NCBI RefSeq assembly: GCF_055900595.2
Contig: NZ_CM148325.1
Reading direction: 5' to 3' (one strand)
DNA: 64,000 bases
Shown piece after piece: positions 1 to 64,000 of the stretch. How positions within the stretch are numbered: position 1 is the first letter of the stretch; every line of letters starts with the position of its first letter. The notes beneath the pieces are model-generated. The model had not been told where the DNA came from, searched no databases, and saw only the letters and a program-made list of their open reading frames with translations. The position numbers were made by a program, and so were the translations under genes.

Positions 1-183
1 CTCCATTCTCGAAAAATTCATACTCTCAGCGAAACCATCATCAATCACTCATCCAGGCGTTTATGGGAGCGTCGCCAATGGCTGCTAACAATGCCAGACT
101 TCCCCGTTGCCGAAATTCCACATACCACAAATGGTCACAGGGATTGGGTGTTGAAATGATCCGGATGAGCATGTATCTTTATA

Positions 184-201
184 GTTATGTTATAACATAA
201 C
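184..201. promoter_or_regulatory. Zur-box-like perfect palindrome GTTATGTTATAACATAAC upstream of ykgM
   Basis: 18-bp perfect inverted repeat 12 bp upstream of the ykgM start; ykgM-ykgO is a known Zur-repressed operon. Confidence 0.6.
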
Positions 202-212
202 AGGTAAAAATG

Positions 213-476
213 ATGAAACCCAATATCCATCCTGAGTATCGTACTGTGGTGTTCCATGACACCAGTGTTGATGAGTACTTTAAAATCGGCTCGACTATCA
301 AAACAGACCGTGAGATTGAGCTGGATGGCGTAACGTATCCGTACGTGACAATTGATGTCTCTTCGAAATCGCACCCGTTCTATACAGGGAAGCTGAGAAC
401 AGTGGCATCAGAAGGAAATGTTGCACGGTTCACCCAACGTTTTGGTCGTTTTGTTAGCACGAAAAAGGGGGCGTGA
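213..476 (+). CDS. ykgM: 50S ribosomal protein L31 type B (zinc-independent paralog)
   Basis: 87-aa translation [16 protein letters not shown]... matches YkgM/RpmE2; second in-frame ATG chosen. Confidence 0.9.
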
Positions 477-616
477 TGAAAGTCCTTAACTCTCTGCGTA
501 CCGCAAAAGAACGCCATCCAGACTGTCAGATTGTGAAGCGAAAAGGACGGCTGTATGTGATTTGTAAATCTAATCCACGTTTTAAGGCCGTTCAGGGGCG
601 TAAGAAAAAGCGTTGA
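476..616 (+). CDS. ykgO: 50S ribosomal protein L36 paralog
   Basis: 46-aa [34 protein letters not shown]..., ATGA overlap with ykgM stop. Confidence 0.85.
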
Positions 617-1134
617 TTCATAATTCGCCGGATTAACGATATTTGTCTGATTAATAATCAGACCGGATTAATGTTGGTGTGTTTATAACACCAACATTAA
701 TTTCCTGGGGATATATTCTTCCTGTTCATTTAAAGCCAACTGCCTGACGTTTCTCTCCGAATATTCCATTATATTAATGTTGATTTGTTGACCAGCTTCG
801 CCCCTGTATGCTGGTATCAACTCTCTTTTAGACTGAACAAGCCACTCCGCCCCCTCCCTTTGCGGAGCAGCCTGCATTTACACTCAAACTGTTAAGATGA
901 TAAATGTGGTAAATCTGTTGGTACTAACATAAAAACGTTTACGCCACAGGAACAGCCTGATCCACCAGTAACCCCATCGCCGACGTTCGAGTGCCAGTTA
1001 GAGTAACGCGCACAGATGACTGCACGCAGTGCCCTGTCAAAGAGGCCATCGTTCCTGTGACAGCTGGCAGCCTTCGTTTAACTTCACTTAATTTGGCTCT
1101 TGGGGGGCTTACCGAACAGGGTAATGACTCCAAC

Positions 1135-1638
1135 TTATTGATAGTGTTTTATGTTCAGATAATGCCCGATGACTTTGTCATGCAGCTCCACCGATTTTGA
1201 GAACGACAGCGACTTCCGTCCCAGCCGTGCCAGGTGCTGCCTCAGATTCAGGTTATGCCGCTCAATTCGCTGCGTATATCGCTTGCTGATTACGTGCAGC
1301 TTTCCCTTCAGGCGGGATTCATACAGCGGCCAGCCATCCGTCATCCATATCACCACGTCAAAGGGTGACAGCAGGCTCATAAGACGCCCCAGCGTCGCCA
1401 TAGTGCGTTCACCGAATACGTGCGCAACAACCGTCTTCCGGAGCCTGTCATACGCGTAAAACAGCCAGCGCTGGCGCGATTTAGCCCCGACATAGCCCCA
1501 CTGTTCGTCCATTTCCGCGCAGACGATGACGTCACTGCCCGGCTGTATGCGCGAGGTTACCGACTGCGGCCTGAGTTTTTTAAGTGACGTAAAATCGTGT
1601 TGAGGCCAACGCCCATAATGCGGGCAGTTGCCCGGCAT
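1135..1638 (-). CDS. insB: IS1 InsB frame (transposase made as InsAB' by frameshifting)
   Basis: 167-aa ORF overlapping insA 3' end in -1 frame, typical IS1 organisation. Confidence 0.85.
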
Positions 1639-1832
1639 CCAACGCCATTCATGGCCATATCAATGATTTTCTGGTGCGTACCGGGTTGAGAAGCGGTGTA
1701 AGTGAACTGCAGTTGCCATGTTTTACGGCAGTGAGAGCAGAGATAGCGCTGATGTCCGGCGGTGCTTTTGCCGTTACGCACCACCCCGTCAGTAGCTGAA
1801 CAGGAGGGACAGCTGATAGAAACAGAAGCCAC
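1557..1832 (-). CDS. insA: IS1 protein InsA
   Basis: 91-aa translation [37 protein letters not shown]... Confidence 0.9.
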
Positions 1833-1949
1833 TGGAGCACCTCAAAAACACCATCATACACTAAATCAGTAAGTTGGCAGCATCACCAAAACCTGCAAAA
1901 ACTCTTAGATCTTTTACAGAGCGAAGATGGATTCAGTAGCAATAAGAAG

Positions 1950-4949
1950 TTGATTGGCAAATTTCGTTTGTTACCGAAAAAATTAACCACAAAGAAAAAA
2001 CATGAATCCCAAAATGGACACGTCCACTTTTCTAATCCTAAACGAGCAGCCGACCATTTATTTAATAATTTTGATCTGATACCAGAGTTTCGTATTATTG
2101 GTGACTTCCCGGTTGATAGTCACATTATCTCTGCACTATGGATTAACATGGTCGGGCATAAATTTGATGCCAGCTTAGATAACTGTTGCTATGGCGCGCG
2201 GCTAAAGCGTATTCGTAATGATGAATTATTTAGCAATGAGCAGGATAATCCATTCCATATCAGTGCAGTGGGTTCTTTTAGCCCCTACTTCCAGCCCTAC
2301 CAAAAATGGCGTGGTGATGGCTTAAAAGCTATACGTGACGAGTTGGAAAAAGATCGTGACATTATCGCCGCCTCACTGGATTTAAAAAGTTACTATCATT
2401 TTATTGATCCACTGGCTATAACCTCTGATGATCTCTATAACACACTAAACATAAAACTGACTGAGGATGAAAAAGCGTTTACTGCACAGTTAGCAGTATT
2501 CTTAAAGCACTGGTCTGACGGCGCAGCGGCATTTGGAAAGAAAATAGCGTACAAAACACCTGTTATTAATGGTGGTCTGGTCATTGGATTAACAGCCAGT
2601 CGGATCATTTCAAATATATTGCTACACCATTGGGATAAATTAGTCATTGAAAAACTATCACCAATTCACTACGGTCGTTATGTCGATGATATGTTCCTTG
2701 TAATACGCGATACAGGGAAAATTACTAATAATCACGAATTTATGTTATTGCTGCAAGATAGGCTTGGCAATGATTGCGTTTATTTGAAAAACGAGCAAAA
2801 ACAAATATGGCAAATACAGCAGGGCGAGCATTTCCAGGGTAAGACCACCATCCAGTTACAATCCGATAAGCAAAAACTTTTCGTGCTTCAAGGGAGGGCT
2901 GGAATAGACCTGCTCGACAGTATCGAAAAGGAGATCTACGAGCTTTCTAGTGAACACCGCTTGATGCCTTCACCGGATCAACTGGAACACTCAACCGCAG
3001 CTAAAGTCCTTTCCGCTGCCGGTAGTGTAGGTGAAAATGCCGATACTCTGCGCCGTGCAGATGGATTAACCATTCGTCGTTTGGGCTGGTCACTGCAATT
3101 ACGCTACGTTGAAACACTGGCACGAGATCTGCCTCCAAGTGAATGGAAAGAACAGCGGGAAGAGTTTTATCAGTTTGCCTACAACCATATTCTTAGGGCT
3201 GATAATCTATTTGCACATTTTAGTTATCTGCCAAGGCTGCTTGGCTTTGCTATCAGTATGAATGAATGGCAGCACGCGGAAACAATTGTACTTAAAGCTT
3301 ACGAATCCATCAACCTGTTGGCATCGGTGATTACTTCAGGTAAGGAAGTGAATATAAATGGTTGCAAAACTCGAGCAGTAAATGATCTTTGGCGCTGTAT
3401 AAAAGGCACATTAAGCTGGCTATTTGTTGATGCAGCGACACGATATTACAGTCCTGACAGATTATTTCTTGATAAACGTTCAAAGAAAGAAGAGTGCCTT
3501 GCGGATACATTTTTTAATCATATTTCACAAAGTCTGACGAATCTAAAGGATTTACTGGATCTTCGCTTTGATTCAGCAGATTTTTATTTAAAAGCGCCAT
3601 TGGTAGCTCGAGCTGATTTAGCAAAGGAACCTTATAAACAGATCGTAAAGAGTCAGTCGGCAGAAAAACTTGTTAATCAGCGTGATAGTAAAAAAGAAGT
3701 TAAAATACTGAAATTAATGAGCGACTCATCGCTTATTGATATTGACGTTATTAAGCTATTTTTGAAATCAACCAAGAATACCCGACTGGAAAAAGTGGCT
3801 AAAGGAAATCGTAAGAACGAAAGTTACCTACCTTACATTTTCCCTACACGTCCTTTAACACCCGCTGAAATATCAGAACTGGCCCCCGAATGTGTTGGAT
3901 TACCCTCCACATCCGACAAAAAACCAGATGAGAGACCGTCCACCATTTGGGCAAAATATACTCAAGCATTACGCGGAGTATGGATCAAACCGACGTTGCT
4001 AGCATCGGAGCAGGACTCAGATGAAGCGACAAAAAAAGCTCGGCCTAAGAAATTCATTCATATTGGCACAGACAGGAAACATAAAGTTGTCGTTGCGCTA
4101 ACCAGCATTAAAACAGAGGAGGACGACTGGGCTAAAATGGCCTGCAATAAATCTAACTTGTCCCGTTCAAGGTACCAGCGGATTTCTGAACTGGTTAATG
4201 CAACATTGAAACTATCTCCTAAACCTGATTATGTTTTATTCCCTGAGCTTTCAATCCCGTTACGCTGGGTTAACAGTATTGCTGATCGTTTGAGTTCGGC
4301 GGGTATCAGTCTAATTGCGGGAACAGAATACCGCCACTTAGACGATAATCAACTGAAGAGTGAGGCCGTACTTGTCCTTTCAGATAACAGACTCGGCTAT
4401 CCAGCGAGTGTCAAAATATGGCAACCCAAGCTGGAACCCGCCGTAGGTGAAGATGAGGCATTATTTTCAACTTATGGTAAGTCTTGGGACTCGACACTTA
4501 ATGTTAAACAACGTAAGCCGGTATATATTCATCATGGCGTCAATTTTGGCGTTATGATTTGCTCTGAACTCCAGAATAGTAAAGCGAGGATCCGTTTTCA
4601 GGGCGCACTCGATGCATTAATGGTATTGAGCTGGAATAAAGATCTAGATACGTTTGCATCGTTGATTGAATCAGCAGCGCTGGATATTCATGCCTATACT
4701 ATTTTAGTGAATAACCGAAAATACGGCGATAGTCGCGTACGTTCCCCGGCAAAAGAACCCTTTATGCGTGATATTGCTCGTGTGAAGGGCGGTGATAATG
4801 ACTTTGTGGTCGCTGCAACGCTGGATATCGACTCGTTAAGGGCATTTCAGAGCAGGGCAAAACGCTGGCCTAAAGGCGGCGATAAATTCAAACCGTTACC
4901 TGAAGGATTCCAGTTGGCAAAGAACCGCAAAAAGCTACCGCCAAAATAA
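1950..4949 (+). CDS. Reverse transcriptase fused to C-terminal nitrilase/C-N hydrolase domain (DRT type 1 / UG1-like); 5' end probably truncated by IS1
   Basis: RT motif A ASLDLKSYYHFID and motif C RYVDDMFLV; C-terminal FPELS...GVMICSELQ (Glu and Cys of nitrilase triad); first start is TTG and frame stays open back to IS1 edge. Confidence 0.7.
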   Translation: MIGKFRLLPKKLTTKKKHESQNGHVHFSNPKRAADHLFNNFDLIPEFRIIGDFPVDSHIISALWINMVGHKFDASLDNCCYGARLKRIRNDELFSNEQDNPFHISAVGSFSPYFQPYQKWRGDGLKAIRDELEKDRDIIAASLDLKSYYHFIDPLAITSDDLYNTLNIKLTEDEKAFTAQLAVFLKHWSDGAAAFGKKIAYKTPVINGGLVIGLTASRIISNILLHHWDKLVIEKLSPIHYGRYVDDMFLVIRDTGKITNNHEFMLLLQDRLGNDCVYLKNEQKQIWQIQQGEHFQGKTTIQLQSDKQKLFVLQGRAGIDLLDSIEKEIYELSSEHRLMPSPDQLEHSTAAKVLSAAGSVGENADTLRRADGLTIRRLGWSLQLRYVETLARDLPPSEWKEQREEFYQFAYNHILRADNLFAHFSYLPRLLGFAISMNEWQHAETIVLKAYESINLLASVITSGKEVNINGCKTRAVNDLWRCIKGTLSWLFVDAATRYYSPDRLFLDKRSKKEECLADTFFNHISQSLTNLKDLLDLRFDSADFYLKAPLVARADLAKEPYKQIVKSQSAEKLVNQRDSKKEVKILKLMSDSSLIDIDVIKLFLKSTKNTRLEKVAKGNRKNESYLPYIFPTRPLTPAEISELAPECVGLPSTSDKKPDERPSTIWAKYTQALRGVWIKPTLLASEQDSDEATKKARPKKFIHIGTDRKHKVVVALTSIKTEEDDWAKMACNKSNLSRSRYQRISELVNATLKLSPKPDYVLFPELSIPLRWVNSIADRLSSAGISLIAGTEYRHLDDNQLKSEAVLVLSDNRLGYPASVKIWQPKLEPAVGEDEALFSTYGKSWDSTLNVKQRKPVYIHHGVNFGVMICSELQNSKARIRFQGALDALMVLSWNKDLDTFASLIESAALDIHAYTILVNNRKYGDSRVRSPAKEPFMRDIARVKGGDNDFVVAATLDIDSLRAFQSRAKRWPKGGDKFKPLPEGFQLAKNRKKLPPK

Positions 4950-5201
4950 GAAACTGATTTTCGCTATTAATAATCAGGGTATTTTTGCGTGAGATGTCGG
5001 TAAACATGATGTAGCTCTTGCCACTCATGACCAATCGCAGTATCTTTCTCCCGCGTCTGCAAAATCAGGCGTCGGGATTAGCCTCCTGAAGAAATCTTAT
5101 CGGCGACACATGACGCGCCAGCGTCTTTTTTTGTGTTGTTCGCACGGTTACACCTCAATGGTGGGCCGGGCGGGGGCGTCGCAAGACGCGCCAGTGTCCG
5201 A

Positions 5202-5295
5202 TAAGGCTGGTAAGGCTAACCCTGCCCGGTTCCACCACCCGCGAGATTAGCCTCTCCGGTGGTGGCTTGAACACCCACTTATCGGAGGTTGCCCT
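5202..5295 (+). promoter_or_regulatory. Conserved leader upstream of paralogous gene (second copy 51929-52022) with two mutually exclusive hairpins
   Basis: About 80 percent identity between the two leaders; stems GGCTAA/TTAGCC and CCACCACC/GGTGGTGG; one compensatory A-T to G-C change in copy 2. Confidence 0.35.
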
Positions 5296-5766
5296 ATGGC
5301 TACAATCCTCACCACTGACAGCGATTTACTCGATCTATTGACCGTCCCCTTCAATGCCACCACGGATTTCACTGTCCTTGCTGACTACTGCGCCCGCTTT
5401 GCCGAAACCCTGATTGAAACCGACGATCCCGCGCTACGACTGGCGCTCTGCGGGCGGCTTCACGCGGCTCTTGCGCTATTGCAACCCACACTACACGACC
5501 CCATCCCACCGCATCTTACCGAAAGCCTGACCGTGGATACCCTTCCCGCCACACCAGAGCACTTTATTTCCGAACCTGATTCCTTGTGCGAATACTGCCT
5601 CGCACTACTCCAGCTTCTGCTGGAACGTCCGGCGGAACCAAAAATGGAGCAAACCCTGACCGGGCTGCTGTGTGAGCTGGTCTGGTATTTCACGGAAGGA
5701 CTCAAAGCCCCGCGCTGGATGCGTACCGCCGACGGCGTAAAATTTATCAGCGAGGTGGCCGCATGA
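5296..5766 (+). CDS. Hypothetical acidic protein (paralog at 52023-52487)
   Basis: 156-aa ORF with GGAGG RBS 7 nt upstream; second diverged copy in window. Confidence 0.6.
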   Translation: MATILTTDSDLLDLLTVPFNATTDFTVLADYCARFAETLIETDDPALRLALCGRLHAALALLQPTLHDPIPPHLTESLTVDTLPATPEHFISEPDSLCEYCLALLQLLLERPAEPKMEQTLTGLLCELVWYFTEGLKAPRWMRTADGVKFISEVAA

Positions 5767-5903
5767 TGCAACAGGACTGGCATTCCGCCGACATTATTGC
5801 GGTGCTGAAAAAGCGGGGAACGCCTCTGGCGGCACAGAGAAAAACTCATTGCGGAAGCGCTGTAAATATCGCCAGAAATCATCTGGTCCTCAAGGTACTT
5901 TGA
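5763..5903 (+). pseudogene. Ner/Nlp-like DNA-binding protein, N-terminal remnant
   Basis: MMQQDWHSADIIAVLKKRGTPLAA resembles the Ner/Nlp N-terminus, then frame degenerates; overlaps integrase fragment. Confidence 0.35.
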
Positions 5904-6103
5904 TAGCAAAGGCAAGCTGGCTGGTTCAGTCCGGAGTCTCTCTTCTTGCACTTAAAGAGATGGGAGGATGGGAAACTCTCAAAAAGGTTCAGAGATACGC
6001 TCACCTTTCAGCCGGGCATCTCACCGAGCACGCAAGCAAAATCGGCACGATCATAAGTCGCAATGGCACAAATACGGCACAGGAGGAAGCGTGGTGTATT
6101 TAA
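5849..6103 (+). pseudogene. Tyrosine integrase C-terminal fragment
   Basis: LLALKEMGGWETLKKVQRYAHLS is a typical recombinase C-terminus with catalytic Tyr region; no N-terminal domains upstream. Confidence 0.6.
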
Positions 6104-6126
6104 ATATGGGGTAACTACTTGATTTA

Positions 6127-6145
6127 AATGGTGCGATAATAGGAA
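6127..6145. repeat. att core repeat: partial direct copy of thrW 3' end (matches 26845-26864)
   Basis: AATGGTGCGATAATAGGA vs AATGGTGCCGATAATAGGA at the tRNA 3' end, 18 of 19 identical. Confidence 0.6.
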
Positions 6146-6206
6146 CAATACACATAGGCGATAAGCTTTGTTTTTGTTGCCTTTTTTATTGTTCATTTTT
6201 TATAGA

Positions 6207-6227
6207 TACCCCCAAAAGTACCCCCAT
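6207..6227 (+). repeat. TACCCCCAAAAGTACCCCCAT motif near attR (copy also at 26714-26734 near attL/int promoter)
   Basis: 21-bp motif present once near each end of the element in the same orientation; possible integrase arm-type site. Confidence 0.4.
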
Positions 6228-6345
6228 ATCTTTTTCCGCCCCTGAAATTTGGTTGTTATTCATACAGCATATCAGGCGGTAACGCTCTCCCTTTAACCCA
6301 CTTATTGTATGATAGTGCTATCCCACAATAAGGAATCAGCCAGCC

Positions 6346-6705
6346 ATGAGAATGACCAGCCGTAAAAAAGAGATACTCAGTTATTTTGAGCCGGATAACC
6401 TAGAATGGGTGACAGGTGAGATTGGTGCGCCGCCGTTCGATGTGTCGGGCGTGGCCTACCTGCTTCATGGCATGGTGTCGTTCGATAAGCGCCACCAGCT
6501 CGAATCAACCCGGCGCACACTGGAAAGCATGGTTGCTGGTGGACTGCTTGAGCGGGTGACAGTGTATGAATCGCGTCAGGTACGGCGCGGCGGTGAGACT
6601 AACGCAACGGTCGTGCGCTACGGTTTACCCGGTCACTGCGCTGTTATGCGCGATACTGGCGGCGCTGATAACGCAATATCAGGCGAATACATGCGGGTCA
6701 GTTAA
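6346..6705 (+). CDS. Hypothetical protein
   Basis: 119-aa ORF, AAGGAA RBS 8 nt upstream; inverted repeat TTATTGT(N16)ACAATAA in promoter region. Confidence 0.5.
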   Translation: MRMTSRKKEILSYFEPDNLEWVTGEIGAPPFDVSGVAYLLHGMVSFDKRHQLESTRRTLESMVAGGLLERVTVYESRQVRRGGETNATVVRYGLPGHCAVMRDTGGADNAISGEYMRVS

Positions 6706-7240
6706 GAGCCTGCAATCTGTCGTTAATGTTGTTCAGGTCGTAAACCCGGCGTTCAATATCCAGCATCAGGAAATCGTGGATCTCGGCCTGTTCAGGATTA
6801 TCAGACTCTCTGGCCTGTAAGAGCAATTCATTGTAACCATGCAAACCACCCGAATTTTCCGCCGGGGTAGTGCCCTTCCCGCGCAAACAGCTAACAGGCT
6901 GGATACTGGTATCATGTGTTTGCTTCTCCAGCACAACAAGGCAATCCCACCAGTCGCCAAAGTCATACGTGTAAACCAGCTTGTCACCCTCATTCTGGAG
7001 CGCCGCCCATAGTGGCGTGATTGCCGCGTTACCCATGCTTTCATCCTCACCCCATACGCGATACTCGCTACCTGGATCACCTTTACGCCCTTTCTCGAAC
7101 ATATACAGGTGTTCGTCATTCCAGCCAAAAGCTAACTGGATCACGGCATGAAGTTTACTAAAGGGGATTTGCTCTGGAACCAGCACACGCCGCCATATTG
7201 GTGGTTTGCTGTCTCGGATGGTTATCTTTATCTGGTACAT
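6698..7240 (-). CDS. pRiA4b ORF-3-like family protein
   Basis: N-terminus MYQIKITIRDSKPPIWRRVLVPEQIPFSKLHAVIQLAFGWNDEHLYMF matches the characteristic start of this family. Confidence 0.6.
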   Translation of the reverse strand: MYQIKITIRDSKPPIWRRVLVPEQIPFSKLHAVIQLAFGWNDEHLYMFEKGRKGDPGSEYRVWGEDESMGNAAITPLWAALQNEGDKLVYTYDFGDWWDCLVVLEKQTHDTSIQPVSCLRGKGTTPAENSGGLHGYNELLLQARESDNPEQAEIHDFLMLDIERRVYDLNNINDRLQALN

Positions 7241-7283
7241 GCGTCGTGAACCAATAGTGTACGTTTAGGTGGGTATTTTTCTG

Positions 7284-7718
7284 CTACTGACCAGGATAGA
7301 GCTGATGTGCCGGGTCAAGCCAGACAATATGGAATACATTACCGATGAAAAATCCATGTATGCGACCATATTCATTGCGCGATATGGCAAATTGATAAGG
7401 TGTATAACTCTGAAACTGTTCATTCAAATGCTGAAATCCCTTAGGTTCAGATGTAGTTTGCCAATCAATCGGATGTGACTTCAACGAACCACCGCGATCG
7501 GTGGTGAACTCTCGTTCAGTCATAGTGGAAAGGTCTTTGAGGCGGTCTAACACCTTGCAAAAATAAACAGGATTCTGAGCGCTGAAAGTAAATTTCTCAT
7601 GCGCCGCATCGATATACCGAAAAGAAAAGTTGATGGTCGTTATGCCTGAACCTGTTCCCCCAGGCACTATTTTTGTTTGCGAGGGTGCAATCTTCGACGC
7701 CCTGATTCTTTTCGCCAT
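7284..7718 (-). CDS. Hypothetical 144-aa protein, candidate toxin/effector partner of Panacea-domain protein
   Basis: ORF starts 2 nt after the stop of the upstream Panacea gene; no recognisable motif. Confidence 0.5.
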   Translation of the reverse strand: MAKRIRASKIAPSQTKIVPGGTGSGITTINFSFRYIDAAHEKFTFSAQNPVYFCKVLDRLKDLSTMTEREFTTDRGGSLKSHPIDWQTTSEPKGFQHLNEQFQSYTPYQFAISRNEYGRIHGFFIGNVFHIVWLDPAHQLYPGQ

Positions 7719-7720
7719 AT

Positions 7721-8176
7721 TTAGGAAGCCATCGAACGATAAAACTCAGCCGTTACACTTTTATCAATAACATTCTTGCACGGCGCATCTGATGGAACCC
7801 CTTCACGGGCCTCCAGCCACGGCTTTTCTTGGTGCGTCATCTGCTCCAGCTCATAAGCTGTATAACCGCCAAATACCTCATAGATTTCCTTTAGATGCTT
7901 TGACACATTCGCAGGTAACTCAGGGCAGGCAATCTCTTCGTCTATTGAGCGCCATTTGTAATCTGCAAATCTGGTATACAAATCTCTGGCTACAGGGCCA
8001 TGTACCCATGCTTCAAACTTGTCAGCAACCAGTTCTTCGCCATCATTCAGCGCCATGAACCAAGCATCAGCATAGAACACCATTTTTTGCAGTTTCAGCG
8101 GCGTCATAACATCCCCATGCTCTTGAGCAAAGCAAAGCAGGTAATCCGCTACGCTGTTAAGGGTTGTAACTGCCAT
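7721..8176 (-). CDS. Panacea-domain protein (DUF4065, GepA/SocA-like antitoxin family)
   Basis: MTPLKLQKMVFYADAWFMAL...EAWVHGPV...YELEQMTHQEKPWLEAREG pattern; start moved to internal ATG at 8176 with AGGAG RBS. Confidence 0.75.
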   Translation of the reverse strand: MAVTTLNSVADYLLCFAQEHGDVMTPLKLQKMVFYADAWFMALNDGEELVADKFEAWVHGPVARDLYTRFADYKWRSIDEEIACPELPANVSKHLKEIYEVFGGYTAYELEQMTHQEKPWLEAREGVPSDAPCKNVIDKSVTAEFYRSMAS

Positions 8177-8497
8177 TATCCAATCTCCTGCCGTATGTTT
8201 TCGTCTATAACTGTCCACTACCGTTAATAATCGCATATAACCACGGGTATTGCCCATCGTAAAATGCCATTTAAAGATTCTGCGTGATGGCTCACCATCC
8301 ACCGCGCAAGATACCCGGTGCGTTTGGCTGATAATCCGCAATTTGGTTGAAACCGTCCTGGAAACCTCAAGTTTGGAAACCAGCGACTTGCATCGTAGCT
8401 TTGCCATTCGGCGGTCATAGTTACTGCTATATCCCTTTATTGGCGAGACCTGCGAGAGGTTTTGTTGTTCGAATATATAAAGGTGAATAAAGGTAAT

Positions 8498-8683
8498 CTA
8501 CCTGCGCGGCGCAGGCTTCTTCCACTGGTAGGCGGGTGATCGCATCATTTCGCGAAATTTGTCACGCCGGGCTATATTGGCATTAACTGAGCGTTCTATC
8601 TCCCGTTGATCTGCCGGGGTTAGCTGGTGGCCTTCGTGCTCCAGTTTGGCGGTGGTCAATAAAGCTATTTCGCGTGGTGTCAT
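8498..8683 (-). CDS. Small hypothetical protein
   Basis: 61-aa ORF, charged and helical-looking, no family recognised. Confidence 0.3.
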   Translation of the reverse strand: MTPREIALLTTAKLEHEGHQLTPADQREIERSVNANIARRDKFREMMRSPAYQWKKPAPRR

Positions 8684-8911
8684 ACGTCATACCCTCTGGA
8701 AGGATGAAACACGCCCGGATTAAATTTCATTTTTCGCGGGTATAAAAAAACGATGGGGCGGGCAGTCCCGGATAGTCAGGGCTGTAGAGATTTGACTACC
8801 CCCTCCCCACTGGATTCAGGTTACTGCTATTCCGTTAAGCGCTGCTTACGGGGATAGCTGCGTTGTGATTTTGACCATTCAGGTCGCCGCTATTTCCTCA
8901 CCGATTGGGTG

Positions 8912-8938
8912 CTACGCGCGCGCGTACTTGTCCCGAAA
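8912..8938 (+). repeat. CG-palindrome motif copy 1: TACGCGCGCGCGTA + CTTGTCCCGAAAT
   Basis: One of three direct copies (8912, 10305, 10591) of the same roughly 25-bp motif. Confidence 0.6.
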
Positions 8939-8980
8939 TACCAGAAACCGCCAGCCAGAGGATGATTTCCCTCTGGTGGT

Positions 8981-9262
8981 CTACCTTTGCCTCTTGCCGC
9001 CATTTAACCGGAAGGCGTTACCGTTCGGTTGCGCTATCCCCATGCGGTGTTGCGTTTCGGTAACAGCTTTATGCAGGTCGCCAAATTCCTCAACCTTCAC
9101 GGGCGGGCGCTTCACGTTCTCCAGACACGTTTCACGGCGGCGCTTTATCCATTCCCGATCATCGTCCTCGCTGCATAACAGCATGACTTCCATCCATCGT
9201 GCGGCAGCTCTCCGGTATAGCCCTTTTGACACCAGCTCTTCAGCTTTCCTGTCCCTTATCAT
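8981..9262 (-). CDS. PerC-like small transcriptional activator
   Basis: 93-aa ORF; AEELVSKGLYRRAAARWMEVM resembles the PerC family N-terminus as I recall it. Confidence 0.45.
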   Translation of the reverse strand: MIRDRKAEELVSKGLYRRAAARWMEVMLLCSEDDDREWIKRRRETCLENVKRPPVKVEEFGDLHKAVTETQHRMGIAQPNGNAFRLNGGKRQR

Positions 9263-9298
9263 TTCTGCCTCTCAGATTATATAGATAAGCAAAAAGGT

Positions 9299-9419
9299 GT
9301 TGGTTCAGTTGGTTCAGTTGGTTCAATTTGTAAAGATCGTTGTTTTTATTATGTTTTTTCTAAAATATTGAACCAACATCAACTCATTTTGAACCAACAC
9401 AGCCCAGCTCTGAACCAAC
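9299..9419. repeat. Iteron cluster A: 3 tandem GTTGGTTCA then 3 spaced TGAACCAAC (crr/ori-like)
   Basis: Exact 9-mers at 9299, 9308, 9317 and inverted copies at 9369, 9390, 9411. Confidence 0.8.
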
Positions 9420-9521
9420 AACACAGCGATAGCTTTGTGATTGGCCCGTTATTTTCTGGCTGATATTTGAGCGTATAACAGTGTTATACAGTGATATACT
9501 GTATGGATATTACTCACTGAT

Positions 9522-9977
9522 ATGGTCTTTGCAATGAGCAAATCTAATCTGGTCGCGTTCCGCATCCCATCTGAATTGCAGGATGAGTTTAATCGGTCTG
9601 TTCTCGCTTCTGGAGGGGATAAAACCTCCTGGCTTGTTGATGCGATTCGCATGAAGCTGGGACAGCCGGAAAAGTCTATTGATTCACGAATGTTTGGGCT
9701 GGTGGAGCGCATGGAAAAAGCTGCTGCGTCGCTTATTGCCGGAAAGCCGAACATCCCACCAAAGCCATATAACGAAACGGCAGTTATAAAGATCATTGCC
9801 GATACCATCCGACAGGGATTTGATAATGGGCGTGTGATAGCTGAACGGATCAATGAAGCAGGCTATCAAACAAAAGCTGGTAAAGCGTGGGATAAAGATA
9901 TTTACAGCGCGTGGAAGCGTCAGGGAAGCAATGCTGAAAAGTTAAAAGCGGTGATTGATTGTAAGGTCAGCGTATAA
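9522..9977 (+). CDS. Putative DNA-binding protein (ribbon-helix-helix-like N-terminus)
   Basis: 151-aa ORF; N-terminal VAFRIPSELQDEFNRS...WLVDAIRMKLG resembles RHH regulators. Confidence 0.5.
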   Translation: MVFAMSKSNLVAFRIPSELQDEFNRSVLASGGDKTSWLVDAIRMKLGQPEKSIDSRMFGLVERMEKAAASLIAGKPNIPPKPYNETAVIKIIADTIRQGFDNGRVIAERINEAGYQTKAGKAWDKDIYSAWKRQGSNAEKLKAVIDCKVSV

Positions 9978-10056
9978 ACATGAGTGCCCATTGGAAAGCT
10001 GCTTGGGCCAATACCTTTATACACCAGCAGGTGGTGACGATAGGTGAGGATCAGGA

Positions 10057-10278
10057 ATGAAAGGCAGAACGCCACACATTGAACATCAAGCCAACCACTT
10101 CTCGGATGTTCGCAATGAGATGATTGCCATTCGCGGTGATATGCACGGCTTGGAGCGTCGAATTATTGATAAGATTGATGAAAATAGAGATAAGGCCAGT
10201 GAAAATCAAAAGTGGATCATCGGCCTGTTGATTTTATCAATTCTTATCCCGCTACTTATCGCATTGGTCACAAAATGA
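10057..10278 (+). CDS. Small membrane protein, XhlA-like (C-terminal transmembrane helix)
   Basis: 73-aa ORF with charged N-terminal region and C-terminal WIIGLLILSILIPLLIALV helix. Confidence 0.4.
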   Translation: MKGRTPHIEHQANHFSDVRNEMIAIRGDMHGLERRIIDKIDENRDKASENQKWIIGLLILSILIPLLIALVTK

Positions 10279-10304
10279 ATATCCAATGTGTATGCTGTCG
10301 ATGC

Positions 10305-10329
10305 TACGCGCGCGTACTTGTCGCAAAAT
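10305..10329 (+). repeat. CG-palindrome motif copy 2: TACGCGCGCGTA + CTTGTCGCAAAAT
   Basis: Direct repeat of motif at 8912 and 10591. Confidence 0.6.
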
Positions 10330-10590
10330 ATCAGGCAAAGGCCAGATTCAGAACGTCGTGATAACCACCAGCACAACATGAGATGTCATGTAACGCGATT
10401 TATCACGTCAGATACATGTGATTGGTGTACCCGCATAAAACATTGTCATAGCGCGTCCTGTGCGCATATACGCCGATAATCAACACATCACCACCACTCT
10501 GTCTCATGTAGAGAACACTTTTATGGTATCCCCCGCCATCGTGTGCGTACTGGTCGGACGCAGTTGCAAAAAATTTTGCAACTGATACCC

Positions 10591-10615
10591 CTCGCGCGCG
10601 TACTTGTCTCGAAAT
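10591..10615 (+). repeat. CG-palindrome motif copy 3: CTCGCGCGCGTA + CTTGTCTCGAAAT, preceded by perfect hairpin 10561-10583
   Basis: Direct repeat; adjacent 11-bp-stem hairpin CAGTTGCAAAA/TTTTGCAACTG. Confidence 0.6.
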
Positions 10616-10822
10616 TGGTGTTTTGCTGTGGCAGTGATATCAGAAAAATCTTCCTGTTTCACATAAAGCGGATATGCGCGTACTGTAACGGCCCCATCAA
10701 CTGGGAGCGGATTTGAGCCCCGAATGTGTAGGCAATGTCACTTAACGTTTGTCGCATACCTTCCAGAAAAAGCGATTCATGAATAATAGGGGCATGAATG
10801 CCCGGCGTACCGGGCTTATTAG

Positions 10823-11521
10823 TTAATTTGGTGCTTTAGGGTCAACATTAAAAGTTATATCACCTTCTGTATTTTTCCCGGCATAGCTAGCGGCTATTCT
10901 CGCCAACCCTTTGTAATCAGCAATTCCATCAGACTGTTGCGAGACGACTGAGCTACCAACTTTCCATAACATATTAATCTGCCGATTATTGAGATAAGCC
11001 TTGGCATCAAACGACTGGAGTATCACCCCTGCGCCGTAGAACGTGTCCGTCACAGTTGTGTTATACGCGCCAGTAATTCCATAAGTAGGCGTATAAACTG
11101 TTGTTGCCGTTCCAGTGGTATTAGCTGTACCGTAGCCACCACCATAACTATTGAACGTGGTGTTCGAGTTTCCGTACGTTGTTGCTGAGCTCACACCAGT
11201 TTGCCCGTATATTGGGATGGTTACATTACGAGTATTTGAAATGGCCCCGCTTCTCAAAAAGTTCAAGAGAATTACCTGGTCAGCCAATTTTTCATCTTTA
11301 ACTTGTGTATATCCTTGGCTTGATAAACTGGCGGCTACTACCGTAGCTATTTGAGTGTATTCAATCTGTTTGGTGTTCCAAAGTTCTTGGCTTGCGGGGA
11401 TGATCAAGAACTTCTTACCGACAGATTGCCCGGAAGATAAAGCATTGACCGTTACTAACGGTTTTTGTACGCATCCAGCCAATAATGACAGGGATAATAT
11501 TAAAAGAAGATTTTTAATCAT
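10823..11521 (-). CDS. Lipoprotein (signal peptide with lipobox LLAGC)
   Basis: MIKNLLLILSLSLLAGCVQ... lipobox; Gly/Thr/Tyr-rich mature region. Confidence 0.7.
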   Translation of the reverse strand: MIKNLLLILSLSLLAGCVQKPLVTVNALSSGQSVGKKFLIIPASQELWNTKQIEYTQIATVVAASLSSQGYTQVKDEKLADQVILLNFLRSGAISNTRNVTIPIYGQTGVSSATTYGNSNTTFNSYGGGYGTANTTGTATTVYTPTYGITGAYNTTVTDTFYGAGVILQSFDAKAYLNNRQINMLWKVGSSVVSQQSDGIADYKGLARIAASYAGKNTEGDITFNVDPKAPN

Positions 11522-11671
11522 GATAATCTCACCTAAGAATTGCGTGGTTATAAATTATCATCACTGTAAGCGAATGTAAGCCACAGACTCGTAATGTGAT
11601 ATGGAATTTTGATAGTTGGCTCAATATCAGTATGCCGTCCTTGGCTATTATGGTTTTGTTAGTTAGAGCGT

Positions 11672-14398
11672 CTATTCCCATTCGCTAACATCTTTCATGC
11701 CACTGAGGGTAGCTACAATCCCGGCCCTTGTCAGTTTCACGAATTCTTCAGCCCCAACGGCATCACGAATTGCTTTCATGGCAATTTTATTGGCCGAAAA
11801 TCGTTTCTCTGCTGCGGCGATCGCTGCTGGTGATGCCCCTGCGCGCACTGCTTTTGTAGCTTCCTGAACGGCTTTCTCTATCGCATATCGACCACTTCTT
11901 GTCGCCCCAATCTTAGCCACAGCATTTCTTAGCGCGCCACCAGCAACCAAACCACTAATCGAACCAATTACACCACCGCCAAAGCCTCCAGCGATCGCAC
12001 CTGACTGTTGAACACCGTTCATAATCACGCCGACGATCTTTGGAAGGCCTGAATCGAGCGTTTTGAGAGCCTCAGTTGTTCTTCCCGTGCGCTCTACGTA
12101 TCGCTGCGGTCTGGTACTGGCTTTAGCGAGTACACCGAACTCTTTCATCATTCTACCGAGATCTGGCGCATGACGACTGATGGCGTTTACATTCTGCTGG
12201 GTCATGAGCTTGGCAAAATACTGGATACCTGACTCTTCACCGATTCCTCCCTTCTCTCCCTGCGCCACAGCATGCTGAAGAATAGATGCTATTGCAGGTT
12301 GGCGTTCTGCTTCCGGCAGCGCGGAGATAAGACGGTGAAAAGCTCCCGTTCCAGTGTTTGCGGATGCCTTAAGCGTATCGGCACCTTTTCTTACCATAGC
12401 GTCTGATGCGAGATCTCGACCAAAAACAGATTCGGCATTTTGTTTGGCGATAATGTAACTTTTAGAGAGATCGTTAGCTTTCTGCCATTCTGTGAGGAAG
12501 TTTCCTTTTTCAGCCATGATGCGCATGTCATCAGTGATAGCTCTGCGCATTTCTCCGGCAATCCGGGCGGCATTGGCCTTACCTGCCCGGGTGTTTGCTT
12601 GTTCAGCATCAGCAAACTTAGCACGCCATGCCTTCATCCCGTCGAAGGTTATGCCGCCACCTTGGTTGTTGGCAGCCTGAAACTGTTTCATCTCCGGGCT
12701 GAGTGGAACATTGGCTGCTTTTTCTGCTTGGACGACAGCCATTCCATTACTCATTTTCATCCTTTCGCGTGGCATCGTGCTTCGCAGTTCTGCCCATGCC
12801 ATATTCTCTGCTGTTTTCATATCACTGAGGCTCGCGATGATGCGCTCTTTAATTGCTGCGCTTTTTTCTGATGCGCTTCCAGACTCAGCACCGAAATCAG
12901 ACAACTGCTTATTCAACTTTGAGGATATTTCATTGAAGGCCGTAAGGTGAGCATCCTGAACATTCCCAGGAGTTGATGCCAGAACACCTTCTGCTTGGGC
13001 AATTCCACGACTACCTGAGCGCATTCCAGGCGTCAGGGTGTTGATATTAATACCAGTGATTTTCGCCGCCTTAGCGACATCATCTCTGACGTTTGATGCC
13101 TGCGATGCGATATGCTCTCGGCCTACGGCAGAACGCGCTGCTTTCGATACATCATTGGCGGTTTCCAGAGTATTTGCTGCCCCTAACACATGGCCTGATT
13201 GATTTGTATTACTCCGCAATACATCTCGCATTACGTCACTGGCTGTCTGTCCGCTCTTTATTAAAGCGCGTGCTCCTAGCGATCCTGCTAGGCCAATACC
13301 TGTCTCTTTTGCTAGGTCTTCTGGGCTGATCTGCCCGTTCTTTTGGGCGTTCACCAATGTACCTGGCAGGTTTTCTGCCAACATACTAGCCACCTTTGTG
13401 GCCGCACGTTCAGCACGTGGAGCGTTGGCAACTGAAGAAGCTGCGGTAGCTGCCTTTCCTGCACCTAATCCTGTAATAAGGTAAGGTGCTAGCTGCTCAC
13501 CAGCCTGCGCGTATGGATCTGTAGGTTGGTCTACTGGGCGAAAGACAGGTGATATGGGCGTGTATGTGCCATCACCCACACCAAGCTTCTGAGCTGCCCA
13601 TGCTCCGGCTGATTGCGCCGCATTGACTACCCCCACGCCTGCGTCCATTACATCAAACGGTATATTAGCAATCCCTCTGGCCATCTGCTCTGGCGCAGCT
13701 TTCAGTCCTGGCGAAAGATATTCCATCTCAGGATTAAGGTTAGACTTGGCTACTTGCTGCTGCGGTTCCCCGGCATTTTCATCGGCGAGAAACTGAGCTC
13801 TTTTCTGCTCCCATGAACTGGCTGTTGGTAGTCCTGCTTCTATGTTCTTAAATTGCTGACGTTTTGCTTCCCATGCAGAAATATCTCCCACCTGAGAGAT
13901 TTCTTTATCAAGCTCTGAGTAGTCAGGCTGCTGAAGATTGCGATGTTGACTGGTTTGTGCAAACTGCAAGATTTCACTGTCATCAGGGATTATTCCGGCA
14001 TCTGCAAATTTACTTACGTAATTAGCCGTTTCATCTGGCAGTGTAGATTTACCGTTTCTGACGGCATTAATACGAGCATAGCCAGAATTATACCCAGCCA
14101 ATGCCATACCTATATCACCAAATCGCTTCATTCCTTTATTGAGATGGTTTGCTGCGATATCCATTTGCTTTTCAAATGGCAGTGAGCGCGGATCTGTTCC
14201 ACGATAACCAGCATCACTCATTACTGAGGGCATCAGTTGAGCAAATCCTCTAGCTCCTTTCGGTGACTCGGCACTTCCGTTACCACTAGATTCATTGCCA
14301 ACTAATGTTTCCATCGTCCCTGATGGGAAACCATATTTTTCATCGAGATGACGGGAATAGGCTTTCTGTTTTTCTGTCAGTTGTGCCATCATTGCCAT
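11672..14398 (-). CDS. Phage internal virion/ejection protein with N-terminal lytic transglycosylase (SLT) domain
   Basis: 908 aa; SLT motifs ES(catalytic)...GARGFAQLMP...AGYNSGYAR near the N-terminus. Confidence 0.8.
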   Translation of the reverse strand: MAMMAQLTEKQKAYSRHLDEKYGFPSGTMETLVGNESSGNGSAESPKGARGFAQLMPSVMSDAGYRGTDPRSLPFEKQMDIAANHLNKGMKRFGDIGMALAGYNSGYARINAVRNGKSTLPDETANYVSKFADAGIIPDDSEILQFAQTSQHRNLQQPDYSELDKEISQVGDISAWEAKRQQFKNIEAGLPTASSWEQKRAQFLADENAGEPQQQVAKSNLNPEMEYLSPGLKAAPEQMARGIANIPFDVMDAGVGVVNAAQSAGAWAAQKLGVGDGTYTPISPVFRPVDQPTDPYAQAGEQLAPYLITGLGAGKAATAASSVANAPRAERAATKVASMLAENLPGTLVNAQKNGQISPEDLAKETGIGLAGSLGARALIKSGQTASDVMRDVLRSNTNQSGHVLGAANTLETANDVSKAARSAVGREHIASQASNVRDDVAKAAKITGININTLTPGMRSGSRGIAQAEGVLASTPGNVQDAHLTAFNEISSKLNKQLSDFGAESGSASEKSAAIKERIIASLSDMKTAENMAWAELRSTMPRERMKMSNGMAVVQAEKAANVPLSPEMKQFQAANNQGGGITFDGMKAWRAKFADAEQANTRAGKANAARIAGEMRRAITDDMRIMAEKGNFLTEWQKANDLSKSYIIAKQNAESVFGRDLASDAMVRKGADTLKASANTGTGAFHRLISALPEAERQPAIASILQHAVAQGEKGGIGEESGIQYFAKLMTQQNVNAISRHAPDLGRMMKEFGVLAKASTRPQRYVERTGRTTEALKTLDSGLPKIVGVIMNGVQQSGAIAGGFGGGVIGSISGLVAGGALRNAVAKIGATRSGRYAIEKAVQEATKAVRAGASPAAIAAAEKRFSANKIAMKAIRDAVGAEEFVKLTRAGIVATLSGMKDVSEWE

Positions 14399-15708
14399 CC
14401 CTTAAGTTTTGCCTGATAGTAACTTTCCGGCAGATAGCCATGTGCGGTCACATAATCCTTAACCAGTGAAGGATCCTGCAACAGCATTTTGGTATCAGTT
14501 TCTTCGTCCTTAGATTTGGTTACAGGAATACCGAGCCCGGCAATCTGTCGTTTCTGCATTCGAATAATTACGTCCTGCGCTTTATTCAACTCTCGCAAAA
14601 ATGCCTCATTGCTGGTTGCTGACTTAATGCCATTTTGAGATTGCATAAGGGCAGCCCTTTCCCCTTCGGTTGGGTTAGAGCCAAAAGTCCCTTTGAGGCT
14701 AGGCAGAATAACCTTTAGGTTGTATTCATCAGCTTTGGCGCGTAGGCTTCGTGTGTCTTCTGCTACATCAGGAAGGAATCCAAACCCCAGCGTCAGGGGG
14801 TTATAGTTCTGCGAGCGGGTAACGGCCGAAGGATGTTTCCCTACAATTCCCGCCAGTTCATGACCCACTTCAAGCGCAGAGTTCAAGGAGTCGATGTTAC
14901 CTGCAACAGTATTAATTTTATCGTTCATCTTCTCCACTTTCGCCTGCTGTATCTTGCTCAGTTCAGCATTGAGCTTGTCTCTCTCGATGTCATTTTGAGC
15001 ACGTCCAAGTCGTGCTTTCAGAACCATTTCTCTCGTGCGTAGTTGGTTATCGGATAGGACTTTGAACTGCTCCATATCGAGACGTCGATTACCCTGTTCC
15101 GCATTAACCTGAGCATTATATGCGGATGTATCTGCGTTCTGCTGTGCAATGCTCTGCCCTTGCTGCTTCTCTTGAACACTAAAGTAACTATTTGGATCAG
15201 CATGGAGGTGGATGAGGTCAGTGATTCTGTTGAATTCCTGTGGGTCATTCTGCCAAGACTGATAAACCTCTTCAGCAGGAAGACCAAATCGCTGTAATAC
15301 TGGATTTGCCTGCTGAATGGCCTTCTGCATGGTCAGTGGATCTCCAGTTTGTGACGCAAGACGCAGATTCATGGCAGCGTCAGCGGTCTGTCGATTTTGC
15401 TCAGCATCAATGAATCCCATCTGTTTTTGAGAATCAGCCATAAACTGGGGATACTGGGCCATTAACTTCTGCACGCCAACACGATCATTATTAGCTACCG
15501 CACTACCCAACCGTGCCTGATATTCTTTTAACTGCTGGGAAATTTGCGCCTGCTGATTAATCTCAGCAACGCCTCTTAGCCCCTGTAGCGCCATTAAACC
15601 TACGTTTGGCTGCTGCTGATACTGCACAGGCTGAGGAACGGAAGAACGAGGAGCATTATCATTTTGCGGTGCCATGCTAGGCAGCCCGCCAAGTTGCCAT
15701 GTCGCCAT
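14389..15708 (-). CDS. Phage internal virion/ejection protein (Gln-rich, coiled-coil)
   Basis: 439-aa ORF with start/stop overlap to neighbours in the same operon. Confidence 0.6.
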   Translation of the reverse strand: MATWQLGGLPSMAPQNDNAPRSSVPQPVQYQQQPNVGLMALQGLRGVAEINQQAQISQQLKEYQARLGSAVANNDRVGVQKLMAQYPQFMADSQKQMGFIDAEQNRQTADAAMNLRLASQTGDPLTMQKAIQQANPVLQRFGLPAEEVYQSWQNDPQEFNRITDLIHLHADPNSYFSVQEKQQGQSIAQQNADTSAYNAQVNAEQGNRRLDMEQFKVLSDNQLRTREMVLKARLGRAQNDIERDKLNAELSKIQQAKVEKMNDKINTVAGNIDSLNSALEVGHELAGIVGKHPSAVTRSQNYNPLTLGFGFLPDVAEDTRSLRAKADEYNLKVILPSLKGTFGSNPTEGERAALMQSQNGIKSATSNEAFLRELNKAQDVIIRMQKRQIAGLGIPVTKSKDEETDTKMLLQDPSLVKDYVTAHGYLPESYYQAKLKGWQ

Positions 15709-16385
15709 TAGAATCCAAGCCCCCCAACAAGACCAATAAGCCCACCACCAATAGCGCCGGCCGCAGTTCCTATTCCAGGAACAACGGAACCAAGTTGCGC
15801 ACCCGCTAAAGCGCCTGATGCTGCCCCACCAATACCACGCGCAAGACTGGATGGCTGCTGCGCCTGACCTGCACGAATAGCGCCAAGCCCCTGCAAGAGT
15901 TGTCCGGTATTATTGGCGTAGTTTTGCCCTGCCGTTGCCTGCCCTGATGCCGCATTCATCCCGACATTTAGCAGGTTTCCATAATTTTGCATTTGCCCAC
16001 TGAGCCAATTGTTATAAAGCATGGGCGCAATGGAAGATAACTGGTTACTGGTAGCTGTTGAGCCAAGCCCCCCGGTAGCTTCTGCTGAGACAAGGTTCTG
16101 ATAACGGGCCTGATCTGCCTGTGTTTTATATAAACCAGAACCAAAGAAATCATTCGCGGCTTTATTCTGCCCTTCCAGAGTCATCAGTCCTTGTAGTTGT
16201 TGTAAAGCAGGCAATCCGACTTCTGCATACGGCTTGAGATTATTCATCACCGTATTCCACTGCTCGCGCTGCAAATCAATTGCCTGCTGCTGGGCCTTCG
16301 CCTGAGCTTTAGAGGCACCACCATCACCGCCTTTTTCGTATACGGCACGATTGAGATGTTTATGAGCTATGTGGGTAATTAACAT
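15708..16385 (-). CDS. Phage internal virion/ejection protein with Gly-rich hydrophobic C-terminus
   Basis: 225-aa ORF, overlaps neighbours by 1 and 7 nt. Confidence 0.6.
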   Translation of the reverse strand: MLITHIAHKHLNRAVYEKGGDGGASKAQAKAQQQAIDLQREQWNTVMNNLKPYAEVGLPALQQLQGLMTLEGQNKAANDFFGSGLYKTQADQARYQNLVSAEATGGLGSTATSNQLSSIAPMLYNNWLSGQMQNYGNLLNVGMNAASGQATAGQNYANNTGQLLQGLGAIRAGQAQQPSSLARGIGGAASGALAGAQLGSVVPGIGTAAGAIGGGLIGLVGGLGF

Positions 16386-16840
16386 TCGCTGAATTCCTTA
16401 TATTGTTGCCGAGTTAACTGATAAAGCGTTACGCCGACGGGTTTACCACATCTGATATAAGCATCATCAAGGTGACCAACACGGGTAGCGCCAAGCAAAC
16501 GGATAATTGCCCGTCCGTATTTGGTGGTGTCAGGAACCATGGTAATGCTGTTAAGGAATGGTGAGTTTTCGAGAAGCCATTTGCAGAATAATCGATGCCC
16601 TTGCAGTGCATATTCACCACGGAATCCGGGGTCGTACACCGCATGGCATTCAACAACGCTATGCCAGAAGTTACGCACTTCATGAACGCCAGCCAGCACT
16701 AATCCTTCGTAGATGCCGAGATATACCGCATCAGGCTTGATGTAGTACGTGTGCCCCGGCTCAACAATATTTTCGGTATTGCCTGGCTCGTTAAGAAAGG
16801 CCTGTAATCGCACAGGGTTATCAATAAATTTTAGTTCCAT
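16379..16840 (-). CDS. Hypothetical phage protein, first gene of ejection-protein operon
   Basis: 153-aa ORF. Confidence 0.55.
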   Translation of the reverse strand: MELKFIDNPVRLQAFLNEPGNTENIVEPGHTYYIKPDAVYLGIYEGLVLAGVHEVRNFWHSVVECHAVYDPGFRGEYALQGHRLFCKWLLENSPFLNSITMVPDTTKYGRAIIRLLGATRVGHLDDAYIRCGKPVGVTLYQLTRQQYKEFSEC

Positions 16841-16856
16841 GCGATGCCATCCATTT

Positions 16857-17018
16857 TCACATACAGCCTGCCAGCGCCTTATCTATTAACCCTCGTGCAA
16901 TTTCATGCAGAGTTGGCGCTACTCCAATTCCTGATTTTTTACGCTGCTCTTCCTGAATTTTCTTTATCGCTTCCATTTGCTTCTCACTTATCAATACCGG
17001 CTTTACTGAAATAGCCAT
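16857..17018 (-). CDS. Small hypothetical protein (53 aa)
   Basis: Hand-translated ORF below the track length cutoff, AT-rich promoter upstream. Confidence 0.3.
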   Translation of the reverse strand: MAISVKPVLISEKQMEAIKKIQEEQRKKSGIGVAPTLHEIARGLIDKALAGCM

Positions 17019-17466
17019 AACGCCCCCTTAGAACTGTATAAAACAACAGTTATTATAGTTTCACAAATCGCAATATTCATCATCGTAATTGCAAAATATG
17101 AAACAAATAGCACAAAAAAATGCCACCGCTCAGTAGCTGGTGGCATCGTTCTGTGTGTCAGGTTTTGACAGGTTTTTTATGGACTCTAAAAACTATATTT
17201 ATGGTGTCGCATTACTCTTCACGGCAGGCGCTTTTCAGTTCTGCCCTTGCTTCTGGCTCCATTGGTAATTTGATTCGCGATCAGCTATGCGGATGGTTTG
17301 CTGAACAGGCATAACAACTTCTCAGAGGCTGTTTTTTGAACTACGAAAATTTCGTAGTGCTCACTTTCAAAAACGTCACGCCCTTGTACACAGGATTTTA
17401 CGAAAGTCTCGTAAAACACTCTCTGATGCCAGCCAGGTGTTGTGCGCATCAATTCAGTCACATTGT

Positions 17467-17577
17467 GTTGGTTCAAAATACCGTGTTGTTGGTTCAGTGT
17501 TGGTTCAATAAAAAGAATAAAATCCTTATAAAACAATACTCTTTACAAATTGAACCAACTGAACCAACTGAACCAAC
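17467..17577. repeat. Iteron cluster B: 3 spaced GTTGGTTCA then 3 tandem TGAACCAAC; inverted image of cluster A
   Basis: Reverse complement shares a 45-nt near-identical block with 9295-9340; lies just downstream of the primase gene. Confidence 0.8.
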
Positions 17578-17602
17578 ACCTTTTCTACGCACATGAAGAA
17601 GC

Positions 17603-20362
17603 TCATTCTTCAGATGAGTTATAATCTCCTGGCTGGTAATTGAGTACATAAACGTTTATTTGTCGTCCCTGAATACGTGGTGATTTTCTTTGGTATCCAC
17701 GACCGCTGTTTGGTGGGGTTAGCATCCCGGCTTTTTTCAACACTTCAGCAAACTGTTTTGCGTTGAAACCACATGCGATCTCCTTTTCAAATGTGGCCGG
17801 GAATGTGTAGAAAATCATTGGGCTTTCGTCATGTTCTCCACGCTGACGGTATCCGGCTAAATCTTTGATGGGCAAATCTGCCGGGCTGTATGGAAATGGT
17901 GCAAAACGGCTAAGCCCATAGGCATTAAGAAATGCCTCCGTTTGTTCAATAATCTGCTGATGTTCTTTGTTACCTGTGCCGAACTCGCGCAACCATGCGT
18001 TATAGCTGTGCTGTATCGCATCACGGCATGTCTGAGCATCCCAGCCTGTTACAACCTCGCCTAACAGCAATGCGGCCTCCAGAATGGCAAATCGCGCGGC
18101 TACACGGTGAACCTGCTCACCATAATCGGATGGGATCAGGCTTCTCCATCTGCTTTCGCAATCACGAACGGTTTTAATAGCCTGTTGCTGGTGGTCTGCC
18201 AGCCATTTAATCCACTCACGCCCGGACGCGCCGTGGTGATGCTGGTAAGCGTCTTTCAGTGCGTCTGCGTGCTGTTTTCCGTTCTGGTAATCGTGAAAGC
18301 GTACTGCTTTACTCAACGGAATATTCAGCAGTCGCACCAGTTGCCCGGCTTTGGTTTTTCGCCCGGAAGTAGCGATAAATGTTTCTAAATCCATTTCTCC
18401 GGTGCTGATTGCCACTGTACGCCAACGTTTTAGATCCCGGTTTCCACCATCTTTAGCGCCTTGCAGTTTCCCTACACCGTTAAATAACGCATAGGCAGAC
18501 TGTGAAACGCTGACAGGATCAGCGCCCTGACCAACTTCATCAAGCGGCATTAGTCCGTCATTGTGGGCGGCGGCCTCATTTGCCAGCCCCAGCGCGGTTC
18601 CGTACCACGTCAGCCGCAGTAAATCAGGGTTGCCGTATAAGCTGCTCGCCACGTTTGCCGTGGTGGTCTTACCTGCGCTCGACTGCTCATAGAAATGAAT
18701 GCCGAACCCGTCAGCGCCCACCAGCCCAATCAATGGCGCTGCCAGTGCTGCGCCGATCCCGGTCATCATTGAATAGTTACCAAAGGCCAGACGCGCCACG
18801 TTATCACGCCAGCTTTTCGCGCTCCCTGAGACGGTATATCCGGCTGCGGCTGAGCTTCTCCCGCTGAACAGCACAGGATTTTCAGGTGTTCCGATGATTT
18901 CCCCATCAGGCATGATGTACGCTCCGCATTGCCAGCCAGTGGCATGAGCAACACGCCACAATTCACGAGAGCCACTGCGTTGTAGCCAGTCTGCCAGTAT
19001 TGCTCTGAGGCTGCTTTTGGTCGTGACATTTACCCCACCAGCTTTAAGTGTGCGCCATCCTTCACGTTCACCAATATCAGCCAGTGGAATGGCAGCGGTT
19101 GTCGGCGTTTCAGAACCAAACGACAGCCAGCGAAGAATGAGATACTGGTCTTTATCGTCTCTGCCAGTACCGATAACGCTTAACGGAGAACATAACCAGC
19201 TTTCGTTATTGATGATTTCTCCACTCTGGCTGTCAGCTCTCGGAGATACCCAATAAATACCATCCTCGCGGCTTTCTATTCTTGGTTTCAGTGGGTCGGT
19301 ATCCATAACCTTAAAATCGCTTCCCTCAATGGTCTGTGGCTCCTGTTTCACGCCATTACCCTGTGGTTGGTACATTGACTTATTGAACGCTTCTGTGGCG
19401 CATTTAATGCCGTGTTTTTGGTGGTAATCATTCCAGTCTGCTTTGTGATCTGTCGGGGGTAATGCCACCCATCCAGAAACAGATAAAGCTGCTTTTTCTG
19501 CTGCTATTCTCCCCGTGTTTTGTCTTCCTTCGCTGTGGTCGTTATCCGCAGCAATGATGATTTGTGCTGAAGGATATTTATCCCGCAGTACCTGGGCGAC
19601 ATATAACAGGTTCCCGGCATCAATCGCCGCCACTGTCAGCGCCTCTGGACGAATTAAATGGGCAGATAATGCCGTTGCCAGCCCTTCTGCGATTAAGATG
19701 CTCTGTGTTGTTTCTGGTGCGTTTATGGCGTGATATGCCCCCCGCTTTGCTGAACCTGTCAGGAGTCTTTTTTCACCATGTGAGGTAATAGTCTGTGCTG
19801 CTGTGACTGCGCCGGATTTATCCACCAGCGCCAGCAACAGAGATCCATCGGGCAACACGGGGAATGTAAAATCACCTACCCCTTTCGCAACCAGATAATC
19901 AGATTTGCCGTTTACAGCCTTTCTGCGCATGTCATCAAACTGACGGGAAAACGTATCCCGTCTTTGTTGTTCGTCCTTCTCTGCCCTTTTCAGGCGCTCC
20001 TGTTCGCGTCGCTGGCGCTCGGTTTCCAGTTGTTCCCGTTTCTGGCTGGTGGCTTCTGGTGTTTCCGTTGTCCGGTAATCAATACCCAGAACATCAGCGG
20101 CAAGAAGCGCCGCCTCTGTTGTGTCGCAGTTATTTACGCGTTTAATTAAATCCAGCCCATCACCAGCGCCGCACTGATTACAGATGAAGCTACCGCGCCC
20201 GTTGTCATCGAACCGGAATCGATCTTTGCCCCCACATGCAGGGCAGGGAGCATGACGGCGCGGAGAGTCAGGGACATTTATGTTCAGGCAGCCCAGCACA
20301 TGAGGCCAGTTGTTTTCAGACGCACTGATAACCTGACGGATAAGATCAATGTTTCGCATCAC
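17603..20362 (-). CDS. P4 alpha-like DNA primase-helicase
   Basis: 919 aa; zinc-finger CPACGG...CNQCG, TOPRIM-like acidic core IIIAADNDH, Walker A SSAGKTT. Confidence 0.85.
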   Translation of the reverse strand: MMRNIDLIRQVISASENNWPHVLGCLNINVPDSPRRHAPCPACGGKDRFRFDDNGRGSFICNQCGAGDGLDLIKRVNNCDTTEAALLAADVLGIDYRTTETPEATSQKREQLETERQRREQERLKRAEKDEQQRRDTFSRQFDDMRRKAVNGKSDYLVAKGVGDFTFPVLPDGSLLLALVDKSGAVTAAQTITSHGEKRLLTGSAKRGAYHAINAPETTQSILIAEGLATALSAHLIRPEALTVAAIDAGNLLYVAQVLRDKYPSAQIIIAADNDHSEGRQNTGRIAAEKAALSVSGWVALPPTDHKADWNDYHQKHGIKCATEAFNKSMYQPQGNGVKQEPQTIEGSDFKVMDTDPLKPRIESREDGIYWVSPRADSQSGEIINNESWLCSPLSVIGTGRDDKDQYLILRWLSFGSETPTTAAIPLADIGEREGWRTLKAGGVNVTTKSSLRAILADWLQRSGSRELWRVAHATGWQCGAYIMPDGEIIGTPENPVLFSGRSSAAAGYTVSGSAKSWRDNVARLAFGNYSMMTGIGAALAAPLIGLVGADGFGIHFYEQSSAGKTTTANVASSLYGNPDLLRLTWYGTALGLANEAAAHNDGLMPLDEVGQGADPVSVSQSAYALFNGVGKLQGAKDGGNRDLKRWRTVAISTGEMDLETFIATSGRKTKAGQLVRLLNIPLSKAVRFHDYQNGKQHADALKDAYQHHHGASGREWIKWLADHQQQAIKTVRDCESRWRSLIPSDYGEQVHRVAARFAILEAALLLGEVVTGWDAQTCRDAIQHSYNAWLREFGTGNKEHQQIIEQTEAFLNAYGLSRFAPFPYSPADLPIKDLAGYRQRGEHDESPMIFYTFPATFEKEIACGFNAKQFAEVLKKAGMLTPPNSGRGYQRKSPRIQGRQINVYVLNYQPGDYNSSEE

Positions 20363-20717
20363 CGTACCCCACGTGGTCTATAGCGTTTGCGATATGGCTA
20401 ACCAGCATCTGCCACTTGGTTATTCCGTAATCAGTCAGCATGCCATCATTGTTTAGCCACATATCAAATTCAGCGGTTGTCGCAAGTTTCCACTTATCGC
20501 CGTGGGCAGTCCTCATTGCTGGGTACATGAATGCGCAAATCAGATCACAAACATCTGACGGCTTCAGAGATGTAGTAATGATGCGTCCCTCTGGCGTCTG
20601 AATTGCCATTTTCTCTTCACCAGTAGAATGAAGGTTATGAATCCACACAGCACCAGCAATCTTTGCCACCTGCTCTCCGATTGCGGAGCTAAGCGCCATT
20701 TCTGCATTTTCACGCAT
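20346..20717 (-). CDS. Hypothetical protein
   Basis: 123-aa ORF in operon with primase. Confidence 0.45.
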   Translation of the reverse strand: MRENAEMALSSAIGEQVAKIAGAVWIHNLHSTGEEKMAIQTPEGRIITTSLKPSDVCDLICAFMYPAMRTAHGDKWKLATTAEFDMWLNNDGMLTDYGITKWQMLVSHIANAIDHVGYGDAKH

Positions 20718-21051
20718 GAGAACCTCCCGCTACAGTTGCGCCCATGTCATTAACCATGCTTTGCCATATCTCACGCCCGACGTCAGTCAATCCGTCCTTA
20801 GTGACGCAACGATCAAGAAGCTCGATCCCCACGGTTTCCCACTGCGGGTAGAACACTTTCATGGCTGCCAGTGTGTAGCTATCGATCAGGCTGCGAACGC
20901 CTTTTACTCCATTGACGATTTCCACACGGACGGCCTCGCCGTCCGCATCAACCATGAAATAGTCCCCGCCGCTGGTGGAGGTAATGTGGTTATACAGTGC
21001 CGACGCATACTTATTTGCCAGCGCATTCAGTCGGAAATTTTTAGTAATCAT
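20710..21051 (-). CDS. Hypothetical protein
   Basis: 113-aa ORF, 8-nt overlap with downstream gene. Confidence 0.45.
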   Translation of the reverse strand: MITKNFRLNALANKYASALYNHITSTSGGDYFMVDADGEAVRVEIVNGVKGVRSLIDSYTLAAMKVFYPQWETVGIELLDRCVTKDGLTDVGREIWQSMVNDMGATVAGGSHA

Positions 21052-21061
21052 GGTTCCATCC

Positions 21062-21664
21062 TCAGTGCGTCACTGGTTCCGCTGGCATGCCGTTTTCATT
21101 CAGTTCAGCTATAAAGCTGTTGTGAAGTTCAGCAAGCGTTTCACGACCAAATGGAGTCAGTGCTCCTTGTTCCACATCCATCATGGCTCTGTAGAAAATG
21201 ATGGCGCGTTCTGTGCCAGACTCGATGCCAAAACGTTCTATCATCGCGCCCTCAATGTTGTTTGCCATAGCGAGGCGCTCTGCTACTGGATACAGCGGCA
21301 TGGCGACGATGCCGTTGGAATAAACAGCCACTTCGGAAGGGTTGCCAGTATCATCAATGATGCTGACAGTGCCGTTTTCCTCTCTCATTTCCAGCATGAA
21401 TACTGTTGCGATCAGCCATCTCCACATAATGACGTTATGCTGTGATGTGTAATCGAAATATCCCTGGTTGCCGCCATCGGCTATAGCGAGATGTATTGAC
21501 ATACCTTCATCTGGTTTATCGTCATAATCCCCGGCATCCAGACGATTTACGGCATCAATATATGAGACGGCCTCAACGCGTTCTGTCATGCCATCGTTGC
21601 TGCGGTACATGATGTTTACGCCGTCAGGCGTTGCTTCTGCATGGAAAGTTAAGAAATTATTCAT
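21062..21664 (-). CDS. Hypothetical protein
   Basis: Start moved to internal ATG (MNNFLTF...) giving ATG/TGA overlap with upstream ORF. Confidence 0.5.
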   Translation of the reverse strand: MNNFLTFHAEATPDGVNIMYRSNDGMTERVEAVSYIDAVNRLDAGDYDDKPDEGMSIHLAIADGGNQGYFDYTSQHNVIMWRWLIATVFMLEMREENGTVSIIDDTGNPSEVAVYSNGIVAMPLYPVAERLAMANNIEGAMIERFGIESGTERAIIFYRAMMDVEQGALTPFGRETLAELHNSFIAELNENGMPAEPVTH

Positions 21665-21878
21665 GTTTCGCCTCGCCTGAATGATTCTGTAACTCATATT
21701 TGCCCAACAATTCGTCTGCTTCCTGAATAGCTTCTGGTACGCCATTGAGCAGTGACATAACCGCGCCAATCATTAACTTGTCTCTGTTGCTGGGGCTGGC
21801 CCCTTCAAGCCAGAACCCTAAAACAGTCTGAACCTGTTCGATGCGACATTGTGCTTCAATGAGCTGGATGTTGGTCAT
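21657..21878 (-). CDS. Hypothetical protein
   Basis: 73-aa ORF, overlapping start/stop chain. Confidence 0.4.
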   Translation of the reverse strand: MTNIQLIEAQCRIEQVQTVLGFWLEGASPSNRDKLMIGAVMSLLNGVPEAIQEADELLGKYELQNHSGEAKHE

Positions 21879-22138
21879 TTCGCACTCTCCGCATCGATTA
21901 AACTGATATCTATCAGAGAGGTAACTTTTTGTAGCCAGCTAGTGATTACTGTCGCCTGTTCCCCTCCCACCGATGGAAGAATCTCATTCATCACATGAAG
22001 CAGACCTGTGCGCGCCCTGGTAAGCCGTTCAGTCGTGCGATCTGCAAGAGTGAATGTGTCTGGATATGGCTCTTCACGGCTCAGCAATGATTCAATTTCC
22101 AGCTCACACGGATGACGATAAATTAAGTTGATATTCAT
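21875..22138 (-). CDS. Hypothetical protein
   Basis: 87-aa ORF, overlapping start/stop chain. Confidence 0.4.
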   Translation of the reverse strand: MNINLIYRHPCELEIESLLSREEPYPDTFTLADRTTERLTRARTGLLHVMNEILPSVGGEQATVITSWLQKVTSLIDISLIDAESAK

Positions 22139-22386
22139 TTTTCACCACCAAGAATTACCAGCTCTGCACGAGCATCGTTAACCAAAGATGAGCACGCTTT
22201 AATCGCATCCACGACATCAGCAGCGTCCATTTCTTCAGCCGAAAGACTGACAGCAACCAGGACAGCCGCTGCTTGCTCGATTAATTGAAGTGCGGACGTA
22301 AGTCGAGGGGCATTAATTGAGTTATTCATTGGTTGCCCCCGTTTTTCCTGGCATTTCGCCACCTTCCAGCAGGAAATGAACGTCAC
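22135..22386 (-). CDS. Hypothetical protein
   Basis: 83-aa ORF; true start may be internal. Confidence 0.35.
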   Translation of the reverse strand: MTFISCWKVAKCQEKRGQPMNNSINAPRLTSALQLIEQAAAVLVAVSLSAEEMDAADVVDAIKACSSLVNDARAELVILGGEK

Positions 22387-22540
22387 GAACGGCGAGATCC
22401 AATATCGCGAGTAACGCCTTCAGTCTTTCGTCTCGTGAGGGAGAGTTGCTCACCAGAATGTCGTTAATCACTTCTGTCAGTGTGATGATCTGGCTTGTGC
22501 GTTCGAGGGGATCCATATGCACATCGTAGGTTTTAATCAT
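22322..22540 (-). CDS. Hypothetical small protein
   Basis: C-terminal 72 aa of the long 355-aa track ORF; GGAGGTG RBS before ATG at 22540. Confidence 0.35.
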   Translation of the reverse strand: MIKTYDVHMDPLERTSQIITLTEVINDILVSNSPSRDERLKALLAILDLAVRDVHFLLEGGEMPGKTGATNE

Positions 22541-22874
22541 GTGCCACCTCCATGCGGATACGACCAGCAAAAAAGCAGACGTGATCGCGCACCAGAGAAC
22601 GGCGAGCATCGCGTTCAGACTCGGCAGCAATATGATGAATTTTGGCGGTAATTGTCGGGCAATCGCGGCGAACTGCGGCGATAATCCAGATAAATTGCGG
22701 TTTTTGGGTAGGGGTAGTAGCCAGCATGTGGCAGCCTCCTTGTACTGGGAATTCTTCCCACCACCGGAGCTGCGAAACTCGCTGGTGGTGGACTGAACAG
22801 AGTTCGCAGTACCGGCGTACAAGGAAACCGGCCAGCCTTTCGGCTGCCCTGTCCAGCCCACCATAATTTTGCAA
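22533..22874 (-). CDS. Hypothetical protein
   Basis: 113-aa ORF with ATG/TGA overlap at 22533-22540. Confidence 0.35.
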   Translation of the reverse strand: MQNYGGLDRAAERLAGFLVRRYCELCSVHHQRVSQLRWWEEFPVQGGCHMLATTPTQKPQFIWIIAAVRRDCPTITAKIHHIAAESERDARRSLVRDHVCFFAGRIRMEVAHD

Positions 22875-23385
22875 GCGACGCGGATTATAACCACATCACT
22901 GAAAAAAGTGTGAGTCTGGCTAACGGCACAAAAAAAGACGCTCGGCGCGTCATGTGTCGCCTCGTACATTTCCGGGCTGCGAAACCCGGCACCCGTTTTA
23001 TGAGGTGCCTTATAACCATAAACCGTGTTGCCGCATAACGGCAAGCTCTTTTTTATGGACTCCGAAAACTCACTATTGGAAGAACCAGAAGCACAGTACA
23101 TCGCGCTCATTTCGTTAACGTCACGCGCGTGGACGAATGTTTTTGTGGAGTCACTACACGAGCGGAAGACATCATCTACGACCAGAAATTTTCTGGCGCA
23201 GCCGCTGACCTTCTCAAGGCTAATATCATCGCCCGAGATTTCTGGTATGGTTAAGGCATCCGTTCCGGCCACCAGCAAATGATAAACTTTGCTTGTATCT
23301 GCTGTATTAATGCCTGACTTTGCCGTCATATTTCTGGATTTTGGCGACATACCAGCCAGTGAAAATGTCTTCTTCTGGATGGGTA

Positions 23386-23565
23386 TCATTGGTTAACCTC
23401 CGCGAACTCCTTCATGAAACGCGCCAGCGGTTGTACGCATGGCGATTGATACCCGTCGCGATAAAACGTCACTCGGTTGTGAGACACGCTTTCGACAGTA
23501 ACGAGTGCTCCGTGGGCATCTTTGTAGCGTTTTTGAGGTTGTGGTGTTCCTGTCGGCTTAAACAT
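23386..23565 (-). CDS. Small hypothetical protein
   Basis: 59-aa ORF from internal ATG overlapping antirepressor stop. Confidence 0.35.
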   Translation of the reverse strand: MFKPTGTPQPQKRYKDAHGALVTVESVSHNRVTFYRDGYQSPCVQPLARFMKEFAEVNQ

Positions 23566-24391
23566 GGACCGCCTCCAGACGCTTGGCGAGCCAGCGTTGC
23601 GACAGGCGGGTGAGTTCTCCTTTACGCTGCTCATATTCCATGCCCATATCAATTAACGTGATATTGGTGCTTTCGAGATATGAGAGGTGCTCAAGCTGTT
23701 CTGCGTTCATATGGTCGCGAGGTTCGCCAGAATAGCCATTTATCCGCGCCCACTGTTTAGCAGTTAGCCCACCAAGAACGATACGAGAAATCATATTGCT
23801 CTCGTTTGTGTAGTGGTGTTGCTGCGTCGTTTTACCCATCTCGGCACGGGCCATATTCAGCGCATCGCACATTGGCTTAAAGTTGTTTGCGGCACTGATA
23901 CGGGCTTTTAGCTGGCGACGATAGCGGGCGGCGATTTCAGGCACGCTACGCTGTAATTCTTCCTCGCACTGGATGAAATAACGGCGGATAGCGCGCCCCT
24001 GATCATTGCGTTCGATCATTGCCAGTTCTTTCGCCATTCCGACACTTAACAGATAGTCTTTGCCGGGTCTGCCAGACTGCTTAATCTTGCTGTAAGCCGC
24101 GTCATTCGGGCTTTTCCCCAAATTTGGGGAAATTGTTTTATGGACTGAGTAATCGTGCCCAATGGTGAAGTCATATTCAGAGATGCGATCAGTGATCCAT
24201 GTAGAGAAGTCTTTTCCCACGCCCAACGCTTTGTGTAACGCTTTTGCGCTAACAATATTGGTTTCACGCCCACCGATATGACCAGGAATAACCGGGACAA
24301 TTGCGGCAAATTCATTACCGTTAATTGTGCCCAGAGAGGCGTTCAGATGAGGGGCAGCCTCAGAAATTAATCTGCTTTTTTCGATGTTCAT
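23558..24391 (-). CDS. Phage antirepressor-like protein
   Basis: 277 aa; KALHKALGVGKDFSTWITDRI...LLSVGMAKELAMIERNDQGRAIRRYFIQCEE resembles AntA/KilAC-type antirepressors. Confidence 0.5.
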   Translation of the reverse strand: MNIEKSRLISEAAPHLNASLGTINGNEFAAIVPVIPGHIGGRETNIVSAKALHKALGVGKDFSTWITDRISEYDFTIGHDYSVHKTISPNLGKSPNDAAYSKIKQSGRPGKDYLLSVGMAKELAMIERNDQGRAIRRYFIQCEEELQRSVPEIAARYRRQLKARISAANNFKPMCDALNMARAEMGKTTQQHHYTNESNMISRIVLGGLTAKQWARINGYSGEPRDHMNAEQLEHLSYLESTNITLIDMGMEYEQRKGELTRLSQRWLAKRLEAVHV

Positions 24392-24403
24392 TTTCAGTCT
24401 CCG

Positions 24404-24835
24404 TTAGGCGGCGTTAAACGCGTCCGGGTAGAGTTTCAGAATGTCGGCAATTTCCTGCTGAGAAAGTCCGTTGTGATCATTTATGTTCGCAAGATGGTTA
24501 ACATGAGTGATCACTTTCAGAACATCACCACGGCAGGAGAAACGGTAGCGAAGGTGTGTTCCGATACCATCAGGATTCTTTTCGTCGATACGCTCCAGAG
24601 TGATTCCAAGCTGGCGTTCTAACTCTGTTGCATAGTTACGACCAGAAGACAGACGGCAGTAGCGAAGAATGTCATTTTCTGTCCATCCCTCTATACCAGT
24701 ACGCAGCATATAGACTCTGGCACGATGCTTTTTCGGTGTGCGCTTTGGTGCTTGAAGGGATTTTGTAAGGGGCGTAACATCAGATACACGAATATCTGAA
24801 TTAGCCGCCTGTAATGGGCGGTTTTTCTTTTCCAT
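24404..24835 (-). CDS. Hypothetical protein
   Basis: 143-aa ORF between antirepressor and alpA. Confidence 0.45.
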   Translation of the reverse strand: MEKKNRPLQAANSDIRVSDVTPLTKSLQAPKRTPKKHRARVYMLRTGIEGWTENDILRYCRLSSGRNYATELERQLGITLERIDEKNPDGIGTHLRYRFSCRGDVLKVITHVNHLANINDHNGLSQQEIADILKLYPDAFNAA

Positions 24836-25038
24836 CAGGCCACCTCGTCTCTAGATTCTAATATACACTTCTCAATCCATTCATCTATTTCAGACTCAAC
24901 AAAAGCAATTGCCCGACTTCCAATTTTTACCTGTTTAGGGAACCTCCCCTGACTAATAAGACGATAAATCCATGCTTTGCTATAACCAGTTCGCCTTTGA
25001 ACTTCAGAGAGACGAATTAATGAATTGTAATTAGCCAT
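24835..25038 (-). CDS. alpA: AlpA-family transcriptional regulator / excisionase-like
   Basis: 67 aa; LIRLSEVQRRTGYSKAWIYRLISQGRFPKQVKIGSRAIAFVESEIDEWI is the AlpA HTH pattern. Confidence 0.8.
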   Translation of the reverse strand: MANYNSLIRLSEVQRRTGYSKAWIYRLISQGRFPKQVKIGSRAIAFVESEIDEWIEKCILESRDEVA

Positions 25039-25466
25039 TTATTAATATCCTGTACTAATGACGCAATAACCCCCTCCTGCAACGAATGGCGAGAGTTTTA
25101 TTTGCGTCAAATGTCGAATACGCCAAAGACCACAATATGAAAAACATATTGCGGTCTTTTATAAAAGATAGTCAGATTGTTTTGGTTTGTTTGCTCCACA
25201 AGGGTAGAGCTACCCTGCATTTCGGCAGGATCACGCTATTAGGCGTGACATCCAGTAGTTTTAAAGAACAATTGCGCTTTGTCAGCGCCAAAGCCTGTTA
25301 AAGAACATTCCGCTTTGTCAGCGACGTAGAAGGCTCAATACACCTTCGTTTATAAAAGAGCGATTGCCCTTCTCCAGGGCTAACTGTTAAATAGCAATCC
25401 TCTGTGAGTTTTTATCAATCTACTCCCCTATACTTTAGTAAACCTCTGTATACTTGTCCAGTTGTT

Positions 25467-26681
25467 TCATGCGTGTTTTTCAAACACCATATGCACCACA
25501 TTTCCGCCATGCTCGAGAGAATCCATATAGTCGGCATACCATTGAAGCATCTCCCGCCTTCCATCCAGATATTGCGCATGGTTGTATGTGCCACGAATTG
25601 AGTTCTTATCAACGTGAGCGAGCTGCGTTTCTATCCACGCGGTGTTATAGCCCTGCTCATGCAAAATCGTACTCATAGTGTGCCGGAACCCATGACCAGT
25701 TACACGTCCAGCGTAGCCAATGCGCTTAAACACTTGGTTTATGCTGGCCTCGCTCATTGTTTTCCTTGGATCATTGCGCCCGGGAAACATAAGAGGGTAA
25801 TTGCCTGTTATTTCTCTAATCTTCCCAATAAGCGAAAGAGCCTGCTCAGACAATGGCACAATATGAGGCCGCCGCATTTTCATACGTGAAGCGGGTATCT
25901 CCCAGATAGCCTTGTTGAAATCAATTTCATCCCATAATGCGCCACGTAGTTCGCCAGTCCGCAAGCCGGTGATAATCAGTAGACGAGCCGCCATAACAAC
26001 CAATGCGCTTCCTGAGTAACTGGACAATGCCTTGAAAAAATCAGGTAATTCTTTGGCTGTAAGGAAAGGGTAATGATTAGATTCATGGCCTTGCATCGCG
26101 CTAGTAAGGTCTGGTGCAGGGTTATACTCTGCGCGACCAGTGACTATTGCATAGCGGAAAACTTCCCCGCACCGTTGCCTCACTTTTTTGGCTTTTTCTG
26201 TAGCACCGCGCCCCTCGATGCGACGCAGCACATTCAGAAGTTCAAGTGGTTTGATTTCGGCGATGGGTTTTTTGCCAATGTAAGGGAACACATCTTTGTT
26301 GAAGGCTTCGAGGATGTCTGAAGCATAACCAGCAGACCATTTTTTTAATTTGCTGCTGTGCCACTCAAGGGCAATATCTTTGAAGGTGTTGTTTAACTGC
26401 GTTTCCCGGGCAATCTTTTCCTCTCGTTTCGCTTCCATCGGATCGATACCACCAGCGATACCTCTTTTCGCATCTTCACGTTTTGCCCGAGCATCGGCTA
26501 GAGTAACCTCAGGATAAACACCTAGTGCCAATAGCTTCTCTTTACCAGCTACACGATATTTAAGTCGCCAGTATTTACCTCCATTAGGTTTTACCAAGAG
26601 ATACAAACCGCCACCATCGGCCAGCTTGTAAGCCTTCTCTTTTGGCTTGGCTGTGTCTATTTGACGGGCATTGAGTTTCAC
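25467..26681 (-). CDS. P4-type tyrosine integrase
   Basis: 404 aa; MKLNARQIDTAKPKEK... N-terminus, C-terminal HGFRHT...H..Y catalytic region; adjacent to tRNA. Confidence 0.9.
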   Translation of the reverse strand: MKLNARQIDTAKPKEKAYKLADGGGLYLLVKPNGGKYWRLKYRVAGKEKLLALGVYPEVTLADARAKREDAKRGIAGGIDPMEAKREEKIARETQLNNTFKDIALEWHSSKLKKWSAGYASDILEAFNKDVFPYIGKKPIAEIKPLELLNVLRRIEGRGATEKAKKVRQRCGEVFRYAIVTGRAEYNPAPDLTSAMQGHESNHYPFLTAKELPDFFKALSSYSGSALVVMAARLLIITGLRTGELRGALWDEIDFNKAIWEIPASRMKMRRPHIVPLSEQALSLIGKIREITGNYPLMFPGRNDPRKTMSEASINQVFKRIGYAGRVTGHGFRHTMSTILHEQGYNTAWIETQLAHVDKNSIRGTYNHAQYLDGRREMLQWYADYMDSLEHGGNVVHMVFEKHA

Positions 26682-26713
26682 TTGGGGGTACCTCCACTAA
26701 ACCGAACAGCAAA

Positions 26714-26734
26714 TACCCCCATAAGTACCCCCAT
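26714..26734 (+). repeat. TACCCCCATAAGTACCCCCAT motif in int promoter/attL region
   Basis: Second copy of motif at 6207-6227. Confidence 0.4.
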
Positions 26735-26846
26735 CTGACCGTAGATTTTGAGGGACTTTAGTAGACGTCAAAAGACGAACGGGGCTTTAATACGCGGATT
26801 ATAAGGGGTTTTGAAAGACTTTAGTAGACTTGGGGAGATGTTTGAA

Positions 26847-26922
26847 TGGTGCCGATAATAGGAGTCGAACCTACGACCTTCGCATTACGAATGCGCTGCT
26901 CTACCAACTGAGCTATATCGGC
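26847..26922 (-). tRNA. thrW: tRNA-Thr (anticodon CGU)
   Basis: Reverse complement GCCGATATAGCTCAGTTGGTAGAGCAGCGCATTCGTAATGCG...TATCGGCACCA; anticodon loop TTCGTAA. Confidence 0.9.
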
Positions 26923-27036
26923 CCTGAAAGGACATGTTCACGAACGTGAATCACGGTGGACAAGGTTAAAACTAACCGGGCGATGCGTCAATGGCCTTGT
27001 GAATCAAATGGCTACTTTTGCATCACCCGGTTTTAT

Positions 27037-28290
27037 TTATGCACGAATGGTGTAATCACCAATGCCGATCCACTTGTAGGTGGTCAGAGCTTCCAGCCCC
27101 ATTGGGCCGCGCGCGTGGAGTTTTTGTGTGCTTACCGCAACTTCCGCCCCCAGACCAAACTGGCCGCCGTCGGTAAAACGCGTAGAGGCGTTAACGTAAA
27201 CAGCGGAGGAATCCACTTCGTTAACAAAACGCTGGGCGTTGCGCATATCGCGGGTCAGGATCGCATCGGAATGTTGCGTGCCGTGTTCACGAATATGGGC
27301 GATGGCATCGTCAAGATCGCTGACGATTTTAACGTTCAAGTCTAATGACAGGAACTCATCGTCATACTCTTCGGCTTTAACAGCCACCACCTTCGCTGGG
27401 CCTGCCTGCAACTGCGCCAGCGCAGTTGCGTCAGCGTGTAATGTCACGCCGCTTTCCGCCATTTGCTTGCTTAATGCGGGCAGGAAGCTATCTGCGATGT
27501 TTTTATTTACCAGCAACGTTTCTACCGTATTACACGTGCTCGGGCGCTGAGTTTTCGCGTTGACAATCACTTTCAATGCTTCAGCGATCTCTGCACTTTC
27601 ATCAACGTAAATATGGCATACGCCTATACCACCTGTGATTACCGGAATCGTCGACTGCTCGCGGCACAGTTTATGCAACCCAGCCCCGCCGCGTGGGATC
27701 AGCATGTCGATGTATTTATCCATACGCAGCATTTCACTGACCAGCGCACGGTCAGGATTATCAATCGCCTGCACGGCACCCGCCGGTAAGCCACAGGATT
27801 TCAGGGCGTCCTGAATCACCGCCACCGTTGCCGCGTTAGTGCGACACGTTTCTTTGCCGCCGCGCAGGATCACCGCGTTACCTGTTTTCAGGCACAGCGA
27901 AGCAACATCTACCGTCACGTTCGGGCGCGCTTCATAAATCACGCCAATCACCCCCAGCGGCACGCGACGGCGTTCCAGACGCAGGCCGCTGTCCAGCACC
28001 CCGCCATCAATTACCTGCCCCACTGGATCGGCGAGGTTACACACCTGGCGCACATCATCGGCAATGCTTTTCAGCCGTGCGGGCGTCAGTGCCAGGCGGT
28101 CAAGCATCGCTTCGCTAAGGCCATTGGCACGCGCGTCAGCAACATCCTGGGCGTTAGCATTGAGGATGCTTTCGCTTTGTGCTTCCAGTTCATCGGCGAT
28201 TTTTTCCAGCACGCGATTTTTTTCGCGGCTGGAGAGTTGCGCTAATTTATACGAGGCTTGCTTCGCGGCAATGCCCATTTGTTCCAGCAT
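27037..28290 (-). CDS. proA: Gamma-glutamyl phosphate reductase
   Basis: 417-aa translation matches ProA. Confidence 0.95.
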
Positions 28291-28301
28291 CGGCCTGCTC
28301 C

Positions 28302-29405
28302 TTAACGGGTAATCATATCATCACGGTGAACGGCAACCGGGCCGTATTCATATCCCAGTATTGCATCAATTTCTTGCGAGTGGTGTCCGGCAATACGGCG
28401 TAATGCATCGCTGTTGTAACGACTAACGCCGTGGGCGATATCGCGACCTTCGAGGTTGCAAATGCGGATGACTTCACCACGCGAGAAATTGCCAGTCACG
28501 CTTTTAATGCCTTTCGGCAACAGGGAGCTGCCGCGTTCAAGAATGGCGGCGGTTGCCCCTTCATCTACCGTGATTTCACCCGCAGGCGGCGCACCGAAAA
28601 TCCAACGTTTGCGGTTTTCAAGCGGAGTCGCCTGGGCATGGAACAGCGTACCGACGGAAATACCTTCCATCACATCACCAATGACACCCGGCTTACTGCC
28701 CGCGGCAATAATGGTGTCGATACCCGCACGGCAAGCCACGTCCGCGGCCTGCAATTTAGTGCTCATGCCGCCGGTTCCAAGACCTGAAACGCTGTCACCA
28801 GCAATCGCGCGCAGAGCGTCATCAATGCCGTACACATCTTTAATCAGTTCTGCCTGCGGATTGCTACGCGGATCAGCGGTATACAAACCTTTTTGATCGG
28901 TCAGCAACAACAGTTTATCGGCACCCGCCAGAATCGCCGCCAGCGCCGAAAGGTTATCGTTATCGCCGACTTTAATCTCTGCAGTAGCGACAGCATCGTT
29001 CTCATTGATTACCGGAACGATGTTGTTATCGAGCAGCGCACGCAAGGTGTCGCGGGCGTTCAGGAAGCGTTCACGGTCTTCCATATCAGCACGAGTTAGC
29101 AGCATCTGCCCGACGTGAATGCCATAAATCGAAAACAGCTGTTCCCACAGTTGAATCAGTCGACTCTGCCCTACCGCCGCCAGAAGTTGTTTCGAGGCAA
29201 TAGTCGCTGGCAGTTCCGGGTAACCCAGGTGCTCACGTCCGGCGGCAATCGCCCCCGACGTCACAATTACAATCCGATGCCCGGCGGCATGTAGCTGCGC
29301 GCACTGGCGAACAAGTTCAACGATATGGGCACGGTTCAGGCGGCGCGATCCGCCTGTTAGCACACTGGTGCCGAGTTTTACCACCAGCGTCTGGCTGTCA
29401 CTCAT
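28302..29405 (-). CDS. proB: Glutamate 5-kinase
   Basis: Start moved to [16 protein letters not shown] (367 aa). Confidence 0.95.
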
Positions 29406-29692
29406 GATTCTCTGCCATTCAATTTTAGGGAAAATGATATCAAACGAACGTTTTAGCAGGACTGTCGCCGGTTGCCAACCATCTGCAAGCAAAGCATGGC
29501 GTTTTGTTGCGCGGGATCAGCAAGCGTAGCGGCAGTTGTTTACGCTTTTATTACAGATTTAATAAATTACCACATTTTAAGAATATCATTAATCTGTAAT
29601 ATATCTTTAACAATCTCAGGTTAAAAACTTTCCTGTTTTCAACGGGACACTCCCGCTGAATATTCGCGCGTTAATTAAAATCAGGAATGAAA

Positions 29693-30748
29693 ATGAAAAA
29701 GAGCACTCTGGCATTAGTGGTGATGGGCATTGTGGCATCGGCATCCGTACAGGCCGCAGAAATATATAACAAAGACGGTAATAAACTGGATATCTATGGC
29801 AAAGTTAAAGCCATGCATTATATGAGCGATAATGACAGTAAAGATGGCGACCAAAGTTATATCCGTTTTGGTTTTAAAGGCGAAACACAAATTAACGATC
29901 AACTGACCGGTTATGGTCGCTGGGAAGCAGAGTTTGCCGGAAATAAAGCAGAGAGTGATACTGCTCAGCAAAAAACGCGTCTTGCCTTTGCCGGGTTGAA
30001 ATATAAAGATTTGGGTTCTTTCGACTATGGTCGTAACCTGGGGGCGCTGTATGACGTGGAAGCCTGGACCGATATGTTCCCGGAATTCGGCGGCGATTCC
30101 TCCGCGCAGACCGACAACTTTATGACCAAACGCGCCAGCGGACTGGCAACGTATCGGAACACCGACTTCTTCGGCGTTATCGATGGTCTGAACTTAACCC
30201 TGCAATATCAAGGAAAAAACGAAAACCGCGACGTTAAAAAGCAAAACGGTGATGGCTTCGGCACGTCATTGACATATGACTTTGGCGGCAGCGATTTTGC
30301 CATTAGTGGGGCCTATACCAACTCCGATCGCACCAACGAGCAGAACCTGCAAAGCCGTGGCACGGGCAAGCGTGCAGAAGCATGGGCAACAGGCCTGAAA
30401 TACGATGCCAATAATATTTACCTGGCAACTTTCTATTCTGAAACGCGTAAAATGACGCCAATCTCTGGCGGCTTTGCCAATAAGACGCAGAACTTTGAAG
30501 CAGTCGCTCAATACCAATTCGACTTTGGCCTGCGTCCATCGCTGGGTTATGTCTTATCGAAAGGGAAAGATATTGAGGGCATCGGTGATGAGGATCTGGT
30601 CAATTATATTGATGTCGGTGCTACATATTATTTCAACAAAAATATGTCAGCGTTTGTTGATTATAAAATCAACCAACTGGACAGCGATAACAAATTAAAT
30701 ATTAATAATGATGATATTGTCGCGGTTGGGATAACCTATCAGTTTTAA
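29693..30748 (+). CDS. phoE: Outer membrane phosphoporin PhoE
   Basis: [31 protein letters not shown]...; second in-frame ATG chosen. Confidence 0.95.
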
Positions 30749-30786
30749 TGGAGATTGCCGGATGCGGCGCATCCGGCACTTTTCAC

Positions 30787-31245
<459 letters not shown>

Positions 31246-32490
31246 TTAACACAATCGTTTTTCGATCCAGCTCGTGATTTCCTGAAGACCTTTGTCAAAA
31301 TTCCGATACACCGGATTAAACGGAATCTCTAACAATTTACCATCAGCAGATGATGAGGTGATTAAGCGTGAGTCCTCTTCCGGGCTGAACGGATCGTTCT
31401 TCCAGTAGCCTGATAACATTGGCGTTGGGCAGCGACGGCCCAGCAATCCTTGCACTTTTAATGAATAACGATTCAGTTCCACACGCAACGCTTCATCGGA
31501 AGCATCATGCATCCCCAAACGACTCGCCAGAACGTCAAGATACATTTCCGGCACCTGTTGCTGGCACTTAAAATCACTCAACAGGGTATGAACTACCGGA
31601 CCAAGACAGGCAACCGCTTTCAGACGCGGCGATTCAAGATATGCCAGACGCACAGCAACGTTAGAGCCAAAACGGAAACCAAAGGCCGCGACACGGGTGT
31701 GATCCACCCACGGGACGTTAGGCAGCGCCTTTAAGACGTGCTGATGCAACAGGCTGGAGTCCTGGGTGAGCTTCCATTTTGAAGAAAAGCCCACCGACGG
31801 CATATCAATAGTCAGCATCGCAATGCCGCGCGGGGCAAAATAACGTTCATACAGACTGTAATAATCCGTCTGCATCGCATCCAGACCACCACACATTAAT
31901 ACCGTCGGGAACGGGCCATCGCCTTTCGGCATATGCAAAAAGCCGGTGATGGGCGCACCGCCTGGTACGGTAAACTCCATCTGCCGCATCGTGCCCGGCA
32001 GACGTTGGGCGGCCTCTTCATAGGCACGGTTTGACAAAGCCTGCGCTTGCTCGGCCAGGTCATCCCCTTTCAGATGAGGATAGGCGGCAATGTTGTACAA
32101 CGTGGCCGCATGCAGCCAGTGACGACCACTGAGTTGTGGATCTTCTTCCGCACAAGCTTTTTGTTGCCACACCATCGCCTGGGTGGCCCATTCATAAATC
32201 CAGTTGCCGCCGCGGTAGCCAATCACCGTATCGTATAAATCATCGTCGGTACGTTCAGCATCGCTCATCACAATACGCGCCTGAACGTCGAGGATTTCAC
32301 GTGGGTCAATGCCGCGCCAGATCCACATCAGACGGTTTATCATGCGATACCAGTGGGGGATGGTTTTACCATCAAGGGCCGACTGCACAGGCGGTTGTGC
32401 GCCGTGATTAAAGCGGCGGACTAGCGTCGAGGTTTCAGGATGTTTAAAGCGGGGTTTGAACAGGGTTTCGCTCAGGTTTGCCTGTGTCAT
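31246..32490 (-). CDS. frsA: Esterase FrsA (fermentation/respiration switch protein)
   Basis: 414-aa translation [27 protein letters not shown]... Confidence 0.95.
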
Positions 32491-32581
32491 GGATGCAGCC
32501 TCCAGAATACTTACTGGAAACTATTGTAACCTGCCTGAAGTTAAAAAGAACAACGCCCGGCAGTGCCAGGCGTTGAAAAGA

Positions 32582-33040
32582 TTAGCGCCCGGAGATTGGC
32601 GGGACGAATACGACGCCCATATCCCACGGTTGTTCAATCCAGGTATCTTGTGGGATATCAACAACATAATCATCAACCAGCGGACGACCTGCCGGTTTAG
32701 CGAAGATGGTGACAAAGTGCGCTTTTGGATACATTTCACGAATCGCAACCGCAGTACCGCCGGTATCCACCAGATCATCAATAACGATGAAGCCTTCGCC
32801 ATCGCCTTCTGCGCGTTTCAGCACTTTAAGCTCGCGCTGGTTGTCGTGATCGTAGCTGGAAATACAAACGGTATCGACATGACGAATACCCAGTTCACGC
32901 GCCAGTAACGCACCCGGTACCAGACCGCCACGGCTTACGGCAATAATGCCTTTCCATTGTTCAGAAGGCATCAGTCGGCTTGCGAGTTTACGTGCATGGA
33001 TCTGCAACATGTCCCAGGTGACGATGTATTTTTCGCTCAT
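32582..33040 (-). CDS. gpt: Xanthine-guanine phosphoribosyltransferase
   Basis: 152-aa translation [23 protein letters not shown]... Confidence 0.95.
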
Positions 33041-33300
33041 GTGAAGTGTCCCAGCCTGTTTATCTACGGCTTAAAAAGTGTTCGAGGGGAAAATAGGTTG
33101 CGCGAGATTATAGAGATCTGACGCACTAAAAACCAGTATTTCACATGAGTCCGCGTCTTTTTACGCACAGCCTCTCCCTGACGCGGGATAAAGTGGTATT
33201 CTCAAACATATCTCGCAAGCCTGTCTTGTGTTGACAACATTTTCTGCTAACCCTGTGACCTGCAATACTGTTTTGCGGGTGATCGACAAGGAGACTTAAC

Positions 33301-34758
33301 GTGTCTGAACTGTCTCAATTATCTCCACAGCCGCTGTGGGATATTTTTGCCAAAATCTGTTCTATTCCTCACCCGTCCTATCATGAAGAGCAACTCGCTG
33401 AATACATTGTTGGTTGGGCAAAAGAGAAAGGTTTCCATGTCGAACGCGATCAGGTGGGTAATATCCTGATTCGTAAACCTGCTACCGCAGGTATGGAAAA
33501 TCGTAAACCAGTCGTCTTGCAGGCCCACCTCGATATGGTGCCGCAGAAAAATAACGATACCGTGCACGATTTCACTAAAGATCCTATCCAGCCTTATATT
33601 GATGGCGAATGGGTTAAAGCGCGCGGTACCACGCTGGGTGCGGATAACGGCATTGGTATGGCCTCTGCACTGGCGGTTCTGGCTGACGAAAACGTGGTTC
33701 ACGGCCCGCTGGAAGTGCTGCTAACCATGACCGAAGAAGCCGGTATGGACGGGGCGTTCGGCTTACAGAGCAACTGGTTGCAGGCTGACATTCTGATTAA
33801 CACCGACTCCGAAGAAGAAGGTGAAATCTACATGGGTTGTGCTGGGGGTATCGACTTCACCTCCAACCTGCATTTAGATCGTGAAGCGGTTCCAGCTGGT
33901 TTTGAAACCTTCAAGTTAACCTTAAAAGGTCTGAAAGGCGGTCACTCCGGCGGTGAAATCCACGTTGGCCTGGGTAATGCCAACAAACTGCTGGTGCGCT
34001 TCCTGGCGGGTCATGCGGAAGAGCTGGACCTGCGCCTTATCGATTTCAACGGTGGCACACTGCGTAACGCCATCCCGCGTGAAGCCTTTGCGACCATCGC
34101 TGTCGCAGCTGATAAAGTCGACGCCCTGAAAACGCTGGTGAATACCTATCAGGAGATCCTGAAAAACGAGCTGGCAGAGAAAGAGAAAAATCTGGCATTG
34201 CTGCTGGACTCTGTTGCGAACGATAAAGCTGCCCTGATTGCGAAATCTCGCGATACCTTTATTCGTCTGCTGAACGCCACCCCGAACGGTGTGATCCGCA
34301 ACTCCGACGTGGCAAAAGGCGTGGTTGAAACCTCACTGAACGTCGGTGTCGTGACCATGACCGACAACAACGTAGAAATTCACTGCCTGATCCGTTCTCT
34401 GATCGACAGCGGTAAAGACTACGTGGTGAGCATGCTGGATTCGCTGGGTAAACTGGCAGGCGCGAAAACCGAAGCGAAAGGCGCATATCCTGGCTGGCAG
34501 CCGGACGCTAACTCTCCGGTGATGCATCTGGTACGTGAAACCTATCAGCGTCTGTTCAACAAGACGCCGAACATCCAGATTATTCACGCGGGTCTGGAAT
34601 GTGGCCTGTTTAAAAAGCCGTATCCGGAAATGGACATGGTTTCTATCGGGCCAACCATCACCGGTCCACACTCTCCGGATGAGCAAGTTCACATCGAAAG
34701 CGTAGGCCATTACTGGACACTGCTGACAGAACTGCTGAAAGAAATTCCGGCGAAGTAA
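33301..34758 (+). CDS. pepD: Cytosol non-specific dipeptidase (aminoacyl-histidine dipeptidase)
   Basis: 485 aa, GTG start, MSELSQLSPQPLWDIFAKICSIPHPSYHEE... Confidence 0.95.
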   Translation: MSELSQLSPQPLWDIFAKICSIPHPSYHEEQLAEYIVGWAKEKGFHVERDQVGNILIRKPATAGMENRKPVVLQAHLDMVPQKNNDTVHDFTKDPIQPYIDGEWVKARGTTLGADNGIGMASALAVLADENVVHGPLEVLLTMTEEAGMDGAFGLQSNWLQADILINTDSEEEGEIYMGCAGGIDFTSNLHLDREAVPAGFETFKLTLKGLKGGHSGGEIHVGLGNANKLLVRFLAGHAEELDLRLIDFNGGTLRNAIPREAFATIAVAADKVDALKTLVNTYQEILKNELAEKEKNLALLLDSVANDKAALIAKSRDTFIRLLNATPNGVIRNSDVAKGVVETSLNVGVVTMTDNNVEIHCLIRSLIDSGKDYVVSMLDSLGKLAGAKTEAKGAYPGWQPDANSPVMHLVRETYQRLFNKTPNIQIIHAGLECGLFKKPYPEMDMVSIGPTITGPHSPDEQVHIESVGHYWTLLTELLKEIPAK

Positions 34759-34814
34759 TTTTTTGATTTGCTGCCGGATGGCGTTTGATCGCCTTCCGGC
34801 AGTTTCATCCTTTC

Positions 34815-35429
34815 TTATCCTTCGATAAAAGCCATCCCTGTAAACGTCCGTCGCGGGTTGCCACGTTCAATCTGGTGATGGAACATTCGCCGCTGCGATT
34901 TCAGCGCCGCGCTATTTTCCTGTTGCTGTTGCTCCAGCTTCCAGGCAATCAGCAATCGCGCCAGCCGTTTGTTGGCATGTTGGCTGCGCTCTGACTGAAC
35001 CTTCACGCTAATCCCGGATGCCAGATGCGTGGCGCGTACCGCCGAGTCGGTTTTATTGACATGTTGACCGCCCGGCCCCGACGAACGCAGCGTCTCATAA
35101 TGGATCGCATCGGATTGCTCCTGCTCATCTGCAGTAAAACGCCCAATGCCCAGAAACCAGTTTTTGCGCCCATGATGAGGGCGATACGGACTCGGACAAA
35201 TCCACTGGATAGTGCCACACCAGCTTTCGCTTAGTGCCCATGCGTTGTCGCCATCAAGTGAAACCAGCGCCGAACGCAGTGTGTCAGAGTAGCGACCCGT
35301 TTCTGTTTCCAGCACCGTTACCGCGACGTCTTGTCGGGCAGCTTCTTTAATCAGCCTGTCCAGTGCCTTTTTCACTGCGAGACAACATTCTTCCGGCCCC
35401 TGAGCTGAGGAGAGTTGTAGCAAGATCAT
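34815..35429 (-). CDS. prfH: Peptide chain release factor homolog PrfH (apparently intact)
   Basis: GGQ motif [10 protein letters not shown]; start MILLQL... overlaps upstream RtcB stop (ATGA). Confidence 0.85.
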
Positions 35430-36565
35430 CCTTTTTTCCCTCCACTGTTTTTGAGCGTCAGCACCGGACGCAGTCGCGCGACAGGAATAATTAAACCGGC
35501 CTGCACCAGACATTGCACCACACTTTCAGCCGATTTATAGGCTTGTGGCGCTTCTTCAAAGATGAGTTGTTTATCGCGACAAATTACCCGACTGCCAAGT
35601 TCAGTACGTGAGAGTTGCGTCGCCGTGTATTTCGCTGCCAGACGCCCTTTACACTCGGTGCGCCCCCATTTACGCCCTGCCCCATGCGCCAGTGAGTGAA
35701 GCGTTTTTTCGTTCGCAACAGGTTTAACCAGCCAGGAGTAATCACCGCGTGAACCGGGAATAATCACCAGACCGTTGTCATCCGGCGTAGCCCCTTTACG
35801 GTGTAACCATCCTTGTTGATCGCCGATTCGACATGCGCTAACAAAGTTATGCGCCACATCCAGAACCGAATTTCCGTTGGCCTTAACTTGTTGCATTATG
35901 CGCAAAGCGATCAGCTGGCGATTAATACGCGCAAACGCCAGCGCATCATCATGTTCCGCAATATAACTTAGCGCGTCGTCACTGCCTTCCGGCAAACCAT
36001 GATGCGAAAACGAGGCAATATGCCGCTGTAAAATAGACTGCCCTAAACCACGCGAGCCGCTATGGACCAGCAGTTGCAGATGCTGCGCATCCAGACCTGA
36101 CAGTGCAAACAGTTCCGCGTCGATGATTTGATCAATCTGTTGCAGTTCTGCAAAGTGGTTACCGCCACCGATAGAGCCAAGCGCGCAGCGCCACGGATGC
36201 TGTGCAAACGCTGACGGCAGGTTTTCCTCCAGCCAGCTTTCTTCAGCAACGTCATCCAGCGCAGATAATCGCTTTTCAAACTTATCGGCGTTGTATTTAC
36301 GCGCGAGAATATCTGTTTGCCATAGCGCCATACCGCAGCCGATATCATTGCCGACCAGTGCCGGGTAAAAACGGCCTACGGAGAAGAACGCTGCGCCAAT
36401 CGGATAGCCGCGTCCGGGGTGCAAATCTGGCATCCCCACTACGCGCTGCATGTTGGGTAAATTTGCCGTGGTGTGTAATTGTTGGATCGCTGAACTCTCG
36501 ATCCACAGGTCATCAGATGCGATGGTAAATACCGCATCGGATAAGGGACGAATATATTTGCCCAT
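35426..36565 (-). CDS. RtcB-family RNA ligase homolog (prfH partner)
   Basis: 379 aa; position immediately upstream of prfH; RtcB-like GGNHFAE region. Confidence 0.75.
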
Positions 36566-36810
36566 GTATCATTCCATTTATACTCGTCATACTTCAAGTT
36601 GCATGTACTGCGACTCGAATTATTTAGAGTATATAAATATAAAAATCAGGAAATGGCAGACGAATCCAGGGCAAGAAAAAAAGAATTAATCCTGGAAAGG
36701 TCTGCAAAGAGTCATTGATAAAGGATTTTTCATGATTTACCTCCTTGCAGTTTGTGGAATAAGAAAACGCGCACATATTAGGCGGGCGTTATTTTCATTG
36801 CAAGCTGGAT

Positions 36811-37263
36811 TTAATGTTGCGGTTTATATCGCATATGAAAATTAGTAAACCACGCTCCCCGGCATTCAACGCGTTGCTGCTTAACTGTCTGAAAACCATA
36901 ACGTTCAAAAAAGGGTTTTGCGGTTATGCTGGCGTCCACCGTAAGTTCGGATTCAGACTTAATCAAAGGTTTTAACAAAGCGCTGGCAACCCCACGGCGA
37001 GTATATTCAGGGTCAACAAATAACATATCGATATAATGTTCAATGCGGGAAATAAAACCAACCGGTTGTGCATTAATCACAGCAACTCGCACTTGTGATT
37101 TCGCGAGTTGCTCTTTCCAGCGAGATTCGTCAATCTGCGCCCAGGCGGCAATTTGTTGTGGTGAATAATGCTGACTGGCGGTCATCGTAACCGCTCTAAT
37201 GAAAATAGCGCATAGTTGCTGAAAATCGCAAGGCTGATAGTTTCTTATTTGTATGTTATTCAT
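36811..37263 (-). CDS. yafP: GNAT-family acetyltransferase YafP
   Basis: 150 aa, overlaps dinB stop; yafN-yafO not present between dinB and yafP. Confidence 0.85.
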
Positions 37264-38315
37264 AATCCCAGCACCAGTTGTCTTTCCATTTGCGGATCCA
37301 GCAACGTCACATGCAGCCCCACCAGCCGCACACCGCGCCCGCCACGGCGTTCATCCCAGGTTTTACGCGCAGTGGCGATCAAGTCAGCTTTATTCAGCCG
37401 CGGCCAGACGTGTTCCTGGGTGGTTTGCTGAAAATCGTCGAACTTTAATTTCACCCCCTGGCGGGCAATCAGTAAATCAGGTTTTACCTTTGCCAGACGA
37501 CGTTCAAGTTCCGGGTACAACCGCTCGATGATCGCTTCACATTCAGACCAGTGATGAATATCTTCCGCCATGGTGCGTTCTACACCGACGGATTTTCGCA
37601 ACCTTTCGCTGTTAACGTCGCGCTCGTCAATGCCCTGGCTACGCTCCCACAAAATGCGGCCAAATTTGCCAAAGCGTTTAAGCAACGTCACCAGATCACA
37701 CTTTTGTACATCGCCACAGGTTCGTAGCCCCATCGCTTCCAGTTTTGCCGCCGAGACTTTGCCGACACCGGGAATTTTTGCCAGCGGTAAGGTTTGCAGA
37801 AATGCCGGAACTTCTGCCGGCGTAATCACAAACTGACCGTTGGGTTTATTCATGTCTGAGGCGATTTTGGCGAGAAACTTGACCGGCGCAACGCCCGCAG
37901 ACGCCGTCAGTTGCAGCTCGTTGAAGATCGTCTGGCGGATTTCCTGAGCGATAAGGGTCGCAGAGCCGTGGCAATGGACACTATCGGTGACGTCGAGATA
38001 GGCTTCATCCAGTGACAGCGGCTCAATACGCGATGTGTAGCGAGAGAAGATTTCGCGGATATGATTTGACGCTTCTTTGTAGGCGTCAAAGCGCCCTGGA
38101 AGCAAGGTGAGATGCGGACACAGTTTGAGCGCCATGCCGGTTGGCATTGCGCTACGCACGCCAAATTTACGCGCGGGATAATTGGCGGTGCTGATCACCC
38201 CCCGGCGTTCGCGGCTGCCGCCAATAGCAATAGGGATATCGCGCAGGGCGGGATTGTCGCGCATCTCCACCGCGGCGAAAAAGCAGTCCATATCCACATG
38301 AATGATTTTACGCAT
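37260..38315 (-). CDS. dinB: DNA polymerase IV
   Basis: 351 aa [33 protein letters not shown]... Confidence 0.95.
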
Positions 38316-38385
38316 TGCTCACCTCTCAATACTGGTAAAGTATACAGTGATTTCAGAGTTTGAGAAAAGCGTAAAGATTCAGCAT

Positions 38386-39170
38386 TTAACGCGTTCGCTG
38401 CGAAAGCACCTGCTGCTTATCCAGCTTTTTCACCAGCGGCTGCACCACCTTATCCCCATGCTGACCAAAATATTGATACAACGTATCGGACGCGCTTTTG
38501 GTGAGCACCATAATCTCAATGCGCCGGTTACCCGCGCTTTGTGGGTTTTTGGCATCCAGCAGCATCTGGTCCGCCATCGCGCTTACCTGCATCACTTTAT
38601 CTTCCGGCATCCCGGCGTCTTCCAGCACCCGACGGGCCGAGAGCGCGCGGTCACCCGAAAGGTTCCAGTTGTTGTAGATATTGCTTTTATAGGCCATCGC
38701 ATCGGTATGCCCGGTAATAATAATTTTGTTGTCGAGCGAGTCGAATACCGGCGCGAGTTCCACCAGCAGCGTTTTAAAGAACGGCATAATCTTCGCGCTG
38801 CCGCGTTCAAACATATTGCGGTTCTGGTCATCTTTAATCAGCACGCGTAATCCCTGCGGGACAATCTCCATCTCCAGATTGGCTTCCATATGCGCATCGC
38901 GGGCGATGGTGTTGATACTGGTCGCCAGCTCGCCAAGCTCAGTGGCAGACTTCTTCTTCACTAGCGCCGTTTTCTCGTTGACGTCGCGGGCTTTTTTCTC
39001 CGTCTCTTCCGGCACCGCCACGGTGGCAGGTTTCGGCGGATGCGTCGGGCTGATTTTATTTAACGGCGACAGCCCGCCGCCATTGAAAATCGACTGCCCG
39101 TGCAGCGCGGCGATAATGCTTTCACGCTCAGATTTACTAACACTGTTGACAATCAACTTTATTGTCGTCA
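38386..39170 (-). pseudogene. lafU: Flag-2 MotB-like protein LafU, 5'-truncated remnant (approximate boundary)
   Basis: OmpA/MotB C-terminal domain ITGHTDAMAYKSNIYNNWNLSGDRALSARRVL...; N-terminal region overlaps lfhA fragment. Confidence 0.65.
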
Positions 39171-40855
39171 CCAAAGGGGCCGAGCGTATTTCCGAGGTTT
39201 CTGCCCGTTTTACCCTGGACGCGATGCCCGGCAAGCAGATGGCGATTGACGCCGATCTTAACGCCGGGTTGATCAACCAGGCGCAGGCGCAGACCCGCCG
39301 CAAAGATGTTGCCAGCGAGGCCGATTTCTACGGCGCGATGGACGGGGCATCGAAGTTTGTGCGCGGGGATGCCATCGCCGGGATGATGATTCTGGCGATC
39401 AACCTGATTGGCGGCGTTTGTATCGGGATCTTCAAATACAACCTGAGCGCCGATGCCGCCTTCCAGCAGTATGTGCTGATGACCATCGGTGACGGCCTGG
39501 TGGCGCAGATCCCTTCCCTGCTGCTCTCCACCGCGGCGGCGATTATCGTCACCCGCGTCAGCGACAACGGCGATATCGCCCATGATGTGCGCCACCAGCT
39601 GCTGGCAAGCCCGTCGGTGCTCTACACCGCCACCGGGATTATGTTCGTGCTGGCGGTGGTGCCGGGAATGCCGCACTTCCCGTTCCTGATGTTCAGCGCC
39701 TTGCTTGGCTTTACCGGCTGGCGAATGAGCAAACGCCCGCAGGCGGCGGAGGCGGAAGAGAAAAGCCTCGAAACGCTGACCCGCACAATCACTGAAACCA
39801 GCGAGCAACAGGTCAGTTGGGAAACCATTCCGCTGATCGAGCCCATCAGTTTAAGCCTCGGTTACAAACTGGTGGCGCTGGTGGATAAAGCGCAGGGCAA
39901 CCCGCTCACCCAGCGTATTCGCGGCGTGCGGCAGGTGATTTCCGACGGCAACGGCGTGCTGCTGCCGGAGATCCGCATTCGCGAAAACTTCCGCCTCAAG
40001 CCCAGTCAGTACGCCATTTTCATCAACGGCATTAAGGCCGATGAAGCGGATATTCCGGCGGATAAGCTGATGGCTCTGCCCTCCAGTGAAACCTACGGTG
40101 AGATTGACGGCGTGCTGGGGAACGACCCGGCGTACGGGATGCCGGTGACCTGGATCCAGCCTGCGCAGAAAGCGAAGGCGCTGAATATGGGGTATCAGGT
40201 GATCGACAGCGCCAGCGTAATTGCCACGCATGTGAATAAGATTGTGCGCAGCTATATTCCTGATTTGTTTAACTATGACGATATTACTCAGCTGCATAAC
40301 CGTTTGTCGTCGATGGCACCGCGCCTGGCGGAGGATTTGAGTGCGGCGCTGAATTACAGCCAGTTGCTGAAAGTGTACCGGGCACTGCTGACCGAAGGCG
40401 TTTCCCTGCGCGATATCGTCACCATCGCCACCGTGCTGGTCGCCAGTAGCACCGTCACCAAAGATCATATTCTGCTGGCGGCCGATGTGCGCCTGGCACT
40501 GCGGCGCAGCATTACCCATCCGTTCGTTCGCAAGCAGGAGCTGGCGGTGTATACGCTGAATAATGAACTGGAAAATCTGCTGACCAACGTGGTGAATCAG
40601 GCGCAACAGGGCGGCAAAGTGATGCTTGATAGCGTGCCAGTGGACCCGAATATGCTCAACCAGTTCCAGAGTACGATGCCGCAGGTAAAAGAGCAGATGA
40701 AAGCGGCGGGGAAAGACCCGGTGCTGCTGGTGCCGCCGCAGCTGCGCCCGTTGCTGGCGCGTTATGCGAAGTTGTTTGCGCCGGGGTTGCATGTGCTGTC
40801 GTATAACGAAGTGCCGGATGAGCTGGAGTTGAAGATAATGGGGGCGTTGATGTAG
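39171..40855 (+). pseudogene. lfhA: Flag-2 FlhA-like export protein LfhA, 5'-truncated remnant (approximate boundary)
   Basis: FlhA motif GAERISEVSARFTLDAMPGKQMAIDADL begins mid-ORF; no membrane N-terminus. Confidence 0.65.
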
Positions 40856-40857
40856 GT

Positions 40858-40990
<133 letters not shown>

Positions 40991-41000
40991 AACCTGCGCG

Positions 41001-42981
<1,981 letters not shown>

Positions 42982-43106
42982 AAATCGCGGAAGGGATGAA
43001 ACAACAGCGCCTGACGGCGCTGTGTCTGGCATGCCTGCAATCCGGGAGACTGGACCAGGAAAAAACTTGCAGGCCGTAACAGTATCTACTGTTAAAGCAC
43101 AGATTT

Positions 43107-43247
<141 letters not shown>

Positions 43248-43250
<3 letters not shown>

Positions 43251-43745
43251 TAAAATGATACGCTCTCCGGCACTAAAATCCGTTACGTCCCCCGCCCAAT
43301 CGATGGGATATAACCCTTTCGCGACATCACGATGGAACGTTGAGAATGGCCAATCACTTACCTGCTTTACCCAGCCATGTTTTACTGGATTTATATAAAT
43401 ATAATCAACATGATGGCGATAATCTTTGGTGTTGCGGATGGCATGCTCCCAAAAACGCGGTTGCCAGATATTTTTCAATCCGCAAACATGGGTGAATTGC
43501 TTTTTAATCTCCCGCCAGCGCGAGGAAAAATCATCATCGCTTTCGGGTAATGTCCAGATACAGTGCATATGCTCCGGCAAAACGACCCAGGCGTTAATTT
43601 CAAAAGGCCTGTCTCGCTTAACGTTAATAATGGCGTTACGGAGCATCTGTAACTGAGCGGTCAAAAGTTGGCTTCGACGATTCCGTAAATTTACCGTGAA
43701 AAACCATGTTCCCCCCTTTATATAAAAACGACGATATTCAGACAT
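43248..43745 (-). CDS. rayT: REP-associated tyrosine transposase
   Basis: 165 aa MSEYRRFYIKGGTWFFTVNLRNRRSQLL...; flanked by REP clusters. Confidence 0.9.
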
Positions 43746-43834
43746 AGCGACTCCTTTTTCTCAACGGTAAGAAGAAAAGGAAAAGTCGACAATGCGGGTG
43801 TGTTATATCGGGAAAGCGGCTCGCAAAATATTCG

Positions 43835-43926
43835 CAGACTCGTAGGCATGATAAGACGCGCCAGCGTCGCATCAGGCATCGGCGCATAACCGCCGGATGC
43901 GGCGTACACGCCTTATCCGCCCTACA
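43835..43926. repeat. REP cluster flanking rayT
   Basis: GTAGGCATGATAAGACGCGCCAGCGTCGCATCAGGC and CCGGATGCGGCGTACACGCCTTATCC units. Confidence 0.8.
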
Positions 43927-44680
43927 AAATCGTCTCTTCTGTCAAAATCCTGCGCGCGCCCAAAAAGTGATCCTGCCAGAAAGGTTCAGCTAACCGACTT
44001 ACCCGAATGGTTTCCCCGGTGCGCGGCGACTCGATAAACTGACCGTCTCCCAGATACACGCCCATATGGTCGGCAATCTCGCGGCTGTGAATATGGAAAA
44101 ACAGCAAATCTCCCCGGCGCAGGTCGTTATTTGCCACAATGGTTGCCCGACGGTAGTGATACATCTCATTGGCCGTGCGCGGGAGTTTCGCCTCGAGGAT
44201 CTTGTTGTAGGCATAAAAAACCAACCCGCTACAGTCGAAGCCTTGATCGGGTCGCGTGCCACCCCAGACGTATGGCTTGCCAAGCTGCTGCTCCAGACGG
44301 TGAATCGCCACTTCGGTGATATTATGCAGGTGGTTACTGCTGAGGAAATGATTGTTTTCCGCCAGCGCCTGCCAGCGTCTGTCACTCGCCTTGAGCGGCG
44401 CAGGAAACCATTCTGGATGCTGTTTTATCTGTTCGCGGTTGTGTTGCCGCAGTGCCCTTCTGCTTTCAGCATTGCCTTCCACAATATAGCTGGCCTGCTT
44501 TTTCAGATGAATTTGGTACTGTTTTAATAAACGCGCACGGTTTTGCATCCGCTGGCGGGCGGCGTAGCTGAAAGAGATATGTGATGTGGTGGCGCTGGCG
44601 AGTAAAGGGAGCAAAACGCATAACGAAAACACGCCTGGATGCAGAAATCTGCCGAGCAAGAACGAAGACATGAAGGACAT
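43922..44680 (-). CDS. yafL: NlpC/P60-family peptidase YafL
   Basis: Signal peptide plus Cys-containing DCSGLVFYAYNKIL motif. Confidence 0.85.
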   Translation of the reverse strand: MSFMSSFLLGRFLHPGVFSLCVLLPLLASATTSHISFSYAARQRMQNRARLLKQYQIHLKKQASYIVEGNAESRRALRQHNREQIKQHPEWFPAPLKASDRRWQALAENNHFLSSNHLHNITEVAIHRLEQQLGKPYVWGGTRPDQGFDCSGLVFYAYNKILEAKLPRTANEMYHYRRATIVANNDLRRGDLLFFHIHSREIADHMGVYLGDGQFIESPRTGETIRVSRLAEPFWQDHFLGARRILTEETIL

Positions 44681-44971
44681 AAACCGGCTGAATGAAGGTG
44701 AGAATTTTAAAAGACCGGAGGAGTAAACGGGATTATTAATTGCTTATTTGCATATTACTATTGAGGTTTCATAATCTTAGGAAATAAATGATACATGCGC
44801 TTTTCGGACTAATGAAAACTGCCCTTGTGCTAAATTTGTAAACCCTGCGCCGACAGGCTTGCGTAAAACTCTTTTGGTGATAATGTGAGCCTTCCAAATC
44901 CAGACTATTCCGATTTGGGATCCATTTTGCCGTCCTGGCGTGTGTAACCGTTTTATCAAGGAATAAGCAGT

Positions 44972-45712
44972 ATGCGTAAAATCGCATTAATTCTTGCGAT
45001 GTTGTTGATCCCGTGCGTTTCGTTTGCCGGTTTGCTGGGCAGCAGTAGCTCGACCACGCCAGTGAGCAAAGAGTATAAGCAGCAGTTGATGGGATCCCCT
45101 GTCTACATCCAGATCTTCAAGGAAGAACGTACGCTCGATCTCTACGTCAAAATGGGCGAGCAATATCAACTGCTCGACAGCTATAAAATCTGTAAATATT
45201 CCGGCGGCTTAGGGCCAAAACAGCGTCAGGGCGATTTCAAAAGCCCGGAAGGGTTTTATAGCGTCCAGCGTAATCAGTTAAAACCAGACAGCCGTTACTA
45301 CAAAGCGATTAATATTGGATTCCCCAATGCCTATGACCGTGCGCATGGTTATGAAGGGAAATACCTGATGATCCACGGCGATTGTGTTTCCATCGGCTGC
45401 TACGCGATGACCAATCAAGGTATTGATGAGATCTTCCAGTTCGTTACCGGCGCGCTGGTGTTTGGTCAGCCGAGTGTGCAGGTAAGTATTTATCCGTTCC
45501 GCATGACCGACGCCAACATGCAGCGCCATAAATATTCCAACTTTAAGGACTTCTGGGAGCAACTGAAGCCGGGCTACGACTACTTTGAACAGACCCGTAA
45601 GCCACCGACCGTTTCTGTGGTCAATGGCCGTTACGTCGTCAGCAAACCGTTGAGCCATGAAGTGGTGCAGCCACAGCTGGCATCAAACTACACGCTCCCC
45701 GAGGCAAAATAA
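44972..45712 (+). CDS. yafK: L,D-transpeptidase-family protein YafK
   Basis: 246 aa [20 protein letters not shown]...; [14 protein letters not shown] catalytic region. Confidence 0.9.
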
Positions 45713-46450
45713 GCGCCATTCGCCTGGCATAATCTTTTGCCAGGTTTCATTGCCCGTCAGCGGCTGTGTCGCAATCACCGTGACCACATCATTCGGTGTG
45801 GTCTGCGAGCTGAAGTCGATTTCCACATCCTGATCCAGCAACGTTGCCACGCCAAACGGCGCGCGGCGGGTGATCCAGTGCAGATTGGTCGAGCAATACG
45901 CCATTACATAGCGTCCGTCCGAAAGTAGCATGTTGAAAACGCCCTTCTGCCGCAGTTCATCCGCCAGTGAGGCGATATATTTAAACACTGCCGCCATGTT
46001 GCCCGGTGTGCGCGGGTAACGCTGCGTTAATTTATTCAGGAGCCAGCAGAAGGCTTTTTCGCTGTCGGTTTCGCCTACCGGGCGGAAGTTGCCAGTTTCC
46101 AGTGATTTGTAGCCCGTCAGTTGTCCGTTATGGGCATAAGTCCAGTTACGCCCCCATAACTCGCGGGTAAACGGATGAGTATTTTCCAGTGCCACCTCGC
46201 CCCGATTCGCCTGGCGAATATGAGCAATTACCGAGCAGGATTTGATTGGATAGTCCTGGACCAGTTTGGCGATAGGGGAATTAAAGCTGGGTTGCGGATC
46301 TTTAAATGTGCGACAGCCTTTACCTTCGTAAAAGGTAATGCCCCAGCCATCTTTATGTGGCCCGGTTCCACCACCACGCTGCACCAGACCGGTGAAACTA
46401 AAGCAGATATCGGTAGGGACGTTAGCGCTCATCCCGAGCAATTCGCACAT
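45683..46450 (-). CDS. yafJ: Class II glutamine amidotransferase YafJ
   Basis: Start set at MCELLGM (N-terminal Cys nucleophile), GGAGG RBS. Confidence 0.9.
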
Positions 46451-46510
46451 GGGTAACCTCCACAACAGCGAGGGCGCATGGCCCCCGGCGAAGATTGATT
46501 TAAGAATTTT

Positions 46511-46655
46511 CAGGTCGGATGCGGCGTGAACGCATTATTCGGCCTACGGTTCGGGTACAGATTTGTAGGCATGATAAGACGCATCAGCGTCGCATCAGGC
46601 ATCAGCGCACAAGTGCCGGATGCGGCGTAAACGCCTTATCCAGCCTACGCCAGAC
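46511..46655. repeat. REP cluster
   Basis: GGATGCGGCGTGAACGC and GCCGGATGCGGCGTAAACGCCTTATCC units. Confidence 0.8.
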
Positions 46656-47234
46656 TTACTTAACCATCTCTTTTTCAATTAACTGGATCAGGATATGGAT
46701 CACTTTAATGTGAATCTCCTGAATGCGGTCGGCATAACCAAAGTGTGGAACGCGAATTTCGATATCCGCCGTGCCAGCCATTTTGCCGCCGTCTTTACCG
46801 GTCAGGGTGATCACTTTCATCCCCTTCTCACGCGCCGCTGCGATCGCTTTGATCACGTTCGCAGAGTTACCGGAAGTGGAGATCCCCAGCAGTACATCGC
46901 CTTCGCGACCTACCGCTTCAACGTAACGGGAGAAAATATCGTTGAAACCAAAATCGTTACCGACGCAGGAAATATGACTAACGTCAGAAATGGCAATCGC
47001 CGGATAGCCCGGACGGTTTTCACGGTAGCGCCCCGTCAACTCTTCGGCAAAGTGCATGGCGTCGCAATGGGAACCGCCGTTGCCGCAGGAAAGCACTTTG
47101 CCACCGGCTTTAAAGCTGTCTGCTAACAGGACCGCCGCGCGCTGAATGGCGTGAATATTGGCGTCATCTTTTAAAAAGTTAGCCAGCGTTTCCGCCGCTT
47201 CGTTCAGTTCGTTACGAATAAGATCCTGGTACAT
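46656..47234 (-). CDS. gmhA: Phosphoheptose isomerase
   Basis: Start set at [21 protein letters not shown] (192 aa), GAAGGA RBS. Confidence 0.95.
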
Positions 47235-47473
47235 GAGGATATCCTTCAGCATAAATGTAATAGACAAAATGCAGTGTACCGGATACCGCCAAAAGCGAGA
47301 AGTACGGGCAGGTGCGATGACCAGGACTTTTTGACCTGAAGTGCGGATAAAAACAGCAACAATGTGAGCTTTGTTGTAATTATATTGTAAACACATTGCT
47401 AAATATTTTTACATCCACTACAACCATATCATCACAAGTGGTCAGACCTCCTACAAGTAAGGGGCTTTTCGTT

Positions 47474-49918
47474 ATGATGATTTTGAGTATTCTCGCTACG
47501 GTTGTCCTGCTCGGCGCGTTGTTCTATCACCGCGTGAGCTTATTTATCAGCAGTCTGATTTTGCTCGCCTGGACAGCCGCCCTCGGCGTCGCTGGTCTGT
47601 GGTCGGCGTGGGTACTGGTGCCTCTGGCCATTATCCTCGTACCGTTTAACTTTGCGCCTATGCGTAAGTCGATGATTTCTGCGCCGGTATTTCGTGGATT
47701 CCGTAAGGTGATGCCACCGATGTCACGCACTGAAAAAGAAGCGATTGATGCAGGCACTACCTGGTGGGAAGGCGACTTGTTCCAGGGTAAGCCGGACTGG
47801 AAAAAGCTGCATAACTATCCGCAGCCGCGCCTGACCGCAGAAGAGCAAGCGTTTCTCGACGGCCCGGTAGAAGAAGCCTGCCGGATGGCGAATGATTTCC
47901 AGATTACTCATGAGCTGGCGGATCTGCCGCCGGAGTTGTGGGCGTACCTTAAAGAGCATCGTTTCTTCGCGATGATTATCAAAAAAGAGTACGGCGGGCT
48001 GGAGTTCTCGGCTTATGCCCAGTCTCGTGTGCTGCAAAAACTCTCCGGCGTGAGCGGGATCCTGGCGATTACCGTCGGCGTGCCGAACTCATTAGGCCCG
48101 GGCGAGCTGCTGCAACATTACGGCACTGATGAGCAGAAAGATCACTATCTGCCGCGTCTGGCGCGTGGTCAGGAAATCCCTTGCTTTGCACTGACCAGCC
48201 CGGAAGCGGGTTCCGATGCGGGCGCTATCCCGGATACCGGGATTGTCTGCATGGGCGAGTGGCAGGGCCAGCAGGTGCTGGGGATGCGACTGACCTGGAA
48301 CAAACGCTACATTACGCTCGCGCCAATTGCGACCGTGCTTGGGCTGGCGTTTAAACTTTCCGACCCGGAAAAACTGCTGGGTGGCGCAGAAGATTTAGGC
48401 ATTACCTGTGCACTTATCCCGACCACCACGCCAGGCGTGGAAATTGGTCGTCGCCACTTCCCGCTGAACGTACCGTTCCAGAACGGACCGACGCGAGGTA
48501 AAGATGTCTTCGTACCGATCGACTACATTATCGGCGGACCAAAAATGGCCGGGCAAGGCTGGCGGATGCTGGTGGAGTGTCTCTCCGTGGGCCGCGGCAT
48601 CACCCTACCTTCCAACTCAACCGGCGGCGTGAAATCGGTAGCACTGGCAACGGGCGCGTATGCGCACATTCGCCGTCAGTTCAAAATCTCTATCGGTAAG
48701 ATGGAAGGGATTGAAGAGCCGCTGGCGCGTATTGCCGGTAATGCCTACGTGATGGATGCTGCGGCATCGCTGATTACCTACGGAATTATGCTCGGTGAAA
48801 AACCTGCCGTGCTGTCGGCTATCGTTAAGTATCATTGTACCCACCGTGGGCAGCAGTCGATTATTGATGCGATGGATATCACCGGGGGTAAAGGCATTAT
48901 GCTCGGTCAGAGCAACTTCCTGGCACGAGCTTACCAGGGCGCACCGATTGCCATCACCGTTGAAGGGGCCAACATTCTGACCCGCAGCATGATGATCTTC
49001 GGTCAGGGAGCGATTCGTTGCCATCCGTACGTGCTGGAAGAGATGGAAGCGGCGAAGAACAATGACGTTAACGCGTTCGATAAACTGCTGTTCAAACATA
49101 TTGGCCACGTCGGCAGTAACAAAGTTCGCAGCTTCTGGCTGGGCCTGACGCGCGGTTTAACCAGCAGCACACCAACCGGCGATGCCACTAAACGTTATTA
49201 TCAGCACCTGAACCGCCTGAGTGCCAACCTCGCCCTGCTTTCTGATGTCTCGATGGCTGTGCTGGGCGGCAGCCTGAAACGTCGTGAGCGTATCTCGGCA
49301 CGTCTGGGGGATATTTTAAGCCAGCTTTACCTCGCCTCTGCCGTTCTGAAGCGTTATGACGACGAAGGCCGTAATGAAGCCGATCTGCCGCTGGTGCACT
49401 GGGGCGTACAGGATGCGCTGTATCAGGCTGAACAGGCGATGGATGATTTACTGCAAAACTTCCCGAACCGCGTGGTTGCCGGGCTGCTGAATGTGGTGAT
49501 CTTCCCGACCGGACGTCATTATCTGGCACCGTCTGACAAGCTGGATCATAAGGTGGCGAAGATTTTACAAGTGCCGAACGCCACCCGTTCACGTATTGGT
49601 CGCGGTCAGTACCTGACCCCGAGCGAGCATAACCCGGTTGGTTTACTGGAAGAGGCGCTGGTGGATGTGATTGCCGCCGACCCAATTCATCAGCGGATCT
49701 GTAAAGAGCTGGGTAAAAACCTGCCGTTTACCCGTCTGGATGAACTGGCGCATAACGCGCTGGCGAAGGGGCTGATTGATAAAGATGAAGCCGCTATTCT
49801 TGTGAAAGCTGAAGAGAGTCGTCTGCGCAGTATTAACGTTGATGACTTTGATCCGGAAGAGCTGGCGACGAAGCCGGTAAAGTTGCCGGAGAAAGTGCGG
49901 AAAGTTGAAGCCGCATAA
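47474..49918 (+). CDS. fadE: Acyl-CoA dehydrogenase FadE
   Basis: Start set at [21 protein letters not shown] (814 aa). Confidence 0.95.
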
Positions 49919-49960
49919 TTGAATAACGGAGCCGAAAGGCTCCGTTTCTTTATCCGCTAA

Positions 49961-50434
49961 TTATTTAAAATTAAAGCCATCCGGATGATTTTCCAGGCTG
50001 CCGGTCAACGCCGCGAATAGCACCGTTTTACCATCAATCGAAAGCGCATCATTCACATTCAACCAGGTGAGTTTCTCTTGCGAGGTTTTCTCATCAATGG
50101 TCGAGAACAGCCCCGTCATCTGATTAGATTTCTCGGACCACATCACAGCGATACGTTGCGAGCCACAGTCATGCGGTTTGCACGCGCTCATCACCTGATA
50201 CGTCTCATCTCCCAATGTCACGGTTTGTGCGGGGGTATAAGTACCGCCTTTCATCACCCAGGCAGGCAGCTTATGCCCTTGCACCATCTGACTAAACGCA
50301 GCTTTGGTGGTTTCGCCCTTTGCAAGGCTGCTAATGGTTAAATCATCCTGCGCCATTGCACTGGTGGCGATGACCAGTGCGGCGACTGTCGTTATTGCCT
50401 TAAACATCATTCCTCCCGAGCTTATCCTGCCCAT
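49961..50434 (-). CDS. ivy: Inhibitor of vertebrate lysozyme
   Basis: 157 aa with signal peptide and CKPHDCG motif. Confidence 0.9.
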   Translation of the reverse strand: MGRISSGGMMFKAITTVAALVIATSAMAQDDLTISSLAKGETTKAAFSQMVQGHKLPAWVMKGGTYTPAQTVTLGDETYQVMSACKPHDCGSQRIAVMWSEKSNQMTGLFSTIDEKTSQEKLTWLNVNDALSIDGKTVLFAALTGSLENHPDGFNFK

Positions 50435-50587
50435 GTTATTAACCTCCTAAAGCCTGGCGATAACACGATAATTTGCAAATCAGATATTTCCAATATCAGC
50501 ATTTGTTATCAATTTATTCTGCGCTAAGGCAACTGCCTGATAAGGTGTTAGAGTTATAAAACCCTTCGCATAAAGGAGTTGTACACC

Positions 50588-51343
50588 GTGCCTGGTTTGA
50601 AGATTACGCTTTTACAGCAACCACTGGTGTGGATGGATGGTCCTGCCAACCTGCGTCATTTTGATCGTCAACTGGAAGGTATTACCGGGCGCGATGTGAT
50701 CGTTCTACCGGAGATGTTTACCAGCGGCTTTGCCATGGAAGCGGCAGCTTCGTCGCTAGCACAAGATGACGTAGTGAACTGGATGACAGCTAAAGCGCAG
50801 CAGTGCAATGCGCTGATTGCAGGCAGTGTTGCATTACAAACGGAGTCTGGTTCGGTTAACCGCTTTTTGCTGGTTGAGCCGGGCGGCACGGTACATTTTT
50901 ATGATAAGCGTCATCTGTTCCGAATGGCAGATGAGCATCTGCATTATAAAGCGGGCAATGCGCGAGTGATTGTGGAATGGCGCGGCTGGCGTATTTTGCC
51001 GCTGGTGTGCTACGACTTACGTTTTCCGGTGTGGTCGCGCAATCTCAACGATTATGACCTCGCCCTGTACGTTGCCAACTGGCCTGCTCCGCGCTCTCTG
51101 CACTGGCAGGCATTGCTGACAGCCCGCGCGATTGAGAATCAGGCGTATGTAGCGGGATGTAATCGCGTCGGCAGCGATGGCAACGGCTGCCATTATCGCG
51201 GTGACAGCCGGGTGATTAATCCACAGGGCGAGATTATCGCTACTGCCGACGCGCATCAGGCAACGCGCATTGATGCGGAGCTGTCGATGGCGGTGTTACG
51301 GGAATATAGAGAAAAGTTTCCGGCATGGCAGGATGCGGATTAG
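50588..51343 (+). CDS. yafV: Omega-amidase/C-N hydrolase YafV
   Basis: GTG start 9 nt after AAGGAG; LPEMF (Glu) and [11 protein letters not shown] (Cys) nitrilase-superfamily motifs. Confidence 0.9.
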
Positions 51344-51389
51344 TTTAGGTTGTGGTGAGTGGGGGTTGTGTTTAGGGCCGGGGAGAGTT

Positions 51390-51784
51390 GGGGTATGACT
51401 ACGAAAGCCCGCTCTCCTGCGACCACTTTTATCATAGGAGTGTGGAAGTGCTTTTCCATCAATCGCGATGACGTCTTTGTCATCTGAAGAATGACATTCA
51501 CGCATCCGGTTAATAAAGCATTCGTGAAATTTTGCAGGACTGATACATGATACAACTCTGGCAATAGTATCGTGAACAGGAATACCATTTTCAAAATCAC
51601 CATATTGCTTCAAAAAATCGAGATGAGTTTCCCCGAAATCCTCTATATATTCCCAACCTTCTGCTCCAGAAATAACGGCACAAATAGTCAACAGTAGAAT
51701 ATCCGATAATTTATGTTCCACTTTCCAGGCTTGTCTGTAATCGGGGATAATAGAAATATGTTCCATCAATTTTTTAAGTTCCAT
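51390..51784 (-). pseudogene. H-repeat-associated (ISAs1-family) transposase, N-terminal fragment (yafF-like)
   Basis: [45 protein letters not shown]... then frame degenerates after about 130 aa. Confidence 0.7.
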
Positions 51785-52022
51785 TTTGTTCTCCTTAATT
51801 ATGTAAGGAGTATTTGATCATGTATAAGCAATAAAAAACAGCTTCAGGTAATGAGGAATATCTCAATTTTTAAACATAAAATGCGAATTGTTTAGTACAA
51901 AAAAGCAGCGTTACGTGATCTTTCCCTGCTAAGGCCGGTAAGGCTAACCTCGTCTGGTTCCGCCACCCGTGAGATTAGCCTCTCCGTTGGCGGTATTAAA
52001 ATCACTTAGTGGAGGTTGCCTT

Positions 52023-52487
52023 ATGGCTACAATCCTCCCCCCTGATTATGATTTACTGTCCATTCCTTTCAGTTCTGCCACCGATTTAACTGACCTGGCC
52101 GATCACTGCGATCGTTTCGCTGAAACTCTTATAGAGTGTCACGATCCGGCGCTGAAAATGGCGCTATATGGGCGTCTTCGCGCCTGTCTCGCCATTCTGC
52201 ATCCCACGCTGAACGAGCCGATTCCGTCCCATCTGGTGGACAGCCTGACGCTTGATGATTTGCCGACGTCGTTTCCGCGCTTTGAACCAGATGCAGAACA
52301 GTTGTGTCAGTATTGCCTGACGTTGCTCCAGCTTCTGACGGAACGGGCGCAGGGATCGGAAACACAACAATCCCTTACTGGATTACTGTGCGAACTGGTC
52401 TGGTTCTTTGCAGCAAAACTGAAAGCACCACGCTGGCTGCATACTGCTGATGGCGTGGTCTTTATCGAAGATCTGATCGAACCATAA
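52023..52487 (+). CDS. Hypothetical acidic protein (paralog of 5296-5766)
   Basis: MATILPPDYDLLSIPFSSATDLTDLADHCDRFAETLIE... with GGAGG RBS and conserved leader. Confidence 0.6.
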   Translation: MATILPPDYDLLSIPFSSATDLTDLADHCDRFAETLIECHDPALKMALYGRLRACLAILHPTLNEPIPSHLVDSLTLDDLPTSFPRFEPDAEQLCQYCLTLLQLLTERAQGSETQQSLTGLLCELVWFFAAKLKAPRWLHTADGVVFIEDLIEP

Positions 52488-52653
52488 GATGGATATCCCC
52501 GGATTCTCGCCTGTAAGTGCAGGCAGAGATCCGGGAGAATACCCGCATACATTCAGCGCAAACATTCCTGCCAGACCATCCGCGCGCGGTTCCTCTGTCA
52601 GTCACAGTCCGCATCGTAGATAAACTGATGTTCCGTAGCTGATGTAATTAAAC

Positions 52654-53268
52654 TCATATATCCGTAAGTGATTTAAAATCAGCAACACGGGCAAATTCCT
52701 TTTTCGGTAGTACCAAAGACTCTAGTCGTGCTGATAGCAGTTCAACCATAAACTCTGCCCACCCTAAGTCAAATTCATCACAAAGAGGTCCACGACTTTC
52801 ATTTATAACTATTTTCCAATTACAATTTTTTTCTAATTTCCAGAATAAAACCTCTCCACTATCAGTTATACCAAACGGGAGAACACCATCTTCCGATGGA
52901 AAAAAATTGTATGGGAATTTTTCGCCATGAAGTTTGACCTCAGCAAGAGCCGAATTTATTTCCTTTGCTTGCTCGATTAAATTAATATATGGATTATCAA
53001 CAAACGGGCTAAAGATCCAAAGGAACCCATTTATTCGTCCTATCCCATATTCATCAATAAAGGATTTATAATCTTCTGGCAACAAAATACCTAGCCTAGA
53101 CTCTGCTTTCCGCCAGTCATTGACGCCATTATAATCGTCAATAAGGTTTTTATAATCATTAGACAATTGAATACCGAGTTCAGATTCTAACCGTCCCCAA
53201 TAAGTAGTTATTTTCTCATTAATAACTGCTGGTGGCGGAATTATTTTCTTTATCATATCAATAGACAT
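52654..53268 (-). CDS. SMI1/KNR4 (SUKH-1)-like orphan immunity protein
   Basis: Two LxxDYKxxIDxYxG-type repeats (LSNDYKNLIDDYNG, LPEDYKSFIDEYGIG); downstream of Rhs gene. Confidence 0.6.
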   Translation of the reverse strand: MSIDMIKKIIPPPAVINEKITTYWGRLESELGIQLSNDYKNLIDDYNGVNDWRKAESRLGILLPEDYKSFIDEYGIGRINGFLWIFSPFVDNPYINLIEQAKEINSALAEVKLHGEKFPYNFFPSEDGVLPFGITDSGEVLFWKLEKNCNWKIVINESRGPLCDEFDLGWAEFMVELLSARLESLVLPKKEFARVADFKSLTDI

Positions 53269-53313
53269 TGTCAGTTCCCTATTGGATTCAGTATAGAATC
53301 ATTAAGCACAGTT

Positions 53314-53511
53314 TCAATTTTCATAATCCAGAATTGGCTCATCTAATGCTTCTGAATAACGAAGAAGATTCTCTCGCAAATCTTCAAGGGATTCACCTCG
53401 CGGAGACACTGGTTTTTCACTATATCCACAAACCTTACCTGCTTCATTATAATATACCTCATAGATAGCAAGCTCCCCTTTAAATTGCATAACTCTATAA
53501 TTCCAAGTCAT
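53314..53511 (-). CDS. Small protein immediately downstream of Rhs C-terminal toxin domain, candidate cognate immunity
   Basis: 65-aa ORF starting 8 nt after the Rhs stop. Confidence 0.45.
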   Translation of the reverse strand: MTWNYRVMQFKGELAIYEVYYNEAGKVCGYSEKPVSPRGESLEDLRENLLRYSEALDEPILDYEN

Positions 53512-53519
53512 ATCTCCTC

Positions 53520-54383
53520 CTATTTTTTATGATAATCAACAATATCATGAATAATTATTTCATTTTCTGTTTCAGAATATAAAACTCTATCTCCCCCTCT
53601 TCCTTTACCACTTCCTGGTAAGTCGGCTGCTGATTTCCCTTTTAAATCACCATGTAAAGAATGCTGGTTTTTTCCTGACTCACCACGAGAAAGCATAATT
53701 TTAATAGCATCATAGGCTTCAGCTTGTTTTCCTTTGAGCGCATCCCCCTTCTTCGCCGCCAAATCCTCCTCTATGATGGTTTTCATTTGGGTAGGACATT
53801 TTTCACCTGCCAGCCCCCACGGGTCGCACCAACCCACCGGATTATGCACATAAGACTGCGTATCCAGCCCGCCGCTCAGTTTCAGCGGATCCTGGCTTAA
53901 ATACTGCCCCGTCCCGGCGTCGTAGTAGCGGTGTAAATTATACCACAGCCCGCTCTCCTCATCCTGCCACTGGCCCATGAAGCCCGCATCGCAGCTTTCA
54001 CGCTCACTGTCCGGCGAGTCGTTTGCAGCCAGCCCCCACAGGCTGCGGTGTTTCGTCCACACCTTCCGCCCGTTCGCGCAGTACATCTCCTGCGGCGCGC
54101 CGTCCGGGCCGGTCACTACCGGGTAAAAATAACTTCTGTCATCATTCGCCGCCCGGCTTTCCTTCGCCAGCAGTTCAAATCTGCCCCCGGTAGTGCCACT
54201 GCTCCCGTAGCGCCGGGCTGCCGTCTGCATAGCGTTTCTCACTTGTGGAAAGCGCCATCCCAAGCCACTGGTAGCGTACTTCGCTGATGGCGTGCGGGCT
54301 TCGTTTCCACGCTGCCCGGATAACGCAGCGTTTTGCCGTTCGTCTGCCAAAGGCGTCGTAGCTGTACTGCCACACTTCACCAT
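53520..54383 (-). CDS. Rhs C-terminal segment: end of core (PxxxxDPxGL) plus about 100-aa variable toxin domain; separated from core ORF by frameshift
   Basis: GLWYNLHRYYDAGTGQYLSQDPLKLSGGLDTQSYVHNPVGWCDPWGL then divergent C-terminus ending RVLYSETENEIIIHDIVDYHKK. Confidence 0.75.
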   Translation of the reverse strand: MVKCGSTATTPLADERQNAALSGQRGNEARTPSAKYATSGLGWRFPQVRNAMQTAARRYGSSGTTGGRFELLAKESRAANDDRSYFYPVVTGPDGAPQEMYCANGRKVWTKHRSLWGLAANDSPDSERESCDAGFMGQWQDEESGLWYNLHRYYDAGTGQYLSQDPLKLSGGLDTQSYVHNPVGWCDPWGLAGEKCPTQMKTIIEEDLAAKKGDALKGKQAEAYDAIKIMLSRGESGKNQHSLHGDLKGKSAADLPGSGKGRGGDRVLYSETENEIIIHDIVDYHKK

Positions 54384-57300
54384 CTGGTGTCTTTATCTCG
54401 CGCAGACGGTCGAAGTCATCCCAGCGGTAGCGCCACTCCTGCGGGCGAAAGCCGAGTTTTTGGTCGGTGCGCTTTGTCACCCTGCCGCAGGCGTCGTATC
54501 CGTAGCGGCTGTCACCGGCCTGGTTCACACATTCATTATTGTACTGGTGCTGCGACAGAATACCGTTTATCCGGCTTTCCGCTATCTGCTCATTGACCGT
54601 ATAGCGGTAGCGCTCTTCCTGTGCCGGACCACTGGCGTCCAGCCGCAGTACGCTGGTTATCTGGTCGCGGGCATCGTACTGGTAGCGCGTTTCCCGCTCC
54701 GTACGCGTTTTCGACCACACTTCATGCCCGGTCAGGCGGCCCGATTTATCCCACGCGTAACGGTGTTCGCCCAGCGGTCGCCACGATGCCACGCTCTGGT
54801 GGCTGCCTGCCAGCCGCTCTGCGCCCTGTTTTTGCCATGCCGTACGTCCGCAGGTGTCGTATCCCTGCTCCTGCATATAGACCGCATGGTTCAGCGGCGT
54901 CTGCGCCAGCCAGCTTTCCTCATCCTCCGGGCGGTAACGCCGATTTTTTTCAAGGCCCGCGGGGGAATGACTGAAGTCCATCCGGTGACCGTTGCTGCGG
55001 TAGCCCGTCAGAATGCCCGAAGCGTCGTATTCTCTCTGTGTTTCCCCGTCCGGCGTTGTGGTGCCAGTCAGCCTTCCGGCTTCGTCGTAACGGTACTCCG
55101 TGCGCTGGCCGTCCTGCTCTTCCGCCACCAGACGATGGCGTTCGTCCCACTCCAGTTTTACCTCACTGGTGAGCGTATAGCCTGCTTCACTGCCGTCGCT
55201 GCGCTCATACACCTGCGCACTCACCATCCGGTCATGGCGGTCGTACTGATAGCTGAGTTTCTGATGCTCGCCGCTGATGGTCGCCACCCGGCCATATTCA
55301 TCCCTCGCATAGCGCCATACGCTGCCGTCCGGGCGGTGTTTTTCTGCCAGCCGGCCCTGTTCATCACGGATATAGACGGTTCTGCGTCCCGACCAGTCCT
55401 CCTCCCCGGCCATCTGGCCCGCCGCATCGTAGTACAGCCGCCACTGCTGGTTGCCGCTGCGCGTAAGCTGCGTGAGCCTTGCGGCACCATCGTAGTCGCA
55501 AAGTATCCGCTGCCCGCCCGCGTCCTCCACTTCCCGCAGCAGGTCAAATGCCCCGTGGCGGTAGCGCGTGGTCTGGCCCATGGCCCCGGTGTGGAGAGTG
55601 ATTTTGCCTTCACCATCATAGCGGAAGGTTTCAGCGCCACCGTCGGCCCGGATTACTGCGCTCAGTTTCTCATGCGGGTTATCGGCACCGGGGCGGTACT
55701 GCCAGTTCACGCTGCGCCCTTCAGCATCCACCAGCCCCGTCAGCCGCAGCCAGCGGTCTTCCGTGTAATGGGTTGTGCGGCCTTCACCATCGGTATGGGA
55801 AAGCAGGCCACCGTGAGCGCTGTAGCTCCACTGTTCGTGGCTGCCGTCCGGGTACTGTATCTCCTTGAGCAGACCGTCTTCGGTATGACGGTACTGCCAG
55901 TTCTGCCCGTTCACCTCCCGGCGGATAAGATTCCCTTCGGCGTTATAATGGTACGCCGCCGTGGTGCGGTGGTCCTGGTATGCCGTAACCTGACCAAATT
56001 CATCCCACTGCCATTCACGTTTACGCCCGTTCTCGTCCGTTTCGCTCAGGATACGCCCGGCATAATCGCGTTTTATCTGAGTAATGCGCCCACCCGGCTG
56101 GCGAATACACAGCGGCTGGTCGTATTCGTTACGCTCCCATTCAGTGATACGCCCCAGCGGGTCACGCTGTTTTTTCAGCAGCCAGGACTCATCGAACCAC
56201 AGCGTGGTGGTGGCTCCGGTGGCATCGGTGTAATCGGTTCTGCGCTCCTCCGGGAAGTAGCGGAAGGTGTCGTTATACAGGCCTTCCTGTGTGCCTGTGG
56301 CAGTCACCCGGCCTTCATCGTCATAGCGCAGGTGGAAGTGCGTCGGGCCGTTGTCGCGCCAGGAACTCAGCCAGCCCTGTTCGGTATAGGTATAATGCAA
56401 CGCGCCATTAAAGCGGGTCTGCACATCGCTCAGTCGCTGTTCATCGCCGTGACTGATATAGTCATAGCGCACCAGCTCGCTGCCGTCTGACTCGTCGATC
56501 ACACGGAATATCTGCCCCTGCGGGCCACACATCACCCGCAGATTCAGGCCGCTGCTGTGGGTTACGTTTGTCAGTTGGCCGATGACGTTATAGGTGAAGC
56601 GAATTTCGTTGCGGTTGCGGTCTTTTATTGCCGTTAGCCGCAGGCGGCGTGCGCCGGGGGAGATGGGCGTAAAGATATAACCCAATTGTGAGTATTCGTC
56701 GAAGATAATAGCCCGCTCACGGTTTCCCAGGAGGCGATAGTGCGGGACAAGCAGGTTACGGCTACTGTATGGTGCCTGCTCCGTGGAGTAGGCCAGACAT
56801 AGCCCCTCAGCATCAAAGTAGGTGACGTTTTTCCCGTTGCAATCGAACTCCAGAAACTGCGACCAGTTACACAACCAGCGACTGCCCAGCAAACCACTAA
56901 CCGGATGTCGGCCTGTATAAGCACGTTTCAGCGTCAGCGGTAAAATATGCGGATAGTTGAAATCAGTTCGGTAATCCAGATATTCACCCGTTCCGGTATC
57001 CACCGGATCGCTGAACCCCTGACTGATACGCTCATTTGCGGCTCTGTTTAACTGCTTTGCTCCCCATAGAGCTGTTAACACTTCCAGACTTGATACAACA
57101 GATTGCTCCAGCACCGTCATATCGGCATTAATCGGCCCATACTGTCCGGTCGTCTTATCAGCCGTAATGGTTTTACATCCTTCCTGAATAACTGCCGAGC
57201 AGGTAATTTTATGGCCCTTACGCGCCAGCGGCAGGCTGTTGACGGAAATAATTTTGCTCCCTTCCACTATCTGTGGAGGAGGACTGCCCGGATCCTTACT

Positions 57301-57942
57301 ACATTCAACCGGATCAGTGACGCGAGCTACCGCTTTTCCTTCAAAAAAAACATTAGGAGAGCCTTCTACAATCTGTCCGGTTTCAGATGCCCAGCGGGAA
57401 CCAATTACCATCGCTGCGCCACCGACAAATCCACCAGCTAATCCCCCGGCCCCGGCAGCAACGGTGGCAGCCAGCACACCCAATGCCGCGCCCCCTGTAG
57501 CGACAACCAGAGCTCCCACTGCAATCCCTACAATAAGTCCACCGATTAACCCACCAATAGCACCCAGAAAGGAATTGTTATGAACAATGTGATGACCCAC
57601 ACACGCAGGTATATCTGTTGGGCCGGAAACTGCGTGATCTTTACCCCAGGTATCCATGAACCAGTCACCTGCTTTGGTGCCCAGCCATCCCCCCAGCATC
57701 CCGCCAACCAGTCCGGCAATCAAAGGGCCTCCAAATCCTGCAACAGCTTTGGCTATTCCGGCTGCACAGGTGTTTGCTGCTGCGGCTGCCAGTCCTACCT
57801 TTGCCGTTGCTCCCACCATACTGACAGCCATTATTCCAGTACTGGCAATATGTCCTGTGGTAGCAATACTCTCCACTGTTTCGGCATTACTGTCCCGTTG
57901 ATCCAGCTCCGCTAACTTCTCCTGCGCGCTTTTTTCCGTCAT
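54175..57942 (-). CDS. PAAR-Rhs protein, N-terminal and YD-repeat core (frameshifted relative to C-terminal segment)
   Basis: Gly-rich hydrophobic N-terminus, PAAR-like GSPNVFFEGKAVARVTDPVEC, many YD repeats (RYDDEGR, RYDGEGK, YRYDEAGRL). Confidence 0.85.
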   Translation of the reverse strand: MTEKSAQEKLAELDQRDSNAETVESIATTGHIASTGIMAVSMVGATAKVGLAAAAANTCAAGIAKAVAGFGGPLIAGLVGGMLGGWLGTKAGDWFMDTWGKDHAVSGPTDIPACVGHHIVHNNSFLGAIGGLIGGLIVGIAVGALVVATGGAALGVLAATVAAGAGGLAGGFVGGAAMVIGSRWASETGQIVEGSPNVFFEGKAVARVTDPVECSKDPGSPPPQIVEGSKIISVNSLPLARKGHKITCSAVIQEGCKTITADKTTGQYGPINADMTVLEQSVVSSLEVLTALWGAKQLNRAANERISQGFSDPVDTGTGEYLDYRTDFNYPHILPLTLKRAYTGRHPVSGLLGSRWLCNWSQFLEFDCNGKNVTYFDAEGLCLAYSTEQAPYSSRNLLVPHYRLLGNRERAIIFDEYSQLGYIFTPISPGARRLRLTAIKDRNRNEIRFTYNVIGQLTNVTHSSGLNLRVMCGPQGQIFRVIDESDGSELVRYDYISHGDEQRLSDVQTRFNGALHYTYTEQGWLSSWRDNGPTHFHLRYDDEGRVTATGTQEGLYNDTFRYFPEERRTDYTDATGATTTLWFDESWLLKKQRDPLGRITEWERNEYDQPLCIRQPGGRITQIKRDYAGRILSETDENGRKREWQWDEFGQVTAYQDHRTTAAYHYNAEGNLIRREVNGQNWQYRHTEDGLLKEIQYPDGSHEQWSYSAHGGLLSHTDGEGRTTHYTEDRWLRLTGLVDAEGRSVNWQYRPGADNPHEKLSAVIRADGGAETFRYDGEGKITLHTGAMGQTTRYRHGAFDLLREVEDAGGQRILCDYDGAARLTQLTRSGNQQWRLYYDAAGQMAGEEDWSGRRTVYIRDEQGRLAEKHRPDGSVWRYARDEYGRVATISGEHQKLSYQYDRHDRMVSAQVYERSDGSEAGYTLTSEVKLEWDERHRLVAEEQDGQRTEYRYDEAGRLTGTTTPDGETQREYDASGILTGYRSNGHRMDFSHSPAGLEKNRRYRPEDEESWLAQTPLNHAVYMQEQGYDTCGRTAWQKQGAERLAGSHQSVASWRPLGEHRYAWDKSGRLTGHEVWSKTRTERETRYQYDARDQITSVLRLDASGPAQEERYRYTVNEQIAESRINGILSQHQYNNECVNQAGDSRYGYDACGRVTKRTDQKLGFRPQEWRYRWDDFDRLREIKTPDGEVWQYSYDAFGRRTAKRCVIRAAWKRSPHAISEVRYQWLGMALSTSEKRYADGSPALREQWHYRGQI

Positions 57943-57972
57943 CTGTTCGTCCTTCCCGCTGAACTGGCTGGG

Positions 57973-58404
57973 TTATTTATCCTGTGGCATTCCAAAACAA
58001 AAATTCAATAATGCTCCCCGCATCGCTTTACGATCCTCCTCTGCCAGCGCCTGCGTTGAGGAATAGGTCAGCGTCAGTACTTGTCGCTCGTTCAGGATTA
58101 CCAGCAGCAACTGCTGTATCATCACCCCCTTGTTATCCCAGCTAAATTCCCAGTATTCCGCCGGGCGCTCCTGCACATGACAGCGTTCTTCTACGGTGAA
58201 CACCATTTTCGACAGTTCGGTACGGAATTTCTTTTTCTGCACCGCCAGATAGTCATCAAACTGCGCGCCTTCCGGCAATATTTCACGAGTGACAACTACA
58301 TTTGCTCCGGCAACCGCACTTAGTACTGGCGTCAGAATATTCATACTGCTGTCCTGCCAGTTTCCCGGCAGAGTGAAATGCCCTTCATTAATGAGATATT
58401 GCAT
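57973..58404 (-). CDS. DUF1795-like (Eag-family) T6SS effector chaperone
   Basis: 143-aa ORF in the canonical position between vgrG and the PAAR-Rhs gene. Confidence 0.6.
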   Translation of the reverse strand: MQYLINEGHFTLPGNWQDSSMNILTPVLSAVAGANVVVTREILPEGAQFDDYLAVQKKKFRTELSKMVFTVEERCHVQERPAEYWEFSWDNKGVMIQQLLLVILNERQVLTLTYSSTQALAEEDRKAMRGALLNFCFGMPQDK

Positions 58405-58436
58405 TGTTATTTTTCCCTGAAAATTAATGAAATGGA

Positions 58437-60656
58437 TTACTGTGGATTTAGCGCCAGATGGGTGGGTCCATCGAGGGTGATAGTGCCGTCTGAATTCATA
58501 ACAAGAGTGCTTTTTCCGACAGTCAACTTTATCTGCGTTGCTGCGGTAAGGTGTATCGCCCCGGTTTTTGACGTGATGGTGATATTCCCTTCTACCGTCT
58601 CCGTGCAGGTTCCCGTTTCTACCGTCACCTCGCGTTTACCCGTTTTCACCGTCAGAGACTGGTCGCCTTCCGTTACGGTAATATTCCGGTTGCCTTTGAT
58701 GGTTTCGGTATGCTTACCATCAACAAATTCCGTGCGGTCGATTTTTACCGTGGATGTTTCGTTATGAATGATGGTTTTCGTCCGATCTGCCTTTACCGTG
58801 TGTGTTTCGTTATTTTTCACGACGGTATTCAGATCTTTCTCCGCAAGAAACCTCACTTCTTCCGCCCCCGTTTTATCGTCAAAGCGCAGCATGTTTCCGT
58901 TGGTCGCCCCCCCCTGTAACGAGTGGCTGAATATCCCGCTCTGCGACGCCATGCCCGGTAGCCCCCACGGCGGCATGGTGTCCTGGTTGTAGGTGCGCCC
59001 CACGATAATCGGTAGATCCGGGTCGCCATTTTTGAAATCCACCAGCACTTCCTGGCCGATGCGCGGGATCTGGATCATGCCGAATCCTTTACCCGCCCAC
59101 GGATAGCTGACGCGGATCCAGCAGGAGCTGTTTTCGTCATTATTACCGTAACGATCCCAGCCAAACTGCACCTTCACCCGGCCATATTTATCCGTCCAGA
59201 TTTCCTGCCCTACCGGGCCGGTGACGATGGCGCTCTGCGGGCCTTTGGTGTGGGGTTTGCTCAGGGTTCGTTGTGGGCGGTAAACTTCGCGGGTGGGATG
59301 CAGTTCAAACGTGGTGACATAGGTAAAATGCTGATCCTGGCCGCTGTGCTGCGCGTTGTCCCGTAAAAACAGCGTGGTTTGTACCAACAGATATTCCTGA
59401 TTAATTTCTGCCGTCGGGTGATTCATCAACGTAAAGGTGTACCCGGTCATGAGGGTACGGATATGACCGGCCCCATGTGCCCGGCTGCCGGGGCTGCGCT
59501 GCGCTTCCATACGAATGCGCGTCAGCATCTCACCTTCGCCCGTAGTGAAGTAATCACCAGGCCATTCATAATGCTCATATTCAGCATGACCGGTATTACG
59601 CGGACTAGCCACGGTACTTTTAAGCAGCGAACGAGGCTTCATAAAATCAAAATCGTCCATCACCCACTTTCCAGTACGCAGTCTCTCACTGGCCGTAATG
59701 GTGTGGATAAATTCTTTGTCCAGTTTCAGCCCTTCCTGGTGCCACTCCACCAGTGGCGAGTCAGGGCACGCTTTATGACCATTGATGGCATCCGTCAGCA
59801 CCAGCGTATGGCAGTTCTCGCTGTGCTCAAACCACCAGTAGATTCCCCACTCCTGCATCAGGCGCTGGATGAAATCGAAGTCGGTTTCACCATACTGCAC
59901 CTGCCAGACGCGGGGTGGATAATTTTCCACCAGCCGCTTTTCCACCGGAAAGGAATATTCATCCAGTACTTCATCGAGAATATCCACCACGGTTTTGTTC
60001 TGGAACGCTTTGTAGTCGCTGGTATGGGTCAGCAGCTTCAGCCATGGCTCAATGCGTAATTCATACGTTACCGAACGGCCCTCATGGCCGACCACCCTCG
60101 CCGCCGTCACCAGCCCGCTGATATACCGTTTTCCGCCACCGTCCAGTTCGATACTGACGCACAGGTCTTTGCCTACCATGGGCTGAAGCGGCAGGTTGGC
60201 CGCGGGGGAAACGTATCCCAGGTTCAGGGCGTCCGGCGTTTTAAGCTGTACTGTGTAGGAAAACAGATTCCCAAGCCCTTCCGAACCATTCATGCCTGCG
60301 AACAGCAGCATCTGCGGCGGCACCGAACCACCACTTACTGTGACGTTATGCGCCCCCGGACCACCGGCTGCAAGCGACGCCGCCGCATCCTGAACTGCAC
60401 CAGCCATATCCGATATCCCTGCTGCTGCGGCGGCGGCTTGCGCAGCGGCTACTGCGGCTTTAACCAGACCTGACGGTTCCGGCAACGCACCAAACAGGTC
60501 CGCCACTGCCTGTTCTGCCATCTGCTCGGCGGCATCAGCTACATCGGTTGCGGCTGAACCTGTGCTCATACTGCCACTTTCGCCAGCTATTGGTGGTGTG
60601 GTGATGACGGGTCCACCGTTTCCAACTGGTTTATTACCCGTAGATACAAAACTCAT
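58437..60656 (-). CDS. vgrG: T6SS spike protein VgrG with about 110-aa Ala/Gly-rich N-terminal extension in frame
   Basis: gp27/gp5-like regions: [22 protein letters not shown]..., [46 protein letters not shown]. Confidence 0.9.
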
Positions 60657-60680
60657 GATATTTGCTCCTTTAATACCGGA

Positions 60681-61067
60681 TTAAAATCTAGCCCCTGGTG
60701 GCCAAAAAATATAAGTAATCACTCTCCATTGCCCGTCTTTATAATGAAACCAACATGTCAGATTCAAATCCCCCTGCAAATTCCAGAACATTTCCTTAAT
60801 AGGAACATTTTGAAATTCAGGATCTGTTATGCGATAAGTTTGATTCAAGCCGATATAATACTCACCAACAAATTTATATCGTGGCCTCACGAACTCATGA
60901 GCAGGCGGCCCATATTTCTTCATAAAAAAGATGTCATTACTTCCATCATGTATATCATTTTCTTCATAATATTTGGTGGATTGAGCAACTGCAGAAGGCG
61001 AGAAAACATTCACTGTAGTTATGTAAGTTATTGAAAGGAAAATCACTATAATACAGAAAAATTTCAT
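60681..61067 (-). CDS. Secreted protein (signal peptide), candidate immunity for metallopeptidase effector
   Basis: 128 aa MKFFCIIVIFLSITYITTVNVFSPSAVA...; conserved C-terminal half shared with 62776-63147. Confidence 0.55.
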   Translation of the reverse strand: MKFFCIIVIFLSITYITTVNVFSPSAVAQSTKYYEENDIHDGSNDIFFMKKYGPPAHEFVRPRYKFVGEYYIGLNQTYRITDPEFQNVPIKEMFWNLQGDLNLTCWFHYKDGQWRVITYIFWPPGARF

Positions 61068-61765
61068 TTGGTTACATTCAATAAAGTAAATTTAGTTTCA
61101 GGCATTATGACATTCAACGTTATAGTTGCGTTTTTAAGGTATCGTTCCCGAAGCTCCATTCCCACATTCATCAACCCACTAATATCTCCAACATACGGAG
61201 ACGAAGAATCATAATCATCATCTAAGTAACCAAGTACATGTCCGGCTTCATGAGGTATATTTACTTGCAACGTATTATTACAGTTAATACATTTCGCTAC
61301 TTTTTCCAGGTCCGCTGAATCAACATGAACCGTACTGTTTTTAAAATCAACATATGTTCTTAAATCAGCACCAGGCAAAACCTTTGTTGCAATAACCAAC
61401 CAGTCTTCATTCTGAGATGCAGAAATTATTCTTACATCAAAAGGCAAAGCTTTACCCTGAAATTTTTTAGCGAACTCAGATTCACCGGAAACAGAATAAG
61501 TTATTTTCCCATTCCATGCCTGCTGAACAGATAAATATATCGCTCGCATAAAAATAGCTTTTTCCCATATAATCCAGTCATCTGTAACGGTATTATCTTT
61601 ATACCACTCATACTTCCATCTTATCACAGCCGTAATCGAACCAGTATTTTGATTTAATAAATACGTCCTCCTACCATCCTTATGTATAATGATATCGCCA
61701 TCAATATTTGTTTTTTCATAGTATTCGGCCAGCAAACTATTCTCATCATATTTAAGCTTGGTCAT
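61064..61765 (-). CDS. Putative zinc metallopeptidase (HExxHxxGxxD), candidate T6SS cargo effector
   Basis: 233 aa with HEAGHVLGYLD motif; overlaps downstream gene by 4 nt; directly upstream of vgrG. Confidence 0.6.
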   Translation of the reverse strand: MTKLKYDENSLLAEYYEKTNIDGDIIIHKDGRRTYLLNQNTGSITAVIRWKYEWYKDNTVTDDWIIWEKAIFMRAIYLSVQQAWNGKITYSVSGESEFAKKFQGKALPFDVRIISASQNEDWLVIATKVLPGADLRTYVDFKNSTVHVDSADLEKVAKCINCNNTLQVNIPHEAGHVLGYLDDDYDSSSPYVGDISGLMNVGMELRERYLKNATITLNVIMPETKFTLLNVTK

Positions 61766-61831
61766 TTTACTCTCATTAAATACTAATTGTTTGTATCGAA
61801 AATATTATCTGGAAAAATATTATTTTATATA

Positions 61832-61977
61832 TTACGAGTATTGCCCCTTCAGCCGCAGCGCATCCACATACCGTCCTTCACTGCAGGGCAAGATTACGAA
61901 AGCCCGCCCCGCAAGGACTGACGCGAGGTAGTTTCTGTCCATGGCTGCTTTTATCATCTTACGTCTTAACCCTGCCT
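61832..61977 (-). pseudogene. H-repeat-associated (ISAs1-family) transposase 3' remnant fused in frame to truncated vgrG
   Basis: [24 protein letters not shown] matches the H-rpt protein C-terminus. Confidence 0.6.
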
Positions 61978-62419
61978 TGGTTTCGCCGTACTGCACCTGC
62001 CAGGCGCGGGGTGGATAATTTTCCACCAGCCGCTTTTCCACCGGAAAGGAATATTCATCCAGTACTTCATCGAGAATATCCACCACGGTTTTGTTCTGGA
62101 ACGCTTTGTAGTCGCTGGTATGGGTCAGCAGCTTCAGCCATGGCTCAATGCGTAATTCATACGTTACCGAACGGCCCTCATGGCCGACCACCCTCGCCGC
62201 CGTCACCAGCCCGCTGATATACCGTTTTCCGCCACCGTCCAGTTCGATACTGACGCACAGGTCTTTGCCTACCATGGGCTGAAGCGGCAGGTTGGCGGCG
62301 AGGGAGACATATCCGAGGTTCAGGGTGTCCGGGGTTTTAAGCTGTACTATGTAGGAAAACAGGTTTCCAAGCCCTTCCGAACCATTCATGCCTGCAAACA
62401 AAAGCAGCTGCGGCGGCAC
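61978..62419 (-). pseudogene. Truncated second copy of vgrG (first about 147 aa only)
   Basis: Near-identical to the N-terminal gp27-like region of the vgrG at 58437-60656 up to QVQYGET. Confidence 0.8.
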
Positions 62420-62430
62420 CGCACTACCAC

Positions 62431-62751
62431 TTACTGTGACGTTATGCCCCCCGGACCACCGGCAGCAAGCGACGCCGCCGCATCCTGAACTGCACCAGCC
62501 ATATCCGAGATCCCTGCTGCGGCGGCTGCGGCTTGCGCAGCAGCTACTGCGGCTTTAACCAGACCTGACGGTTCCGGCAACGCACCAAACAGGTCCGCCG
62601 CGGCCTGTTCTGCCATCTGCTCGGCTGCATCAGCTACATCGGTTGCGGCTGAACTGGCGCTTACAGCACTACTTTCTCCGGCTATCGGTGGCGTGGAGAT
62701 AGCTGGCCCACCGTTACTGCCAGATTTATTACCCGTAGATACAAAACTCAT
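62431..62751 (-). CDS. Ala/Gly-rich 106-aa ORF equivalent to the N-terminal extension of the intact vgrG, here separate because of a 1-nt indel
   Basis: [27 protein letters not shown]... about 85 percent identical to vgrG residues 1-105. Confidence 0.45.
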
Positions 62752-62775
62752 GATATTTATTCCTTTAATATCGGA

Positions 62776-63147
62776 TTAAAATTTTGCGCCCGGCGGCCAG
62801 AAAAAATAAGAAATAACCCGCCACTGTCCATCTTTATAATGAAAAAAACATGTCAGATTTAAATCCCCCCGCAAATGCCAAAACATTTCTTTGATGGGGA
62901 TATTTCTGAATTCAGGATTCGTTGAGCGATAGACATTTTCAATCTCTATATAATACTCACCGACTAATTTATAACGAGGCTTTATAAATTCATACGCTGG
63001 CTGACCATAGTTATTTAATAGAACATTCTCTTCAACTCCATTATACACACCACTCGCATTCAGATAAGCATACCCAGGAATATCAGACATGCTATTTTTC
63101 GCCCCACCCACTATCAAAAAAATAATCACAGCGTATATTAGTTTCAT
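62776..63147 (-). CDS. Secreted protein (signal peptide), paralog of candidate immunity at 60681-61067
   Basis: Conserved C-terminal half KPRYKLVGEYYI...PIKEMFWHLRGDLNLTCFFHYKDGQWRVISYFFWPPGAKF. Confidence 0.5.
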   Translation of the reverse strand: MKLIYAVIIFLIVGGAKNSMSDIPGYAYLNASGVYNGVEENVLLNNYGQPAYEFIKPRYKLVGEYYIEIENVYRSTNPEFRNIPIKEMFWHLRGDLNLTCFFHYKDGQWRVISYFFWPPGAKF

Positions 63148-63160
63148 TTTTTTACGCTTT

Positions 63161-63882
63161 TCACAAAAAATTAGAACCCGGAACCATTCTATTTAACCGC
63201 TCAATGACATTTCCCATATAACGAGAGCGCAGTTCCATACCAATATTCATTAACGCACTGGCATCCCCGGAGAATGGTGTAGTTGCTTTATCTGCATCAT
63301 CACTATAGTATTCATCGGTAAGATATCCAATAATATGCCCAAGCTCATGAGACAGCCCCATTTGCTTAGAGCAAACTTTTGATGAACCAAGACATTTAGC
63401 TGCTGCAACTATATCTTTAGAGTCAAGTTCAACGTATCGACTATTCCAGACAATGGAACTCTGACGAAAACTATTTGGATCATCATTATCAATTTTAAAC
63501 ACCACCACATCCCAATACCCATGACGATCAGTCTGAATTATTTCTATTGTGAAAGATAAATCCTTACCATTAAACTTACTGACAAACTCAGACTTCCCAG
63601 AAACGGATAAAAAAACCTTATTATTCCATGTTTGATTAATGACAAAAATAACTTTTCCATGAAAGGCTTTTTTTCCATATCTGTCCAATCAGTTTTTGCA
63701 TCCCATCTTTTTATCCAATTATATTTCCATCTCAGCAACAATGAGATTGCACCATTTTCACGGTCAATTCTTAAATCTCCCCAGGCATCATTGTCCCTGA
63801 TATATCGTTTATCCAGCATTAAGTCGTCATAAGCATCGTATGCCTGCTGAATAGCCTCATCATGAGAGTCACCCATGTTCAC
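63161..63882 (-). pseudogene. Paralog of metallopeptidase effector (HELGHIIGYLTDEY), split by a frameshift at a T7 run near 63668-63674
   Basis: Two overlapping ORFs (63544-63882 and 63161-63688) jointly align to 61064-61765. Confidence 0.6.
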
Positions 63883-64000
63883 CTCCTTATATTGCTATAT
63901 ATCCAATAAACCTGAAGATGCTTGCTTACCCACCAACGCAGACGGGACCAAGGGTAGCCTGAAGTCAACAGATAGCAATCAACTTGAAGTTCATGGGGAT

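Follow-up and report, generated by a model that had tools for sequence, protein, structure and literature searches.

This locus raises the question of what the Ala/Gly-rich segment in front of the VgrG head represents. A sequence-only reading of the window (the whole 64,000-nt stretch of DNA that was analysed) had left three options, namely a real N-terminal part of VgrG, a separate small protein and a translated leader; the first is retained by our analysis and the other two are not. The segment is very probably the translated tail of the 739-aa main-cluster VgrG, read from the ATG at 60656, and the stand-alone ORF in a second copy a by-product of decay, and the tail may serve in docking or self-association. 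The gene model comprises the following features.

58437-60656, minus strand: full-length vgrG/tssI coding sequence, 739 aa (ORF list, Pfam, TIGR03361, PGAP)
60354-60656, minus strand: N-terminal tail, residues 1-101 (composition, in-frame dN/dS, AF2 secondary structure)
60330-60350, minus strand: HNVTVSG, residues 103-109, first conserved strand of the VgrG head, conserved in the tail-less E. coli paralogue
60321-60323, minus strand: in-frame GTG, codon 112, alternative start of the sequence-only reading, 3' of the first conserved strand
60665-60670, minus strand: Shine-Dalgarno sequence AAGGAG, preceding the ATG (60654-60656) by 8 nt

The protein is composed of the N-terminal tail, a gp27-like head, an OB fold, a gp5-like beta-helix and a short DUF2345-like end. 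Pfam places Phage_GPD at residues 126-434 (E = 2.9e-100), Phage_base_V at residues 488-556 (E = 7e-14) and Gp5_trimer_C at residues 573-680 (E = 2.2e-26), and the NCBIfam match to TIGR03361, which begins at residue 112, scores 551 bits against a cut-off of 186. In the PDB sequence search, Salmonella VgrS (9MLP) scores 1127 bits, and 7Q5P, 4MTK and 8QJA give E values of 1e-112 to 1e-122. By its fold, its locus context and its closeness to a solved trimer, the protein is a VgrG/TssI spike protein belonging to a type VI secretion system (T6SS). An E. coli strain annotated by PGAP is 100% identical over a 471-nt query spanning the vgrG start.

Judging from the alignments, the canonical VgrG fold begins at about residue 99-103, with the strand HNVTVSG, and not at LLFAG. 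Residue 1 of 8QJA aligns to VgrG residue 99, and residue 14 of VgrG1 (4MTK) to residue 113; across the canonical structures, chain residue 14 or 17 is aligned to query residue 113. Tail-less relatives start just 13-18 residues ahead of the strand H-N-V-T-(V/L)-S-G, and a Ralstonia VgrG has HRTVKAT at the equivalent position. Since the canonical alignments run from residue 99 and the tail-less relatives have short starts, the extension comprises approximately residues 1-100. The earlier placement of the gp27-like start at LLFAGMNG therefore falls inside the fold, and the extension reported there does exist but is about 100 residues long, not 110-115. The GTG noted near the fold start is indeed present in frame, without a strong Shine-Dalgarno sequence; however, it sits inside the conserved fold, so that a start there would delete the first conserved beta-strand.

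The upstream ATG, in contrast to this GTG, is accompanied by a conserved ribosome-binding site. Each of the nine tail-bearing sequences, which come from Escherichia, Citrobacter, Enterobacter and Salmonella, has AAGGAG (AAGGAA in copy 2 and L002) at a distance of 7-9 nt ahead of ATGAGTTTT, which reads ATGAGCTTT in Citrobacter. At every intact locus examined, whether from E. coli, Escherichia sp., Citrobacter, Enterobacter or Salmonella, tail and head form one uninterrupted reading frame. The median dN/dS of the tail is 0.20 in the vgrG frame versus 1.43 and 1.32 in the shifted frames, with no stop codon in the vgrG frame versus 2-8 in the shifted ones; its synonymous sites are near saturation, and the gp27 head next to it has a dN/dS about half as high. 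The orthologue comparison thus finds coding conservation upstream of the gp27-like start. Where intact alleles differ in length, they do so in frame; one indel measures 21 nt, and Salmonella has a tandem duplication of 9 residues. The internal ATGs are not conserved (M84 is replaced by Ile in some orthologues, and M116 by Leu in others). An antisense ORF over the tail was also considered and rejected: it has a dN/dS of 0.28, yet is interrupted by stops in 5 of the 9 sequences.

These comparisons support the view that the Ala/Gly-rich stretch is a real, selected and translated part of VgrG, the same tail being conserved in frame in four genera rather than arising by chance, and the extension itself was thus correctly recognised in the earlier reading. 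The tail may be processed in mature VgrG. For annotation, the long vgrG ORF is the correct gene model, and the 106-aa ORF of the second copy should not be called a gene.

The tail is low in complexity, with 28 Ala and 14 Gly among residues 1-101 (42%), 9 acidic and 2 basic residues, and a pI of 4.05. Residues 1-32 are a coil rich in Gly, Ser, Pro and Thr, and the AF2 secondary structure contains three low-confidence helices at about 33-55, 63-78 and 85-96. Modelled alone, the tail has no confident fold (pLDDT about 50, pTM 0.24), and this model was used for secondary-structure tendency only; for residues 1-440 with a 15-sequence alignment, the mean pLDDT is 31 and the gp27 head itself is left unmodelled. 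One block stands out from the rest.

60450-60497, minus strand: best-conserved tail block, L54-V69, candidate short docking motif (11-sequence alignment)

In the 11-sequence alignment, the columns L54, G56, L58, P59, E60 and S62-V69 are invariant, and the column identity is 0.95. No match to residues 1-101 was obtained in Pfam, NCBIfam, PADLOC or, by sequence, the PDB; no toxic or enzymatic domain of an evolved (specialised-effector) VgrG is recognisable in these residues, and tblastn gives nothing significant for a paralogue of the tail motif elsewhere in the 64-kb window. A membrane-inserting segment like the Eag-bound prePAAR TMDs was rejected, since the best 19-residue window of the tail reaches a Kyte-Doolittle value of 1.49, with Lys and Gln inside, and lies below the threshold used (about 1.6 over about 19 residues). 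The segment looks like a low-complexity tail more than a folded domain, and its low complexity, in-frame indels and single conserved block fit a disordered tail that carries a candidate short linear motif.

The distribution of the tail is narrow. A tail profile run against 1.84 billion representative proteins returns only 28 matches, and every one is an N-terminus or a fragment from this same VgrG lineage of enterobacteria. By these searches, the tail is confined to the VgrG lineage of E. coli, Salmonella SPI-6, Citrobacter and Enterobacter, with no homologue detected elsewhere; the exact-pattern scan of genome contigs covers 8 loci, and this taxonomic range is a lower bound. The homologous-protein search returns mostly partial proteins and no 739-aa clusters.

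Among relatives, the length of the N-terminal tail is graded (13, 18, 38 and 96-101 residues), and the enterobacterial members begin with MSF. Two of them are particularly informative, namely a 664-aa orphan VgrG paralogue of E. coli (L009, P0141 group) and a 674-aa VgrG of Citrobacter farmeri (P0120). Both share with the tail-bearing VgrG a head of about 80% identity, the MSF start and the GxG-HNVT junction; however, their tails are 18 and 38 residues long, respectively, neither has the helices or the L54-V69 block, and their C-terminal regions and cargo genes are unlike those of tail-bearing vgrG. Since the 664-aa paralogue is common in E. coli, the tail is not a general requirement for VgrG of this type. 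In the DNA alignment to the same paralogue, homology extends only from the GxG-HNVT junction onward, and a simple insertion with conserved flanks is not demonstrable. The tail thus appears to have grown from the short N-terminal tail of 13-38 residues of related VgrGs, and the expansion would have produced an acidic, Ala/Gly-rich and weakly helical low-complexity region, in which codons were gained and lost in frame while the L54-V69 core was kept.

VgrG of this locus is the main-cluster spike of the aspV/yafV type VI secretion island in E. coli and the orthologue of VgrS of Salmonella Typhimurium (STM0289 / SL1344_0284; PDB 9MLP), the main-cluster VgrG of the SPI-6-type T6SS. The two heads are nearly identical, an Eag chaperone and a prePAAR Rhs gene lie downstream in both loci, and VgrS carries the same N-terminal tail (MSFVSTNNK...), which is about 62% identical. 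The tail of the Salmonella Typhimurium type differs in being about 5 residues shorter and in its Ala tract. Residues 1-80 of VgrS, the counterpart of the tail, were described as a "region of predicted disorder" and cut away for crystallography; the full-length protein was insoluble and the construct 81-729 soluble (bioRxiv 10.1101/2024.12.20.629533). The sole structural study of this lineage removed the tail because of the insolubility of the full-length protein. The truncated VgrS crystallized in an unusual open, domain-swapped form with an empty cup about 52 A wide, the deep surface of which is electropositive; it did not bind Hcp2, and the authors proposed that the cup could hold cargo (bioRxiv 10.1101/2024.12.20.629533).

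Since acidic residues outnumber basic ones in the tail by 9 to 2 and the VgrS cup is electropositive, we regard the tail as a candidate ligand of the cup. Translation from the ATG at 60656, behind the conserved Shine-Dalgarno sequence, would yield a single 739-aa polypeptide, and three tails per VgrG trimer would come out of the gp27 head at its Hcp-proximal rim, a position in the assembled machine that we deduce from gp27 domain 1, whose fold is tube-like. There, the tails could serve as a flexible docking or self-association element. In the most likely arrangement, they would fold back into either the head's basic inner cup or the first Hcp ring, or act as its plug, influence the solubility of the spike and the spike-tube junction, and presumably be fired out along with VgrG. 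Our best guess for the function is a flexible and partly helical tail of acidic character, which would sit at the Hcp-proximal base and bind a partner there. A more specific version, in which three acidic, Ala-rich tails form a functional module folded back into the basic gp27 cup or first Hcp ring, acting as a built-in plug or latch for the closed, Hcp-competent head or as an occupant of the place of lumenal cargo, is rather unlikely. If this version were true, the open, domain-swapped and Hcp-non-binding structure of VgrS (81-729) would partly reflect the removal of the tail.

Other spike proteins share parts of this architecture. P. aeruginosa VgrG1 (4MTK/4UHV), P. protegens VgrG1 (7Q5P) and 8QJA have the gp27-like head, the OB fold, the gp5-like beta-helix and a strand equivalent to HNVTVSG; however, their chains begin between a few and about 16 residues ahead of query residue 113, and none has a 100-residue tail. 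C-terminal extensions of VgrG include TTR domains, a helix-turn-helix tail bound by Tap/DUF4123 adaptors, and toxin domains (bioRxiv 10.1101/2024.12.20.629533). The evolved or adaptor-binding VgrGs likewise combine a conserved scaffold with a lineage-specific terminal extension, which in their case mediates partner or effector binding; these extensions are C-terminal, lie at the spike-tip end and have demonstrated partners or activities, whereas the tail described here is N-terminal, faces the tube and contains no domain that could be recognised. N-terminal extensions are reported for the PAAR-like tip proteins Francisella IglG and Burkholderia PAAR5 (PMC5014421; bioRxiv 10.1101/2023.02.09.527577). 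They are also lineage-specific, N-terminal and part of the spike complex, but they are carried by PAAR, at the tip, and have no sequence similarity to the tail.

The tail sits on the main T6SS spike of E. coli, Salmonella (SPI-6), Citrobacter and Enterobacter. The T6SS common to these bacteria matters in gut colonisation and in competition between bacteria. To our knowledge, all known effector-loading features of VgrG are located at its C-terminal, tip end, and we know of no functional N-terminal module described for a T6SS spike. Should the tail bind a partner or gate the head-tube junction, regulation or cargo loading would gain a new site, and the VgrS crystal structure would have to be read differently; should it have no measurable effect, it is no more than an expansion of low complexity.

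Among the alternatives, the one that survives best concerns the genes around vgrG.

61064-61765, minus strand: E2, 233-aa HExxH protein of the SPI-6 VR2 candidate effector family (homology to the L016 protein)
60681-61067, minus strand: I2, 128 aa, with an N-terminal hydrophobic signal-like segment, presumed cognate immunity protein
62776-63882, minus strand: E1/I1, the older pair, located upstream of the vgrG remnant (I1 62776-63147, E1 63161-63882)
57973-58404, minus strand: DcrB/DUF1795 (Eag-type) chaperone gene, downstream of vgrG (PGAP "DcrB-related protein")
53520-57942, minus strand: prePAAR/TMD Rhs effector gene, broken in this window by a +1 frameshift within a G-run

In the matching E. 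coli strain, tssM is followed in turn by tagF, effector/immunity pairs, vgrG, the DcrB-related (Eag) gene and Rhs, an order that other strains share. E2 is 46% identical to a 243-aa Salmonella protein (L016), and an I2-type immunity gene is paired with the effector in all loci examined; neither E2 nor I2 has a Pfam match. E1 is frameshifted in the window, with an A7 run at 63674 versus A8 in strain R32_14_1F. Because of such further homopolymer frameshifts in E1 and Rhs, part of the locus may be decaying or carry sequencing errors.

It could be supposed that the tail is a loading handle, which tethers the upstream metallopeptidase-like effector of the E2 family in or near the gp27 cup. An E2-family HExxH effector/immunity pair is located upstream in seven of nine tail-bearing contexts, directly upstream of vgrG in six and about 1 kb upstream in one (Salmonella L016); the VR2 family consists of candidate peptidoglycan-targeting effectors with no known loading route (PMC10469887), and the cup is seen by the VgrS authors as a possible cargo holder. 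However, effector types that are 33-53% identical to each other adjoin nearly identical tails. Between the window and L002, for instance, tail residues 1-35 are 100% identical and the effectors 34%. The tail tracks host and VgrG phylogeny, with no covariation with the upstream effector type found; moreover, tail-bearing VgrGs also lie behind unrelated genes (L008, L013), and the tail-less paralogue has an upstream HExxH effector pair of its own. We therefore consider a dedicated handle improbable.

Somewhat less probable still is that the tail is a functionless expansion, generated by replication slippage in GCN-rich DNA and tolerated. Such an origin would agree with the frequent in-frame indels and the tandem duplication, with the predicted disorder, with the lack of homologues outside the clade in the profile search and with the existence of a tail-less paralogue. 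Nevertheless, the dN/dS is just about twice that of the gp27 head, the 16-residue block is nearly invariant over four genera despite saturated synonymous sites, and the tail is kept at all intact main-cluster loci examined.

The remaining alternatives depend on the second copy and on the vgrG start region. The second copy consists of the following features.

62431-62751, minus strand: copy-2 tail ORF, 106 aa, 5' end of a decayed vgrG remnant (ORF list, PGAP)
62447-62452, minus strand: six-base G-run (C6 on the plus strand), one base short in copy 2, exactly at the tail/head junction
61979-62430, minus strand: rest of the vgrG fragment in copy 2, equivalent to head residues 103-258 or so, and nearly identical to its copy-1 counterpart
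61832-61978, minus strand: 3'-end remnant of an ISAs1-family transposase gene, abutting the vgrG fragment (DNA search)

The tail is repeated here with 89% protein identity to that of copy 1, as had been noted. The junction reads GGTCCGGGGGCGCAT in copy 1 versus GGTCCGGGGG-GCAT in copy 2, and the 1-nt deletion at 62447-62452 closes the copy-2 ORF after 106 aa, in agreement with the indel proposed earlier. From the copy-2 stop codon to the next called start (GTG at 62419) we count 11 nt, in place of the 9 nt given before. PGAP flags this copy as "frameshifted; incomplete; missing C-terminus" (pseudogene). The first 83 nt past its breakpoint are 96.5% identical to annotated ISAs1 transposase genes, and the 48-aa peptide encoded there, which has no NCBIfam match, was assigned by DNA search to the ISAs1 remnant. 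The frameshift is common to strain R32_14_1F, and another E. coli (P0003) has an in-frame allele of copy 2. Read from the sequence, copy 2 is a pseudogene that consists of the 5' part of a vgrG, cut off beside an ISAs1 remnant and frameshifted in the G-run. It was probably left when a second block of effector, immunity and vgrG genes was stacked into the locus.

Copy 2 has exactly the arrangement expected if the tail were a separately translated protein of ~106 aa, with VgrG started at an internal GTG or ATG and the fusion in copy 1 incidental, and several database entries are stand-alone tail ORFs of 77-121 aa. We regard this as very improbable. The separation is seen only in a truncated, frameshifted pseudogene beside an IS remnant, and the short ORFs in the databases are fragments due to frameshifts or contig ends, their C-terminal residues being unrelated; the intact loci of four genera are all fused in frame, no internal start is conserved, and the GTG at codon 112 would cost the first strand.

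Hardly more credible is an RNA- or translation-level leader or coupling element for vgrG expression with a peptide of no role: the tail starts 24 nt past the end of the upstream immunity gene I2, no promoter-like site lies on the minus strand between that gene and vgrG (counts in the promoter and terminator scan of 60250-62000 being at or below chance), and GC3 is 0.44 in the tail versus 0.63 in the rest of vgrG, but the Rfam scan of 57900-64000 gives nothing (best match E = 0.41, far under its gathering score), no stop codon parts a leader peptide or upstream ORF from the head, each internal ATG or GTG either lacks conservation as a start or lies inside the fold, and selection acts on the amino acids of the tail.

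The 739-residue product of the open reading frame at 58437-60656 gives strong matches to VgrG/TssI models, with TIGR03361 matching residues 112-626 (551 bits), and Pfam places Phage_GPD at residues 126-434, Phage_base_V at 488-556 and Gp5_trimer_C at 573-680. The Ala/Gly-rich tail that the sequence-only reading had recognized ahead of the gp27-like head is indeed there: the first 101 residues contain 28 Ala and 14 Gly, together with 9 acidic and only 2 basic residues (pI 4.05). The canonical fold, however, begins further upstream than the proposed LLFAGMNG (residue 117), as judged by comparison with solved and related VgrGs. In the alignments, the 8QJA VgrG pairs its residue 1 with residue 99, and P. 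aeruginosa VgrG1 pairs its residue 14 with residue 113. The close paralogue of Escherichia sp. E1V33, which lacks the tail, is approximately 80% identical in the head and occurs in many E. coli as a 664-aa protein, starts with MSFTATDYPSGALVGSGTHNVTLSG, and Ralstonia VgrGs have only 13 residues ahead of the strand equivalent to HNVTVSG. Because of these alignments and N-termini, the strand HNVTVSG (residues 103-109) is part of the conserved fold, and the extension spans approximately residues 1-100. The GTG noted ahead of LLFAGMNG exists, at codon 112, but initiation there would delete that conserved strand.

The tail is made within VgrG and is under purifying selection. The window is E. coli DNA; over a 471-nt query spanning the vgrG start, it is 100% identical to strain R32_14_1F, and 112 complete E. 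coli genomes contain at least 80% of this query. The locus has tssM/tagF on one side and yafV on the other, with tRNA-Asp adjoining in strain L73. PGAP annotates VgrG in the intact loci opened as 737-739 aa, tail included, and the tail is also an in-frame fusion in Escherichia sp., Citrobacter amalonaticus, Enterobacter sp. and Salmonella enterica. In 9 of 9 tail-bearing sequences, AAGGAG (AAGGAA in copy 2 and in locus L002) lies 7-9 nt 5' of ATGAGTTTT (ATGAGCTTT in Citrobacter). Coding conservation upstream of the gp27-like start, on which the sequence-only reading turned, is present: over codons 1-98 the median dN/dS (Nei-Gojobori) is 0.20 in the vgrG frame, versus 1.43 and 1.32 in the shifted frames, and the adjoining head gives ~0.1. 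Stops are absent from the vgrG frame in every sequence, while the shifted frames have 2-8. Length variation among intact alleles keeps the frame: strain R32_14_1F and the window (62534-62555) differ by a 21-nt indel in the Ala tract, and the Salmonella allele P0035 has a 9-residue segment, GMAQAAAAA, duplicated in tandem. Internal Met codons vary, M84 being Ile in some orthologues and M116 Leu in others. Taken together, the fusion, start region, dN/dS, absence of stops, in-frame indels and unconserved Met codons show that tail and head form one long polypeptide. Of the three options considered earlier, the first, a real N-terminal part of VgrG, is right, and a separately translated small protein and a translated leader are rejected.

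One antisense frame was also considered as the coding source; it mirrors the low ratio (0.28) but has stops in 5 of 9 sequences. The GCN-rich DNA of the Ala tract seems prone to slippage.

The vgrG gene belongs to the following arrangement, in which E1/I1 and E2/I2 are pairs of an HExxH candidate effector and a presumed immunity protein.

58437-60656, minus strand: vgrG open reading frame, 739-aa product
61832-63882, minus strand: two stacked modules, E1, I1, vgrG 5' fragment and ISAs1 scrap; then E2, I2 and full vgrG

The tail is repeated in the second copy (62431-62751; protein identity 89%), and DNA alignment confirms the 1-nt indel, with GGTCCGGGGGCGCAT in copy 1 and GGTCCGGGGG-GCAT in copy 2, so that the frame closes after 106 codons. 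Copy 2 is a decayed 5' remnant of vgrG, because it tracks vgrG no further than about codon 258, the 83 nt past the breakpoint match ISAs1-family transposase genes at 96.5% identity, PGAP labels the same stretch in strain R32_14_1F 'frameshifted; incomplete; missing C-terminus', and the frameshift falls in a six-base G-run. The frameshift is common to the window and the R32_14_1F assembly; another E. coli allele of copy 2 (P0003) is in frame at the G-run. The 106-aa ORF is a by-product of decay and not a gene. In protein databases, too, many short stand-alone tail ORFs are fragments produced by a frameshift or a contig end, and their C-terminal residues are unrelated.

As a sequence feature the tail is not new. 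The 739-aa VgrG is a representative, from E. coli, of a known protein family, and its Salmonella orthologue VgrS (STM0289) carries the same uncharacterised tail. The crystal structure of VgrS (PDB 9MLP) was obtained after residues 1-80 had been cut away as 'a region of predicted disorder', with no further comment, the full-length protein being insoluble; the truncated protein has an unusual head, open and domain-swapped, with a cup ~52 A wide that has an electropositive, sulfate-binding deep surface, and gel filtration showed no binding of the truncated protein to Hcp2 (bioRxiv 10.1101/2024.12.20.629533). Other VgrGs tolerate N-terminal tags; for example, Serratia His6-VgrG1 is functional (PMC13373197). 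Our literature search found no paper on a role for any VgrG N-terminal extension.

Residues 1-32 of the tail are rich in Gly/Ser/Pro/Thr, with MSFVSTxNK and TTPPI conserved, and three Ala-rich segments follow. AF2 predicts helices at 33-55, 63-78 and 85-96 (pLDDT ~50-58, pTM 0.24) and no confident fold of the tail; hydrophobicity does not reach transmembrane level (top 19-residue Kyte-Doolittle window 1.49, below the usual threshold). Searches of Pfam, NCBIfam, PADLOC and PDB gave no match to the tail, and a profile of 11 tails found only 28 matches among 1.84 billion representative proteins, all in the same lineage. Since related VgrGs have N-terminal tails of 13, 18 and 38 residues, the two enterobacterial ones starting with MSF, the long tail looks like an expanded ancestral short tail. 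Selection at the protein level and the absence of an RNA family match disfavor a role of this region as RNA. A purely neutral expansion is also disfavored, by dN/dS and by the best-conserved block, L54-V69, almost invariant in four genera despite near-saturated synonymous sites.

This block suggests binding to a conserved partner, to the head itself or to the other two tails. Because the head's first strand directly follows the tail and gp27 domain 1 folds like the tube protein, the three tails of a VgrG trimer would emerge at the Hcp-proximal rim, where their net acidity would suit the basic interior of the cup reported for VgrS. We tentatively prefer, with low confidence, to read the tail as a flexible element that docks or latches where spike and tube meet. 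It is less likely to serve as a handle for the HExxH cargo effector encoded upstream, since nearly identical tails adjoin effector types that share only 33-53% identity, the tail tracks VgrG and host phylogeny, other genes precede some tail-bearing VgrGs, and the tail-less paralogue too has its own upstream effector pair. In E1V33 (L009:1854-2737) a 176-aa HEMMH-motif protein and a 118-aa lipoprotein-like protein lie upstream of the tail-less 664-aa VgrG; they are probably a further pair of cargo effector and immunity protein.

GC3 is 0.44 in the tail (60354-60656) versus 0.63 in the rest of vgrG (58437-60353); the upstream effector and immunity genes (60681-61765) have only 35% GC overall. 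The evolutionary history of the tail may differ from that of the head.

The locus runs E1, I1, vgrG remnant, ISAs1 scrap, E2, I2, vgrG, eag (DcrB/DUF1795 chaperone gene) and rhs (prePAAR Rhs effector gene), the second effector/immunity/vgrG block being stacked behind an older one. The two modules, with E1 and E2 of the same HExxH family but only 34% identical, suggest that pairs of the VR2 type (an SPI-6 candidate effector family) are swapped along with the vgrG 5' end, leaving orphan pairs analogous to orphan Rhs tips, though on the upstream side. Besides the G-run of copy 2, two further single-base homopolymer differences from strain R32_14_1F break genes in the window: A7 instead of A8 in E1 (63674), and an extra G in a G-run of the Rhs core (~54190) that gives ...HYRGQI* instead of ...HYRGGFELLAKE. 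These breaks reflect either a decaying locus or homopolymer errors of the assembly. The Rhs gene is 96.8% identical to that of R32_14_1F (L001) over ~4.7 kb, beyond which the C-terminal toxin tip and the immunity gene (~52000-53800) are fully divergent, which is the usual Rhs tip polymorphism.

The T6SS island beside tRNA-Asp is lost in many E. coli (strain L73 and ~30 other genomes). What these genomes retain (L003:6956-8490) is E2, I2 and the initial 72 nt of the vgrG tail, which an Rhs fragment directly abuts, with 135 nt matched at 100% identity; this remnant is a deletion scar in which the immunity gene survives. On a metagenome-derived contig (L018:5001-5778), an ORF at the vgrG position has tail residues 1-35 followed by unrelated sequence, and a weakly Aspzincin_M35-like ORF comes after it; this may represent either a chimeric effector or one more scar of recombination.

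Follow-up and report, generated by a model that had tools for sequence, protein, structure and literature searches.

Which strains prevail in the gut is decided by type VI secretion system (T6SS) effectors. Among the periplasmic effectors characterized, the majority hydrolyze peptidoglycan or lipids, and protease effectors are few. The locus described here raises the question of whether two overlapping genes next to vgrG, one encoding a 233-aa protein with an HExxH motif and the other a 128-aa protein with a predicted signal peptide, form a protease effector and its immunity protein. The genes lie in a window of 64,000 nucleotides (contig NZ_CM148325.1 of assembly GCF_055900595.2), which is the whole stretch of DNA analyzed. 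The window belongs to an E. coli chromosome, and a 1.3-kb region was 100% identical to strain R32_14_1F. The pair and the genes downstream of it comprise the following features.

61064..61765, minus strand: candidate effector gene, 233 aa, leaderless putative zinc metallopeptidase with a predicted metzincin-like fold (ORF call)
60681..61067, minus strand: candidate immunity gene, 128 aa, predicted to be exported, with a conserved C-terminal domain of ~95 aa (ORF call, alignment of homologues)
61064..61067, minus strand: ATGA stop/start overlap between the 233-aa and 128-aa genes (sequence)
60984..61067, minus strand: residues 1-28 of the 128-aa protein, a predicted Sec signal peptide with its cleavage site at AVA-Q (hydropathy; cleavage site read by eye)
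61211..61252, minus strand: predicted zinc-site motif H172-E173-A-G-H176-V-L-G-Y-L-D-D183-D-Y185 (family conservation)
61169..61171, minus strand: M199, candidate Met-turn methionine, inside the conserved GDxSxLMNxG stretch (at least 90% in the 20-sequence alignment A4)
58437..60656, minus strand: intact vgrG, 739 aa, starting 24 nt past the stop of the 128-aa gene (ORF and annotation)
57973..58404, minus strand: DcrB-related (DUF1795/Eag-type) gene, downstream of vgrG (annotation; PF08786 matches on orthologous genes)
54175..57942, minus strand: PAAR-Rhs effector gene, shortened in this window (ORF and annotation)

As an earlier note on this DNA had reported, the 233-aa ORF on the minus strand carries HEAGHVLGYLD; the motif corresponds to residues 172-182 (nt 61220-61252), and the ORF carries HEAGHVLGYLDDDY. 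The same note had described a 4-nt overlap of the two ORFs, a signal peptide on the smaller protein, and a position of both genes directly upstream of vgrG, all of which were reproduced: the ATGA at 61064-61067 is shared, the 128-aa protein begins with MKFFCIIVIFLSITYITTVNVFSPSAVAQ, in which a hydrophobic segment (top 11-residue hydropathy, 3.28) and an AVA-Q site predict a signal peptide, and vgrG begins 24 nt from the 128-aa stop. The ATGA overlap implies translational coupling of the two genes, and the same 4-nt overlap was found in the pairs of Enterobacter, Citrobacter, Salmonella, E. coli JML285, the metagenome contig L010, and Cellulophaga. By its position, the DcrB-related gene would be a partner of the PAAR-Rhs effector and not of the peptidase pair. 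Long plus-strand ORFs overlapping vgrG and Rhs were judged to be antisense artefacts of the ORF list.

To place the 233-aa protein, we compared it with sequence databases. Searches of Pfam, NCBIfam, and PDB sequences gave no match, and a word-indexed search returned close enterobacterial relatives only. When 1.84 billion cluster representatives were searched with a profile, 323 relatives were recovered, mostly of ~215 aa. Among 122 aligned homologues, with the consensus HEFGHxxGxxxDEY...DxxSIMNxGxxLRxRH, H172, E173, and H176 were invariant, and G175, D183, Y185, D194, G202, R206, and R208 were conserved in at least 90%; the consensus residue G179 and M199 (of SIMNxG) reached at least 90% in alignment A4 (20 sequences). 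On the evidence of these alignments, the HExxH of the 233-aa protein is a genuine family motif and not a chance occurrence. The extended metzincin motif HExxHxxGxxH/D was present; its conserved Asp occupied position +11 (D183) in the E. coli subfamily and one position earlier, +10, in distant members. The HExxHxxGxxD pattern named in the earlier note consequently holds for the His-Glu-His residues, but its Asp is D183 and not D182.

The structural relationship was assessed by profile comparison and structural prediction. Profile matches in the PDB were all to metzincins or M64, namely M64 peptidases (E 0.006), serralysins, snapalysin, MMPs, and meprins, in the motif region only, and the listed alignments spanned 23-29 residues around the motif. 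Single family members weakly matched the Pfam families M6, Reprolysin_2/4, M10, and M64. AF2 prediction with the 122-sequence alignment yielded a model with a pLDDT of 94.7 and a pTM of 0.89; with 8 close homologues only, the pLDDT was 39 and the model was unusable. The confident model contained a long helix (66-84), a beta-sheet, a short HExxH helix (169-177), and a C-terminal helix (207-220), which correspond to the backing helix, sheet, active-site helix, and C-terminal helix of a metzincin catalytic domain. The earlier note had asked for prediction of a zincin fold, and the metzincin-like model agrees with that expectation rather than with a non-peptidase fold. A Foldseek search of the PDB was barely informative. 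We conclude that the 233-aa protein is a predicted divergent metzincin-like zinc peptidase outside every Pfam peptidase family tested.

Several known peptidase families were considered and rejected as the family of this protein. Snapalysin, the type suggested by the earlier note, corresponds in motif only: the 233-aa protein had no Pfam match to Peptidase_M7, which was matched by 0 of the 122 members. Snapalysin is a Sec-secreted Streptomyces enzyme with the motif HExxHxxGxxDxY. The spacing of the distant members (HEFGHMLGLxDEY) is that of snapalysin, from which the E. coli subfamily differs because of one extra residue in the zinc-site loop; snapalysin (MEROPS M7; PDB 1c7k, 4hx3) lacks this residue before the conserved Asp, and also lacks the additional ~60-residue N-terminal beta-rich segment of the 233-aa protein, with its conserved Trp and Tyr. 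Peptidase M64 (PF09471) matched neither the 233-aa protein nor its Salmonella homologue, and only 1 of the 122 members at E<=0.001; the M64 enzymes (IgA peptidase of Thomasclavelia ramosa; Bacteroides 3p1v, 4df9) share ~29 residues with the family and are far larger, multidomain proteins. The Tox-MPTase2-5 polymorphic-toxin domains matched none of the 122 members at E<=0.1. A peptidoglycan-remodeling enzyme for T6SS assembly was ruled out by a protein that is leaderless, present in a minority of clusters, and duplicated.

Export signals differed consistently between the two families. No N-terminal hydrophobic segment was present in any of the 122 peptidase homologues (maximum 11-residue hydropathy, 1.71), and all 24 aligned partners had one (median hydropathy, 2.75; minimum, 1.82). 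The pair thus joins an effector candidate without a Sec signal to an adjacent, co-oriented small gene whose product is predicted to be exported. Searches with the 128-aa protein recovered 34 homologues, from Escherichia, Citrobacter, Enterobacter, Salmonella, and Hafnia, and the family had no relative in Pfam or PDB searches; the 128-aa protein itself had no NCBIfam match. A conserved Cys pair near residues 159-162 of the peptidase (KC...C) would fit an oxidizing compartment.

Next, we focused on genomic contexts in Enterobacteriaceae. The T6SS cluster of strain R32_14_1F is complete, with its core genes annotated as intact, and reads tssC, hcp, tssJ, tssK, tssL, tssM, and tagF, followed by a glucosaminidase-domain gene with its partner, a second peptidase pair, a vgrG fragment, the 233-aa/128-aa pair, vgrG, the DcrB-related gene, and Rhs, and then yafV, ivy, and fadE. 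Within the window, the second pair and the fragment behind it comprise three features.

63161..63882, minus strand: second candidate peptidase gene, 244 aa when intact, frameshifted here (two ORFs in different frames)
62776..63147, minus strand: 123-aa gene of the second pair, a candidate for immunity (product shares 51% identity with the 128-aa protein)
61979..62751, minus strand: pseudogene consisting of a 5' fragment of vgrG, which repeats the intact vgrG 5' end in direct orientation (repeat comparison)

The diverged second copy announced by the earlier note is therefore present upstream: the gene carries HELGHIIGYLTDEY, its product is 34% identical to the 233-aa protein (E 1e-46), and in the window it is frameshifted. 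Its 123-aa partner has an N-terminal hydropathy of 3.39. The vgrG fragment comes after the second pair, as the intact vgrG comes after the first; the two 5' ends form direct repeats that are 89-99% identical with a spacing of 2.1 kb, and the R32_14_1F annotation gives the fragment as a partial 'phage late control D family' gene with a frameshift. The GC content of both cassettes was ~34-38%, whereas that of vgrG was ~55%, as would suit cassettes that are mobile.

The pair is rare, being found in 34 of the 5,426 E. coli genomes that are complete. At the same position between tagF and vgrG, ~100 further E. coli genomes had a third subfamily (242 + 123 aa), so that the family, in its three subfamilies (233, 244, and 242 aa), occurred in ~2.6% of complete E. 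coli genomes; in Salmonella, it was present on at least 1,000 contigs. The Salmonella gene order was tagF, a 243-aa gene, a 144-aa gene, a remnant of another peptidase copy, and vgrG. The Enterobacter order was tagF, the pair, a 41-aa vgrG stub, Rap1a-Tae4, other genes, and vgrG-DcrB-Rhs, and in Citrobacter farmeri the Tlde1, Rap1a-Tae4, and glucosaminidase/Tgi2PP cassettes preceded the pair, a second pair, a vgrG fragment, and vgrG. A T6SS neighborhood was thus found in four genera (Escherichia, Enterobacter, Citrobacter, and Salmonella), and in Enterobacter and Citrobacter the pair lay beside the cell-wall-directed Tae4, Tlde1, and Tge2 pairs. This recurrent layout indicates that the enterobacterial pairs share one site, namely the variable region in which this T6SS type carries effector-immunity genes.

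Because a zincin/metzincin-like fold coincides with an exported partner and a location in the T6SS variable region, the best reading of the pair from sequence and model is that of an effector acting in the periplasm and an immunity protein located in the same compartment. In this mechanism, the 233-aa zinc endopeptidase would be made without a signal peptide and would thus be harmless in the cytoplasm of the producer; the T6SS would fire it into the periplasm of a neighboring Gram-negative cell, where it would cut an envelope substrate, either a peptidoglycan-associated protein or a peptidoglycan peptide. The 128-aa protein would be exported by Sec to the periplasm of the producer, and would there bind and block peptidase arriving from sister cells. 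We consider it likely that the pair is an antibacterial T6SS effector-immunity pair with this delivery, periplasmic peptidase action, and blockade by the partner. Catalysis, toxicity, neutralization by binding, the substrate, and the loading route (Hcp or VgrG) are what we infer; our survey of the literature found no experimental work on any family member.

Domain fusions bear on the site of action. Some distant family members carry N-terminal LysM or PG_binding_1 domains, and fusions to peptidoglycan-binding domains of the OmpA type also occur. Those members with LysM or PG_binding_1 that were read had no leader at the N-terminus and lay on contigs too short for gene context. Together with the export signal of the partner, these peptidoglycan-binding fusions point to a periplasmic site of action, and they offer a concrete place to seek the substrate.

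A variant of this reading, proposed in the earlier note, concerns the loading route, namely that the same effector-immunity pair is loaded specifically on the adjacent VgrG spike and not in the Hcp tube. The distance from the partner stop to the vgrG start (MSFVSTGNK...) was 24 nt in every enterobacterial locus read, except for 32 nt in one, and this spacing was kept even where vgrG was a 24-41-aa stub with other cassettes behind it. The constant junction ties the cassette to vgrG; moreover, both pairs of the window precede vgrG or a vgrG fragment, and 233 aa may be large for an Hcp cargo. Against this, no DUF4123, DUF2169, or DUF1795 adaptor gene lies beside the pair (the DcrB-type gene lies after vgrG, by the PAAR-Rhs gene), and the 24-nt junction could reflect cassette exchange through recombination in the conserved vgrG 5' end. 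The neighboring cassettes of the region are small periplasmic enzymes, and a 2026 survey places periplasm-targeting toxins in the same region (PMC12994826). Spike-specific loading is accordingly possible but somewhat doubtful.

A second alternative is a T6SS-independent module in a recombination-prone region, either a polymorphic-toxin cassette whose product is exported by other means or a regulated endogenous protease with its inhibitor. It draws on the distant members, whose taxonomy and context derive from a handful of loci and from sequence source names. At three loci, from Cellulophaga, Cystobacter, and one further genome, the peptidase was leaderless each time and was closely followed by a small gene (115-123 aa) with a signal or lipobox-like N-terminus. 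The family of these distant partners is unrelated to the enterobacterial partner family, to which the partner on metagenome contig L010 is homologous. Genes for Imm52 or Imm11 adjoin two of the three loci, and no T6SS genes were found within 10 kb of the distant members in the loci read, so that the family as a whole may use other export routes. Additionally, E. coli L73 and ~30 genomes giving near-identical matches have lost the T6SS core beside tRNA-Asp and retain an intact pair; with the core gone, the pair is no T6SS weapon in those genomes. Metzincin-inhibitor gene pairs also exist outside T6SSs, an example being a Listeria metzincin with a TIMP-like lipoprotein (PMC8235301). The enterobacterial evidence argues the other way: the pair occupies the same T6SS-cluster site in four genera, in two of them among effector-immunity cassettes of validated type; a leaderless peptidase has no self-contained route to an exported partner; and the leaderless peptidoglycan-binding fusions would have to cross the inner membrane by a pathway other than Sec. 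We regard a T6SS-independent module as improbable for the E. coli pair.

The module in this strain could also be a decaying remnant without current function. The upstream peptidase copy is twice frameshifted, the vgrG between the pairs is a fragment, Rhs is shortened, and strain JML285 has an internal stop in tssM. However, the 233-aa and 128-aa ORFs are intact and 100% identical to those of R32_14_1F, in which the T6SS core genes are annotated as intact. The lesions of the second peptidase gene, relative to the intact 244-aa gene of R32_14_1F, are 1-nt deletions at homopolymer runs (63165 and 63668) and could be sequencing errors. Decay of the module in this strain is likewise improbable. An anti-eukaryotic, host-directed protease effector, with an exported protein serving a role other than immunity, is very improbable, since a closely coupled exported partner is kept across phyla, including free-living marine and soil bacteria, some members are fused to LysM, PG_binding_1, and OmpA domains, and the neighboring cassettes are antibacterial cell-wall effectors.

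To relate the effector-immunity reading to known systems, we compared the pair with published candidates. In independent support of that reading, Blondel et al. (2023; PMC10469887) predicted in silico two effector candidates of 243 aa in variable region 2 of SPI-6, annotated as 'Reprolysin_4' (SESEF3709_03438, SEES3845_018655) and 'Peptidase_M64' (NCTC7411_03656), both with downstream partners bearing a signal peptide or transmembrane segment. Serovars including Senftenberg, Tennessee, and Montevideo are named in the two papers (PMC10469887; PMC11669294), and the label 'peptidoglycan hydrolase (amidase)' appears in the Salmonella papers without supporting data (PMC10469887). In our data, a Salmonella 243-aa protein was 46-47% identical to both E. 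coli paralogues, and with its 144-aa partner it lay between tagF and vgrG in the same overlapping layout; the homologue had no Pfam match. This pair fits the published candidates in length, position, partner size (84-144 aa), and serovars, being matched by description and not by sequence. In the 2026 survey, a table row for STox_19 (representative EOV2532878.1) lists a metallopeptidase, cargo at 163 of 198 loci, with the sources 'This study' and Blondel et al. (2023), and the main text does not discuss it (PMC12994826). The Salmonella homologues are probably STox_19, a match by description and citation and not by sequence. The earlier note had not recognized a named family, which is only partly borne out, as Salmonella homologues had been published as SPI-6 candidates (PMC10469887). 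The kind of pair is already known in silico from these 2023 candidates; the E. coli member is new, its proteins (233, 244, and 242 aa) forming subfamilies separate from the Salmonella 243-aa protein.

Among characterized systems, Tpe1-Tpi1 of Acinetobacter baylyi and the VgrG2b C-terminal domain with PA0261 of Pseudomonas aeruginosa constitute a T6SS metallopeptidase family (PMC6899460). They resemble the present pair as HExxH metallopeptidases of the target periplasm with an envelope-exposed immunity protein encoded directly downstream. Membership in this Tpe-Tpi family was rejected, however: the 233-aa protein had no detectable relationship to Tpe1 or the VgrG2b C-terminal domain. The substrate of the Tpe1/VgrG2b family was still unidentified in that 2019 study (PMC6899460). 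The present family, unrelated to it, would add another protease scaffold with which to seek the envelope protein or peptide bond whose cleavage by a T6SS protease is lethal. Tae4-Tai4, Tlde1-Tldi1, and Tge2-Tgi2 share the genomic niche and the combination of a leaderless enzyme with an exported immunity protein (PMC12994826), but have unrelated folds and chemistry (cysteine amidase, L,D-transpeptidase-like, and muramidase, respectively), and their peptidoglycan targets are known.

Beyond the published candidates, the present analysis adds a confident model of metzincin-like type, a broad taxonomic range in which two unrelated families of exported partners occur, the peptidoglycan-binding fusions, and the conserved vgrG junction. 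The family reached Proteobacteria, Flavobacteriia, and myxobacteria, with one match in Planctomycetota. A tentative extension, which we hold to be possible rather than probable, is that these proteins form an unrecognized family of leaderless 'mini-metzincin' antibacterial toxins across these taxa, with at least two unrelated exported immunity families and a conserved peptidoglycan-associated target, and that the enterobacterial effector-immunity-vgrG(5') cassette represents spike-specific loading upstream of vgrG.

Finally, we compared divergence within the enterobacterial pairs. The N-termini of the partners diverged in sequence, and their mature domain of ~95 residues was strongly conserved; between subfamilies, this domain was 56-75% conserved versus 33-55% for the peptidase. 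A review passage describes orthologous immunity proteins as having, as a rule, low identity to one another (PMC6899460), and the strong conservation of the partner counts to that extent against the immunity reading. Such an unusually conserved immunity domain may allow cross-protection between subfamilies. In favor of the pairing, effector and partner distances were correlated over eight pairs (Mantel r 0.70, p ~0.001), a co-divergence that physical linkage alone could produce.

Between enterobacterial subfamilies, the mature domain of the exported partner (the part after its signal peptide) shared 56–75% identity, whereas the peptidase shared 33–55%. This comparison covered the partner genes of pairs 1 and 2 in the window (60681–61067 and 62776–63147), together with the pairs in E. 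coli R32_14_1F (L001), Salmonella (L007), E. coli JML285 (L019), and two other enterobacterial loci (L002 and L004). According to a review passage (PMC6899460), T6SS immunity proteins usually share little identity with their own orthologues; the partner family showed the opposite pattern, its mature domain being better conserved than the cognate peptidase. Such conservation might allow cross-protection between subfamilies, or, alternatively, the partner might touch the invariant active site of the peptidase.

The junction behind the partner gene was also constant. In the enterobacterial loci examined, the vgrG start codon (MSFVSTGNK...) was located 24 nt past the partner stop codon, with a spacing of 32 nt in one case, and this arrangement was kept even where vgrG was cut down to a stub of 24–41 aa with other cassettes behind it. 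It was read at the following positions:

Window 60657–60680, minus strand, pair 1
Window 62752–62775, minus strand, pair 2
L002 11083–11232
L004 11086–11219
L004 12507–12531
L018 (E. coli L73) 6986–7081
L019 5977–6000

Because this spacing persisted even in front of a stub, the exchange unit looks like the effector, the immunity gene, and the 5' end of vgrG.

A third subfamily pair (242 aa and 123 aa), with an ATGA overlap between its two genes as in pair 1, was found between tagF and vgrG in E. coli JML285 (L019 6001–7097), in which tssM contained an internal stop, and in approximately 100 other complete E. coli genomes. In E. coli L73 (L018 5193–10206), the peptidase and partner genes were still intact although little more than incomplete ImpA, vgrG, and Rhs genes was left of the T6SS cluster adjoining tRNA-Asp; approximately 30 genomes contained near-identical matches (95–99%).

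Compared with the intact 244-aa gene of R32_14_1F, the pair 2 peptidase gene (63161–63882) was frameshifted by two 1-nt deletions at 63165 and 63668, which fall within A and T homopolymer runs; the gene is either genuinely decaying or was misread at these runs during sequencing. In Salmonella (L007 8615–8761), a 48-aa ORF 3' of the peptidase–partner pair was the C-terminal remnant of another peptidase copy (...MNIGTELREHYL...LNVIIPDASF). Given this remnant and the presence of two pairs each in E. coli (the window) and Citrobacter, tandem arrays of such pairs, and their decay, seem to be common.

The PAAR-Rhs gene encoded 1255 aa in the window versus 1512 aa in R32_14_1F (region 53520–57942). 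Its 3' part (53823–55291) was a mosaic of many substitutions and small indels, one of them at 54184 beside the ORF end, and a 287-aa ORF (53520–54383) carried on from it in a different frame. Long ORFs (up to 732 aa) antisense to Rhs and vgrG were rejected as genes and taken as artefacts of Rhs/vgrG composition:

54292–56490, plus strand, antisense ORF
59379–60059, plus strand, antisense ORF
60084–60473, plus strand, antisense ORF

The final ~49 codons (61832–61978) of the ORF running on from the vgrG fragment did not derive from vgrG; at this site, the RefSeq annotation of R32_14_1F has a partial 'hypothetical protein' of 72 nt. Just past the window's end, R32_14_1F (L001 17589–18517) encoded a 156-aa glucosaminidase-domain protein with a weak FlgJ-type match, its gene overlapping that of a 157-aa partner, both between tagF and pair 2. 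Since the corresponding Citrobacter neighbour matched Tgi2PP, these two genes probably constitute a Tge2-like effector–immunity pair.

Follow-up and report, generated by a model that had tools for sequence, protein, structure and literature searches.

A probable cassette-replacement scar in the Escherichia coli T6SS-1 cluster, with a decaying effector module and an intact immunity gene

The genes described here belong to the E. coli T6SS-1 island adjoining yafV, and were analyzed in a 64,000-nucleotide stretch of contig NZ_CM148325.1 (the window). In related strains, an ISAs1 fragment adjoins yafV. The variable part of the cluster has the order tssM-tagF-[effector-immunity]-vgrG-eagR-rhs, with the effector-immunity pair located between tagF and vgrG in both E. 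coli and Citrobacter. Module B of the window is intact, and 3' of its vgrG gene lie a DcrB/EagR-like gene (57973-58404) and then a PAAR-Rhs gene. Upstream of it sits a second effector-immunity-vgrG module, module A (effA-immA-vgrG-A, minus strand, 61832-63876), in which immA is the only gene that is still intact. The initial annotation of the window had reported such a degenerate second module, and the features it described are indeed present on the minus strand. A scan of positions 60600-64000 for promoters and terminators returned no more sites than shuffled sequence did. The two modules and the joint between them are composed of the following features.

58437..60656, minus strand: vgrG-B, an intact VgrG of 739 aa (ORF list and neighbourhood comparison)
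60681..61067, minus strand: immB, an intact immunity-like protein of 128 aa whose start overlaps the effB stop (ORF list and comparison)
61064..61765, minus strand: effB, the intact metzincin-like putative effector of module B, 233 aa
61832..61883, minus strand: 3' remnant of tagF, 52 nt, the left edge of the putatively incoming module B (homology to strain 06-00048)
61884..61978, minus strand: 3' remnant of an ISAs1-family (H-repeat) element, 95 nt, reaching the element end (transposase-gene identity)
61979..62751, minus strand: 5' fragment of vgrG-A, the first 258 codons, including an Ala-rich N-terminal extension of ~110 aa (alignment with vgrG-B and VCSW7)
62776..63147, minus strand: immA, an intact immunity-like protein of 123 aa (ORF comparison)
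63144..63876, minus strand: effA, a pseudogene of a metzincin-like putative T6SS effector with two 1-nt deletions (alignment to intact copies)

The part of vgrG-A that is retained shares about 90% DNA identity with vgrG-B and with the vgrG of strain VCSW7. Homology to vgrG ends at 61979, which is 147 codons past the GTG at 62419 and codon 258 of the full gene, and TIGR03361 matches the fragment with 96 bits (cut-off 186), covering profile positions 10-145 of 513 only. Judged by sequence, 61979-62751 represents the 5' part of a vgrG and not a VgrG/TssI spike, which would have the full gp27-like plus gp5-like architecture. The ISAs1 remnant that follows matches the 3' ends of annotated ISAs1-family transposase genes at 95.9% identity and keeps the transposase reading frame over the last ~24 codons, after which there is a 2-nt deletion; the match extends to where independent copies diverge, which is the IS end. 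This stretch is a dead remnant, without a complete transposase gene or both ends. The last piece of the joint is homologous to the tagF C-terminus and the tagF-effB' spacer of strain 06-00048, and it provides the tail and stop codon of a chimeric 195-aa ORF. That vgrG is cut after about 147 aa and fused to an H-repeat remnant had been recognized in the initial annotation, and both the homology end and the ISAs1 identity agree with this; the chimeric ORF had been described from these two parts alone, however, and the tagF remnant (61883-61832) was overlooked.

In addition to the truncation, the reading frames of module A are broken by 1-nt deletions, each of which was located by alignment.

62447..62452: frameshift in vgrG-A, one base lost from a plus-strand C6 run; intact form GCGCCCCC
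63165..63170: frameshift 2 in effA, a 1-nt deletion in a gene-strand T run near the 3' end (A6 on the plus strand)
63668..63674: frameshift 1 in effA, a 1-nt deletion in a gene-strand A run (T7 on the plus strand)

When intact, as it is in AR_0077, R32_14_1F, VCSW7 and E04, effA encodes 244 aa, and alignment with the intact copies identifies the ORFs 63882..63544 and 63688..63161 as two halves of this single gene. At the site of frameshift 1 the run is 8 long in R32_14_1F, while the gene strand of AR_0077 and VCSW7 reads GAGAAAAAT; in the R32 lineage the run was lengthened to 8 through point substitutions, and the base was lost afterwards. At frameshift 2 the window has A6 versus 7 in all four comparison strains, and the deletion alters the last effA codons and destroys the ATGA overlap with the immA start, an overlap of effector stop and immunity start codons that provides translational coupling in intact copies. 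In vgrG-A, intact copies read GGGGGCGC where the window reads GGGGGGC, and the missing base divides the gene into a 106-aa ORF (62751..62431) and the 195-aa ORF (62419..61832). The same deletion is present in the complete genome of R32_14_1F and absent in AR_0077. These alignments confirm that the effector is split at a T7 run and that the N-terminal extension of vgrG is detached by a 1-nt indel at a C-run, as had been proposed. The three inactivating lesions listed originally are thus all genuine, but the list lacked the A6 frameshift of effA, the 2-nt deletion within the IS remnant and the tagF remnant.

We considered whether the frameshifts could be sequencing or assembly errors in homopolymers, with effA whole and the vgrG-A fragment in one piece in the real genome. 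Of the four 1-nt indels, three do lie in or beside runs of 6-7 identical bases, and the neighbouring rhs gene is also frameshifted, in a C5 run. However, two assemblies made independently by different submitters, an NCBI assembly (L009) and an ENA contig with a SPAdes-style name (L010), match the window base for base (100% identity over 10,457 bp, 64000..53544) with every module A lesion included, and the exact frameshifted 110-aa N-terminal fragment of effA is found on at least 35 public contigs, from which we conclude that the lesions are real. The vgrG deletion that is held in common with R32_14_1F also argues against error, as does a housekeeping backbone that is nearly free of indels relative to other E. 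coli: eight complete genomes match it at 100% identity over 5.3 kb, and alignment with strain 40EC covers one stretch of 6.5 kb without gaps and another of 10.8 kb with 4, which is no excess of indels. Assembly error is for practical purposes refuted, and we regard it as extremely unlikely.

A different proposal would be that the homopolymer tracts are contingency (phase-variable) switches by which the A-type effector and spike are reversibly turned on and off. While the location of the indels in A/T and G/C runs, and the R32-lineage effA run that reached 8 before losing a base, would both suit such switches, the tracts are short (6-8 nt), effA could be restored only by two independent reversions, and the truncation of vgrG-A is irreversible. 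Moreover, tract length is invariant among the independent assemblies of the lineage, with no polymorphism in any of the tracts compared. We consider phase variation highly improbable here.

The similarity between the two modules is far above chance, as effA and effB share 35% protein identity (BLASTP E=2e-48) and immA and immB share 51% (BLASTP E=1e-49). Its distribution along the DNA is uneven. No DNA similarity could be detected between effA and effB or between the 5' halves of the two immunity genes, and the DNA shared by the modules begins no earlier than midway through the immunity gene, where the adjacent sequence is 90-100% identical. The shared DNA consists of a pair of repeats with 90.5% identity over 1008 bp (62980..61979 vs 60885..59883), as delimited by DNA alignment.

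61979..62980, minus strand: repeat copy A, comprising the immA 3' half, spacer and vgrG 5' part
59883..60885, minus strand: repeat copy B, comprising the immB 3' half, spacer and vgrG-B 5' part
62005..62296, minus strand: a 292-bp tract that is 100% identical between the repeats (59909-60200 in copy B)

The initial annotation had assigned conserved C-terminal and divergent N-terminal halves to both protein pairs. This is an accurate description of the immunity proteins, where identity is 5-35% in the N-terminal half and 55-85% in the C-terminal half, but not of the effectors, which are 17-50% identical throughout, with peaks at conserved motifs. Recombination between the modules had also been suggested, and it is supported by the 292-bp identical tract together with a related assembly (L011) that has the structure of a deletion product of a crossover within this tract. 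L011 might instead reflect a misjoin of short reads at the identical tract, although one further contig with a similar arrangement is on record. The 1-kb direct repeats (immunity 3' half and vgrG 5' part) can still be recombinogenic, such that module B might be deleted again.

The same comparison bears on the earlier description of module A as a tandem duplicate. If a single effector-immunity-vgrG module had been duplicated in tandem in situ, and its upstream copy had then diverged and decayed, this would fit the identical gene order, the three homologous gene pairs and the 1-kb segment of high identity that A and B have in common. It does not fit a pattern in which effector genes and immunity 5' halves without DNA similarity lie beside 90-100% identical DNA, a mosaic that points instead to recombination between alleles. 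Nor would a simple duplication of these three genes be expected to leave an IS end and a 3' fragment of tagF in the joint. In other strains each module type is found alone at the same locus, and among 5426 complete genomes there are no near-identical tandem modules that lack an IS or tagF scar. With effectors that match at 35% as proteins and not at all as DNA, and a joint containing an ISAs1 end and 52 nt of tagF, the duplicate description fails, and we judge an in-situ duplication to be very unlikely.

In E04 and related strains an A module stands alone, intact and with its vgrG complete, and provides the intact counterpart of the second module that had been called for. VCSW7 carries an intact effA-immA pair beside a vgrG of 2178 nt whose annotation gives the C-terminus as missing, and strain 06-00048 has a stand-alone B-like module adjoining an intact tagF. 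The vgrG::ISAs1 junction is present in 32 of the 5426 complete genomes and effB in 34, and this identical junction points to a single old event. In AR_0077, which has the tandem arrangement, effA and the vgrG-A fragment are free of frameshifts; the decay of module A is therefore lineage-specific and no necessary outcome of the tandem arrangement. Tandem B-like and A-like modules are also seen in two Citrobacter farmeri loci (L017 and L018), where vgrG 5' fragments and tagF 3' remnants separate them.

That the joint contains the end of an ISAs1 element and the final 52 nt of tagF indicates that a foreign cassette was brought in. We consider it very probable that the variable part of the cluster bears here the scar of a cassette replacement, in which module A is decaying and immA has been kept. 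From what is observed (the anatomy of the locus, its lesions and their reproducibility, the chimeric joint and the strain distribution), we can infer an order for IS insertion, joining and deletion, though no unique reconstruction. A resident module A would have been joined to an incoming heterologous module B, which brought with it the last ~50 nt of a tagF that had previously been interrupted by an ISAs1 element. The joining would have removed vgrG-A past codon 258 and all of the IS except 95 nt, giving vgrG-A'::'ISAs1::'tagF-effB-immB-vgrG-B. With the working spike and effector now supplied by module B, module A would be dispensable for attack and free to decay, and in this lineage vgrG-A would have gained its one deletion and effA its two, in homopolymer runs.

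Retention of the immunity gene is the other half of this proposal. The immA ORF is intact in all six loci compared (the window and five others), and the exact protein is found on 248 contigs. An intact immA beside an effA with two frameshifts, with the pair intact in other strains, is the arrangement of a displaced effector, and immA is likely an orphan immunity gene. Its most likely present role is protection from strains that fire the A-type effector.

There is published precedent for such a replacement in Vibrio cholerae, where T6SS effector genes have been displaced one after another, giving rise to orphan immunity arrays (Kirchberger et al. 2017, PMC5361080). By analogy, the E. coli locus would share with these arrays the addition of an incoming effector-immunity module by horizontal transfer and recombination, the loss or inactivation of the older effector while its immunity gene is kept, and the scars and mosaic structure produced by recombination in conserved flanks. 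The two differ in layout. The V. cholerae modules lie downstream of structural genes and vgrG, whereas the E. coli module lies upstream of vgrG and includes its 5' part, so that the displaced gene is the spike (vgrG-A). Unlike in V. cholerae, where the old effector is largely removed, effA survives as a frameshifted pseudogene, and the joint is marked by the end of an ISAs1 element together with a piece of tagF.

Enterobacteriaceae also have orphan rhs-CT/rhsI and cdiA-CT/cdiI modules, which lie downstream of their Rhs and CDI loci, and H-repeat (ISAs1) elements are classically associated with the Rhs elements of E. coli. The present locus resembles these systems in having tandem remnants of displaced toxin-immunity cassettes with a recombination arm in common with the active gene and, as with Rhs elements, ISAs1/H-repeat copies in the same island. 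However, the arm here is formed by the 3' half of the immunity gene, the 5' part of vgrG and the 3' end of tagF, not by the core of Rhs or the VENN region of CdiA, and the toxin is a free-standing protein rather than a C-terminal domain. The cassette relic is an ordinary evolutionary scar of a kind already understood, and it leaves the current view of T6SS evolution unchanged. Its value is as a base-resolved case of effector turnover in E. coli T6SS-1, in which a cassette was probably added, the old spike cut, the toxin decayed and the antidote kept. The homology arms and scars involved can be traced in it (3' fragments of tagF, 5' fragments of vgrG and the end of an IS), and its direct repeats illustrate how a cassette can be deleted again. 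For annotation, genes called hypothetical and partial pseudogenes in the tagF-vgrG interval are best read as effector-immunity cassettes or what is left of them.

The locus further draws attention to a testable, unnamed effector family with a metzincin-like fold, to which effA and effB, as putative T6SS effectors, are assigned. Pfam returned no match for effB and, for effA, only M64 (E=0.016) and M57 (E=0.24), neither of which is significant; NCBIfam returned none for either protein, and neither database gave a significant family for immA or immB. The effB sequence had no match in the PDB, and a family profile searched against PDB sequences gave motif-level matches only, all at E>=0.01 (best E=0.01). 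Family members were collected with an exhaustive representative search, as a word-indexed search yielded close relatives only. AlphaFold was run on the resulting alignment of 94 diverse members, a 7-sequence alignment having given an unusable model (pLDDT 44). The 94-member model is predicted to have the fold of a metzincin catalytic domain, at 7-20% sequence identity to solved structures. The zinc-binding motif HExxH and its third ligand, in the form HExxHxxGxx(H/D), are strongly conserved among the 94 members, with H172, E173 and H176 invariant and G175 and D183 at least 90% conserved.

Some family members contain LysM or PG_binding_1 domains, and a hydrophobic, signal-like segment can be read at the N-termini of both immA and immB, which together are consistent with a periplasmic or peptidoglycan target. 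Toxicity of the effectors and a protective function of immA are suggested by genomic context, the predicted fold and the signal-like peptide. For the distant members P0091, P0100 and P0088, the contigs are short or have no T6SS genes within 6 kb. No name for the effector family, for the vgrG::ISAs1 junction or for the N-terminal extension of VgrG turned up in the open-access literature. We tentatively propose, with slightly more doubt than belief, that effA, effB and their signal-peptide partners represent an uncharacterised, polymorphic family of metzincin-fold T6SS effectors in Enterobacteriaceae that acts in the periplasm or on peptidoglycan. Such a family would diversify through cassette exchange, for which the 3' end of tagF and the immunity 3' half together with the 5' end of vgrG would serve as fixed homology arms; specificity would reside in the effector and the variable N-terminal half of a bipartite immunity protein, and arrays of these cassettes with vgrG and tagF fragments between them, like those of the window and of Citrobacter farmeri, would be the fossil record of the exchange. 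Compared with metzincins such as snapalysin (M7), ulilysin, the adamalysins/ADAMs and astacin, the modeled family has an additional, beta-rich N-terminal part.

The window covers an E. coli chromosome segment in the order phoE-crl-frsA-gpt-pepD ... fadE-ivy-yafV, after which comes the distal end of the T6SS-1 island. This island is located between yafV and the tRNA-Asp gene adjoining dnaQ, and its genes are encoded on the minus strand. In contigs that match the window exactly, tssJ-tssK-tssL-...-tssM-tagF-tge2-tgi2 lie upstream. As the initial annotation held, a degenerate effector-immunity-vgrG module (module A) is present upstream of an intact one (module B), with similarity far beyond chance: 90.5% DNA identity over 1008 bp, and BLASTP E values of 2e-48 (effectors) and 1e-49 (immunity proteins). 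The genes are as follows (asterisk, broken; prime, partial).

63876..63144, minus strand: effA*, putative metzincin-like T6SS effector, first gene inward from the window end
63147..62776, minus strand: immA, immunity-like partner of effA
62751..61979, minus strand: vgrG-A', partial vgrG
61978..61884, minus strand: 'ISAs1, insertion sequence remnant
61883..61832, minus strand: 'tagF, tagF remnant
61765..61064, minus strand: effB, putative metzincin-like T6SS effector
61067..60681, minus strand: immB, immunity-like partner of effB
60656..58437, minus strand: vgrG-B
58404..57973, minus strand: DcrB/EagR-like gene
57942..53520, minus strand: PAAR-Rhs gene

Every lesion listed in the initial annotation is present; a second effA deletion and the tagF remnant had been overlooked. 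Alignment with the intact 244-aa copies of AR_0077, R32_14_1F and VCSW7 confirms that effA is split by a 1-nt deletion in a gene-strand A run (plus-strand T7 run, 63668-63674), leaving 110/112-aa and 175-aa ORFs. The second 1-nt deletion lies close to the effA 3' end (plus-strand A6, 63165-63170; 7 in all comparison strains), altering the last codons and removing the ATGA stop/start overlap with immA. Alignment with vgrG-B and other strains likewise establishes the 1-nt indel in vgrG-A (GGGGGCGC -> GGGGGGC, plus-strand C6 run, 62447-62452), which separates a 106-aa Ala-rich N-terminal part from the remainder.

The reported in-frame fusion of the cut vgrG to an ISAs1-family (H-repeat) 3' remnant is also found. 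Homology of vgrG-A stops at 61979, leaving 258 of the full gene's codons (147 counted from an internal GTG). From there the sequence matches the 3' ends of annotated transposase genes of the ISAs1 family at 95.9% identity and is in the transposase frame. This IS remnant is only 95 nt long, has a 2-nt deletion, and reaches the IS terminus at 61884. The following 52 nt are a tagF 3' end, and the tail of the 195-aa ORF matches the TagF C-terminus of strain 06-00048, in which a B-like module (89% DNA identity) directly follows an intact tagF. With the IS and tagF 3' ends following vgrG-A' in succession, the 195-aa ORF is a chimera in three parts (VgrG', transposase' and TagF'); module B most likely came in along with the tail of a tagF gene bearing an ISAs1 insertion.

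The VgrG proteins of this cluster have an Ala-rich N-terminal extension of ~110 aa before the canonical gp27-like start (60327-60656 and 62431-62751, minus strand), the first 33 residues of which are 70% conserved in Citrobacter farmeri; no description of it was found in the open-access literature searched. An N-terminal extension on VgrG would point toward the Hcp tube.

The frameshifts could in principle be assembly errors, which the initial annotation named as its refuting condition; this reading fails against independent data. Two independent assemblies of this lineage, L009 (NCBI GCA_048019945.1) and L010 (ENA, SPAdes-style contig name), show 100% identity and no gaps over window 64000..53544. 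The 110-aa effA fragment is found unchanged on at least 35 public contigs, filed under several independent NCBI accessions, and the unchanged 195-aa chimera on four. The vgrG-A deletion is also found in the complete genome of R32_14_1F, and the housekeeping part of the window shows almost no indels against other E. coli, and eight complete genomes match it at 100% identity over 5.3 kb. The frameshifts are therefore real. In L010, gene calling divides tssM (4081-7947) into ORFs of 580 and 670 aa rather than giving one of 1288 aa, which may be another T6SS core lesion in that isolate.

The strain alignments indicate that the lesions built up stepwise once the joint had formed, since increasing sets are carried by AR_0077 (effA intact, vgrG-A fragment without frameshift), R32_14_1F (vgrG-A frameshift, effA intact) and the window lineage (vgrG-A frameshift and both effA deletions). 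All six loci compared retain an intact immA; where records annotate it at 104 aa, an alternative start has been called. Downstream of vgrG-B, the main PAAR-Rhs effector gene is frameshifted at a plus-strand C5 run (54184-54188; one extra C compared with strain 40EC). This breaks it into two overlapping ORFs of 1255 aa and 287 aa, the shorter of which carries the C-terminal toxin region. The lesion is real in the lineage, as the independent assemblies L009-L011 yield the same 1255-aa call. Complete genomes with an identical backbone have the entire T6SS-1 deleted, which together with the PAAR-Rhs frameshift suggests relaxed selection on the T6SS in this clade.

The view that module A arose by tandem duplication in situ does not hold. 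The effectors are 35% identical over their full length with no detectable DNA similarity, and the shared DNA sets in sharply midway through the immunity gene (62980 in copy A, 60885 in copy B). The contrast of divergent N-terminal and conserved C-terminal halves, initially described for both protein pairs, applies to the immunity proteins (5–35% versus 55–85% identity) but not to the effectors, which lack a two-part pattern. Each module type also stands alone at this locus: strains with an intact version of module A do exist (E04 and relatives, with a complete vgrG), and 06-00048 has a B-like module. VCSW7 has an intact effA-immA pair beside a 2178-nt vgrG annotated as missing its C-terminus, and 40EC has a third allele, which is again homologous to B from vgrG as far as the last ~275 nt of the immunity gene, these included. 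Of 5426 complete E. coli genomes, 18 have effA, 34 have effB (33 of them a near-identical form), 32 have the vgrG::ISAs1 junction (GF4-3 adds a match at 79% coverage), and four have the A-B tandem (AR_0077, OZ197100, R32_14_1F and PapRG-06-5). The junction is identical across all aligned strains, and persists where most of T6SS-1 is lost, as in strain L73. Mosaic identity, stand-alone modules and an identical junction fit a heterologous cassette acquired once, long ago.

The proposal that recombination shaped the modules is well supported. All differences between repeats A and B fall within 62980-62297, and the tract 62296-62005 is 100% identical between copies; as AR_0077 differs in this tract, gene conversion or a recombination breakpoint is suggested here. 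A third assembly of the lineage, L011 (GCA_047778155.1, 9877-13400), has the same effA and vgrG-A frameshifts and lacks 'ISAs1-'tagF-effB-immB. Its switch from A-type to B-type sequence falls inside the identical tract (292 bp), and its sole cluster vgrG is an A/B hybrid bearing the N-terminal frameshift, the structure expected from homologous deletion between the repeats. L011 either is such a deletion in reality or results from short reads misjoined across the 292-bp tract; a comparable arrangement is recorded for a second contig.

Similar joints recur. In L009 (9688-9798, ~80-190 bp past position 64000), there is a 111-nt tagF 3' copy between tgi2 and effA, 89% identical to the resident gene, and a 111-nt partial CDS is annotated in the same place in VCSW7 (TagF domain-containing) and R32_14_1F (cytoplasmic protein). 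By analogy with the 52-nt tagF remnant of the module joint, this piece looks like the scar of an earlier tge2-tgi2 cassette insertion. Two Citrobacter farmeri loci (L017/L018, 5001-10702) carry tagF-tge2-tgi2-effB-like-immB-like-vgrG(1-33), then effA-like-immA-like-vgrG(1-297) with tagF remnants attached; another gene pair and a complete vgrG come next. Both metzincin modules are intact there, in tandem, separated by 33-codon and 297-codon vgrG 5' fragments and tagF C-terminal remnants; this is the same cassette logic in another genus, without the IS remnant. The recurrence of this architecture argues for serial addition of cassettes bounded by tagF 3' and vgrG 5' pieces.

The arrangement parallels the displaced-effector and orphan-immunity arrays of Vibrio cholerae (PMC5361080) as well as orphan Rhs and CDI modules. 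Unlike in those systems, the cassette is placed upstream of vgrG and takes in the 5' part of that gene, which makes the spike gene the truncated one, and the joint is marked by an ISAs1 end and a tagF fragment. The observation is confirmed: what is seen is a decayed module, of a known kind, and neither a duplication nor an assembly artefact; of the original interpretation, decay and recombination stand and duplication falls.

A modest lead is the unnamed metzincin-like effector family with its cassette-exchange arms. Neither effA nor effB has a significant match to any Pfam or NCBIfam model. An exhaustive profile search returned 358 representative clusters at 50% identity, typically of ~215 aa, sharing the motif HExxHxxGxxD(E)Y...D..S.MN.G..LR.R. 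Members are widespread, Bacteroidota, myxobacteria and Sphingomonas included, are almost all annotated as uncharacterized, and in a few cases are fused to LysM or PG_binding_1 domains. For one distant member the next gene is small and overlaps it, and the surrounding 6 kb lack T6SS genes; the family may represent a polymorphic toxin domain of more general use than in T6SS alone. The immA and immB products both open with a signal-like hydrophobic segment, and we infer that effA and effB encode putative periplasm-acting zinc metallopeptidase effectors, partnered by a putative periplasmic immunity protein and possibly targeting peptidoglycan.
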